A program made the translations under genes and the position numbers. Below, piece after piece: positions 1 to 64,000 of a DNA stretch of 64,000 bases. Each line of letters opens with the position of its first letter. The stretch's first letter is position 1. This stretch comes from Orbicella franksi (lineage: Eukaryota), in NCBI GenBank assembly GCA_964199315.1, contig OZ116711.1, positions 23,002,001-23,066,000 of the forward strand. The letters run 5' to 3'. The notes under the pieces were generated by a model. That model worked only from the letters and a program-made list of their open reading frames with translations. It did not search any database and was not told where the DNA came from.

Positions 1-160
1 TATTTCTAATGTATGGCATTCATACAGTACTTTCAGTTGGTAACAATAAACTGTCCTTAAAACTAATATTTATAACTAGTCGGTAGTTTCTACTTTGTAC
101 CATCTTACATAAGGTGAGAAAAAGTTTAAATGAAAACACTATTCTGTTATTTCTTTACAG

Positions 161-6542
<6,382 letters not shown>

Positions 6543-7432
6543 GGAGAAAACTAATAGTCTGCGGCCCCAGGGTATCACCGTGGGGTTGCCTGTAGTGGCT
6601 ATCCCGGATGAGCGCAACCCAGCTACTTCATAAAATGGTGGCCAAGAAAGTTAGTGGTGGATTTTGGACGTTTTAATGCACGTTCATGGAAACGTTATTT
6701 ATCTATATCTTGTACAGGTTAAAACGTGTGGACAGATTAATAATCTGGTGTGGTATTTGTCAGTGGAGTTGTAAAATGTTTATTTATTGCTTGAAGTATG
6801 TGTGAAAACGTTAAACAGATAGCAATGGTAAAGTGGTCGTTGTTTAGCACAGATGTATTATATTATTAACAGATTTTGCCGTTTAAATGGACTCACCATC
6901 TCCGTTATATACATATAAATGCTAAACCGTCGCTCGCCAAAACAATTTTGTGGAACAAGGACGTCAAATGGCACTCGACGGACGGTTTCGAGTCGCATTT
7001 CTCAATCCAAAAGAACACTCGAAATACTGCGAATGTATGACAGCGACAGCATGACTTCATGAAGATAAGTTGTGTTGCTAAGCAACAAAACCTCTGACGA
7101 AAATCAGGGACTGGGTCAAGTCGTGCATGGAAACGAGGATCGACCGAAATAGTTCTGATAGCAGTAACCAATGAAATAAGGGAAGTAATGAAGATTTCCA
7201 CGGCTGTTCTTACGTTGCCCGCAGGAAAGCAAATACACAGCAGTTTTGTGAACAAAAAGGCGCGCATAAGCTTTAAACCACCGTATTCTTAACGCACGTG
7301 CCAAACTAGGTTCCTTGTTCTGTGAGAGAGAATGATAATTAAAAATCTTAAACTGGATGTCATTTGTCAATTGATTAGAACTGTTTCTTGACTTTTCATT
7401 TTGCGAGTAACCTTGTATCCTGCTTCTGCAGA

Positions 7433-7612
7433 AGAGTAGGGATGGCTCAGTGGTGAGAGTGCTCGCCTCCCACCAATGCGACCCGGGTTCGATTCCGGCC
7501 CGGTGCCATATGTGGGTTGAGTTTGTTGTTGGTTCTCGCCTTGCTCCGAGTGTTTTCTCGGGGTTCTCCAGTTTCCCTCCCTCCTGAAAAACCAACATTT
7601 CCAAATTCCAAT
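7433..7612 (+). mobile_element. tRNA-derived SINE (family A), copy 1
   Basis: Pol III A box TGGCTCAGTGG (7443-7453) and B box GGTTCGATTCC (7486-7496), followed by a non-tRNA body gtgccatatgtgggttgagtttgttgttgg. A second copy lies at about 37757. Confidence 0.85.
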
Positions 7613-7684
7613 TTTTACAATTTATTTATTTCAAGGGATTATTTTTCAGTCAAACGAAGAGGTCTGGTAGCGAACCAGTGACAT

Positions 7685-9271
7685 TTAAACGTACGTCACA
7701 CTATGGTAATTTTCTTCTTCAGCCGTAATATCTTTTCCATTACAGTTTTTAACTCGATAAGAATCGTCCTTAAAACATGAACAGCATTTTCTCCGAAGCC
7801 GTTTAGCTGTTGATCTTTTCTCCATGAACTCGGCCAGAGCATTAAGCGCACTAGAAACCACACACAAACCAAGCGTGGTCCAAGTCAGGTGAAATGCTAT
7901 ATTGGCTGTTTTCCGAGCTGCATTTTTTGAATGCTCACCATTTTGGGAAGAGGCTGTGGTTCTAGAGAAGCCTGGTACGTAATCGCCATACCCGATCGTT
8001 GAGAAACTGATAAACCAAAAATAAAACCCTTCAAGGAATGTCATATCATTAGCGTCATCGGTATACATTTGCAGTGTTGCTCCCAGTACTAACATTATTA
8101 ACATAAGCACGCAAGTCACTGCAGTACTCTTGGCCGCCACGTTAGCCGGTTCTCGTTTGAAGTATTTTCTTTCAATCTTTGTGATGAAGGAGCTGATTCC
8201 ACGGCTGATTAACTCACCAACTGACTTAAATGCCAGGATGGTTACAGGAATGCCCAGTACGGCAAATACGACACACAGAGCTTGACCAAGACTTGTGGAC
8301 GGAGCTAGCCTGCCGTATCCTAAAAAGTATAAATGAAATCATAGTAGATATTTTTTTTTTTTTTATCGAGTAAAGATATTGTTTCCCGACTCTGTAGTAG
8401 ACATAATAAAAACAGAGATGCCGAGTTAAGCAGAGTGAATGTTTTAGCGATCACGAGCTTTCGACGCTGTCACAGCGTCTTTCTCAAGTGAATATAGCGA
8501 GAATCTACTTGTCACGTGAACTTGGGGGGACCAAGTCACCTTCCAAAACATTCTCATATAGGGCCGGAAGTTCAAGTCCACGGTCTCGACTGCATTTTTT
8601 TATTTGTTTGTTTGATGGACCAGTTTAAATTGACCGGGTTTGGGACAGGGAATCGGATACCTGGAGTTAAGTGGGAACGCTCTTCCCTTTCCACCCCCAG
8701 ACAATAGGGATTTTATTCATTCAAACGATATTCCAACAATTGTTTGCGGGTAAGAGGCAAGAAGGTTCTGGAGCAACCTCCTTTCCCGGGATCTCTCATC
8801 TTTCCGCCCTCCCGGAGCGAGAGAGGAGAAAAGATGAGATACCCTGGGAACGAAGCTGAGGCAAGCACTCGGAAAATTGAATCATGGCCTGCCATGATCA
8901 CCGAGAGCATTAAATAACATTTTTTTTTTGGTAAAACATTCTAGGTTCGGCTTACCAATAGTCGTCAATGTTTCGAATGCAAACCGCACGCTTTGGAAAT
9001 AACTCCATGAGGGCCCAGCCATATTAAATGCATCGTCAGTGATCTCAATGAAATTATCAAAGTCGTCTTGGGACATGTTGTATTTCTTTGCCATGTCTTC
9101 TCTCAGGCTGACCAGAAGTTCTTCCTTTCTCTTTAAATTATTTACGGCATTGGGATGTTCCACTGCGGCGAAAATTAACCCTCCAGATGCTGCGAGCACG
9201 GAGAACGCGATCACGCGAAACAGGGTCTTCCACAACAACGGGCGGGCACTTTGTGAACAACAGCCACTCAT
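7685..9271 (-). CDS. Two-pore-domain (K2P/KCNK) potassium channel, 2 coding exons, 316 aa
   Basis: Exons 8956-9271 and 7685-8319 join in frame (phase 1 GT-AG) to give P1 FAFETLTTIG|YGRLAP, TM2 LCVVFAVLGIPVTILAFKSVGE, TM3, P2 FYFWFISFSTIGYGDYVP and TM4. An acceptor at 9284-9285 implies an upstream non-coding exon. KCNK subfamily cannot be assigned by eye. Confidence 0.95.
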
Positions 9272-9892
9272 GTTGAGAAAGGTCTAAAAACAAAAAGGAT
9301 GTTTCAAATTGCATTTACAAGTAAAAGCAGTGCAGTAATGAAAATGTCTCATTCTTGGATTCAGTTACGAACTGACCGACTTCAAAACCATGAAAAATGT
9401 GCATGGTTGCCACTTCGCCTTAGATTTGCCTAAAGTTCGTGCTCGACTTCGTTTTCCGATTTCAATGTTGATTTCTCCCGCTTTCGACCTCGTTTTCCGA
9501 CTATGAAATGCGGCTTCGGTTTTTAAGTTAGTGAGGGAAACCTGAAAATATCTTTCGATATGAACCTTTAAGGCCACAACTGGTTCAATAATATTGCACG
9601 AACTGATTTTGTGAAGAAGTAGGTCGTTTGTTTCCTAATTTTAATTTAAACAAGTTGTCATTTCGTTCACTTTTGCGCTAATCTGCATAAGACGCATTCA
9701 ACTTTCGGTGTTCTGTTTTTAAATTTAGGCAGGCAGAGATGAAATTGCAAGTAATTATTAAGATCAGCCTAGTCGGGAGTTTTTTAAATTGATTCCTTTT
9801 CCAACATGATCATTTCCTATATCATTTTAATCGTCTATCAATACAAAGTATCAAAACAACTCGATATCGTACATCATGGACATGGTCTTCTG

Positions 9893-10065
9893 TATTGCTG
9901 GTTTTCGGTGTCACGCCACTCAAAATAGATCAGAATAAAAATCAAAACCGTTCAATAGATAAAGTCCAGAATCTGGGAAATGAAAGAAGGTTAATATGCA
10001 GACTCTCGCCAAGATTCTGGTCACAGCAATTTTTCTTATGCAAGATATGCGGAGAAATGTTTTAC

Positions 10066-10099
<34 letters not shown>

Positions 10100-10482
10100 C
10101 TGGTGCCCATCCGTATGGGCACCTACATGGCGGCCGGAAACCAACAGAAACTGTTTATCTGTCACTGAGTTTTGCTGCAAAAGCGTGACTTATCCCTCGA
10201 GAAACTCTAAAACATTTAAATAATACTTTTTGTAAGACATGAACTGTTCAGATAGCCAAATTCCCCGAAATAAGTCATCGTCGTCATGTAAATGCCGCGT
10301 CATGCACGCAAAAGCTTCGAGATTCAAGCGTAGTCTATCACAAAACGAAGAACCCATTCGGAGCGAAAATTTGTATAAATATTAGTTTTCAGCTGCTCTT
10401 ATACATCATTAAAGTAAAATCTCAGGAAGATCAATAGTTTTGTAGTTTGAATTTTAGTGACGTCATGTGAAAACCAACTATA
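9893..10482. mobile_element. Non-autonomous DNA transposon-like repeat (~590 bp)
   Basis: Degenerate terminal inverted similarity: tattgctggttttc..gtgtcacgcc at left vs gtgacgtcatgtgaaaaccaactata at right. Only short spurious ORFs inside. Confidence 0.5.
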
Positions 10483-13280
10483 GAGAATGCATGTTTGGAA
10501 TCTTTAAGGCAATTTAAAATCTTCCTTTATATCAAGCATCAATTTTACATATATAATCGTACCTCAGGACTATCCCAGATGACAAATATTGAAGAAGTAT
10601 TATCCGATAACAGGAGCAAACGGTGCTTTCTGAAAGACGGACCTCCTTCGTCACACTAAATATCCTTCACAACAAGTGTTGAGAATTGTCGATATTTTTT
10701 TTAAGCTATTCAAACATTGAGCAGATGATCGTTATGTCTGTTTGCTTTTGTATGCAAATGACATGCAGATAGTATTAGCGAATGAAAACCAAGCTACTCG
10801 CGTGAGACATCTTTTCGTATAAAAACACCATGTCATTTCAAAGGTATTAAAGAGGGACAGCTGAACTATCTGAAATATCTTAATAGCTAATTCCATAGTC
10901 GTTTTTTTCTAGGCTAATTTCAGTTTCTCATATTACTAGTTGATTCTTTGAGTGTAGTCGACAAAAGGTCACTGCAATAGTTAAAAAAAATGAAATTTCT
11001 ACTTTCTAGGGAAACTTCTTGCAGGATGTCATATTCGGCCCTTTGGAAGGGGAGTCGAATTTATTTTGTTTGGATTTGTCAGCTGGAATAAGAGCTGAAT
11101 GTACCTGTTCATCATATTTACAGCTTTCCTTTGTATTCCAGTTGAAACATCGACACCATCTATTGTATTTTGAATCATGTTTTCATTAATCACAAAGAAT
11201 ATTTCTTGAGATAAGATAAAGCGATAAGCACACACGCAGTGTTATAAACTTGAAAGCTTTTACTATTCGTGTTCGCTGACGAACAAAAGCTTTATTATCC
11301 ATGGCTAAATTTAATTTAGCAAAGTCTTTGAATTTTTCATCTACATGCGGCATTCACCCTGATGTCTCTTGTCATGAAAATACTTAAGTAGCCTTTAAAA
11401 GCAAGCCGTACATCCCTTATCCGAAGCATACACAACACATTTCTGATACAACATGGTAGTTTTTCACCGTTCGCAAACCCATTCGCAAAGATGTGATTAA
11501 AATTTACGCAGTATCCGAGAGATTTTCGCTTTCGTACAAACACGCCGCCGGCTCCGAACAGAAGGTTATCTCTGTGTGAGCTCACAGATGCCAAGCTTCG
11601 CTAAGAAACTTTGCAACTGGATTGGGTTAAAAACGTATTTTTTCAAACACAAGTCAGTAATCCCAGTACAGTAAATTAACAAGCGTCGCTCACGGGTAAA
11701 TTCTTTGCCTTCCCCTCACCGGCGACACCAGAGGAACAAGCTGATCGTTTATGAATGCAGCTTACTTCACTTACCTGTTTAAATACACAACAACCAAGAC
11801 ATCAAAGTATGTTGACACATGGAAGACGATTTGTAAAACGTTCACATTCAATGGCCTCTATGCTATTGGAGTTTATTTTTCCCTTGATTAAACCTTGTCA
11901 CAGATCAAATATTATTGTCGTGCAAAATGGCCTGGGTTAGGCTGTAATGGAAATAGCTGACGACTAGATCAAACAGCCCGCCAACAGCAAAAAAAAAAAT
12001 GCATTTTCGATATAATTAAAATTCAATTTTGATAGCGAGGTTAAAAAGATGGGCTGGGAAAATGAAATTTAGTTCAGAAGGACTGGCAGAATCTCGAACA
12101 AAAAACTAGAAATGGGAGTAGAATTTGGGCCAAGCATTGGCTTGGAAATACGATTTGGGCAAAATGTGGGCTTCGAAATGGCATACCTATTTTCTTGATT
12201 GAGTGCCGATATGGCTATTTGGAGGGGAGATGGGTGGCGCTGGTTCAAAAAATCGTTTTCAATTTCGGATTTAGACAGCCTCGACCCGATGACCGTTGGG
12301 CATTGGCTGCGCGATCATGGAACCGAGACTAAATATAATTTTGAAAGCGTGACGTGAAGCTTAAAATAGATTGCAAAAGATTACCATAAGGTACGGGAAT
12401 GTGTTCTCTCAGGATCGTGATCTCTTGTTTTTAACTAGATAACAACTTTTTTAAGCTTAACCCTGTGCATCCCAAGCACGCATATACGCGTACTTGATAG
12501 TCGTCCTCTTTGTACCACTTGTGACGTCACAATTTAAATGTCACCAAATATTCTTGGTAAGCAGATAGTAGAGATATATCTATCCGCACAACAGTTGGTT
12601 TTGGATATCGACGGTATTCTGACATAACAAATTGAAAAACAACGTTATCAGTTTTGGTGCAAAAATGGTCGTAAAATGGCCTATTATACCTATAATTGAT
12701 CAAGGTCCCATTTCCCGGCTTTGCCCATAATTAACACCCAACTTTTCAGGGTAGCAAGAAAGAGCATGAAGCGCAAAGAGATTCGAGGGTAAAAAGGGCC
12801 GAGAAAAAGGTAAAGGAAGGGGTAAGAAGAAAATTCAGAGCGGGCGATCGCAAAAAAAAAAGTCCAGTTTGGCTTATGCGCATGTATCAAATTAAAATAT
12901 TCTACATTTTTGCAACTTATCTTCGGGAAATCTATCTTTTTAGTAAGAAAATAGCTTTTGCTGCAAAACTAAGGCTCATTATATTTGGTGTCATGACAGC
13001 CAAAAAACTGATTTAACGGTTAAAAACGGCATTTTTTTTTTCGTGAAAATTTCTGTTTTAATTAACAAATAAAGAAGTCTAAGCAGTGTATTACACTGTG
13101 ATAAACCACAACGGGCGTTTGAGAACACGAGGGAAATGTGATATTTAGAAATTGTTTCAAATTGCACTCTCCTAAAGGCTCGTGCAGTTTTAAGAGAATT
13201 TTCAAATGTCACTCATAGTGCTAATCCTTAATTGCATTCACATTCATAAGATTACCTATACTTGTTGACATGAATTATTA

Positions 13281-13830
13281 ATGAAAACTGAAACGTGATT
13301 GAAAATGAAATTTTGAATGTCAAGATGTTGACATGATATATTATCTTATTAGATGTTTTGGTGAGTAGTATCGCTGTATAAGTTGTGCCGTATTTTGAGG
13401 AGCCCGTCAAAATACAAACAACGAGTAAAAATATAAAGCGATACTACACACCAAAATAACTAGTAAGAGATTTATTATCGAACTGCTGTAGTCAATAAAT
13501 TTATTATTGAAAGAGGGAGAGTGTGACAGTTTTGCGTGCGCGCGCCGTCCTGTCCGCCAAACAGGTTTTCTACTGCACAATATCGCTGTATATTTGTACT
13601 GTTATTTGGACGGTATTCGCTGCAGTTGGATAATAAAAGAGTATAATCTACCTCAATACACAGCCACATGCTCAGATTATTAAGTTTCGTAAGTTATGCA
13701 TCCTCTGGTATCATGGTATTGCAGTTTCGTGTTAATCTAGCTTGATTTCGCCCGACGCGTTTATTTCATACATTACTGTAAATTCACCTACCAACAACAC
13801 ACCCATATCCTGAATTTAATTATGTCAACT
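13281..13830 (+). repeat. Diverged direct repeat, copy 1 (homologous to about 26919-27165, with a ~300-bp insertion here)
   Basis: atgaaaactgaaac...tgaatgtcaagatgttgacatga, and acctcaat...agccac...gctcag...taagtt..cgtaa...cctctggta.catg...gtttcgtgtta...agcttgatttcg..cgacgcgtttatttcatac...actgtaaatt....taccaacaac.cacc, both align to the 27-kb copy. Confidence 0.8.
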
Positions 13831-15291
13831 GTTGTACGGAGGAAGGGGGCGCGGGGGGGGGGGGTGAGGAGGGGATGTAGAGAGTTTCAGTAGACATATC
13901 GTTAGTTGTGGTTAACTTGTATTACCAGTGGAATCCTATTCTTTCGAACACTCCATTTTTCGAATCTCCAGATTATTGCAAGCAATTCTTTGCTCCCCTG
14001 TCAAAAACGTGAGCAGATTACATTTACCTCGATTTTCAAACCAGCTGATTTTCGGAACCAATTTCCGTTTCCGTTTTAAAGTGGTTCGGAAAATCTGAAG
14101 TTTCCAAAAGTCGAGGACAAATTTCTTCTATCCAGCATTTCAGGAGAAAAGAACTTCTTAATGAGCTTGGCTCTACGTTCCAATTTAAAGTGAACTTTGT
14201 GTTGTTAATTTCTATCGGGAAATTGGTTCGGGGATTTATGTTTCACTGTACTCTAAATGTTAATTCAAATTAAACACGCGTTTATATAGATGAAATCACA
14301 ATTGCTTTGCAAAATTAAATCACTGTTAAATAGAGTTTGTCAAATTTAAAAAAAACGTAATACAAATCTTAATTACTAGATTCCCAAAGAACTAGTGTCG
14401 CCAGACATCTCTTAAACCATTTTCATTTTTTAAAGGTTGAAATTATTTCTTTAGTTGAAAATAATTAGTAAGAGACATTTTATCGTATTTTCTATGTAAT
14501 GAATGAAGGGAAGATGTATTTTGTATAACTGATGTAAGAGTTCTCATTTCACTCTCATTTCACTTGCCGTAACCAAAATGGCGGAGTCCAGGATAGACTG
14601 GTATTTCAGATCACTTGTAGCTGCGCTCACTCCTGACAGATGCCATCAGCGCGCACTCGAAGAGAAAATTCGTACCCCGCACGGTTACATAGCGGCTTCG
14701 GCGCTGAGATTTTTTTCCCAAGTATCTGAAGTTGTCAATTTCCGTTTTATTGAAAAAAAACAAAGACAAAAATATATGCCGAGTGAAAAACAAACAAACA
14801 AACAAACAATCAGACAAGAGGCTGGGAACAAATAATCACAGTTGGCCGAAAACTCGATATTTACTTGTCCTCAACCATCTTAAAATAATAGTGATCGCGT
14901 CTGAAGATCAGTAAAACACAAAGTACTCGGAAATAAACTGCGAAATTATGTTTCTCGGCAGGTTTGAATATGGTTCAAAATTTCAACCGTCAGCGGAGAA
15001 ATGAAGCGTTTTTTAACTTGTAGCTGAGATCTGGAATCTGCAAAGCTTACTGATACCTGAGAGAAATCGATACCTGATGGCTGATGAGAAATCGCCAGAA
15101 ATCGAGCAAAGATTTCAGCACCCTTATCCAGACCTCTCTCATTATAATCGGTTAAAATGGAACTCACTTCGTTAGATTTGAGAAAGTCACACGAATAGAC
15201 GATGACGTAAGTTCATTCGGGGGAATATCTCCGTTTCTGTTTATTACCTTATCACCAAAAACGAAGCGTAACTTGCTCATTTAATTTGTAC

Positions 15292-15303
15292 GGGGAATTC
15301 CCC
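15292..15303. promoter_or_regulatory. Perfect NF-kB (kB) palindrome GGGGAATTCCCC
   Basis: Exact 12-bp match to the canonical p50-type site. A CRE-like TGACGTAA lies at about 15203-15210. Target gene unknown. Confidence 0.4.
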
Positions 15304-18300
15304 TCTGCAGATGGTCTTTAGAAACCTATATTACGTGGTCACAGGATTAATTCAAGTTGCTACCAGTGCTCACGGAAAAAAAAGAAAACTATGAAACCGT
15401 ACCGCTCATTCCAAATAATAAGAAAAGATAAATGCCAGACCAGCTCTTGTATCTGAGTTAACTTTACGTACGAACCTCACTGCATTCGGTCTTTAGTCAC
15501 GACCTCGATTAAGATTCTCCCATACAGACCTCCTGCTCAGTTAATAAGAACTAAGTAAAATTTAAACCAAATTCAGGGTGCTTTGTAGCTTGAAAGTGAA
15601 CCACGGGGGCTAATTTTTTTCTGTTTCTATTTGTAGTTGAACGCTTTCTTTGCATATTCAGCTGGAGCTTAAACCCATAGACGCACTGAAGATCAGAGAT
15701 CTCGCTAATTGCGAGATTCTTAGCAGTCAAGTAAAAAGTAAATTCATTTTTTTCTGACTAGGCGCTGTTCTTGTTGTCATCGTCCTCGTTGCTCTGTATT
15801 ACGTTGTACGTCCCGCCTTATACGTGTGCGTTTTCTTTTTTCTTTCTCCCGTGGGTATCCGAGATGAAAAATATGTTCTCTGATGATTAACACGCACCTT
15901 AATCTACACCCAATACTTGGGCGGCTGGGTGTGGTCACAGAGGTAACTCACGTTTGGGAGTGCCATGTGTGTGTGTAGGGAGGGGGCGGTGGGGAGTGGT
16001 GGGAGAAGGCGAAGCATGGGGGGTGGAAACCTGATTCACAGAGCTGATTACCTGTCACGAGCTCAGGAAAAAAAATCAAATTCAGCTGGCAATTAATCCC
16101 TCTAGAAAACCCATTTATAGGGTTAAGGCTAGGTCACCCGGTCAGTGGAACTTCTTCTGAGGAACAGACTTTTAACGGAATAGGTTTATCTTAACGAAAG
16201 ACTTCGTTAATGCTGATAATGAGCGCAATTCCCTTGTCGTTTTACTCGGTTACTCACCGCACATTTCTTTAGCCGTCGACAACACAGACGAAAGGAAGTG
16301 GTTAAAATTTTACACACTGAGTCATGCTTGTGTGTTCAGAAAACAAACATGTACCTAAACTGGATGTGTAATTGTGACTTAAATTGCGAATGAAAACTGA
16401 AACACTAGGGGAAAATGAAACGTGTCAAAAGTGTAGCAATGACAGATGCTATAATACGGCAAAATAAGACTGTGTTAAATGCCACAAAATAAGCGATAGG
16501 GCTGGATATGCTAAATATGGAATTACAAATTTCACTATAGCTGCTGCGGGCTGCAAATATTAGATAGCTACTCGCCCTGTTTCTTTAATTTGATACATGT
16601 TCTATACATCTATATATCCGTGGCCAGTCGAAACCGAAAGCGTATCCCACGGTTCGAAAGTCTGCTAACTCTCGCGTCATTGTTATTTTGAAGAAGACCC
16701 TGTTTAGCTGCTAGAGGCTAGAAATTTGAATTTCATTCTGATTTAAATTTCTCATCGAGCGGTAAGTAGTGTACAGTAAGATTGCCTTCAATTTTGAACT
16801 AAAGAACTAACAACTAACTGTTTTATTTGTAAGATAAACTATAATATTAGATAAACACAGAAATAAATGACAAATTGAGAAATTACATTGGCCACTGAGA
16901 AATATAAACTTGTGAAGTTTACTGGCTAATAGATATTGAGGCGTTAAGCGTGTTAAACCTTGCCATCAGATGACATAAAGCTGAAGCAAAACATATGTAC
17001 TGGAAGAGAAAAGTAAAAACCTCAGTAAAATAATGGTCATAAGATGGGTGGCCGCTGAACGAAAAACGTATCTTTGAGTCTCTGAAGTTACCAATAAAAA
17101 ATGAGGGATTTGGACTTAAATAATTTCTTAGTTTAAAACGCGAATTACGTTTTAACGAATAGCTACTTTTCTACTATGATGAAGGTGGACAGATGCCACC
17201 GAAAATTCAGTGAACAAAAACCTACAGATCAAATATATTTAATTAAAATGATCAGTCTACCGATCGCAACAATCAAAGTGATTTGAACTTCGTTCTCAGA
17301 AAGCTATTCATTTTATAGTTCAGTATCTTGGTGTCAGTTAAAGCATGGAATAGAATATACGAACAAGGCTGTAATGATTCTTCTGTTATCTTGCAGACGA
17401 ATTCCCTTTTGTCTTCTGACAAGCTTATACACGGTTCTTGCTGTTAATTTTTTTCCTTCACACTGCGAAAGGGAAATAGTGGTGATTCAGGTTGCCTGTA
17501 ACAATATTCTAGCAGACCTCGTTTTTGGTAAGTATCCTCATCGCCGAATCTACCTTTATTTTTACATACCTACTGAACGTTTTAATGAACCTCCCGAGTG
17601 CGACTTTTGATGTGAACAATAAGCTTTAAAAGGAGGAGAAAACTTTTACAATTAAGATTACAACGTTAAACGTTCAGTAAAAAGGAATAGTTAAGATTTC
17701 AATACCTTTTGAAACCCTTTTATTTCAAGATTTTCTTAAAAATTGTCACAAGTTTTTAAGTCGTTTGTTAAGAGTTCCAGACCATAACAGTTCATTTAAA
17801 GTTCTCTGGCCCTAGTAGCAATTTTAAATTAAGGCTGTAAAGAATAGAAGGTAGTATTTGTTGACGAAACGCTATATACTAGAAAAGGTTCTACCAAAAC
17901 AATATAATAAAAAAAGGTTGTGATGAAATTGCCGGCAAAAGTAGTATAAAGTAAAGAATTCAGAGTGCCTTCGTATAACTAACCCCAACCAGTTATTCTT
18001 TGTTTTTAATGTTGTTATTTTTCATTGAGAAGCTTTGAACGCCCCAGTAATTCATTGTTCTATCATAGGAAATCCTTTTGCTGATCCAGACTGAATTGGA
18101 TTTCATTCTGATTTTGACTCCCCAAGTAACGGTAAGAACAGTAAACTTAAGGCTAGTCATAAGATATCGTCTATTTGATGCCCTCGTTTGGCATGTTTAC
18201 TGTACATTAAAAATATTTTTACAGTCATTAAAATCAAGGACTAATGTATCATTGTCCTTCTCAGGGAAAGAGCCTTGTTGATGACGTAGTAGAAGTTGGA

Positions 18301-18492
18301 TTTCGTTCTGATTCGCACATCACTAGAGACAGTTACAAGGGTAAGTTTAAGCCATGTTTTTATGACTCTACGTATTAGGTTTGAATTAATTTAGAATGCA
18401 GAAATATGGATGTACATGTATAAAAGTATAAATGCAAACTACAGCGCAGAATATCATCATGCTTTAGAAGGGATTGACCGGAATCCTCGGTG

Positions 18493-18865
18493 ACTTTCAG
18501 TTTCATGGACGCTGATCTTCGTCCTTGGTTTTCTTGGCTTGTGTTCATTTTGTTGGTGACTGTCAGTTTTGCACGTCTGTCAGCCTCTGACTGGCAGCTA
18601 CATGTGTTTGTCTTCGTATGAGGCCTACAGTTTTGTGCGTTTAGTCTGTAACTTTCAGATTTCCGTGTTATTTTTGTCTGTGAATAGTAAGCTGTGCGTC
18701 TATCTATGTCTGTGATCAAGACTTTCAGTTTAGCGTGTTCCTTTAGATCTGGGGCTTTCAGTTTTCTTAAGCTTATCTTGGTGAGTAAATTGCAGTTTTG
18801 TTTGTTTATGTTTCTTTGTAAAATTTAAGGCATGTTTCTCTATCTTGGTCTGAAACTTTCATTTC
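18493..18865. promoter_or_regulatory. Cluster of IRF-E/ISRE-like motifs upstream of the TPR-CHAT gene
   Basis: Read on the - strand: GAAACTGAAAGT (18493-18504), GGAAATCTGAAAGT (18651-18664), AAACTGAAAGT (18721-18731), GAAAACTGAAAGC (18754-18766), GAAATGAAAGT (18855-18865). One more, GGAAACTGAAAT, at 19508-19519. Motif match only. Confidence 0.45.
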
Positions 18866-20048
18866 TTAAGGGGTCGTCAGTACATCTCAATTTTGTACCT
18901 ATTAAGTCCCCCACTAAACTACGAAATTGTTCTTCTATATCAACAGGGTTTAATTTCAAGGTAAAACAGGGACCTATAGTAGAAACACGCGTCTTGAATA
19001 AACTTGTGATAGTTTTTTTATGTTAACCTGTAGACAAACAAAGCCATCCTCTCGTAAAAGAGACTGTAGTCGCTTTTGTATTCTTTCCCCTGAGCGAAAG
19101 GGAACTGGTAAGTTTAGTATGTTATTTATAGTTAAATATGTTATTGGTGGTTTGTCAATCAAAACGACCTTAACAGTAGCAAAAGATTTGTTCAGGTCGC
19201 TGATTATGTTTTCCTGCAAACAACATCTGAAGACAAAAATATGACAGTCCTGTTTCACCTTACGCTAACAATTCTTCCTTTTCAAGGCAGTGGGAGTTCG
19301 ATAACAGATTGTTGACCGTTTAATTATGCGCATGTCAGAGTAGACATAGTCAGTGTTGGAAACGTCTTCATCAATTTTTGGTCTTTTTCCACGTACAGTA
19401 TTAAATTTATAGTGTTATTGTGTACTAAGAAGACTCCAGTCAAAATAACAAACCCGTGTTTTTATCGGAGCAATGTGGAACGTAGAATAATTTCGATTTT
19501 AGGATGAATTTCAGTTTCCAGAACTTAACATTTAAGATATCATCACGCTTTTAAACCAAAACGTAATGTAGAATATGTCGTAAAAATTCCTGCGACGAAT
19601 TAACTCGAGCTCAAGACTTCCTTTCTAACTTACAAAGAGGAAAATATTTCTTAAGTTTATGAGAGCTTTTTTTTCAGAGCAGATTTTGAAAAGCGAAGGG
19701 CTGAATAATAATTTTTTTATGAAAACTATTGCGTCTTCAAAAATGTCCACTTCTAACTCAGCAGATGCATTAAGCCACGACTGCAAACGCTGAGATAGTC
19801 TCGGCATGTAAATAAATCAATTACGCCCCTCGTTACATTCTTTGAGTAGCGCTATACTTTCCCAGGAGGCCATAGTATGGTGGAATCTTTGTTTACAATC
19901 AATTTGCTTCATTAGCAACAGGGATTCAGTTTCTGATCGTGATCAAGCTACAAAAATATCAATCCCGCCAATAACAAAAGGGCAAACAAAATTGGGTCCA
20001 AATTTGTTTCCACTTTTATTCTGTTATATCCTCACAGAAGTGTTTGAC

Positions 20049-23000
20049 ATGAACAACGTAGACGACGTTATACAAGTCATCTCAATCGGCCTCATGGTCG
20101 CCGTCTTCCTTCTCAACACTAGTCGATTTCTAAAAGCCATCGAGTTATGCAAGGAATGTTTGTTCATTCTGAAAGACAGAGCAGGCATAAAAGACGAGAA
20201 ATTAAGCAAGTCATTCTACAAGAGGATATACTTACTAATGTGGAAGGCTTGTAATCGCATATGCGATAATACAAGGGCCATAAAATATGCAGAGAAACTT
20301 CTCCTAATTTACCGTGAAAGTGATGAAAGACTTAAGGAAATGAACCTAAGCACAACAGTTGGGTGGATGTATCTCTGTCAAAGTAACTACAAAAAGGCAA
20401 AACAACTCAATAAAAAAGCGCTCCTAGTCAGTAAAGAAATTGGAAACAGAGAAAGAGAAGCTGTCTGTTACACAAACCTTGGAGTCGTGTATCAATCAGT
20501 TGGAGAATATGAGAAGGCTAGAGAACATCTCGAGAAGTCACTTGCGATCCGGAAAGAAATTGGAGACAGAAATGGAGAAGCTGCCTGTTACACAGACCTT
20601 GGAGTCGTGTATCAATCAGTTGGAGAATATGAGAAGGCTAGAGAACATCACGAGAAATCACTTGCGACCCTTCAGCAAATTGGAGACAGAAATGGAGAAG
20701 CTGCCTGTTACACAAACCTTGGAGTCGTGTATAAATCAGTTGGAGAATATGAGAAGGCTAGAGAACATCTCGAGAAGTCACTTGCGATCTGGAAAGAAAT
20801 TGGAGACAGAAATGGAGAGGCTACCTGTTACACAAACCTTGGAGTCGTGTATCAATCAGTTGGAGAATACGAGAAGGCTAGAGAACATCACGAGAAATCA
20901 CTTGCGATCCGGAAAGAAATTGGAGACAGAAATGGAGAGGCTACCTGTTACACAGACCTTGGAGTCATGTATCAATCAGTTGGAGAATATGAGAAGGGTA
21001 GAGAACATCACGAGAAATCACTTGCGACCCTTCAGCAAATTGGAGACAGAAATGGAGAAGCTGCCTGTTACACAAACCTTGGAGTCGTGTATGAATCAGT
21101 TGGAGAATACGAGAAGGCTAGAGAACATCTCGAGAAATCACTTGCCACCCTTCAGCAAATTGGAGACAGAAATGGAGAAGCTGTCTGTTACACAAACCTT
21201 GGAGTCGTGTATAAATCAGTTGGAGAATACGAGAAGGCTAGAGAACATCTCGAGAGGTCACTTGCGATCCGGAAAGAAATTGGAGACAGAAATGGAGAAG
21301 CTGTCTGTTACACAAACCTTGGAGTCGTGTATCAATCAGTTGGAGAATATGAGAAGGCTAGAGAACATCTCGAGAAATCACTTGCAATCCAGAAAGAAAT
21401 TGGAGACAGAAATGGAGAAGCTACCTGTTACTCAAACCTTGGACTCGTGTATCAATCAGTTGGAGAATATGAGAAGGCTAGAGAACATCACGAGAAATCA
21501 CTTGCGACCCTTCAGCAAACTGGATGCAGAAATGGAGAAGCTGCCTGTTACACAAACCTTGGAGTCGTGTATCAATCAGTTGGAGAATATGAGAAGGCTA
21601 GAGAACATCTCGAGAAATCACTTGGGATCCAGAAAGAAATTGGAGACAGAAATGGAGAAGCTACCTGTTACACAAACCTTGGAGTCGTGTATCAATCAGT
21701 TGGAGAATACGAGAAGGCTAGAGAACATCACGAGAAATCACTTGCGATCGGGAAAGAAATTGGAGACAGAAATGGAGAAGCTACCTGTTACGAAAACCTT
21801 GGAACCGTGTATCAATCAGTTGGAGAATATGAGAAGGCTAGAGAACATCTCGAGAAATCACTTGCGATCAAGAAAGAAATTGGAGACAGAAATGGAGAAG
21901 CGACCTGTTACGTAAACCTTGGAACTGTGTATCAATCAGTTGGAGAATACGAGAAGGCCAGAGAACATCTCGAGAAATCACTTGCGATCCTTAAACAAAT
22001 TGGAGGCAGAAATGGAGAAGCGACCTGTTACGGAAACCTTGGAACCGTGTATCTAGCAGTTGGAGAATACGAGAAGGCTAGAGAACATCTCGAGAAATCA
22101 CTTGCTATGAGGAAAGAAATTGGAGACAGAAATGGAGAAGCTACCTGTTACAAAAACCTTGGAACCGTGTATCTAGTAGTTGGAGAATACGAGAAGGCTA
22201 GAGAACATCTCGAGAAATCACTTGCGATCAGGAAAGAAATTGGAGACAGAAATGGAGAAGCTGCCTGTTACACAAACCTTGGAGCCGTGTATCAATCAGT
22301 TGGAGAATACGAGAAGGTTAGAGAACATATCGAGAAATCACTTGCAAACCTTAAACAAATTGGAGACAGAAATGGAGAAGCGACCTGTTACGGAAGCCTT
22401 GGAACCTTGTATCAATCAGTTGGAGAATATGAGAAGGCTAGAGAACATCTCGAGAAGTCCCTTTTGATCAGTAAAGAAATTGGAGACAGAAGTGGAGAAG
22501 CTAACTCATACGCATGCCTTGGAACTCTGTATGAGAAAGTTGGCGAATATGAGACGGGCTCACACTACAATGAAAAATCCTTGTCCATCAGCAGAGAAAT
22601 TGGAGACAGATATAAAGAAGCTTTGTCTTACCTAAATGCAGGTGTTCAACTTTACTCTCTTGGAAAGTTTAGCAAGGCTAATGAATATAATAAGAAAAGT
22701 CTGGTCATCTTCACAGACATTGGGCTGAAAGAAGGGGTGGCCAGCTTTTACCTGAGCCAAGGAAATGTAGAGCTAGCTGTGGGTAACTCTATCAAGGCAA
22801 AAGAATATTATGAACAAGGTCTTGCAATAAGCAAAGAAATTGGAGACAGGAAAAAAGAAGCAACTGGATACTTGTCGCTTGGACGTTTCTTTTATAAGCA
22901 GTCTGAATATGATAGAGGGGAAGAATATATCAAGGAGGCGCTTGCATTAAGTGAGAAGATTGGACATATCGATTTGCAGTTCCAATCGCTCGAAATGATG

Positions 23001-24500
23001 GCACACATTAGAATGAAAGAAGGAAAGATTGAGGAAGCTATCTCGTATTTCCTTTCTGGTATTGAAAAATGCGAGGAAATGCGCGGCTCTCTCCAAGACA
23101 ACGATAAATTAAAGATTTCTTTCTCTGACCGCAATATTCATTCCTACAGAGATCTCACTATGCTGCTTTGTGCAACCGGGAATCATATTAAATCTCTGTA
23201 CGTTTCAGAGCTTTCAAGGGCCAGGGCTTTGGTAGATTTAATGTCAGCTCAGTACTCGCAGCACTCTTTGAAGAATCAAATCTCGACTGATCCTCGCACA
23301 TGGGCTGGTCTCGAAAGCATCGTGGCCAAAGAATGTAACCGCAGCTGTCTCTACCTCTCGTATCATTCTGAAAGTATATATTTGTGGATTCTTAAAGCAG
23401 GTGGAGCTACACATTTTCAGGAGATAAAAGGAAATGATCTAATTGCTAGCGAAGGATTAAGTCAACGAGTGGAAGAGTTTTTTGATTTCAGAAGTTTTGG
23501 CGTTTTACCAGACGAGATTTGTGAAGACGGATCTTTACACGTTTTTCAACCAGAATCCAAATCAAGCGAGGGAGATAGCCGTGAAGTTTGGCGAATTGGA
23601 GTGGAAACTAAAGCTAACCAAGGACCCAAAATGAACCTTCCTATCTGTTACAAACTTATCATCGCTCCAGTGGTGGACTTTCTTGAGGGTCCCGAAATCA
23701 TTATTGTTCCTGACCGTGCTTTATACCGAATTCCATTTGCTGCCTTAACTGAAAGAGGAAAGTACTTATCCGAGACTTTCAGGATCCGTATTGTTCCTTC
23801 TTTAACAACTCTCAAGCTCATTACTGAAAGTCCAGCAGACTATCACTATCAGACCGGTGCGTTGATAGTGGGAAATCCTGATGTTGGTGAAGTGCATTTC
23901 AAAGGAAAACTCACGAAAATTTCGCGACTGCCATATGCAGAAACCGAAACTAGGATGATAGCAAAAAAGCTGGGTGTCGAGCCTCTGTTAGGACAGCAAG
24001 CGACTAAAGAGGCAGTACTTCAAGCGATGAGTTCAGTGGCTCTGATTCATATCGCCGCACACGGTGATGCAGAAAGAGGAGAAATTGCCCTTGCGCCATC
24101 TTTTCGTATTCCTAACGGGATACCTCAAGAGGAACTGTACTTATTGACAATGACGGACATTTCAAACGTTCAACTGCGGGCTAAACTGGTAGTCCTTAGC
24201 TGTTGCCACAGTGCTCGAGGACAGACAAAAGCCGAGGGAGCAGTCGGAATTTCCCGAGCATTATTAGGATCTGGCGCACGTTCAGTGTTGGTGGCACTGT
24301 GGGCCCTGGATGACAAAGCAACAGAGCAGTTAATGACCCATTTCTACGATCACCTTGTTGCTGGGGAAAGTGCTGGTGAATCTCTACACGAGGCCATGAA
24401 GTGGATGAGAAGTAATGGCTATGACGTGAACCAGTGGTCACCTTTTATACTGATTGGAGATGACGTGACATTTGATTTTGGAACGAATGGTAAGATTTAA
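20049..24500 (+). CDS. TPR-repeat + CHAT (caspase-HetF-associated with TPR) domain protein, TTC28-like architecture, single coding exon, 1483 aa
   Basis: The ORF 19842-24500 is open, but an acceptor (tatcctcacag, 20027-20037) precedes ATG 20049 (MNNVDDVIQVISIG), the likely start. About 23 TPR-like 40-aa units are followed by LSELSRARALVDLM and a CHAT domain: IIIVPDRALYRIPFAAL, LIHIAAHG (His codon 24060-24062), LVVLSCC (Cys codons 24201-24206), GLSRAL-like GISRALLGSGARSVLVALW, WSPFILIG. Confidence 0.95.
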   Translation: MNNVDDVIQVISIGLMVAVFLLNTSRFLKAIELCKECLFILKDRAGIKDEKLSKSFYKRIYLLMWKACNRICDNTRAIKYAEKLLLIYRESDERLKEMNLSTTVGWMYLCQSNYKKAKQLNKKALLVSKEIGNREREAVCYTNLGVVYQSVGEYEKAREHLEKSLAIRKEIGDRNGEAACYTDLGVVYQSVGEYEKAREHHEKSLATLQQIGDRNGEAACYTNLGVVYKSVGEYEKAREHLEKSLAIWKEIGDRNGEATCYTNLGVVYQSVGEYEKAREHHEKSLAIRKEIGDRNGEATCYTDLGVMYQSVGEYEKGREHHEKSLATLQQIGDRNGEAACYTNLGVVYESVGEYEKAREHLEKSLATLQQIGDRNGEAVCYTNLGVVYKSVGEYEKAREHLERSLAIRKEIGDRNGEAVCYTNLGVVYQSVGEYEKAREHLEKSLAIQKEIGDRNGEATCYSNLGLVYQSVGEYEKAREHHEKSLATLQQTGCRNGEAACYTNLGVVYQSVGEYEKAREHLEKSLGIQKEIGDRNGEATCYTNLGVVYQSVGEYEKAREHHEKSLAIGKEIGDRNGEATCYENLGTVYQSVGEYEKAREHLEKSLAIKKEIGDRNGEATCYVNLGTVYQSVGEYEKAREHLEKSLAILKQIGGRNGEATCYGNLGTVYLAVGEYEKAREHLEKSLAMRKEIGDRNGEATCYKNLGTVYLVVGEYEKAREHLEKSLAIRKEIGDRNGEAACYTNLGAVYQSVGEYEKVREHIEKSLANLKQIGDRNGEATCYGSLGTLYQSVGEYEKAREHLEKSLLISKEIGDRSGEANSYACLGTLYEKVGEYETGSHYNEKSLSISREIGDRYKEALSYLNAGVQLYSLGKFSKANEYNKKSLVIFTDIGLKEGVASFYLSQGNVELAVGNSIKAKEYYEQGLAISKEIGDRKKEATGYLSLGRFFYKQSEYDRGEEYIKEALALSEKIGHIDLQFQSLEMMAHIRMKEGKIEEAISYFLSGIEKCEEMRGSLQDNDKLKISFSDRNIHSYRDLTMLLCATGNHIKSLYVSELSRARALVDLMSAQYSQHSLKNQISTDPRTWAGLESIVAKECNRSCLYLSYHSESIYLWILKAGGATHFQEIKGNDLIASEGLSQRVEEFFDFRSFGVLPDEICEDGSLHVFQPESKSSEGDSREVWRIGVETKANQGPKMNLPICYKLIIAPVVDFLEGPEIIIVPDRALYRIPFAALTERGKYLSETFRIRIVPSLTTLKLITESPADYHYQTGALIVGNPDVGEVHFKGKLTKISRLPYAETETRMIAKKLGVEPLLGQQATKEAVLQAMSSVALIHIAAHGDAERGEIALAPSFRIPNGIPQEELYLLTMTDISNVQLRAKLVVLSCCHSARGQTKAEGAVGISRALLGSGARSVLVALWALDDKATEQLMTHFYDHLVAGESAGESLHEAMKWMRSNGYDVNQWSPFILIGDDVTFDFGTNGKI
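20452..22491 (+). repeat. Coding tandem array of 17 near-identical 120-bp (40-aa TPR) units
   Basis: Units recur exactly every 120 nt (ctNcctgtta/ctgtctgtta at 20461, 20581 ... 22381). Consensus NGEA(T/A/V)CYTNLGVVYQSVGEYEKAREH(L/H)EKSLA(IxKE/TLQQ)IGDR. Confidence 0.98.
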
Positions 24501-26918
24501 TGAAAACACGCGCTTCCATATCTTTTCAAAGGGCTCCTGGTATTTACTCACAGTTTCCTTAGATGTCATCGATCAAACGTTTTGTAATATCAAAAGAGGG
24601 TTAGGTTTTTGTATATCTGACTATTTCTTTATCGTTCAGTTGTCATTTGATCTTGTGCCTCTAATATATTTTACAACTGATAACGTACTCTGTCGATCAT
24701 GAGGGTGACGAAACTTTAACGTAGTTTTTGAACGAATTAAAAAACGCGCTCGTATTTCGAGGGTCAGTGACCACATGAAAACTGCGGAGATCTGAAAAAT
24801 TGCGAATTTTTGGCATCTTGACTTTCTCGCATTTTGACATCTCACTTTTTCTGCGCTGGATTTGGTGATGAAATTATGTTCTGTATATTCTCCAATGAAT
24901 TTTCAATGTTGTTGTGAAAGACAAATGGATCACGTTGGCTGTTTTGCATGGTCCACCTTCCTTCCAACGCGTCCAAAACTCTATTCTGAAACTGTGCACG
25001 GTTCCAGCAGAAGTTTACCTTTTAACAAGCCACAGCCATGAATCCGACTTATTTGTTAAAATGAATCTATAGTTTGTAATAAGGCAACTGCTTTTTAAGA
25101 AAATGTATTTAGATGGTTACTATATTTTTTTGGTTTGTCTGTCAGGTGTTGGAAAGAATGATCAGGACGGCAGCGAGTGATTGTGTGAGAGGTAAAATAT
25201 GCCATGACCTCAATTGACAGTTTTAGTGGTAGTGCTATAAATTAAATGGACGTTTAACTTTTGGTCCTTTTCTGTCTAAAAGATTCCTCATTTCTCTTGA
25301 GGTTACTAGGTATTCTAGCAAAAACATTTTTGAAACTTAATCGGAGTCTGCAGTGCCAGCTGAGCGTTGAGCTGTAATAACTGCTTGAACCAGTAAAACC
25401 TTAGAAAAACTTCGGTTCATAAAGTAACTTTTGGTATCGGTCTTTAGACTATGACAGAAATTGCTCTGGTCTTTGCTCCGAGGAGAAATAAGGAGTAGGC
25501 TTCACTTATTAACCTAATGTTTTGTTAGCAAGACTTATTAAAGTTTTTAAAATTATTGTACTTGGAAAGTTTTTACACTTAGCAGCAATTGTAAAACTAA
25601 CTTAATTGAAGAAGTAGGATTTTAAAACAATGTGAGTAACAACATGCAATTGGTACATTTCTGAACAAGTTTCATGCATACAATCTAGGTATTGTTAGTA
25701 TTTGCATATACCAGACCTTCTTTTTACAAAGTTAAAGAGCTCTGTTATTTGAGATTTTATCAAGCATTAAGGGAACTCCTATATAAAAAGGACCGGTGTG
25801 CTCTTCTACCTTGTAGCGGTTATATAAACGAGCGGTTTCGGGCCTCTTAGGGTGTTCAGCTACCCACATGAGTTCCGCAGCTGGAGTTTCTGCAGTAGCT
25901 TTTACGGTACGTATTTGATAATCAACTTTACGAGTAGAAAGTACTTGAAGCAATCGTCTTTAACCCCATTAAAAATTACGAAAGTGTCAGTTAATATGTT
26001 GTTTTTGGAATTGGTTCCTCTTCAGGGTAAAAAAAATTTTACGGCACACCCACAAAATAGGATCTTGGTACCATTTAGTGGTTCTTCTTTAAGAGCATAA
26101 ACAGCATATTTGAATTTTTCTTGAACGCTGTGCATGTTTACAGTTAGCTTTGTATATAGTGCGACTGAAAACGCTGACTTGTTGGTTAAATTTACATAAA
26201 GTAATAAGAGTTATAAGTAGAGTTACATAAGAAATTGTTCGCATAACATTTATCACATTTATCTTGAACATTTTGTCAAATAACAAGAACTTTAATTTCC
26301 TATAAGTATTCACTGCCTAGGAAAAGTTGACAGGCCTATTATTTCATTTGTTATATTTTAAAGTCTAGAAGAATCAATTAAACTGTAAGCAGTGTAAATC
26401 TCAGCTCGAGTCCATTTCTGTAGACTGCTTCTCAACTATATTGGACTCTAAAAAACTGTGGAATCGTCGGTACGTGATTGACAAGGAGTGGACTAGGAGG
26501 GGTAGGGTGAAGAGAATAAAAGCTGCATATTCCTTTGTTCTCTACCTGCATACGGTGAAGAAACACTACGCTTTAATTTCCCCGCTTTCGTTGAATGGCG
26601 GAAACGGCGAGAAAAATGCATTAAATTGTCCCTACTATAGCGACACAGTAAAGACAAAAAAAGAAGAAACATGCCAGCTTTATATAACGACAACGTCAAA
26701 GTACCAACTTCAGCGCATTATGTAGAAAGTGAATGATGTCCTTTCTCCAAGATAAAATGAAAATGTTACATGACCAAAAATCTTGCTTTTCCCATGTAAT
26801 TTGTCCGGAAAATGAAAGATTTATGGAACATTACGGCGTGACAACATATCGAGCCTTTCATGTCGTCATGGGTGAATTTTCACAGGGTACGATAATTGTC
26901 TTTGTTGGCTTGCCTGTC

Positions 26919-27165
26919 AATGAAAACTGAAACACATAGAAAACGAAATATTGAATGTGAAAATGCTGACATGACAAGAGTCTAATTTACCTCAATGTAC
27001 AGCCACGTGTGCTCAGTAGAGTAAGTTGCGTAACTTATACCCTCTGGTACCATGTTATCGTAGTTTCGTGTTAGTTAAGCTTGATTTCGAGCGACGCGTT
27101 TATTTCATACTGTACTGTAAATTGTCTTACCAACAACCCACCTATTCTGAGTTCAACTGCTGTTG
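26919..27165 (+). repeat. Diverged direct repeat, copy 2 (homologous to 13281-13830)
   Basis: See copy 1. Same orientation, on the other side of the TPR-CHAT gene. Confidence 0.8.
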
Positions 27166-27410
27166 TGAGGGAGACTGAGGAACTCAGGCCTGGTCAATAA
27201 CCAATACAACCCTTTGTTATTTTTCTTGACCGAAGAATGGATGAAACATTCCACCGATGGTTTTGTACAGAAATCATACTTATTACTTTGGCCAAAATCT
27301 TTAGCGAACTTCAAAGTTGTATAAGATATAAAAACTGCTACCGAGTGAAATTCCTACACCTTTAGTTTCGTCAGCTCTTAGCCTGAAAATCTCGAATGAC
27401 TCAACGTCTC

Positions 27411-27562
27411 CAGTGGTGGATCCAGACCTTGAGCTAAGGGGGGGGGGGGGGGGGGTGTTTCTCTTGCCCTGCTGGCTTTTCTTCCTTCTGTGATTTTTTC
27501 TTTTTTTACCCAAAATAAGGGGGAACCGGGCCCCCCAGGCCCCTCCCCTAGATCCGCCACTG
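27411..27562. mobile_element. 152-bp GC-rich MITE
   Basis: TIR CAGTGGTGGATC / GATCCGCCACTG, flanked by a GTCTC direct repeat (27406-27410, 27563-27567). Confidence 0.85.
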
Positions 27563-28058
27563 GTCTCGTTGTTTTCAATGTGAATTCTTAATACACAAGC
27601 TGATGCGAAAAACAAACTTCGGATAGTTTGTCGGTCCCTGTATCCCGTGGTGCGTGAGCTGCACTCTTTTTTGATAAGAAGATATTTTGCAAGAATATCG
27701 AGGCTGAAATTGTGAACTTTCAAGAATATTTTAATGCACCTTCTGTTTAATACCTGCGTGGACTGGCGCGAGTAAGTACTACACCGGAAGTAAAGTTGGC
27801 GAGCGAAACGGCCGGAAGCAAAGTGTTAGTGCACATAAAAACACATAAAGCTTTGTTGACGAGCAAGGCGCTTTCTGATTACATCTGCCTGTATATGCTA
27901 TCGATATTCTTGCTTATATTCCTCTACATGAAGATCGTTGAGCGATGTTAGAGGCGGTTTGTGTTTATTTTGAAAAAAATCCGCAGAGATTTTTGATTTA
28001 GCGGAACGTGAAAGTGTAGCAGCAGTTTCTGTTGTCGTGGGCCATTGATCAGCAAAAC

Positions 28059-31000
28059 ATGGCGGAGGGGAAATCGGCGGGAAAAGGCTCCTATGTTTCG
28101 CTGTCGATGGACGACGTGAAAGAATCGAAATCCATTGAAAAGGAGCATGAAGAAGAAGAAGAGAAAAAAAGAGATAATCCTCGTCCGGAAGAAACTCAAA
28201 GCGTCTTCGATGATTGTTTGAACGAGTTTAATGAAGTGTTCAGACGAAAAGTAAGTTGACCTTATCAAAGTTCTTATAAGGATATAAGTGCAATTTAGGG
28301 TTAGCTCGATGTTTACAAACACCAGTCTTACTAGCAAATGTGGAGCCCTCTTAACATATGTTTGATGCTCAAGATTTTCGAACAGCTGCAAGATCCATTG
28401 TTTTCACGGCCTTGAAATATACATGTGTACATGTGGCTCGCGGCCAACGCCAACTTATATCTCAATGACAGTGACCAACTCGACAGCTCATTGGCTACTT
28501 TGGTCACTGTACACAACTAAATATTGTTCTTCTAGTTATTTTCTATTTGTATTTTTTTAAAGTTGTTTTCTGTAAACAGTGTGCAATGATAAAAACTGAA
28601 CTGAAAACTGAAACTTAGCTGCATCTTGGGAGTGGCATGGGTTGGGGTGGGAATTTTGGGTGAGTGTACAAACAGGTCTTTTGAAAACCTAATTTCATAC
28701 CAAAATTATATGTGGTTTTATGTGTACCACTGACAATAATTTTAAAAGAGCACGCAATTCAAACCAATAGCAGTGTTTTAATGAGCATCATTGTTGGTGC
28801 CAAGTGGGTAGTGCTCTTCTGGAAGGAAATCTTGCAACCATACCTGCAAATAATGCCACATTTTTTACTTTATTCAGGTCCGAGATAAGTATTGCTCAGC
28901 AGAGAATATTTCCTGGAGTAGTGCAGCTGATGAAGTTAAAGCTGAACTGTTGACTGCTAGATACGAAGAGGGTGGCAGGAAACCTTGCGACGATCCTCTT
29001 CTATTGTTACTCAAGACATGGCCAGCAAGAGAGGAGTTTTGTGAGAATCCACAGTTAATAGAGGGACAGGTTTGTTTTCAATTCAAATTAAGTTATAGTT
29101 TGGACAGGAGAAGGAAAGGTTTCTGAGTTTGTAAAAATCTATCGGGTTATTTTTGGGGGTTGATAAATATTGACCATGTGGTATAGGTTTTATTTTAGAG
29201 TGTAAGTCATGGCTTCTTAACACCAGTCCCTGAGGTGTTCACTATCCTGAAGCGATAAATATTTTACAGTCTAACTTCTCCACAATGGCCACCTTAGGGT
29301 TAGAAGAAAATGGCAGTTGAATAGATGTGGCTGTTATGGGGAGGTTACAGGAGTAATAGGGCACCAGTTTTTCTCATGCTTGCAGTATTCTTACTTATAA
29401 AATGCTTATCATTGCATATAAATGTGTAACTCAATCAAAATATATAGATAAGACACAAACCAAACAGGAAGAGAGACCAATAACACGTGGTACAGACAAA
29501 GTTTCGTGACTTTTTACAATAAAAAGTGGAGTTTTGTACACACCAATTGCAAGTGAGTGATTAGAAACTGGCCATTTTCAAGAGGCTATTTTGGCAGTTG
29601 GGACCTGCTTTAGTGGCCATTGCCGTTGTTAAGAGGTGGCTATTGTAGAGGAGTTAAGATAATTTGAGTGAGTCATAATATGGACCGTCCGCTGGGCAAA
29701 ATAAAGAGGCCATTGTAAAGAGGTGGCCATTAGTGGAGGTTTGACTGTAATTTAAGAGTGAAATTAATAGTTTATAATGTAACTGTTATTTCAGAATGCA
29801 ATTCCACTTTTTCCAGGTAAATCGCCTTGTTTCAATAATCCTCAAGGAAGATAGAGCAGGAGACAGAAAGTACAAATACTTCAAGGACAAAGATGAGCTG
29901 TCCTGGAAGACTCCACTTCACTTGGTAGCAGAGCTAAACTACACAACTGTTGCTCAGACAATTTTATGTCACTACCCCGGGCAGTTATATATCACCACAA
30001 ATCCACATACTGGAACTAAAAATCGCAGATACATTCCTCTTGAATTGGCACTAATCAAGTACAATGATGAGGTATCTGCTTTGCTAATAGAGCACATGAA
30101 ACCTGAAAGGTACGTAGCCCATGTTGCAGGTGTGAATAAGAGCGGGCTAGGGGATGCAAAAGACACTAGGAAAAGGGGGAAAGTTCTTTCTCTCTCCCAA
30201 TTCCTCCTCCTCCTCCCCCCCTCCCCCCGCCACCTTCATCCCCGCTGGCATTCTGTCCCCCCTGTTTATGCCTGCTGCACTGTGGCTTAGTCACTATAAA
30301 TATAGCAGCATAATACAGGGATGGAGAGCCCACCAAGGAAAATACTAATTAGGCCAATAAGCAAACTTTTCTGGCCCTCTTTTCTCGACTGGTGCATCTT
30401 CAAAATGAAACTCAGTGAAATAAGTAAGTCAATGACTAAATAATTGGAGGAACAAAAGCTGTTACAGTACCTTCAGTAAAGCACTTTCCAGTTTCTATCA
30501 AACTGCACCTCACATGATTCAAAGCTTTCAATAAAATTTGATCTCTAATCACTAGTGTTTTTTTTCTATCACAAGAACCCTGCCTTATTTTAACTCTATG
30601 AATTTTGTTTAACTTTAGAGTCCTGAGGCTGTTTTCATGTAGTTTTCAAGACAATCCTGTCATCTTTCATGAGCTGGTGCAACACCCTAACATGAAGGTT
30701 AATTGATCTAGAATGATATACATATTAAATTTTATATTTATTATTAAGTCATTAATTAAGCGTAAATTTGGAAACAGTTTTACTAGCCGAAGGTTACTGT
30801 ATTGTCAAAACGTGTCACAATTGCCTTCAAATTAACACCTGAATTAATTCAGATGAAGATAACTTATTGATATTCATTATTATTCATTTATTCATCAACA
30901 ATGTCAATTGTTTTATTGATTGATCTATAAATAACTTTTAACCTGGAACAATCTAGCTCATTCCCCCCCCTCCTTAAGGGTCAACAGAGATACATTATTC

Positions 31001-34000
31001 TAATTTTATTTATACACAGTATTTAATCAACTCTTGCTACCTATCTTCCTATCTACAATCAAAGGATAAAAATTCCAAGAAAAATAAAAACTGCTTTTCA
31101 TGGAGGCTGGCAACTAAGTTTAGTCTTGAACTTGGTTAATGGAGTCGCTTGTCTTAGTTCAATAGGTAAGTTGTTCCATAATGAATTGAGCTCCATTGTA
31201 CAGAAAAAGAGAAGTTTTGGCATGTACGGATGGTAAAGCACATTAGATCATGTATTTTAATGAATTTTGTGCCATATAAGTAATAAAATTATTATTATTA
31301 TTGATGGTACACTGTAACCATTTTTTCTGCAGAAAACTGTTGTTGCTGTGCTCAATTGCATGGTCAGCCCTGACTGGCGACACTTACCCAAACGTAAAGA
31401 TGATTATTCTAAACAATTGAAAAAGGACATTGAACTAGCCTGGAGTTCAGAACCAAGTGATCCCATAAGTTATCAGTTTCACTATAAAATTGTGGATGGT
31501 GATGATTGTGGAAGAGATCCTGCACATGATGACTTTAATTGGAAGACAAAATCATGCCTCTTCCTGATTGCTAACAGCAGAAATAAGGTGGCTTTAAAAT
31601 GTGACTAATTTTGGAATATTTCTCTAGTTTACTGTTTCTGAGTTTGTTTAGAAACTCAAATTTCATTTCTTGTTTCCAATGAATGCAGGAAGCTATCCAA
31701 CATCCAGTTATCAGACAGCTGGTGAAGAGGAAGTGGATAAAATATGGTCATTTCTGGTTCAGGTATTGACATGTACAATTATTAGGTAAAAAAAAGTCTG
31801 CGTACTGAAGTCAGGTGGCCCATTAGAACAGAGCTTATCCCGGTTTCTGTAGCATGAAGTGATTAGGAGTATTTCTACTTCTCCCTGGATGGGATGCAAG
31901 TGCCCAACTACTAGTCCATCACAGGGTTGCCCCCAGCATTAAATTCATACACCTGGGTGGAGAGAGGTGCCATGAGAGTAGAGTGTCTTGCCCAAGAACA
32001 ACACAATGTCCTTGGCCAGGGCTCAAACTCCGGGACCATTCAATTTAGAGATGAGCCAACTAACCATGAGGCCAAGTCTCCCACAATTATTAAATATTGG
32101 AAATTATTGAGGAGAACAGGTGTGCCAAACTAGGATAAATGGTGACCAATTTCCTAAACAACAAGCACTGAAGGCACAAGCTTCTCCCAGAAACTGTTTT
32201 GGATTTTAACTCCCTAAAGACCCCTTTCCTGGGTTTCTGACTCATTCTGAAAAATCTAACTGATTTCCATAAAACTGTAGAAACAGGTAGGGATCTGCGC
32301 CTGGCGAATCAATCTTTCAGACTGGCACGAGAACTGATTTCAGTTGAAATTGAAAACTAGTATAGTTTAAGTTTGTTGTCAGTAGTAACTGTGAGGCCCT
32401 ATTAGGGGTTTTCGGGATATGGGTTGCTGAGGTAAAAAAGTAATGGAAGACAGGATATTTGGGGGAGAAATTAATGGGGTATAGTGTAGGAGAATCTTTA
32501 ATTTTTGCAGTTGGAATGAAACAGATACTGGATATTTAGACCAAAAGTTAATGGGACATGGGATACTTGGACCCCCTACCCCCTAACTGGGTGTTAACTG
32601 TTTACCAGTATAATACAACCACAGTAAATATTCAGGGTCATGCTGCCCTATACACGCATTGCAGACCCATGTATCTTGCCTGCCAATACTGTGTTGCTTT
32701 CTGTAGCCTTTTGGCAGGCCTCTACTTGATGTACCTATTGCTGTTGTCATTCACATTACTGTATGGCGCAACTAAAGCAGACCCTACACAGTATAAGGAC
32801 AATGCAGATGGATTGAGAATGGTCTGCGAGATCTTTGTTGTGTTGTGTATTGTGGCCTATATTGCTGATGAGATCAACGAGATTGAAAAGTAAGTAATTG
32901 TTGACTGCAAAACAGTCAGTTTTTCGCAAGCTTTCTCTTAAATTGCCAATACGTAATTCCCAAATGTCGCAGTTTTTGCTTTGGCATTTCACCCCCCGAG
33001 GCAGGGGGAACTTCCTTATGAAAAGGTCGAGGGTACTCAAGGGGTACTCGACGTCTCGCTTAGGAGTATAAATCAAGGGTTCTTATCTCACTTAGGGTGC
33101 TCATGACGAAACACCACTATTTTTAGCTGTCAAAGTATCTTTAAGGGTGCACACAAAGAAAGTGAAATAGTAATGAAAACGCTCATATTTCCGTTTTTTA
33201 GGCTCGATTTCCGCCGGTCTCTCTAGTCCGGTCTACTGGTACGGGGTCGCATCTCTTCCGTTTTAAGTGAGATCTTTTAGGGGTCAAACAAAGGTCAAAC
33301 CACGCTCAGATTGGTTTCCTTTCGGGGTTTAATTCAAGTTTTCCGACGACCATTCCCGACCTTTTCATACGGGAGTTCCCTCTCCCGGGATTACACTCTC
33401 AGTGATTGTGCACTGGTCACTAAAGAAAGTTATTGCCACTTTGAGGGGAAAAAAAGCTGACTTAATACCATTTACATTAAAAGAAGACAGCCGTAAGTAG
33501 ACCAGTCAACAACAACGCTTAAAATATCAGCTGCTTTTTTCTTAATATATCTAAAATGGAGATTAATGGAACTTATCAAATCTAAGCTGACGATTTTTAA
33601 ATAAGTTTAAGGTTACTTCAGTTGTCGTCTTCTTGGAGCACTCAATTCTTCTCCCTTTTAAAGAGACGTTATGCTGGGTGGCAGGCACTGAACTGGCAGT
33701 CTGTCCACACACCCTTAGTATTTTGTCTTGTGTTCGTCCGAGATCGCAAGCAAAATATAAACGCGGCGCGTGGGATATTAACGAGCTAAAACCCAAAGAG
33801 GTGGAGGAAAAAAATCACAGGGAAAAAAACGTCTCTGGAGGACTAGTAGAAGGGTGAATTTATATTCGAGCGCAAAGCACGAGCGGGCGAATTCGACTTT
33901 GCCTGTCTCCCTCCCCTTTTAAACACCTGCCAGGCAGACCAAGCAAATTCCATACTGACGACGAAGTTCTACAGAGATCCGTGTAGCGTCTCTGATTGGT

Positions 34001-37000
34001 CGATACCTGCGCGCGAAAATTCAAAACCGATCAACAACCAATCAGAGTCTGGAGATTTACGTCATCAGTTCAAAATTTTACGGGTCCAGTCTCCGACGAA
34101 AAGAGAAATTACTTTTCTGAGTAAATAGTAGATTTATTTTAATTTTTTCTTGTTTCCTATACAGGGAACGCTTGAGTTATTTCAAACGACCACAGATTTA
34201 CTTCAATCTGTTTGACTGGCTTGGATTAATCCTAATTCTTATTGTCATTCCTCTTCGTTTTTCGAGACACGAAGCGCAGTGGTTTGTCGCTTCCCTCGGC
34301 TTTTTCTTCAATGTCCTTAGACTGCTAAAGTATTCTTGTATCACTCGGTAAGTCGCTGCAGTAATTAGGCGAAAACGTTTTGTTCAAGGTTGCCTTTACC
34401 CAACATATTGTTTCCGCCTTCCACTCAAAGTGAAAGTAAGTTTAAGCAAACTAGAATTGGCAGTAGCTCTCTGAACGTCGCCAATGAAAAGGTTTAATGA
34501 ACTGAAAAGTTGCATTGCACATACATTGTACATCTTTGTACGTTTCTGAGCCCTCCTTTGCAAACAAAAGCAGCTTCGATGCCATCTTCATATTAGAAAG
34601 CTTATGCAAACCACGACGGCAATGGCAACGGTAACACAAACGTCACCAAACGAAAGGTTCAATGAGCAGAACAATGGCTGTACACGTGCGTTGTAGTGAA
34701 ATCTTTGCACATTTCTTCGCCGTTTTATGTACAACAACAACGTGAAATGATATTCTGCGTATTTTGAAAACGCGAACGAGGGCGGCTAATTTTCGTATTT
34801 TCATTTGGAACTAAAAGGCGATGTTACATAATTAGCTTGAGCAAATTCTGAGACCAATAGGCGCACTGAACAGATCTTGACACTTGCGAAATTCGAAACT
34901 CTCTTGTTTTATTTTGCATTATCTTCCTTGCGCTATTTATGTATTCGTATGTTTGTTTATTTGTTTATCTATATATTTTGCAGGGCAACAGGTCTTTACA
35001 CGAAGACACTAGCCAGGATTGTGTATCGCGACATTTCTCGCTTCACCTGCGTATTCCTGGTCGTTTTTCTGGCATTTTGTGGAGCGTTTTTCTTGTCGCT
35101 ACGAGCAGCCAGCGCGGTGCAAATATTTGGGTAAAGTCGGCTTTAGTTTACCGCGTCTTTTTGTGTTTGTAGAAGTCGTGGTGGAAAGAAACACGTTTTG
35201 CTTTGCACCTACGCTCGTAAAAACATTCAAAATACTGCTCAAAGGATTTTTGATTTTTACTAACCAATCACAGAATATCACACACGAGGACACACAAAGC
35301 GTGCTAAATGCTGGCACGTCAGACTTGACGTCATAAAGATATGCTATTTTGCTTGGCAACCTAATGTTAAGGAAACATTACGACGCTTACAATAGTCGAT
35401 TCTTGAGGACTGGATTCAAATCAAAAATAGCCGTTCCTCGAGTGGCTTAGGATCAAGTTGGTTTTCTAATGAGCAGGACAGGAATTTGTGGTAGGTAGAC
35501 TCAACGAAGCTAACTGAGTTTTCGCTGTTATTTTCTTTCCGTCAGTGGATTTAAGATGGTGATGTTAAGTGGTGTTAGAGCACTTGTGGAACAACAACCA
35601 GTAGCCGACGATTACACGAAATACAAGTAAGTCTGACGCTAAGCTTGCCAGGCAGAAGTAAGAACAACCTTTTACAGTATTGTAAACAGCACCACATGAA
35701 AGTACTGCTCAGTAGCTTTCATTTGAATGGTCACACACTAGGGTTTCATACACAGACTTTAAAGTAGCATAATGTACAGTACCACATGAAAGTACTGCTC
35801 AATAGCTTTCATTCGACGGGTCATTCATTGAGGTTTGATCCACAGGCTTAAAAGTTAGAACCACCTTACACAGCATATTAAAAATTACCAGATGAAAGTA
35901 CTGCTCAGTAGCTTTCACTTGTTATCCAAGTTAGGACAACAAACACCTGGCTGAGAGTCCAAGCTCTTGTTTGCAACATAAGCGTAAGGTTATGTCTGCG
36001 TACGAGCCAAGTGGCTCATCAGACCGGAGGTTATCTCGGTTTTAGTAGCATTAAGCGACTAGGAGTATTTCTACTCTCCCCCCCCCCCCCCCTGGATGGG
36101 ATGCTAGTCCATCGCAGGGTTACCCCCCAGCATGAAATTCGCCGGTACCCAGTTATACACCTGGGTGGAGAGAGGGAGAGAGGCGCTGTGGGAGTAAAGT
36201 GTCTTGCCCAAGAACACAACACAATGTCCCCGGCCAGGGCTCGAATCCAACCATGAGGCCACCGCACCTCTCACTTTGCAACATAAGATATTCAGTTAAT
36301 ATTCTCTTTGTGTTCTAAGATGGCTACCAGTGTTGGTGATTCTGTTGTACATGGTGGCAGTGGTGGTGATACTCTTGAATATTCTTATCGCTCAGATGAG
36401 CAGCACTTATTCCGAAGCCAAGAAAACAGCCAGACTACAATATGACGTGGATAGAATGCTGATTATAACGAGACTAGAACACAGCAGGTTCCAGAAATTT
36501 GTAAGTTGAGTAGTTTTCCTTGGACTGCCAGGCTAAACTTAAATTAAAACAATATCAGAGTTGCTTAAGTTTTAAGTTATCCGATTGTGTAACTAAGTAA
36601 ATAATTGGTTGATAAAATTTCCATAAATCGGTCTCAATTGTTTTTCCGCGGTCTATAGCACTGGTTACATACGTTTTCCCGCGCAGGCAACCGGTATACG
36701 TTTTAACGCGGTTAGCGCCGGTAATATATGTTTTCCCGCGCACAAAATCCGTTCACATGTTTTCCCACGCCTAGCACTGGTTACAGTTGTTTTCCCGCGC
36801 TAAAAACCGGTCACGTTTTCCCGCGGTTAGCACTGGTTACATGTTTTCCTGCTCTCAACGACTCGCCCTGTCGCCAGCTCCGTGAGCGGGCAAGATGAAT
36901 CAAATCCTGCGCTATGATTGGCTACCTGAGCGGGCAAGATGGAGCTATCTTATCCGCTCGGGACTACCCGCCGTGTCCCGCAAGAAAAATTTCTCGGAAA

Positions 37001-37738
37001 GCCATACAATAAATCCTTTATTGACCAAGCTTGTTCGGTCAAGATGGCTGGATATCGGCCTCGTTCTTTTTTTGCGTTGGCCAATATCCAGCCATCTCGG
37101 CTTGACCTCACACTTGGTCAATAACCCATATATATTCCCTTCCTTTACGATACCAGGTAAGCTTCCTATGAAGTTTGTTTAAAATCAAGTCAAAATTATT
37201 GCCAATCTCTTTTTGACTAAGCTCATTTTCTCTCGTTCTTTCCAGAATCTACGTTTGAAGCACTACCAAGAGGACGACATTATAGACGAAATGACCTTAG
37301 CAAAAGGTACGAAAGACATAAACGAAAGTCTAGGCTAAATCGACGAGTTCTGGGCTCCTATAAATTCCGGTTCTTCTCCATCTTGTCAGTGCCATCACTT
37401 GATAACGCCCGCTAGCACGCGCTTTAGGTCTTAAAAACCATTGCGGATTAAGTGCCGTTTCTGCGAAACAGTTTTAAGTTGATGAAAATGCGAGTTTAAT
37501 TTTTTTCGTTTTTTCCTTCTCGTAGATTTCCTAGAGTACAATGACGATAGGTCACCTTGGGAGACAGTTGAGGAGAAACTGGATGAAATCAGGTTTACAT
37601 CCGGATATTTCTTTGCTTTGGTAATTCATTTCCAGAGTCGTGTGTATTTTAACGAGATATTTTGCTTTTCTTTATAGGAATATTATGCAGAAGATCATTA
37701 AAAGAATTCCACTGCTTGACGAAGATAAAGAAAAATAA
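28059..37738 (+). CDS. TRP cation channel, TRPV-like (short ankyrin N-terminus + 6 TM), 14 exons, about 682 aa
   Basis: In-frame GT-AG exons: 28059-28250, 28878-29069, 29817-30109, 30619-30697, 31333-31587, 31689-31762, 32707-32889, 34165-34347, 34984-35130, 35546-35626, 36320-36500, 37246-37306, 37526-37592, 37678-37738 (total 2049 nt). Motifs: ankyrin-like KTPLHLVAELNY, pre-S1 HPVIRQLVKRKW, S3 FNLFDWLG, S4-S5 GLYTKTLARIVYRDISRF, S6 ILLNILIAQMSSTY. Confidence 0.92.
29267..29747. mobile_element. Tc1/mariner (pogo/Tigger-type) MITE in TRP intron 2
   Basis: TA|CAGTCTAACTTCTCCACAATGGCCACCT ... AGGTGGCCATTAGTGGAGGTTTGACTG|TA: TIRs plus a TA target-site duplication. Confidence 0.8.
31790..32085 (-). 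mobile_element. SINE family B, copy 1
   Basis: Reverse-strand match to 40690-40947. Shared core cacctgggtggagagagg...gtcttgcccaagaacacaac. Confidence 0.8.
32994..33389. mobile_element. MITE-like element in TRP intron; related fragments at about 4350-4600 and 25770-26090
   Basis: Inverted ends gggggaacttccttatgaaaagg / ccttttcatacgggagttccc. Confidence 0.6.
34440..34875. repeat. Interspersed repeat (gacggcaatggcaacg-type) in TRP intron
   Basis: Non-coding block with the characteristic acgacggcaatggcaacggtaacacaaacgtcaccaaacgaaagg motif. The family was recognised by pattern only. Confidence 0.5.
35690..35918. repeat. Three spaced copies of atgaaagtactgctca(g/a)tagctttca
   Basis: Copies at about 35697, 35807 and 35893 within a TRP intron. 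Confidence 0.8.
35988..36275 (-). mobile_element. SINE family B, copy 2
   Basis: Same sequence as the 31790-32085 and 40690-40947 copies. Confidence 0.8.
36640..36850. repeat. Degenerate ~27-bp tandem repeat (ctggttacatgttttcccgcgc); related stretch at about 3195-3265
   Basis: About 7 degenerate units visible. Confidence 0.75.
36860..37132. repeat. Interspersed repeat (gagcgggcaagatg ... ggtcaataacccatata)
   Basis: Internal direct repeat gagcgggcaagatg and internal inverted match gatggctggatat/atatccagccatc. Its ORFs are spurious. Confidence 0.55.
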
Positions 37739-37756
37739 AGTAGCCAATGTTTAGAG

Positions 37757-37935
37757 GAGCAGAGATGGCGCAGTGGTGAGAGCGCTCACCTCCCACCAGT
37801 GAGGCCCGGGTTCGATGCCGGCCCGGTGCCATATTTGGGTTGAGTTTGTTGTTGTTGTTCCGAGGGCTTTTCTCCGGGTTCTCCAAATTTCAATTCGACA
37901 AGGATAGAAGACCCACATGAAAACCAGCCGGCTAA
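37757..37935 (+). mobile_element. tRNA-derived SINE (family A), copy 2
   Basis: A box TGGCGCAGTGG (37766-37776), B-box-like GGTTCGATGCC. Body matches 7433-7612. Confidence 0.85.
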
Positions 37936-39982
37936 GGCTAATGCTTAAGAAACTAAACGTCAAGAACAGTAATGGGAAATTTGTTTCCTTCAGGGAAATA
38001 CGAAATACTCAACAATTTCGTCTATGAACAGGGTTACGTCTATGAACGATAAACAGTGCGCTGTATATAACTCCACTCTGGTACTTGTACTGTGGCCCTG
38101 TCGACACCAAAAAGGCAACGGGACGAAATATTTAACTTGTACTAGAGAAGTCAAAGAACGACATCAAATTTGATAAATAGTGTTTGGTGATAGCCGATGT
38201 TACTCACAGGTTTGAAAACTTTGAACTTGGCTCAATTTGTAGCGAAATATGCTTTACGTAAGGGTAATGAAATGGCTCAAAAATTAAAAATAAATAACAA
38301 CAGCAAACGCGTCTCTGATCAATTGCTTTATTATTCGATGTTTTGCTGTATTATCGTAACATGTACATCACTCAAAAATAATTAGAGCTCAATCTCCTGC
38401 TTTTCCTTGCCAGTCTAATCTTGATAGTAGGACACCTGAAAACAATTCAGTTGCTCTCGACGGAGGTACAGTTTAATAGTTTATAGCTCAGGAGTCCTTC
38501 TTTGGTTCGTCACGCAACGATTAGCGTCGTGTCACTGCCGGAGTGAAGCGTAACCTGACGGCCTAACAAAGTGCTGTGAAAGAGACTAACCCACGGGAAA
38601 ATTTGCTCAAGAATAGAATTGGTGCAGTGGAATTTTGCAGTATACGGTTGGCGTAGATGAAAGCATTGAAGCGTTAGTGAATAAGGTTAACGTTTCTTGA
38701 TAATTCCCTTAATTGTGTGGACAATTTGATCCACTTCTGGGTTAGCCTTGAACTCCAGTGTCCCACTCACGTGGAAGATTCTTTTGGGTACACGATCATC
38801 CAGCCATTGATCAGGGGCGCGTACCTGCCTTTGAGAGACCTATGAAAGGGGGACCTGGTGCCGAAACGAGGTTGCATTGTCTTACTTATATTCAGGTCAT
38901 ATTACAAAAGCACGTGATCTAAGATTATGCAGTGAGTCACGCTTACTCATCGCTGAGACATTTTTGGAGAAATTCTATAGAACCAACCCACAAGAAAAGT
39001 AAGTTACTATAGCTTTGTTTAGAGCAAAGGGTTAATGCGTGTGGTATATGTATTTGGCAGTTGTTGTCAGTGGTAGTTGCTTCTCACCGATGCGTTACTC
39101 CGAGCTGTTGTCATTAAAATCTGACACGCATTAGAGGTACATAAATGATGAAAAATAGTTTAAGATAAATTTGGCAAATGATGCGAAGGCAGACGCGACT
39201 ACGCGATCTAAATTCTCTGATTTCTCTTGGGGTGAAGCAAAACTTAACGAAAACTTAATTTTCCAGATAAAAATTAATTAAAAGAAACAAACAGCAACAA
39301 ATCCTCGCTACCAAATCAAGATCGAGGGTCATATGACACGACTCTGGGTGCCAGATGTAATTTCTGTCACTTCGCTGGAGAACTTTTAAAACGCAGCTTT
39401 TTTTCCAAAGTTAGACCTACCGCGGTCCAACTAATATATCACGAGAACAGGAATTTGAAAACGCCGGCTGTGCGTTTTAGTCACGGTGAACGGAAAGCAT
39501 TTTGAAAACGGATCTTTTCGAAAACGATGACCTCACGACAATCATGTGACTTCCCCGCTGGAGTTTTCCTCAAACACAACATGATCTAAAATGACCGGCG
39601 ATTGTTGCGTTTTCAAATTCCTCCAGCGTCGTGTTGCGAACAAACCGCAGATCTTAATTTGTTATAGGCCATTTAAACAGAAAAGATAATTTTTATCGGA
39701 CAATTTTTTTTACTGAAATCAAATAAAGCTGTGCAAACAAAAAAATTAAAATCTTGAGTTTTATTACTTGACTGAACCTCTCGTAATTTTTCATGTTCAA
39801 AATGTTACACTGCAGATGAGTTTGATCTTTAATTAATGGCATCATCTTTTTAATTTCTGTTTTTCATGACTGCTAGCCATACCGTTCTTTGTTCAAGTGT
39901 ATTACGTATACCTTGACGCGATACCTGTTTATTCACAGGTTTTTCAGTTACATCTTCTTCGTAAGCAGTGTGACAAAGTACC

Positions 39983-41882
39983 ATGACTTCTCTGAGCTGC
40001 TTCGCCGTACTTTTATGCGTGGCAATAAGCCATTTATCCACTCCTGTGTCATCCCAAGATCATTATCCGCCGGGTTGGTGGGACGCTCCGAGCTCCTTAG
40101 ATGACTTCCCTGTGGAACAGATAGATAACAAAACCATGATAATCGTCAATCCCTGGGATTATCTACAGAGAATGGGAATTTTCAAGTTAATGGTGCAGAC
40201 TACCCAGGGGTATTTCAAATCCTGGGGATATAATAACACTGGGAACCTCCTCTGGGGGCTGCCGCTCCAGTTCGGATGGCAAATGACTTCTGGTCGACTC
40301 CGCGATATGGCTGAAACCCAGGGATGCAACGCCAAGAGCCACTGTGTGTCGCCAAACAGTTGGTGGGCTGATATGAATTACTACCTCTCTGTCCTACCGT
40401 TCCTCGGGGCTTTAAATGCTGGTATATTCTCTCCTCTGGAGTATCCTATGTACATTACCCCACCGGTTAATGTGAGCGACAAAGTCAAACAGAAGTTCTG
40501 TACCAGTATTCCAGAATGTTCGATGAATCACCCCGAGGTTATTCGCGACTGGACCGAGTTCTTCGAGCGAGTTGATTCTTTTCAGCATTCGTCCTCGCGC
40601 TTTGATCCTGATAAAGATGTTATAGTAGCATTGCTGTGGAAAGCACACACAACATCAATACTAAGAGGTGAGTAAAGTTCACAAAGCGTTGAGGGCGCGG
40701 TGGCCTCATGGTTAGTGGTCTCGTCTCCGGATCGCCTGACCGGAAACTTTGTGCTGTGTTCTTGGGCGAGGCACTTTACTCTCACAGTGCCTCTCTCTGC
40801 CCAGGTGTATAAATGGGTACTCGCGAATTTAATGCTGGGGGTAAACCTGCGATGGACTAGCATCCCGTCCACGGGGGAGTAGAAATATTGACTTAGTCAC
40901 TTCATGCTACAGAAACTGAGGATAAGCTCTGTCCTGATGGGCCACTTGGCTCGTATGCAGACTTTAATGCTCACAAAGCGACGCTGAAACAAATTTAACT
41001 AACTGCAATCGCCTGCAGTAGCGGGTTCATCTGTAAATGTCAAGATTACAATAAAACATCCCTTTATTTTGTTATTTTAAGGCGGAAGTATAGCGAAATA
41101 GCGGCCTACTCTGAGTCCTAACGTCGCCATTGGAGTTAATTTCAGGTGTTAAAATGGGCGATTTTTCCATCGGACATTTAGCGTTTTAAGAACCCAGAAC
41201 AAGCCTACTGAATTCGTACGCTTTTTCTGGGGAGAAACATAAGACATTTTCAGTTGTTTGTTTGTTTGTTTGTTTGTTTGTTGCGCAAGGCGTCTAATTC
41301 AGTCGCAGAATGACATGGATGTGATCGGGTCGACAAGATATAGAGAACAGGTTGAAATCTCTTTGTATGAAGCCTAAGCATTACTACAAAAAACTACCAA
41401 GTAAACGCTGGTAAAATTTCACTTTCTTAGTTGATGTAATCTTTTCGTTCTTTCTTTTTTTTTCAGCACAACCTCTTTTCACCCAGGAGGTCAACCTATT
41501 ATCATTGCCTGAAAGGAAGTTCGGGGTGGGCTGGGCCCTACTTGTAGAATTTATCGCAGCTACACACTTTCAAACAAATCTCAATAACACCGCTGAACAG
41601 CAGATAGCGTTACCGCCCAGAATCTTGAAAAGCGATGACAGAGTTCCTTTTATCCCAGATTTCACTCAAGCACAAAATCGTGCTCTATTGGCGATCAATT
41701 TTTTTCACAGTACAGATTTCGACACAGAGGGGCTGTTGCTGAAGTTCTGGCGTAGAGCTATGTGCTCTCCAAAGGGGCGCGCTATTGGCAGGGACCTCCT
41801 GGAGAACCTCATAGACAATCCTTGGATCATTCCCAAAAAGCTCTTTAAACTCCTTTGGGGCTTGCTGATATACCCCTGCTAA
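39983..41882 (+). CDS. LEG1: LEG1 (liver-enriched gene 1 / C6orf58) homolog, secreted, 2 coding exons, 366 aa
   Basis: Exons 39983-40667 and 41467-41882 join in frame. Signal peptide MTSLSCFAVLLCVAISHLSTPVSS. LEG1 motifs IVNPWDYLQRMGIFK, NLLWGLPLQFGWQMTSGRL, SWWADMNYYLSVLPFL, LWKAHT, PPRILKSDDRVPFIPDFT. Confidence 0.93.
40690..40947 (+). mobile_element. SINE family B, copy 3 (in LEG1 intron)
   Basis: tRNA-like 5' end gggcgcggtggcctcatggttag, central gcactttactctcacagtgcctctctctgcccaggtgtataaatgggtac, 3' tail gctcgtatgcagacttta. Confidence 0.8.
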
Positions 41883-42620
41883 ACCCCGCTAGGGCCCTCG
41901 CCAGGTATAAGATTTTGGTCCCACTGCTGACACTGTTGACTGTCTCTCAAAAGGAGTGCTAATGATGGAAGAATGAGATAGTGAACCTCAAAGTGGTGTT
42001 TTCAATGCTTAGCTGATCTGGAGTTTTAAACAGGCTTCTTCCTCTCTCTGTCACGCAACGCCCGTACCGTAGGCTTTGGAGCACAGCGAACGAGTGTGCT
42101 GTGCTACCACTGTAAGACGTTTTAAACGCGTTTATCCGATCTCTTTTCAAAAGCAAAATATGCAAAAGTTACTAGAAGGAGCTAGATGGTCTGCAAATGC
42201 CTAATACGCCTTGTGTTGTGTTCTTAAGCGGTGGGGGGGGGGGGGGGGAGGAGGGGCAGTAACTTGTGATGAGCTAACATCTCTTTCAGGGGGGATTAGC
42301 ATCACGCCTAGATTAAGACCACAACCACTCAAATCACATTTTTTAAAACACAGAGCATCATACTAACAACCCCGTTTTGAGGCAAAACTACTCTTGGGTA
42401 TATTCTAGCTCATTCTGACACTAACGTAAAAATGACACTACCGGAGCGATAATAACAATGTAGGGAACAATAGAAGTCTATATCAGGATATCAGACTGCA
42501 GTTGTGATCTATTCCAGAAACCTTGATTCAGCTCGGCAGTGACCCATATTGACCCGTTTTACTGGACACTGCAACCCTGCTCATCCTCATCCTATTTTTT
42601 TTTTTAATTTTGCTTTTTTT

Positions 42621-43694
42621 TTATCTGATTAGAGAAACTTTTTTCCGATTCATAGCTCCTAGACGAGAATTTCTAGTCTCTCTTTGCAAAAGTCTGCTGG
42701 GGAACTCTGAATACTTGCGAGACGATGTGGCGAGCTGAGGTCTGCGATCAGCTACAGTAACCGCCGGTCTGTTGTCAAACAGAACGTACTGACTAAAGAT
42801 GGCGTGTAGGTCTGGTGTGAGCGTTCGAGCCACTGCAGGAATACTACTCTGTCTGCTGCTATAGGCAGAGGAAGCGCTAGTGACGCGTGTGTTTTCCAGC
42901 TGGTTATCAGCGTCAAGCTCGGGGTGAGAAGGAGTCCACATCTTCGCCAGTCCGATCTTTCGAGTCACCGCGGGTTCACTGCGAGTTGTCAGTCGCGAAA
43001 TGGCTCGCGCATCCACGCGCGGAGAAGTAGACACCTTACTGGCGTGACCCAGTTCTAGCGAGGTCTTTGGACGAATTCGATCCTCCATCTTCTGAGCGTT
43101 CTTTTCGATTTTCTCTTTGTCCAAGTTTCTTTTCGTTTTCTTCGCCCATTCTTTGTCGCTTAAGAAAAACTCCGTGTCTCGAACACAGTCTGAAGCGTTG
43201 GCCTCTGTTTTAAGAATTGTAGCGCATTCGCCATTAGCCATTTTGGCAGCTAATAAATAAGCCGAGAAGCCTTTCTTGTTTCTCAGGTCCACACTGAGCC
43301 TGTATTTAAGCAACACATGCAATATTTCACGCAGAGTAGGTACATTGCCTGACATGGCGGCATACATAAGTGGAGTATTGCCTTCTTTATCAGCCTTGTT
43401 GACGTCACAGTCATCATCTATTAGTAGTTTAACAAGCTTACAATGGCCATGCTGGCAAGCATAAGACAAGGCTGTCCTTCCCTGGTGATCCACACACCCC
43501 ACGCCGGCGCCGCGGCTTAACAAGAGTCGAGCAATCCGCGTAGCTAAGGTGTCTTTGGATGCGCAAGCAGCCATCATAAGCGGAGTACGACCTTGGTCAT
43601 CGACTATTTTTGGATTAACACCAATATCCAACAACAGACGAATCTGGTGAAGCCTTCCTGAGCACACGGCTTGGTGAAGACAAGACAAAGACAT
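42621..43694 (-). CDS. Ankyrin-repeat protein, ANKRD63/ANKRD34-like, intronless, 357 aa
   Basis: Single ORF with about 5 N-terminal ankyrin repeats (QGRTPLMMAA, QGRTALSYACQHGH, EGNTPLMYAAMSGN, KGFSAYLLAA) and a Ser/Arg-rich disordered C-terminus. Confidence 0.88.
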   Translation of the reverse strand: MSLSCLHQAVCSGRLHQIRLLLDIGVNPKIVDDQGRTPLMMAACASKDTLATRIARLLLSRGAGVGCVDHQGRTALSYACQHGHCKLVKLLIDDDCDVNKADKEGNTPLMYAAMSGNVPTLREILHVLLKYRLSVDLRNKKGFSAYLLAAKMANGECATILKTEANASDCVRDTEFFLSDKEWAKKTKRNLDKEKIEKNAQKMEDRIRPKTSLELGHASKVSTSPRVDARAISRLTTRSEPAVTRKIGLAKMWTPSHPELDADNQLENTRVTSASSAYSSRQSSIPAVARTLTPDLHAIFSQYVLFDNRPAVTVADRRPQLATSSRKYSEFPSRLLQRETRNSRLGAMNRKKVSLIR

Positions 43695-46600
43695 CGTTCA
43701 TAAAAACATCGACAAAAGGTGTAATCAAGAATGATCAAATGTAAGATGATGTCTCTAAGAATCTCCTGACGACAATCGCATTTTCTGATCCTTTTCCCCC
43801 CACTTGTCCGTTAAAGACGTCCTTGTGTCGGACAAAGCCAGAACCTAACGGTGGCTCAAGGTGAAAATTTCATTCCTTGACTAAAATATCACTAGGAGTC
43901 AATAAGCGAAATCTTTGTTTTCAATGGCAACAGACAGTTTATAATGATATGGTATTGACCTCATACACAAGTCATTCAGACTCCCCTGGGAACAAAAGCC
44001 ACTCAATAATCACAGTCTAATTACCCTTCTGCTGAATGGAATAACAAACAACGATTTCAAAAGCCTTGGATTAGGTTAGCTTTGTGCTCAGCCAAGTACG
44101 AAGTTGCGCATCATGGCACCAAATGAAATTACATATAAACACTGGCAGTGTGTTGTTCGTTCTTCTAAACTTTTATTCACAAAAGTTAACAAACCAAGCC
44201 TCAGTCCAATGTCACATTAATGTCTTATGGAGGAGGTATATTGATATTGCTCTTGAGAAACAAATGAACCGAAGTGAAGACAGAGCCATTATCATGGTTA
44301 TAAACAGAACAGGATCGAGCCCAGACATGAATTAAGCCACGTTTGACTGGGCAAGGTATTATTTATCGACCTTTGTGACGGTAATTCTTTTCTTCCATTT
44401 CGAAGTCAGTCAAGGTTAACATGTAAAAACGAAGTAACACTCGGACTTCTCGGTCTAGTGTGTAACTTCACGTGAAACGCCGATTAGGTAAATAACAACC
44501 GCACACTTGACATTCGAAATAGAACGAATTTTTCTCAATTTAATATTGATCTCGAATTCATTTTTAAACAAAGAAATTAAAGCGAGCAAAGTAAACAAAG
44601 TTCAGTTATCTCTGTAAATACAAGTCATTGTTGATTTAAGCCGCACGATATTGGCAAACCCTACTTTTTCCGTGTGGCGCCAATATTTCCATGAACAAGA
44701 GCGTCCTGGTGGTCAATAAGTGATTTATCACATGGCTAAATGGCGCAAGGATAGAATCAACCAAATGGTGCCCATTACAGTTTACATCAAATCCCGGAAT
44801 AAAATCCCACTTATTGTTACTTGAACAGAGAGAAGTTAGGAGAGCATTGAAAAACGCATGCGCAAAAAAGGCATTCACCCATCTCCATTTCCTCCCTCTT
44901 TCCCTCTCAAATTCCATCTGTGGCGACTTAGTTTAGTCTTGCACTCCTTCTAACCTCCCTTCCCCCATCCATGCCTCCTTCTCCCCCCCCCCCCCCCACA
45001 TCCTTTCCTCCTCCCCTCTCTCTTTCCATTCATCCCTCCTTGCCTCCACTTTTAAAAGTGGGAGTTTGATTTATTTGTGTACTTTTTCACGGCTTTATTC
45101 ATGTCTTCCGCCGTTTCTTCGATTAACAGGTGGACGGAGCAGGAGGATAGAGGGGCGAGTTTTCACAGTTAATGCTTTTTACGTTCCGATTTAACGTTGC
45201 CCACCCAGAAATGACAACACGTATCTCGTGTCAAAATGATATTTTATTTAGGAACATTAAAAGTTCAAAATACCATGGCAAAAGTACCGTCCTCTAGACT
45301 TCATTGGCTTATTTCCATTTGTTGGTGTAACTGATTTCTTGCTTCTGAAATAGAAAAAAAAAATGCAACATGGAAGTTACGAAGGGTACAAATAGCACCA
45401 CTCGGTGAACAGTGCTTTGGTAGCTAGTAGCAAATCAGCTTACCGTTCCACTTTCTCCTTAAAGTAAATATCTTAATTGACCACTCTCCCGATGGGGCTT
45501 TTCAGGGCCTATGAAACCAAATGATGAAAAAAATAATGCAACTTCGCGTTCTCTCATATAAATTGCTTCCACCCATCCCAATTTCAACAGGAAAATTCAT
45601 GAGGACAAGGTTGGGTCTTCTTACGGACGGCGGTCGTCACGCAACTCTAGTTAAACCATTGCGTGATGACTCAAATTAACAGCGTGACGCAAAGGTTCCC
45701 GACTCCAAGTCATTTCAATCTTCAAAATTAATTAATGAATTAATTAAGCTGGTAGGAGTCAATGAGGTCTTGGTTAGGGCTTCAATTTCATGCGGGTGTT
45801 GGATCTTATAGCCATTAACTCTGACCCATGGTAGCCCAGTGTATATAGACCCCAAGGTCTGGCCATTTTTCTTCGTGTTCCCCTTCAGAGAACAGTGCCA
45901 TTGGCAACGATTATTCTTGGACATAAGATGGCTAGAAGGAGACTATACATTCAGGAATAGGACTATAGTATAACTTGATGTTAGGTGAGCGGTGAGCAGG
46001 GTCATTTTTACCTCAGCACTCCCCCCTCCCCCCCCCCCTTTCAATCCTCTATCGTTCTTACCACTATGAATGCTGTAGTCATTGGTATGTACTTTATGTA
46101 TGTACTTCAGCATGTGACCTACTTTCCAGGTGTCTCTATTTTATTCAATTGTGCGGTCATTCTCTTCAGGATAAGTAACAGTTTGTCAAAACCGTGCCAA
46201 CTACATGAATTAGAGTTAAACCTGGGAAAAAGTCGTACAAAAGCACAAGCAAAAGTTCTGGAAAATGTCAATTAAAAAATTCTGTCCAGGGGTTCAGAGA
46301 CACCTTAAATTTCGAAAATTTAAGGTGGCTCTGAACCCACTCAACAGGCATCTTCTCATGCTTATTACAATTCTATAATTAAAAAAATTAGGATCCCCAA
46401 TCTTGTTTTTGAGATATAAGCACTTAAAGCTAAAATTAAGGGTGTTTTTAACAGGTTCTGCTGTTGCTATGGTAACCAATTTTGCCATGAAGATTTTACC
46501 AAGGGCTAGGCATTTATTTTATACCAATTTTGTAGCATCACTTGATAAACAGAGGTAGTATTCATCTGTCAAAGAATTGCTGTTGGTTAAGTCCTAGAAA

Positions 46601-49047
46601 TTATTGTCAGCCTCGTAAGTGTTTTCATGAGTAGGGAGAAATTACACATTACTGCTGTCACTGCCCCCCGCTTCAGCTGTTCTAATAAAAAACTCTATTT
46701 TCTTTTTTGTGCAAAATTTCTAGAGTTTTGTGCTAGAAGATGGTGTTTGATTAATTGATGCATCCCAGGAAGCACAAATCTGACATCAGTGGTAATATTA
46801 GGGTGGGGAGTTTGAAACCATATGTGAGGGAAAGCAGGTATTCAAGGGCGATTCTTGTTCTTTTCCACAATTTATTTTTCCCATGCGTGTCCACGGGGTT
46901 GGGGCATTTGAACACCACCACCAAGGAGATAAGGATTTGAGCAACTGAACATTCAAAATGTCTAATGCCCAGGGTGTTGAACTGGGGGGGAGTGGGGGAT
47001 TTTGAAAGGGTTTCGTATGAGATAAAGATGGCCTGAAAACTGTACATTTTTTCCCAATTCCCATCTCTATTACACAAGTGACGTGAAGGACACCTCATTT
47101 GTTTAGAATTCAAAATACATATATTTCCTCCCCTGGCATACATAGCGTCATGTAGAATAAGTACACAAATGAACGGAGCATTTGTTGCATGACCAAATCT
47201 ATTTTGCCATTTAAAAATTGTGGTGGAATTGTGACTTTCATACTTCTAAAATGACAGGATACATAAGGGAGGCAATAACAAATGTTGAAAGTTTTACAAT
47301 GAGATATGATGGAGGAATACAGCTGTGCCTGGCACTGGTACCATCATCACATAATTACCATCAAATTAATAATTTTTTTCTAAAATTATAAACAGATAGC
47401 TATGACAAAAAAAAAATTCAAAAAAATAAGCTAATGGGGCCATGGCACCATTTTCAAAGTAAAATTGTTTGGACCAAATATGAGATTTTGTGGTTGAATG
47501 AATGCTGGAAAACCAAGAATCTGCATGGACAAAGATAGTTTAAACTAATGAGTCATTTGAAAAGGGAGAGGAAGGGAGAAGGTACCTACATTACTTTCAT
47601 GTATCTTCCCAAAATTTGAGGTGGCAACCACATCTGCACATGCAAACACGTTCTTTAATTAAAAAGTAGAATCACTATATTCATTGCTCATATCTGACAC
47701 ATACAAAGAAATAGTATCTTAACTGCTGCTAAGCCTTCAAGTTTAAAAGACTGTTAGAGCAATCTGGAGGGCTGCAAAACTGAAATCAGTTCTAGCTCAC
47801 TGCTACAACATCTTTTAATCATTGACATGTGTTTAAAAATGACAACTCAGTTATCACAACTGACTGAACTCTAAAGGACATTGGATTTTCACTTTAAACA
47901 TTTGCAAATAACATTACATGTACATCTACATGTTCCTGTATTTTAAGATTGATCAGTGATTTTTAATGCAAGTTGTCAAAAGAATGTATCAAAACCAACT
48001 ACCACTATCACACTCATAAAGGCTATGATCACACGTCTGACCATCTTGCCTTCTCTACAAAAAACCTCATTATAACCAGTAATACATGAGTGCTGAGTAA
48101 TGAGAGTGATCTTATGACAAAAAGCAGCTCAGCTCTTCATTGAGTTGAGACTTATTATAAAACTGAATTTTCAGCTTCCCCAGTGCTATGAGACTGCTAA
48201 GAGACTGCTAAGAGCTACAAACTATGGCAAATATGGGCACCAACCTACAATTTATAGCCACTTATCTAAATGTCTACAATCCATACATGTTATTAATACT
48301 GAAAACTCCCAACAATGACCAGTTTATTCTGTCCAAGCACAGCCATTGTCAAAAGGTTTTACTGTAGTATTCCCAATGACTGATCGACTAGTTTTTCATG
48401 GTTTTCAAACTAAGGTGAAAATATATGTTCCAGATATTAACTTCTATCAGAATTTTTCCACATGATGATAATTGTTTAAAGAATGGACATAAGGCTGCAC
48501 GATACTATTAAAACATGACTTGTTACATAATCTTCTATGACTCGATACAATCTAGGTGACATTTCAAACCAATAGCTTAACTGGCTTTGTAATCTGTAGT
48601 GAATCTTGGGCATACGTTCATCTCTTCTCATCGCACTCATCGGTGCATGAGGCAAATGTAAGTTGGTGCTTGAAAATATCACGTGATAAAGTTCTACTTA
48701 ATTTAGAACTCATGAATCTTCCATATTTACATGTGCCACCTTTACAACAACAATTACTTTACTTAAACAAACATTGCAATAAAAATACAACTTAAGAAAA
48801 GGCATTAATAAAATGCCTTACTGATGATGTAAACATGAACAATGGTGTTACAAAATTCATAAGTCAGAAATATTGTTATTGTCACTTATCCTTGAATTAC
48901 TGGGTTAAAAAAAAACATGCGCATGATCTCTGGTTTAGTTACATGATCTCTCAGCTGATACATGTAGATGATAACAATAATATTTGACAAGTCACCAAGC
49001 ACTAAATTCATATCACCACACCACACAAAGATCATCCTTATGAGACG

Positions 49048-52000
49048 TTAATATCGCAGTCGTTTGCTGTTGTCATAGTAACTGGGAGGTCCCTGCTGGC
49101 CATAGATTCCAGTATCACCTTCTGCAGCCCTCTTTTGACTGAGCTGCTGTTGAGCGCCTGGTGCAACCTTCAATGACACAACATCACATCCATTACTACC
49201 ATATTACTACAATAGAACTGCCACAGTTGCACAGGGCTACAAGAAAACACTGCACCCTTGGCACAAAGTGAATGCCTATAACCACATGCAAGTTAAAAGA
49301 ATGTAAGTTCATTTGTCTTCTACCATACCATTTGTCAACTCAAAAATCTTCACACCCAAAATTCTTCCCTGTTATGGTTTGTTTAGACCACAAAATGTGG
49401 TCGAATGTATTCAGCTTGATTTCATTACATGCCACTAGTTAAATGGCTCTGACCTCTGACTGTTAAGAGGCCCTGCGCCTAAGAAACGACCAATGATTTC
49501 CGGCTAAAAAATAAAATCGGCCGATTTTTATCTCCCAAGTAGAGGTTACCGAATACTATTTAAAAATGAATTTCTTTTGTTTTAGTTTCGTTTTAAACCA
49601 AAAATATCGAGCCGCAAACTTTTTCCGTTTGATAGCAGCAAAATCAGGCCGAAAATAAGCCCCCGCTAAAAACTGTTCAGAAATTACTATCGCAACGCAA
49701 AATAATGAGAAAACTACACAGTATTGAAGAAAAAGGCCTTTTAATGCAATATCATTCAATAAACATCAAAAAACTGCCGAAGCGATTAAAAAATAAAGTT
49801 TCAAATATTGCATACTAAATTAGATGGAGCGTTGGAGCTGATTTTAAAATAATTATTTCTCAAAAGTTCAACGCTTTTGAAAGCAATCACAGTGATGAAT
49901 CAGACATTGGAGGGATATACATCATGTTTCTGGAAAAACGTTTTTCGGCTAAAGTATATTGACCTTGTACAAAGCGTTCAAAGTTACCGTGTTTACCGTT
50001 ATCCTGCTACTTCGGCGAAACACTTCTCTTTTGCCAATACAGCTGTGGATAGCGTGTTAAACGCCACTTTAAACCTTGCTAGGCATTCAAAGACCATCCT
50101 AAGTAGAAGGACGTAGAATTAAAAGACAAAGGAAGATGAAAAATACGCAGAAAAAGAAAATAACTCGAAATTACCATCTGCTAACGAAAGTTGAATCTGG
50201 AAAATGTTGTGGCGTGACAGTGGCCATTGACATTATTCGTATAAATAGTGACAGAATCCAAACGAATGCACAAATAGGAAAGCGATTTTTCCCGGCCAGA
50301 AAACGTTTGGTGGAACAATGTTATGTTATTTTTCACAAATGATGGTCACTGAAAAAGAAAAACTTCCCCAACCACCACACCGTTTTGGCCGCAGCGTGAT
50401 CTGAGTTATGGGGTCACGACTGGATCCCTAGCCACTGACCGCCCGAAGGACATTGCAGACTCGTTTTCCCATGCTCTTGCGACTTGACGTGACAAATGAT
50501 GTCAGTGGCCGCTGTCACGCCACAACATTTCCCAGATTCAACTTTCGTTGGCAGATGGTAATTTCGAGTTCTTTTTCTACGTATTTTTCATCTTCCTTTC
50601 TTTCAATTCTACATCCTTCTACTCAGGATGGTCTTTGAATGCCTAGCAAGGTTTAAAGTGGCGTTTACCACGCCATCCACAGCCAAAGTAGTAGGATAAT
50701 GGTAAACACGGTAACTTTGAACGCTTTGTACAAGGTCAATATACTTTGGCCGAAAAACGTTTTTCCAGAAACGTGATGTGTATCCCTCCAATGTCTAATT
50801 CATCACTGTGATTGCTTTCAAAAGCGTTGAACTTTTGAGAAATAATTATTTTAAAATCAGCTCCAACACTCCATCTAATTTAGTATGCAATATTTGAAAC
50901 TTTATTTTTTAATCGCTTCGGCAGTTTTTTGATGTTTATCGAATGATATTGCATTAAAAGGCCGTTTTCTTCAACACTGTGTAGTTTTCTCATTATTTTG
51001 CATTGCGATAGTAATTTCTGAACAGTTTTTTGCGGGGGCTTATTTTCGGCCTGATTTTGCTGCTATCAGACGGAAAAAGTTTGCGGCTCCACATTTTTGG
51101 TTTAAAGCGAAACTGAAACAAAAGAAATTCATTTTTAAATAGTATTCGGCAACCTCTGCTTGGGAGATAAAAATCGACCGATTTTATTTTTTAGCCAGAA
51201 ATCATTGGTCGTTTCTTAGGCGCAGGGCCTCTTAAGCATGTATGGCAGTTGAACTCTGGTTATAAGGGGAAACTCTGGTTGAGACCATACAATGAGATGC
51301 TTAGGAAAGAAAACCAGTAAAAGCTATAAAAGTGCCCTCATCATGGGAGTCAATGCAACACTCTGAAGATGCACACCCCGTGTCCAAAAGAAAGATTCTG
51401 TCACAGTTACACAGGCAATCTCAGCCTGGGCTTAATAATAATGATAATGCTTTATTTATATAGCACTATCACTATCCAATAGTGCTTTACAATGATTTTA
51501 AAACATGTGTAAATTAAAATAACTAAGCTGTCAAAAACAAAGTAAAAACTAGGAAAACCTTACATGTAGTTGGCACTGTCAAAAGCACTTACGACAGTGT
51601 TATCATGAAGGAAAGCTTTTCTTAAAATACATCAATCTTTCTCAGCAAATGTAGCATTGTGTAATACATGTACTACATGTATGTGCAATAGAAGTAAAAC
51701 AATTAAACAGTAGTTTAAAAACAGCTTACTAGTTGTTGCGGCTGTTGACTGTTATATACAACTGGAGGGGCCGAGTGTTGAGGAGCCACACTAGCATTTG
51801 GGTACATCGCCTGATCATTACTGGGTACAGCAACTGAAGGGTAAACTTGCTGAGTGCCACCTGACAAGTCCATTAATGCAGGGTATGTGCCTGGCTGTTG
51901 TAGCTGTGGCTGCTGCTGGAGCTGTTGCGGCTGCTGCTGTTGTGGCTGAGGAAAACAAAACAAACACCATTACAGTCAAACCTCTAATACATGTAACAAT

Positions 52001-55000
52001 CACCCTGCAGACAGCTACCTTAAGTTCGGAAAGTGGAACTTCCCTAAATACGTTTCTCAAGGTCCTCTTTTGTGGATTTTTTTAAAAAAGTAAACAGACA
52101 CTACTGCAGATAAACAATAGTTTCCTTACTCTTAAATTTTCTTTTGACAGGATATTTTTATTTTCGGTTTACTAACACCTCATACAGGAAATAAAATCAC
52201 AGAAGTTAACTTATAACAAACTTGTGCATGTCGCACTTGTAATAATTCATTAAGTTCATTCATCTGATCTTAAGTAGCATAGATTTTTACACAAGACAGT
52301 GTTCAACCACATTTCCAAACACTTCAAAGTTCGTCAAATATACTCTGCTATGTGTCAAATTTTCAAATTGTGGTCAAACACGGTCTCCAGTGTTTTATGT
52401 ATTATGTCAAACATCATCAAACCTGTGGCTGTTGATAATAGAACACAGTTTCTGCACCAGCTGCCACTGCTTGCTGTTGGGGGTACTGCTGGGTTTGCTG
52501 GAATTGTCCATAAACCCCAGTGGTTGGAACAGTCAGTAAAGGTTGAGCAGGCAGTTGTTGTTCAGCCTGCGGCCACTGTGTGCCCATTAGAGATGTCACT
52601 GTATAACAAGAGATAATAGCATCTTACATGGCTGGACAGATATATAAAAATTATTTAGTTTCCTTCAACATAATATTTCTGCCAAATCATGAAATTTAAG
52701 ACATACAAAACTTCTTTCCATTTTTGTGAAAACTAGTGAGACAATCTCAGATAGTGCAGAGCGCAATTGATAGCACTGATACAGTAGTCCCATAAGTACT
52801 CGCCCCTGCTTGGTTCACTTCCGGTTTGTGTCTACCTTGGTAGTCTGCTACGGCTTTTCCCCTTTGCAGCGTGTATGTTTCAAGGTTGCATTTTCATTCA
52901 AGGTCCAAACATTACGCACAAATTAATTACTACTGGTGCTTTAAGTTGATTTTCGTTCATTTTAAATTCAACAATACACTGAAGCAGCAAACGTGACAAT
53001 TTAGCTCTTCACGCCAACTTTGTAACTTGATACTTTTGTTTTCCTCGCAAAGCCATGTAATATGAAACCCCTGTTTTCTCCAAAACATACGGAAGATGTC
53101 CTTGTTTTTTGGAGATAAATGAAAGAAAGTTAAATATCTGATGTAGTGATGAAGAAACGGAACAGAGACGATGTTTTACTAAAAATGCAAATTTTTACCG
53201 ATGAACAAGAACTAATTTAATTATCAGATAGTCACGAAATATCACTTTCTTTTTCTGTTGCCACCTTTGTTGTTAACAATAAAACAATTCAAAATTAACA
53301 CACAACGATATTGATGGCTGAGAAGCTTTTCAACGAAAAGTATTGAAGATAAACAGCGCTACTTGGCCGATATGAATGAGTCTCCTCAAAGACTGATTAA
53401 ATTAATTTGAAATTTTATTAGGTGCCACGGCGTCTGCAGCAATATTTGAGCATTTTCTTGGTTTCTTTTGTTACAAATTCACAATTTGCGGAGTATTAAA
53501 GCCACTAACTTGAGAACTTTTTGGTCTCTCTTACAGACACAATTAAGGCAAGAAATAAACAAGTCGCTAAGGAGAAGCAATATATTTGAATCCTGACAAG
53601 CACACTATTGTAGATTGAAAACAGCAGATGATATTTGTTGAACCGACCTGTTTGTAATTCTAAAAGCTTCGCAGCCACAGTAACGTTTCACTTTTGCAAT
53701 AAAAAGGGACAATTGGCGCTACCTGAAAAATAACTGCCGTCCTTGGTCACATGACACGATATATAAAATACTGCTTGTAAAGATAGTGTATAACACTAAC
53801 AATGCTAGAACGCATGCGTCTTACATGTTGAGCTCTACCATAAGGAAAACCACTCAACATTTGTGCGTGATTCCGTATGCAATGTATCCTTCACCTAATA
53901 TAGAAGCCACGAACCCTAACTAATCTACGCATGCGTTTAGGGCAAATTAGTTTTGTTCTAAGGAGAATGGTACCACAAGGAGAGCAAGGGGTTACCGGAA
54001 ACAAATATATAGCTTTGCGATGTTCAAAGTTAAGCGACGGCGATGGAATGTGTTTTACGTAGAGTACACATGTACCTTTCCCACCCTACTCCCACTACTT
54101 CGTTGCCTCTAGACTAATTAATTAATTGAAATTAATTAATTAAACAAACATTAAAGTTTACACCTTAGCGCCATAGGGCCATAGTGCCATAGTGCCATAG
54201 CGCCATAGCGCCATAGCGCCTTAGTTCCTTAGCGGCAGGCAACCCCCATAACCATCCCAATAGTGCACTCTGCACTAATAAGTTCCTACCCGGTATTTAC
54301 ATGTATTATAAGTAGGTGAGTAATAACTTTATTCAATGAGGGTAAACATAACAGTCATAGACTGATAAACTTGTGGCCTCCCTTAAATTTAAAGTACAAC
54401 AATCTTAAAAATAGTTAAAAAATTAAAACACTAAAATAAGGTAATGAAGAAAGGATCACAAATTTATGATAATTATAAAAAAAATCATAAAAATTGATAA
54501 TTCCATAGTAAGAGTTCTTTAAATAGTTGATTTAATTTTGTTTAAAATATTAGGTATGTTATACCTAGTAAATGACCGATACTAAAACATATTGCAATCA
54601 CTCAAGACAAACTACAGCCAAGTAATAACTAGAGTCTAAAGGGATTTGAATTTAGTGTTGAAAAACCAAAACCACAGTAATCGCTCAAACCAACACAAAG
54701 GACACAGACAATCCAGAGAACCAATCAAAACCAATAGTAAATACATAAAGCCAATGCAAGCACAGGAAAATGTGTGTGAGCGAATCACAGTTGGTTTTGG
54801 TTTTACTTCTGATTGGATAAAAAAGTGGCACAATTTTTTTTATGTCAATCTTTCAAAGAAACGAGACGAATCCTTACTTAGCCAGCAAACAGACTGAACA
54901 CAATTACGCTTCAATTGTTTTGCCCCCTCAGCATCTCATAGTAAACTTTAACTTACTCAAGATGGCCACTGCATCGGTAAAAAGGTCTATTACTTTCAAC

Positions 55001-58000
55001 ACTCGGGTGAAAACTACTCTTATACCTTGCATAGGTGTGTTTTGAGTGATTGGAGTGGACACTGCCACACTTCCAACAGCAGATGGAACATGTTGATACC
55101 ACTGATACTGCTGTGTCTGGGGGGTTACCATGGGAACAGGAGTGGGTTGGGATGGCGGCACCTGGCTCTGCATAACAGCTCCTGGTTGAACCGTTCCCAC
55201 TGGTAACTGAACAACGGGTTGTTGTCCTGGCACCTGACCTGTTGAGGTATACTGTGGCTGGAATAAAACAAACAGCAGTTGGTGAATGAGGTCTTCTTCA
55301 CATACTAAGTACACAAAGGAAAGCAGTACACAAAAGAAAGGAAACAAAACTGCACTAAAATACAAGACTCAAATAATGGTTAAACAATGTAACCAGAGAA
55401 GAACTGATGTAACCAAAGTAGGATTGCACACGAGGTCTTCTTCATGTATTTTACATGAAGTAATGGATTAAGTATACTTTACCAAAGTTTGAGACTGGGG
55501 ATCCTGTGGTGCATAAAATGCAGTTTGTTGAGTTGTGTCTGTTGGAAGTACAACATAACCAGAGCTGGCTACTGTATTAACAGCTGGGTCGACATGAGCC
55601 TAAAATAACAAATACCTCAGGTCACCACACATCCATTTAATACATGTAAATTATACCTGTAGACACTCTCACATCAAAGGTCACAAGTACTAATTAACAA
55701 TAATATTAGATTATGAACTCAAGATTTCTATGAGGGAATAGTTGATGAGGCCAAAGCCTGAATCAACTATCGCCTCACAGAAATCAAGAGGGAATAATCT
55801 AGTAATTCTTTTAGTAGAATTCTAACTGAAATCTCCTTCAAATAACAATTCCAAAATTTTATTTCTGTTTTTAGTATTAAACTTCAACCTTTAAAGAATT
55901 CGTGTGGACTGAATTGTCAATTTGACATTTGCAGCCGTGTGTGTTCAAAAATTTTAAGCCTTTTTAATTTGAAAAACTGTAAATGCCCTCCTTTTAGACT
56001 TCTCAGGAGTTTGATTATCCATTTATTCAAAAATGTTCCTTCAAAATTTTGGACAAACGAAAAAAATGTCGCCATTTCATAGACGACCTCCAGCCACTGC
56101 ACACTGATGGCTGATAGTGTGCGATTACTCAGCCAATCAGATTGCACAGTTTGCATCAGTGTTCAAGTAGAATTCTACTAATACAAATTAGTATAAGTAC
56201 TCAAATGGTTACAAGTGAAATTAGGAAATAATTTCACATGCATGATGCCAAAATTCTAACAAAATTTCCAAGCCTTTAGGTGAGGGAAATAATAATAATT
56301 CTAATAATTCTTATTAGAATTCCCAAGTGGAATTATTTCACTAGTATACCATTAATTTTGATTACCTTTTAATATCATGGGTGATAAATAATTATAATTA
56401 TGCTTGCAATTTCAGGTTTTTGACTTGTTTATTGCATCGAAAAATTTTGTGCCAAATGTTGCCATGGCAGTTTTGTAATTACACATTATAAATTATAAAT
56501 TAACGCTGAAGTTTCATGCAAAAATTAAGGAGTAATAAAATGTCACCCATGATATTACATGTGACATTATTCTAAGTAGCAAAGTACTTTTTATGATAAT
56601 ACACAATAGCAGTGTTAATACATGATGTTCAAGATGCATTTATCTACAATTGTTTACATTTTCTTACAATTTGTTGTATTCCAGGTACCCCATGCTGTGC
56701 TGCAGTGAGATCAGTTTGACCTGCCACTGCACTAGCAGGAGCAGGAATTCCCATGAGGGGAGCTGGATCAGGTGGTACTACCTGCGGCACTGCAGCCTGC
56801 GTCTGCATGGTAGCAGATGTGGCATACATCATTTGGCCGTTAGGCATTTGCTGGGTAGGTACCATGACTGGTTGTTGGGGTGCCTGTGGCATGACAGCCA
56901 CTTGTGTCTGAGCCCCAGGTAGGGGACCAGGATAGGAGGCCACAGATCCACCAGGGACAGTCTGAACTTGCATCTGTTGTTAGTGAAATAGTCAATGAAA
57001 TAGTTACTGTTAGATGTTTAGTGCCAAGTATTTCATTATTATTGATAGTTATCTGTATAATCCTCCAATACATACAGTTTAGATGTCCATAGCCAGAATC
57101 TACTGTAACTGAGAAAATGATAAGAAAGGAGTCGGAGATCCTAAAGGACTTACATGTTAAAACTTATAGGATTACAGATCACAAAAAGAAATAGAAAAGA
57201 ACAATAGAAAAAGAAGTGCAAGAAAGGGACAAAAATGTAAGACTTGCATGTCTAATAACACTCTGCAGAGCTATCTTCGGGAGTTTTGGATCGATAAGAG
57301 AAGAAAAGTAAACGTAAAGAGGTACTGATCAGGAATCGTGAATGGAAGACTTAAATTCCTACCTACACTTTACAGAGGAATGTTGAGGTAATTTAGATCA
57401 CGGGAGGAAAAGAGTGAAAACAATGTCTAGAGAAGAGAAAGAAAAAGACCTTGAGGGAATAAGCTGTTTATGTCTTGGCTCAATTTTACCCTTGGCCATG
57501 GACCAATTTGGTATAAATTTTCCTTTGTTCTGGTGTATGGCAATGTATTATAATACTACATAATATATCGTAAACAAAACAAAAGAAAATACCAAATTGT
57601 ACCGGGGGTAAAATTGAACCAAAACCATCATCTGCATGCACTTACACTCCAAGGAAGTATTCTTGGGGCACTTTGTATTAGAAGTCCAAGAAGAGTACAC
57701 AAACGAAAGAGGTGCAAAGAAAGGTTCATTATAAACCTACCAACTGTGGAACCACAGTTCTAGGTCCCTGTGGTTGGGATGGTACTAGCATTCCTTGCTG
57801 CTGAACAGGAGCAGGTGCCAATACCTCCTGCTGTTGTGCCATGGGTTGAACGGCAGTTTGACCAAACATTCCTGGGTCAGCCACAGGCGCAAATCCACCC
57901 CCTGCCATTGGTTCCCCCATTAGGTTGGGTATGGCCTCATTCAGGGGCTGCTGGGAGGGGTCAACACCAACTGGACCACCCTATTAAAAAAAAGAAATGT

Positions 58001-61000
58001 ATTCCATGTAAGTTGGAACTGTCTCCCATGCATAAGAACCTCTAACATCCAGAGTAACATCTGGAAATGAATCACAGCATGGTAGACTACAGCTCCAGTT
58101 ATGTCCAGACTACTACGTCACACAGATGAGGATAATTATTTGAACACAATTCCAAAAGATTACTGGATGTTGCAAATGCAGCAAAGCACTTGTGATTTGT
58201 ATCATACCTGCATCTGCTCAGGAAAGAAAGCTGTCCCATCGAGCTGCTCTCCAAAGTCCATTAAAGGTCTTGGCTGCATGGTCCCTCCTCTAGGTGCCAT
58301 GGGTCTCACACCTGGTGGGCCTCCGACACCCATTCCAGCAAAGCCCCTTGGTCCTGATTAGAACAAACACACATCATCAACTTTAAATTTCAACCACTAG
58401 AGCTGCCAGGGTAAGGTGTCAATATAGCTTTTTAGAGGAGCTACACGATGGATACTATGTTTCCATTCATAATTCACATCAATCCCCATCTCATCTTTTG
58501 TAAAGCAGATCTATGACGGATAAGAATCAATCACTAAATGAAACATTTTATGTATTCATAAAGAGCTTAACCTGCATGTCTCATTGAGAGTCTTGGCCCT
58601 TGGGACCTGCCCAGAAGGGGCCTGGGTCCATGACCAAACACAGCGCCCCTGGCACCTCCTGGACCTGGAGAGGGTCCTCGTGATCTGGATGCCATAAACC
58701 TTGCACCCTGAAATGAAAAAGAAAAAATTAAAATTAACTGACTAATTAAAACAGCAGAAATTTTACCAGCCTGAAACAAAACTTGGCCACAGGAGTTACT
58801 TGGCACTGAAATTTTGAGGCAAGGGGTGGGGGCGGGAGAGAGAGGGTAAGTAATAATTAAAGAAGGGTGGCTTAGCTTAAAACTATTACAGATTATGAAT
58901 CAGCATACACTTTCTCTTGTTCTATGAGTACCTTCTTACAGTCTGCTTACTGATTTCAATTTTTACAAATGTACAAGCACCTTAGTGATACTTCAAATTA
59001 ACACACTTACTGGATGACCAGGTCTCATAAGTGGTCTTGGTGGTCTTCCTGGATGGTCTCGTGGCATTTGCTGCCAAGGTTCCGATCCCATAAGGGGGCG
59101 TGGTGCCATAAGAGGGCGTGGTCCTCTAGCACCCATCACATCTGCACCTTGAGGTACATGAGGAGAAGGGCCTCTTGGACGAGAACCAAATTGTGACTGT
59201 CCTCCCTAAATAGCGAAGCAAACATCCAAATTTACTCCTGGACCAAATGATGACAAAAATTGGGCAATGAACCAAACTGCTGACTACTTTAAACCTATTA
59301 CACTGAAGAAACTGTATTAAGATCAGTTTCAAACTAGCTGAAAATTCAAACTTTAGGAAAGAAGACAGTTCTAAGCCAAGAAAACTGTTATGACAGTTCA
59401 ACATAAATCAAAGTTTGATTATAATGGTAAAAATATTGTCGTATGATGAAAAATCTCAAAATTGCTCATACCACACTTGTGTTATGATGGCCGCCAAGTA
59501 TGCTTGCCCCGGTTCGTCCTGGTGTCCCATAAGCCACACGGATGTTGGTGCCTTCCAATAATGCTCCGTTATGTGCCTTTTGTCCTTTTTCTGCCTCTTC
59601 TGCCGTTGCGTAATCAACAAACGCAAATCCCCGAGACACACCAGTTTGGTTGACAGCCACCTTAAATCCAGCAATAAATTAGTATTTAATTATTAGTAAA
59701 GGTTTGAACTGATTATGATCTGAATACAATTCAGTTACAGTCACATTCAAAACATTCACGATTCCTCGATTTATTGATGATCATCTTTACCAATATTTCC
59801 CCATCTGATAATCCATAGGATATTATAAACACTGATATCATAAATATGATTGACGTTATTTTACAAACCTGTGCAAATGTAACTGTCCCACTCTGACAGA
59901 ACAATTCTCTCAACACTTCTCCATTGGTAAAATCCCGTGGTAGTCTGTCTACAAACAGTGTCTTTGAGTGCAAATCTTCAAAAGTTAACAGATTTGGCTC
60001 AGCAAAGTTTACTCTGAGTATTCTTCCACCAACATATTTTGATCCTGTGCTCATCAACTGCTGTTTGGCTAGAGACGCAGACTCACGATTGATGTAATCC
60101 ACAAAACCGTAGCCTTTACTCTCACCAGTAAACAAACTGCGTACAAGGAATATTCTTTCTATTGGTCCAAAAGGGCTCATCAAGTTCCTGAACTGTTCCT
60201 CAGTGAATTCAAATGGCAAATTGCCAACAAACAAGAAGCTGTCAGGTGGAGGAATGGACACGCCAACAACATAGCCATGAAAATTCTGACCATTAAGAGT
60301 GTTGATTGCATTAATAGCTTGGTCTGAAGTTCCTAGGAGAACATGTGCTGTAAAGGGAGAAACTAACCCAGTCAGATTTAATACTACATCTGTCAATAAA
60401 TCTCAATCAAAAATGATTCAGTGTTAACCTCTAAAGTTTCTACTAGACCCTCAAAACAACATCAAAAATATGGAAAGACATAATTTACACGTCATTAACC
60501 CTGTAAATAGAAGGCATATTAATATGGCCACATTTTTGTAACCAGATGTATTAAACACAACATTTTACTATAAGCATATATATGCTGTACATAAAATCAG
60601 CTGGATGGAAAGTTACCGCAGTTTTAATACCTTTGAAAGGACGTGTAATAAACTGATACATAATTTATAAAATTAGCAAGCAAGTCTGTCAAACAAAGTT
60701 GTTTATTTTTCTTACATTCTGAACATTATCTTTGAAAAAAAAAATTACATGACTGTTATATATCATTTACTGAATACATTGCATACCTGTATTCTTATCT
60801 ATCCTCAAATCCACAACATCAAAGCCTTTGAGGAAATTTTCTTTCAAATCCTGCCAAAACAATACCTAAGTTAACAGCCTGTCAGCTAAATTTAAAGCTT
60901 GTTGTTGTTGGCTGCACCCAACTTCACAGTTTTATACTACATGTAGCATGCGTGTTCGATAAAGCCTTCTGAATTCCTGTAAATTATCAAGTCACTGACC

Positions 61001-62912
61001 TGATGTTACCAGACCTATGGTCAAATAAACCATTTTCGTATTCTTGGAATTGGACCAGAACACAAATGAGGCTAATGTAGGTAGTCTTTTCAAATGCAAA
61101 TGCATTTATCCCTCTTTAATGAGATATTCTTCCGCACGAGCCTCCATTGCAAGCTAGTTCCAGTTCAATACTGGGAATACAAAAATGGTCTATTTGGGTA
61201 CTGTACATTTATACCTAATCATTCCCTTTAATTTGTTAGGCCTTGGTGCCATATAAGGCTCTTTTGGTATCTCCATGAGTATATAATGGCTTGAATGCTC
61301 CACACCAGAATGCACATCACGTCTTAAACAAACCCACCTATGCCTATTTGGCACAGAGAACCCAATTATTAGAGATTGATTGAGAACCAACCAACTATTC
61401 ATACATTTGATTCAGCTCATGTGAAGATCGGTGACTGACCCAGAGTTGTTCCAGCCATGAAGATCAATCACATTCTATCTAATTCACCTAGGGCAACCAA
61501 CAAACTTCACAAATATCTAGAAATCCTTCAATTAGAGCTCAGGTGCTTATTTCAAATTTAGGATAAGTGAGTGGAGGATGGTAAGGGGGACACTTATTTG
61601 AGGGGAGAAACTTATTAAAAATATTCAACATTAGCATCACCTAAGTATCGAACACAAAGTTGCCCAAACAGTAGTTGACAAAGTCGTACAATATAATAGC
61701 GGAGCTCCGGCGGCCCAAAGGGCCGCCAAGCGGAGCCCCATACTCATATAGGAGAGAAAAGGAAACCCATAAGTTGCTTTTCTCATGGTCATCATGGCTA
61801 GCGGTATTGCTCGTGGGCGCATACGCACGACGGCGACGACAACAGAGTCGCGCAGCATGGCCGCCATACTCCAAATAATAGGTTGACAGAGACATGCAGT
61901 CTTGGTTTACCGTGTACTTCTTTGATATTGGACATCCATGTTATGATCAATTGACACCTGTCAAAACAAGGTATCTGCTGACCAGTATCACGTGACCATA
62001 TCACGGGCTCAAGTTTACAGCTTATCGAGGTCGCGTGTTTTTTTGAAGTTGACCGCTGACCAAGTGCTGGTTTTTGATTGGATCACGGGCTCATCTCAGG
62101 TTAACTTGTTGAAAACAGGGCAGGATTGTTCGGAAGCCGGTTAACGCTAACCAAGGATTAAAAGTTAACTGAATTATAACTTTTTTTTCTATACAAATGT
62201 TTTTTGGCTGCTTTGTTTTGTGTATATAGTGATTATTAAAACTCAAAACAGAAGGCCAAACAATATACAGAAAACCGCGCCGCAAAGCTACAAAACTGAA
62301 GTCAAAATTCTACCTTCTCCTGGGTTATTTGACTCTGAACAACGCAGTCCAGGAGCTACGCTTTTAGGCTGGCCTAAATCTATATATTATGTACTTCTAG
62401 AAAATATCCACATCCCCACCACACCAAGGGGGAAATTTCGCATAAGGTCCCCCTCCACCCCAGAATTTCCATTTTATAAACACAAATAATAAGACCCCTG
62501 GTGGGGATATGGATATTTTCTGGAACTACACAATTTAGAAAAAAAGAAACTGGTTTCTTTATTGTAATGAGATAGCGAAGAAAAAAAATAATCATTTCCA
62601 AACTTGAGGGCACTTATTCAAGGATTTATAATATAATAAGCTCTAAGTTCGCTTCATGTAAAATTAAATATCAACTAAAAGTTTTTAACCCTAGTCCTAA
62701 GCCACTAGGAGGACGGCCATTATTTTCTAGCGTGCAACTTAATTATCGATCTACATCAATAAAATATTATTAAGATAGCTGTCATAACTCACCTTCAAAT
62801 CTCCGCCATCTGGTATGTTGGAAATTAAAATCCATCTTCGTTTCTCAAATTCAACTTTCCCCGGATCAGTTCCTATCGCTGAGCCGCTCTCTAACTGAAC
62901 CGCACCGTTCAT
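49048..62912 (-). CDS. RAVER1: RAVER1/RAVER2-like (PTB-binding ribonucleoprotein): 3 RRMs + long Pro/Gly/Gln-rich tail, 14 exons, about 911 aa
   Basis: In-frame exons: 62793-62912, 60787-60850, 59869-60347, 59472-59660, 59011-59205, 58572-58707, 58208-58353, 57741-57980, 56668-56973, 55483-55599, 55026-55257, 52423-52598, 51730-51945, 49048-49167 (2736 nt). RRM2 LFVGNLPFEFTEEQF...TGESKGYGFVDY, RRM3 LHSKTLFVDRLP...RGFAFVDY. Additional small exons may have been missed. Confidence 0.88.
49467..51231. mobile_element. Foldback non-autonomous DNA transposon (~1.77 kb), TTAA target-site duplication, Kolobok-like ends
   Basis: TTAA|GAGGCCCTGCGCCTAAGAAACGACC ... GGTCGTTTCTTAGGCGCAGGGCCTC|TTAA. Inverted arms run about 49467-50240 and 50495-51231 around a ~250-bp spacer. 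No transposase ORF. Confidence 0.9.
54166..54238. repeat. 8-bp tandem repeat (tagYgcca)n, about 9 units
   Basis: tagcgcca tagggcca tagtgcca tagtgcca tagcgcca tagcgcca tagcgcct tagttcct ... Confidence 0.9.
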
Positions 62913-63395
62913 TCCTCATTGATATCCTCGCCTTATCCACAGTATTTTACGATCAGCAGAAACAACAAATAGGTATAAAGCAAACTATTAGAAATCTTAG
63001 CTCCAATCTCTACACCATTCATAAACGTTTCATAAACACACGCTCGATGGAGAGATGAAATATCCCACAATCCCTCTGACCACTATCTCATTGTTGCCTT
63101 TCGTCAGCAATCGGTGGAGATTCGTAAGAGTTCCCCCGCAAAACGCCATCTTCGGAAATGTTCGGAAATCTTCAAAAAATGCTGTATATTGCTCAAATAA
63201 TCAAGCAAAGGATCAAGAAAAAAAAAAACAGTTAGAACTACGGCGGTTTTATTTAAACTTTTGAAAATTACAGCTGAAATACTTCAGGTTTCCGGCGTTT
63301 TGGAAGGGAAGGGACCGGAGTTCAGAGGGTGCACCCCACCCGCCCGCCCTGCTGTTATTGCACTCAGTTCTGCATGATAACACAAGGAACATAAA

Positions 63396-63563
63396 ATGGT
63401 GCTTGGGACTGCCGTTTTGGTGGGAGTGCTGGCTGGTTTAACTGTACTTTGCGTCTCCGCTTTTGGCGTTCAAATGTACTTTATTCTATCAGGCAAAATG
63501 CCGCAGAGCAAACAATACATGTATCCATCGCATCACACCTTTGTGCCTTTCTACCATGTCTGA
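63396..63563 (+). CDS. Candidate 55-aa single-pass membrane microprotein
   Basis: ataaaATGG start context. Translation MVLGTAVLVGVLAGLTVLCVSAFGVQMYFILSGKMPQSKQYMYPSHHTFVPFYHV*. Plausible 5'UTR intron 63289-63367 (GT...tgcactcag). It falls below the 60-aa ORF-track cutoff. Confidence 0.55.
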   Translation: MVLGTAVLVGVLAGLTVLCVSAFGVQMYFILSGKMPQSKQYMYPSHHTFVPFYHV

Positions 63564-64000
63564 ATCAAGTATGCCAGTGACCGGAGAACTGCTTCGTGTT
63601 TTAGCCCAGCTGGAGTGTTTGCCTTAAGATAATTTCAAGTTACACGAGAGCAAAAAAGGCCCGTTTATGAAACTACCATCCCTGAAACATTTGTAGACTG
63701 TATATGGCATCTGATCTGCTTCTACGAAGATGGTCCGCCACTTGTCTGAGTCAGTTGAATTTACATCTGGAAGCTGTTCTCTAAGCATTAGAAACTTCTC
63801 CGGAACTGTACTGACCTTTAGAAAGCATAATATTAGGAAAAATTACAACGAACACGGCGTGTATTTATAGCGGCCTGAACGATGTTATTCCAGTACACTG
63901 TTCATGTATTAGCCATATTCCATTTATCATACTCAGAAGTCAACATTGTTTGCATGCAAAATCGTTTGCAGTTCAACAGTACATAAATTAAAACCAATAG

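What the first reader, a model, noticed from the sequence alone, without database searches (positions are those of the whole stretch)
20452..22491. 17 x 120-bp TPR units form a recombining mosaic with variation focused on a few helix-A positions
Seen in sequence: units are near-identical at DNA level, but substitutions recur at set positions. These are A-(V/A/T)-CY-(T/S/E/V/G/K)-(N/D/S)-LG-(V/L/T/A)-x-Y-(Q/K/E/L), H-(L/H/I), and two alternative tails AIxKE vs ATLQQ, where x is R/W/Q/G/K. Heads and tails are combined in patchwork: units 2 and 5 share D/HH/TLQQ, and units 12-15 share LGTVY with different residues after CY. Established knowledge: helix A lines the TPR ligand groove. Concerted evolution plus hypervariable repeat positions is how fungal NLR WD40/TPR arrays (for example HET-E) diversify specificity. 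Inference: unequal crossover or gene conversion generates allelic binding diversity here.
Basis: partly seen in the sequence, partly recalled or inferred. Interest (0 to 1): 0.75.

Follow-up and report, generated by a model that had tools for sequence, protein, structure and literature searches.

The report
Hypervariable TPR array of a coral protease
A coral gene joins 17 almost identical 40-residue TPR repeats to a caspase-like CHAT protease. The repeats are reshuffled as whole units and change fastest at the residues predicted to line the binding groove, as in fungal immune receptors.

Summary
Window 20433-22472 holds 17 in-frame 120-bp units, 83-98% identical, with no indels. They lie in a gene of 1491 codons: degenerate TPR cap, 17 homogenised units, 4 diverged units, linker, then a CHAT protease with invariant His and Cys.

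The genome is a stony coral. NCBI names the Orbicella faveolata counterpart 'TTC28-like'. At least 85 paralogs exist in this genome, and this TPR-CHAT expansion is already published.

- **Mosaic and concerted evolution:** the units form a recombinant mosaic. Each unit's closest relative lies in its own array.
- **Selection:** across 22 paralogous arrays, replacement changes exceed the synonymous rate 2- to 5-fold at unit positions 11, 14, 18, 21 (helix A) and 33, 40 (helix B). Other sites are at or below about 1.8, and most are below 1.
- **Groove mapping:** positions 11, 14 and 21 match peptide-contact residues of LGN/GPSM2, the closest solved structure.

Still unproven are copy-number polymorphism (17, 10, 5 and 3 units in four assemblies, the shorter three from or probably from short reads), ligand binding, and expression.

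This is not an NLR, because it has no NOD domain. It is a new variant of a known diversification regime, found in a known gene family.

The parts
20049..24489 (+). Main coding exon of the TPR-CHAT (TTC28-like) gene, starting at ATG 20049. A splice-acceptor-like cacag lies 11 nt upstream, suggesting a 5'UTR exon.
   Evidence: ORF. The start and the C-terminal splice are projected from the Orbicella faveolata RefSeq protein XP_020607438.1, P0121. Sequence read.
24490..25145 (+). Intron (GTAAGA ... tgtcag).
   Evidence: Donor seen. The acceptor and exon 2 were found by matching the C-terminus of P0121.
25146..25180 (+). Short last coding exon (…G-VGKNDQDGSE-stop). The spliced CDS is 1491 codons.
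20049..20432 (+). N-terminal cap of 128 aa: a hydrophobic first helix, then degenerate TPRs. No NOD domain.
   Evidence: Pfam TPR_12 at residues 70-125, E 1.2e-7, and nothing else above threshold.
20433..22472 (+). 17 homogenised 120-bp (40-aa) LGN-type TPR units. Unit u starts at 20433+120(u-1). Hot codons 11, 14, 18, 21, 33 and 40 start at +30, +39, +51, +60, +96 and +117 within each unit.
22473..22952 (+). Four diverged TPR units (18-21). They are conserved position by position in paralogs, so they act as a C-terminal cap that escapes homogenisation.
   Evidence: 50-72% identity to the array units. Gap-free positional comparison with paralog caps gives dN/dS 0.55-0.68 in 11 of 13 paralogs; two were out of register.
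22953..23648 (+). Last degenerate helical repeats plus a linker region (helices and a small beta sheet) with no Pfam family.
23649..24461 (+). CHAT caspase-like protease domain. Catalytic His codon at 24060-24062 (IAAHGD). Catalytic Cys codon at 24201-24203 (LSCCHS).
   Evidence: PF12770, E 4.7e-54, 184 bits against a cut-off of 24. His and Cys are invariant in 20 sequences of 54-88% identity. The fold matches DdvA, Csx29, separase and SAVED-CHAT. Coordinates.

Best explanation
This is one member of the expanded coral TPR-CHAT (TTC28-like) family. It is best read as a receptor arm fused to a caspase-like protease.

**Shown**
- The receptor arm is a superhelix of 40-residue LGN-type TPR hairpins.
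- Its interior units are kept near-identical by in-register duplication, deletion and exchange of whole or partial units (unequal crossing-over or gene conversion). The cap units at both ends escape this process.
- Replacement changes accumulate faster than synonymous ones at four residues on one face of helix A (unit positions 11, 14, 18, 21; canonical TPR positions 2, 5, 9, 12) and at two helix-B positions (33, 40).

**Inferred**
- The helix-A residues line the concave groove and contact an extended peptide or protein ligand.
- Point substitutions plus unit reshuffling therefore generate many groove specificities, both among the 85 or more paralogs and among alleles.
- Ligand engagement controls the C-terminal CHAT protease (invariant His/Cys). 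The protease then cleaves downstream substrates in an immune, cell-death or self/non-self pathway.

The evolutionary regime is the one described for highly conserved repeats of fungal NLRs. Here it serves a non-NLR architecture in an animal.
For: **Architecture**
- TPR_12 in 16 matched stretches plus CHAT. No NOD domain.
- His and Cys invariant.
- CHAT fold hits to DdvA, Csx29, separase and SAVED-CHAT, E 1e-10 to 1e-5.
- Linker plus CHAT evolves at dN/dS 0.30-0.45 against paralogs.

**Family**
- At least 85 paralog matches, 327 first-look candidates, clustered on four chromosome-scale contigs.
- The expansion and the variable TPR length are published (PMC12314368; PMC9145168; PMC6208414).

**Unit dynamics**
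- 0% indels.
- Mosaic tests.
- All 17 units have their nearest neighbour in their own array; identity is 90% within the array and 80-86% between arrays.
- Within-array pS is 0.116, against dS 0.21-0.36 to the paralogs tested.
- Block duplication and excess similarity at unit distances 3-4.
- A 360-bp higher-order repeat in paralog L011.

**Selection**
- Tree-based counts on 177 unique units give omega of 3.0, 4.2, 3.4, 4.1, 2.1 and 3.8 at positions 11, 14, 18, 21, 33 and 40. Poisson p ranges from 2e-5 to 1e-22.
- Pairwise hot-site omega is 3.45 in this array and above 1 in 21 of 22 arrays.
- Hot sites defined without this array give omega 4.8 here (p = 4e-9), against 0.74 elsewhere.
- Hot sites carry 9-14 different residues. 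Structural sites carry 2-5.

**Structure**
- AF2 model with pLDDT 88. Helix A spans unit positions 6-22.
- The best solved matches are LGN/Pins TPR-peptide complexes.
- Gpsm2 contact residues R136, Y139, N100, K106 and R236 fall on unit positions 11, 14, 15, 21 and 11.
- PMC9187228 states that the alpha-A helices face the inner, ligand-holding surface.
Against: - No ligand, substrate or phenotype is known.
- Two polyA RNA-seq runs gave 0 and 9 reads. Only partial word matches were found in RNA contigs. Expression is therefore unproven.
- Position 40 has many synonymous changes too (per-site binomial p = 0.57). In this array it sits on a CpG.
- Taken alone, this array reaches per-site significance only at positions 14 and 40.
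- The omega estimates come from home-made counting methods on recombining sequences, not from codeml or HyPhy.
- Copy-number polymorphism rests on assemblies that are, or probably are, from short reads.
Confidence: 0.6

Rival explanations
1. Neutral by-product. A young tandem amplification in which exposed, unconstrained surface residues drift freely while the helix-packing residues are conserved. No selection for diversity and no specific ligand repertoire.
For: Global omega of the units is about 1 pooled and 0.72-0.84 in this array. Position 40 shows high synonymous turnover and a CpG context. Alone, this array has limited per-site power.
Against: Omega is 2-5, significantly above 1, at the same six positions in independent arrays, and this was cross-validated. 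Other exposed positions, such as 7, 27, 30, 31 and 34, stay at 0.5-1.6. The four helix-A hot sites form one helical stripe (i, +3, +7, +10) that matches LGN contact positions.
Confidence: 0.12
2. The 17-unit length and order is partly an assembly artefact: a mis-expanded or mis-ordered repeat. The mosaic would then reflect assembler joins rather than biology.
For: Four assemblies of the same locus give 17, 10, 5 and 3 units. No read-level check of the array was possible.
Against: The frame stays open through 2040 bp with no indels. No word of 101 bases or longer is repeated inside the array, so accurate long reads can place every unit. Units 1, 12, 13, 16 and 17 recur unchanged in other assemblies: units 1 and 17 are 120/120 in DNA in L031, and all five are identical in protein in P0121. 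The order is collinear in all four versions. Two shorter versions are MEGAHIT short-read contigs; I believe the RefSeq assembly is also short-read (own knowledge, not checked). Collapse there is the likelier error. The selection signal comes from 22 arrays, not from this one alone.
Confidence: 0.08
3. A decaying or silent duplicate. The locus is a non-expressed member of a birth-and-death family, and the repeat variation has no current function.
For: Almost no RNA-seq reads in the two runs sampled. The closest paralog, L002, carries in-frame stops.
Against: 1491 codons are intact, with splice signals and the catalytic dyad conserved. Alleles or orthologs from three other assemblies are intact and 99% identical in the CHAT region. 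CHAT dN/dS is 0.30-0.45. RNA contigs of six runs hold 18-37% of the words of the unique 3' part.
Confidence: 0.12
4. A housekeeping TTC28-like scaffold. Like human TTC28/TPRBK, it would act in mitosis or cytokinesis, and the repeat variability would be irrelevant to partner choice.
For: NCBI names it TTC28-like. It has the same TPR-CHAT architecture as human TTC28 (PMC12314368).
Against: Most metazoans have 1-2 such genes while corals have up to 362. Acroporids keep a separate canonical TTC28 ortholog (PMC9145168). Lineage-specific tandem expansion, array turnover and omega above 1 at groove sites are not expected of a conserved cell-cycle scaffold.
Confidence: 0.08

Closest known systems
Coral TPR-CHAT domain-containing proteins / TTC28-like expansion (Acropora, Montipora, Pocillopora; PMC12314368, PMC9145168, PMC6208414)
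   Same: Same architecture: a long N-terminal TPR_12 run and a single C-terminal CHAT domain. Same tandem gene clusters, highly variable TPR length, and NCBI name 'TTC28-like' for the O. faveolata counterpart.
   Different: In the passages I read and the term searches I ran, these papers describe gene number, TPR length and tandem gene duplication. They do not mention homogenisation of units within a gene, unit mosaics, or site-specific diversifying selection.
Highly internally conserved TPR/ANK/WD repeats of fungal NLRs (HET-E/NWD family, Pa_2_10340; Dyrka et al. 2014, PMC4986451)
   Same: Near-identical repeats, concerted evolution, and positive selection at a few positions per repeat that map to the concave binding surface. 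Repeat-number variation is suspected here.
   Different: There is no NACHT or NB-ARC domain. The effector is a C-terminal protease rather than an N-terminal HET or lipase-type domain. The host is an animal, where such conserved repeats make up only about 0.8% of TPR/ANK/WD repeats. Repeat-number polymorphism is not yet proven here.
LGN/GPSM2/Pins TPR domain (PDB 3sf4, 6hc2, 5a7d, 7ep7)
   Same: A 40-residue TPR period with a gap-free alignment and about 30% identity. It is the best sequence and fold match. Ligand peptides lie in the groove lined by the alpha-A helices, with contacts at unit positions 11, 14, 15 and 21.
   Different: LGN has 8 diverged repeats and GoLoco motifs, and it binds conserved partners such as NuMA and Insc. 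Here there are 17 homogenised plus 4 diverged repeats, variable groove residues, and a protease in place of GoLoco motifs.
Prokaryotic TPR-CHAT proteases (Csx29 of type III-E Craspase; DdvA; SAVED-CHAT) and separase
   Same: A caspase-like CHAT fold preceded by a helical-repeat arm. These are the best fold matches of the C-terminal half. In all of them the protease is switched by a partner bound elsewhere.
   Different: Only 12-16% identity. There is no CRISPR, cyclic-nucleotide or anti-sigma context. Their TPR arms are short, diverged and not hypervariable. The regulatory logic is transferred here by analogy only.

Membership tests
Coral TPR-CHAT / TTC28-like family | Long N-terminal run of TPR_12-type repeats | tested here: met
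   PF13424, E 4.6e-220, 16 stretches. 21 units in register.
Coral TPR-CHAT / TTC28-like family | Single C-terminal CHAT domain (PF12770) above Pfam's cut-off | tested here: met
   184.2 bits against a cut-off of 24; residues 1270-1540 of the ORF.
Coral TPR-CHAT / TTC28-like family | Caspase-like catalytic His and Cys | tested here: met
   H370 (AAHGD) and C417 (LSCCHS) are invariant in 20 sequences of 54-88% identity. Codons at 24060 and 24201.
Coral TPR-CHAT / TTC28-like family | Member of a lineage-specific tandem expansion in scleractinians | tested here: met
   At least 85 matches in its own genome, in clusters. 3214 database relatives at E<=1e-20; all source-named ones among the 120 listed are corals (Orbicella, Oculina, Stylophora).
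NLR / STAND receptors (fungal HET-E type) | Central NOD (NACHT or NB-ARC) NTPase domain | tested here: not met
   No such Pfam hit in the whole ORF, the N-terminal 128 aa or the linker.
NLR / STAND receptors (fungal HET-E type) | [quoted passage not shown] | tested here: met
   Units are 83-98% identical in DNA. Nearest neighbours are all within the array.
NLR / STAND receptors (fungal HET-E type) | Positive diversifying selection at a few repeat positions on the binding surface | tested here: met
   mapping
NLR / STAND receptors (fungal HET-E type) | Repeat-number polymorphism among individuals | tested here: inconclusive
   17, 10, 5 and 3 units in four assemblies of the locus. The shorter three are, or probably are, short-read assemblies. 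Read laying could not span the array.
LGN/GPSM (Pins) family | 40-residue LGN-type TPR repeats | tested here: met
   Gap-free HMMER alignment over 192 residues, E 1e-42 to 1e-45. Foldseek top hits.
LGN/GPSM (Pins) family | C-terminal GoLoco motifs that bind G-alpha-i | tested here: not met
   The C-terminal half is a linker plus CHAT. No GoLoco family is among the Pfam hits.
Type III-E Craspase Csx29 | Encoded beside, and bound to, Cas7-11 in a CRISPR locus | tested here: not met
   This is a eukaryotic spliced gene. Its neighbours are Leg1, ankyrin, RRM and ion-channel genes. Only fold-level similarity at 12-14% identity.

The most novel reading that the evidence does not exclude
The coral TPR-CHAT arrays would be a germline-encoded, highly polymorphic recognition system. 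Repeat-unit shuffling plus groove-residue substitution would create individual-specific receptor-protease alleles. These would act in allorecognition (colony fusion or rejection) or in discriminating symbionts and pathogens. The CHAT protease would execute a death or inflammatory response directly, without a NOD switch. That would make it an animal counterpart of fungal het-type NLRs with a different signalling core.
Probability: 0.2. Interest if true: 0.85.

Novelty: new variant of a known kind. Interest (0 to 1): 0.55.

Why it matters
Corals have no adaptive immunity, and the genes behind their histocompatibility and microbe discrimination are largely unknown. The TPR-CHAT expansion was known only as a count of genes with variable lengths.

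This work shows that the repeats inside these genes are homogenised and reshuffled. It also shows selection for change at the residues that line the ligand groove in the nearest solved homolog. Together these turn the family into a concrete candidate recognition repertoire.

The result gives testable handles:
- four codons per unit to genotype;
- unique flanks for long-read amplicons;
- a catalytic Cys to mutate.

It also extends the regime of concerted evolution plus hypervariable sites from fungal NLRs to an animal protein that has no NOD domain.

Tried and rejected
- **Full paralog arrays:** Paralog analysis is therefore limited to the 8-9 units nearest each CHAT domain (loci L002-L030).
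- **Read laying:** RNA runs X21 and X23 gave 0 and 9 reads. DNA runs are fragmented short contigs. The one joint inside the gene skips 1851 nt, which is not a multiple of 120, at depth 3.6, so I dismissed it. This gave no test of array length or of somatic variation.
- **Shorter arrays in other assemblies:** P0121, P0002 and P0122 have 10, 5 and 3 units. I did not accept them as proof of copy-number polymorphism. Two are MEGAHIT contigs, and I believe the third (O. faveolata RefSeq) is also a short-read assembly (own knowledge, not checked). The 4/11 join in O. faveolata falls between the two most similar units (98%). Two different haplotypes share an identical unit-10/unit-16 chimera, which is suggestive only.
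- **Alternate haplotig:** none found in the window's own assembly.
- **ISRE cluster:** another note calls 18493-19519 a dense ISRE cluster. The strict core GAAANNGAAA occurs only twice there.
- **Literature:** a search for a paper listing canonical hypervariable TPR positions found nothing in the library. The statement that canonical positions 2, 5, 9 and 12 are the classic ligand-binding positions therefore rests on my own knowledge, plus the LGN mapping done here.
- **Structure:** model coordinates are not returned, so concave or convex placement could not be measured directly.
- **Alternate-frame ORF:** the ORF at 20440-21915 (491 aa) is a by-product of the repeat, not a gene.
Full report
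**1. What is there**

Tandem Repeats Finder reports one array at 20433-22554: period 120, 17.7 copies, 90% matches, no indels. It lies inside the only long ORF of the region, 19842-24500 on the + strand. Pfam finds TPR_12 (E 4.6e-220, 16 stretches) followed by one CHAT domain (PF12770, 184 bits against a cut-off of 24) at ORF residues 1270-1540.

Cut in register from 20433, the protein reads as 17 units of 40 residues that are 83-98% identical in DNA. Four further units are 50-72% identical. A linker and the CHAT domain follow.

**2. Gene model and organism**

Sequencing runs that hold the unique 3' part are labelled as corals. The closest named protein is Orbicella faveolata XP_020607438.1, 'tetratricopeptide repeat protein 28-like'. 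It sits in the same 90% cluster as a contig protein that is 99% identical in the CHAT region.

That RefSeq protein starts at the MNNVDD methionine, window 20049. It ends with residues encoded by a mini-exon at 25146-25180, reached from a GTAAGA donor at 24490. The spliced window CDS is 1491 codons with no internal stop. A polypyrimidine-cacag acceptor lies 11 nt before the ATG, which suggests a 5'UTR exon.

The N-terminal 128 residues are degenerate TPRs. Neither they nor the linker contain a NOD domain.

**3. Family context**

The linker-plus-CHAT part finds at least 85 places in the window's own 497-Mb genome (327 first-look candidates). They are clustered on four chromosome-scale contigs, with open frames of 560-2284 aa.

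This expansion is published. TPR-CHAT domain-containing proteins number 276 and 304 in two Acropora species and up to 362 in Pocillopora effusa. Their TPR lengths range from 31 to 3832 aa, and they sit in tandem clusters in non-syntenic regions (PMC12314368). The family is also reported as TTC28-like in Montipora (PMC9145168) and as 'coral-diversified' in Pocillopora (PMC6208414). In the passages I read and the term searches I ran, the Acropora paper does not mention hypervariable sites, gene conversion, or selection within repeats.

**4. Unit dynamics**

In the 17-unit alignment, 41 sites vary and 24 are informative. Of 276 site pairs, 103 are incompatible with one tree, so at least 7 exchanges are needed within 120 bp. 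Neighbouring sites are more compatible than shuffled ones (p = 0.001). This still holds when each codon is one character (p = 0.0016). That pattern indicates exchange between units rather than recurrent mutation alone.

All 17 units have their nearest neighbour inside the array. Mean identity is 90% within the array and 80-86% to the other arrays. Within-array synonymous difference is 0.116, while synonymous divergence of the CHAT part from the 13 paralogs tested is 0.21-0.36. The closest paralog, L002, was not included in that comparison.

Units 3 and 4 positions apart are more alike than chance (p = 0.003 and 0.005). Block 2-4 matches block 9-11 at 96% against a 90% mean. Paralog L011 has a 3-unit, 360-bp higher-order repeat at 98%.

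The edges therefore escape homogenisation. Together this is the signature of in-register unequal exchange.

**5. Selection**

I used 185 units from 22 arrays and applied three counting schemes:
- distinct variants against the array consensus;
- parsimony counts on a tree;
- pairwise Nei-Gojobori-type counts.

All three agree. Overall omega is about 1. Most sites are below 1, and none of the other sites exceeds about 1.8. Positions 11, 14, 18, 21, 33 and 40 have omega 2.1-4.6 (Poisson p from 2e-5 to 1e-22).

Per-site binomial tests use each site's own synonymous count. They remain significant for positions 14, 21, 11, 18 and 33, but not for 40 (p = 0.57).

When hot sites are defined without the window array, the same six positions emerge. 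In the window array they carry 22 of 44 distinct replacement variants on 12 of 93 non-synonymous sites. That gives omega 4.8 (p = 4e-9), against 0.74 elsewhere. Hot sites show 9-14 different residues, including charge reversals. Packing positions show 2-5.

Caveats:
- The methods are home-made.
- Recombination violates the tree assumption.
- Alone, this array is significant only at positions 14 and 40.
- Position 40 here is a CGG in a CpG context, which explains its R to W/Q changes.

**6. Where the hot sites sit**

An AlphaFold2 model of the cap plus 13 units has pLDDT 88. It shows helix A at unit positions 6-22 and helix B from position 26 through position 3 of the next unit. The hot positions 11, 14, 18 and 21 are spaced +3, +4, +3, so they form one stripe on helix A.

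The best sequence and fold matches are LGN/GPSM2/Pins TPR-peptide complexes. The alignment is gap-free with a 40-residue period. In Gpsm2 the alpha-A helices face the inner groove that holds the peptide (PMC9187228).

The published contact residues map as follows. The 3sf4 alignment was used, and the numbering offset of 8 was verified on eight residues.

| Gpsm2 residue | Unit position |
|---|---|
| A56 | 11 |
| R136 | 11 |
| R236 | 11 |
| Y139 | 14 |
| N100 | 15 |
| K106 | 21 |
| D81 | 36 |
| R221 | 36 |

Alignment to consensus CTPR places the hot sites at canonical TPR positions 2, 5, 9 and 12. From my own knowledge, these are the classic concave ligand-binding positions. Positions 33 and 40 lie on the same face of helix B as contact position 36, but their exposure is not verified.

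**7. Effector**

The catalytic His (24060) and Cys (24201) are invariant in 20 sequences of 54-88% identity. The linker plus CHAT evolves at dN/dS 0.30-0.45.

A moderate model (pLDDT 63, built from an alignment of 20 sequences) matches the CHAT proteases DdvA, Csx29 (Craspase), separase and SAVED-CHAT. All of these are partner-switched proteases. I therefore infer that ligand engagement by the TPR arm gates the protease. This step is not shown.

**8. Alleles**

Contig L031, from another sample, is collinear with the window for 5 kb upstream and 3 kb downstream at 97-98% identity. It carries 5 homogenised units: window unit 1, a variant of unit 8, unit 9, a chimera of unit-10 head and unit-16 tail, and unit 17.

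L032, from a different sample and 1.5% divergent downstream, has 3 units and the identical 10/16 chimera. The O. faveolata RefSeq protein has 10 units in the same order.

Replacement differences between matched non-chimeric units fall at hot positions 11, 14, 18, 21 and 33. They also fall at positions 6, 7, 15, 24 and 28.

L031 and L032 are MEGAHIT short-read contigs, and I believe the RefSeq assembly is also short-read. At word lengths of 81 or less the array has repeated words. The copy-number differences are therefore suggestive, not proof. Read laying could not span the array and showed almost no RNA.

**9. Verdict**

- dN/dS exceeds 1 at specific sites.
- The variable sites lie on the groove helix.
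- Unit sequences differ between individuals.

Array-length polymorphism, ligand binding and expression remain open.

The locus fails the defining NOD test for NLR membership. However, it works like the highly conserved repeat arrays of fungal NLRs (PMC4986451). It belongs to the already described coral TPR-CHAT family. What is new is the within-gene diversification regime and its mapping to the ligand groove.

Noticed in passing
window 14693-15930: A 1.24-kb stretch present in the window is absent from the allelic contig L031, which is otherwise collinear at 97%. This is an insertion/deletion polymorphism about 4.4 kb upstream of the gene.
   Followed up: no
L011:3433-4539 (own genome C15, about 17.41 Mb): This paralog's array has a 360-bp, 3-unit higher-order repeat at 98% match, against 92% at period 120. 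That indicates very recent block duplication.
   Followed up: partly
loci L018-L025 (own genome C14, 8.7-8.9 Mb cluster): Very young arrays: within-array synonymous difference is 0.016-0.042, with whole-unit pN/pS of 1.6-3.7. Units are often closest to units of neighbouring genes, so exchange or duplication between genes is ongoing there.
   Followed up: partly
window 20067-20123 (protein residues 7-25): A conserved hydrophobic first helix (VIQVISIGLMVAVFLLNTS) is also present in paralogs. The only hit is a sub-threshold match to a viral small membrane protein family. Whether it is a membrane anchor or a TPR cap helix is open.
   Followed up: no
window 18493-19519 and whole window: The ISRE-like core GAAANNGAAA occurs 29 times in the window against 7 expected. 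Only two copies (18495, 19509) lie in the stretch that another note calls a dense ISRE cluster.
   Followed up: partly
window 18800-20040: The 1.2 kb upstream of the coding exon is conserved at 66-85% beside many paralogs. The duplicated unit therefore includes the upstream, possibly promoter or 5'UTR, region.
   Followed up: no
L031 and L032 (ENA samples ERZ27245420 and ERZ27245412): Two contigs that differ by 1.5% downstream carry an identical chimeric unit: window unit-10 head plus unit-16 tail, with two private changes. This is either a real 6-unit deletion allele or a reproducible assembler collapse.
   Followed up: partly
window 20440-21915 (+, other frame): A 491-aa ORF in a second frame of the array. 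It arises because the repeat lacks stop codons in that frame, and it is not a gene.
   Followed up: yes
window 7685-8140(-), 39983-40675(+), 42621-43694(-), 59731-60396(-): Neighbouring exons encode an ion-channel fragment (Ion_trans_2), Leg1, an ankyrin-repeat protein and an RRM protein. The TPR-CHAT gene is a singleton here. Its nearest paralog lies about 690 kb away and carries stop codons.
   Followed up: no
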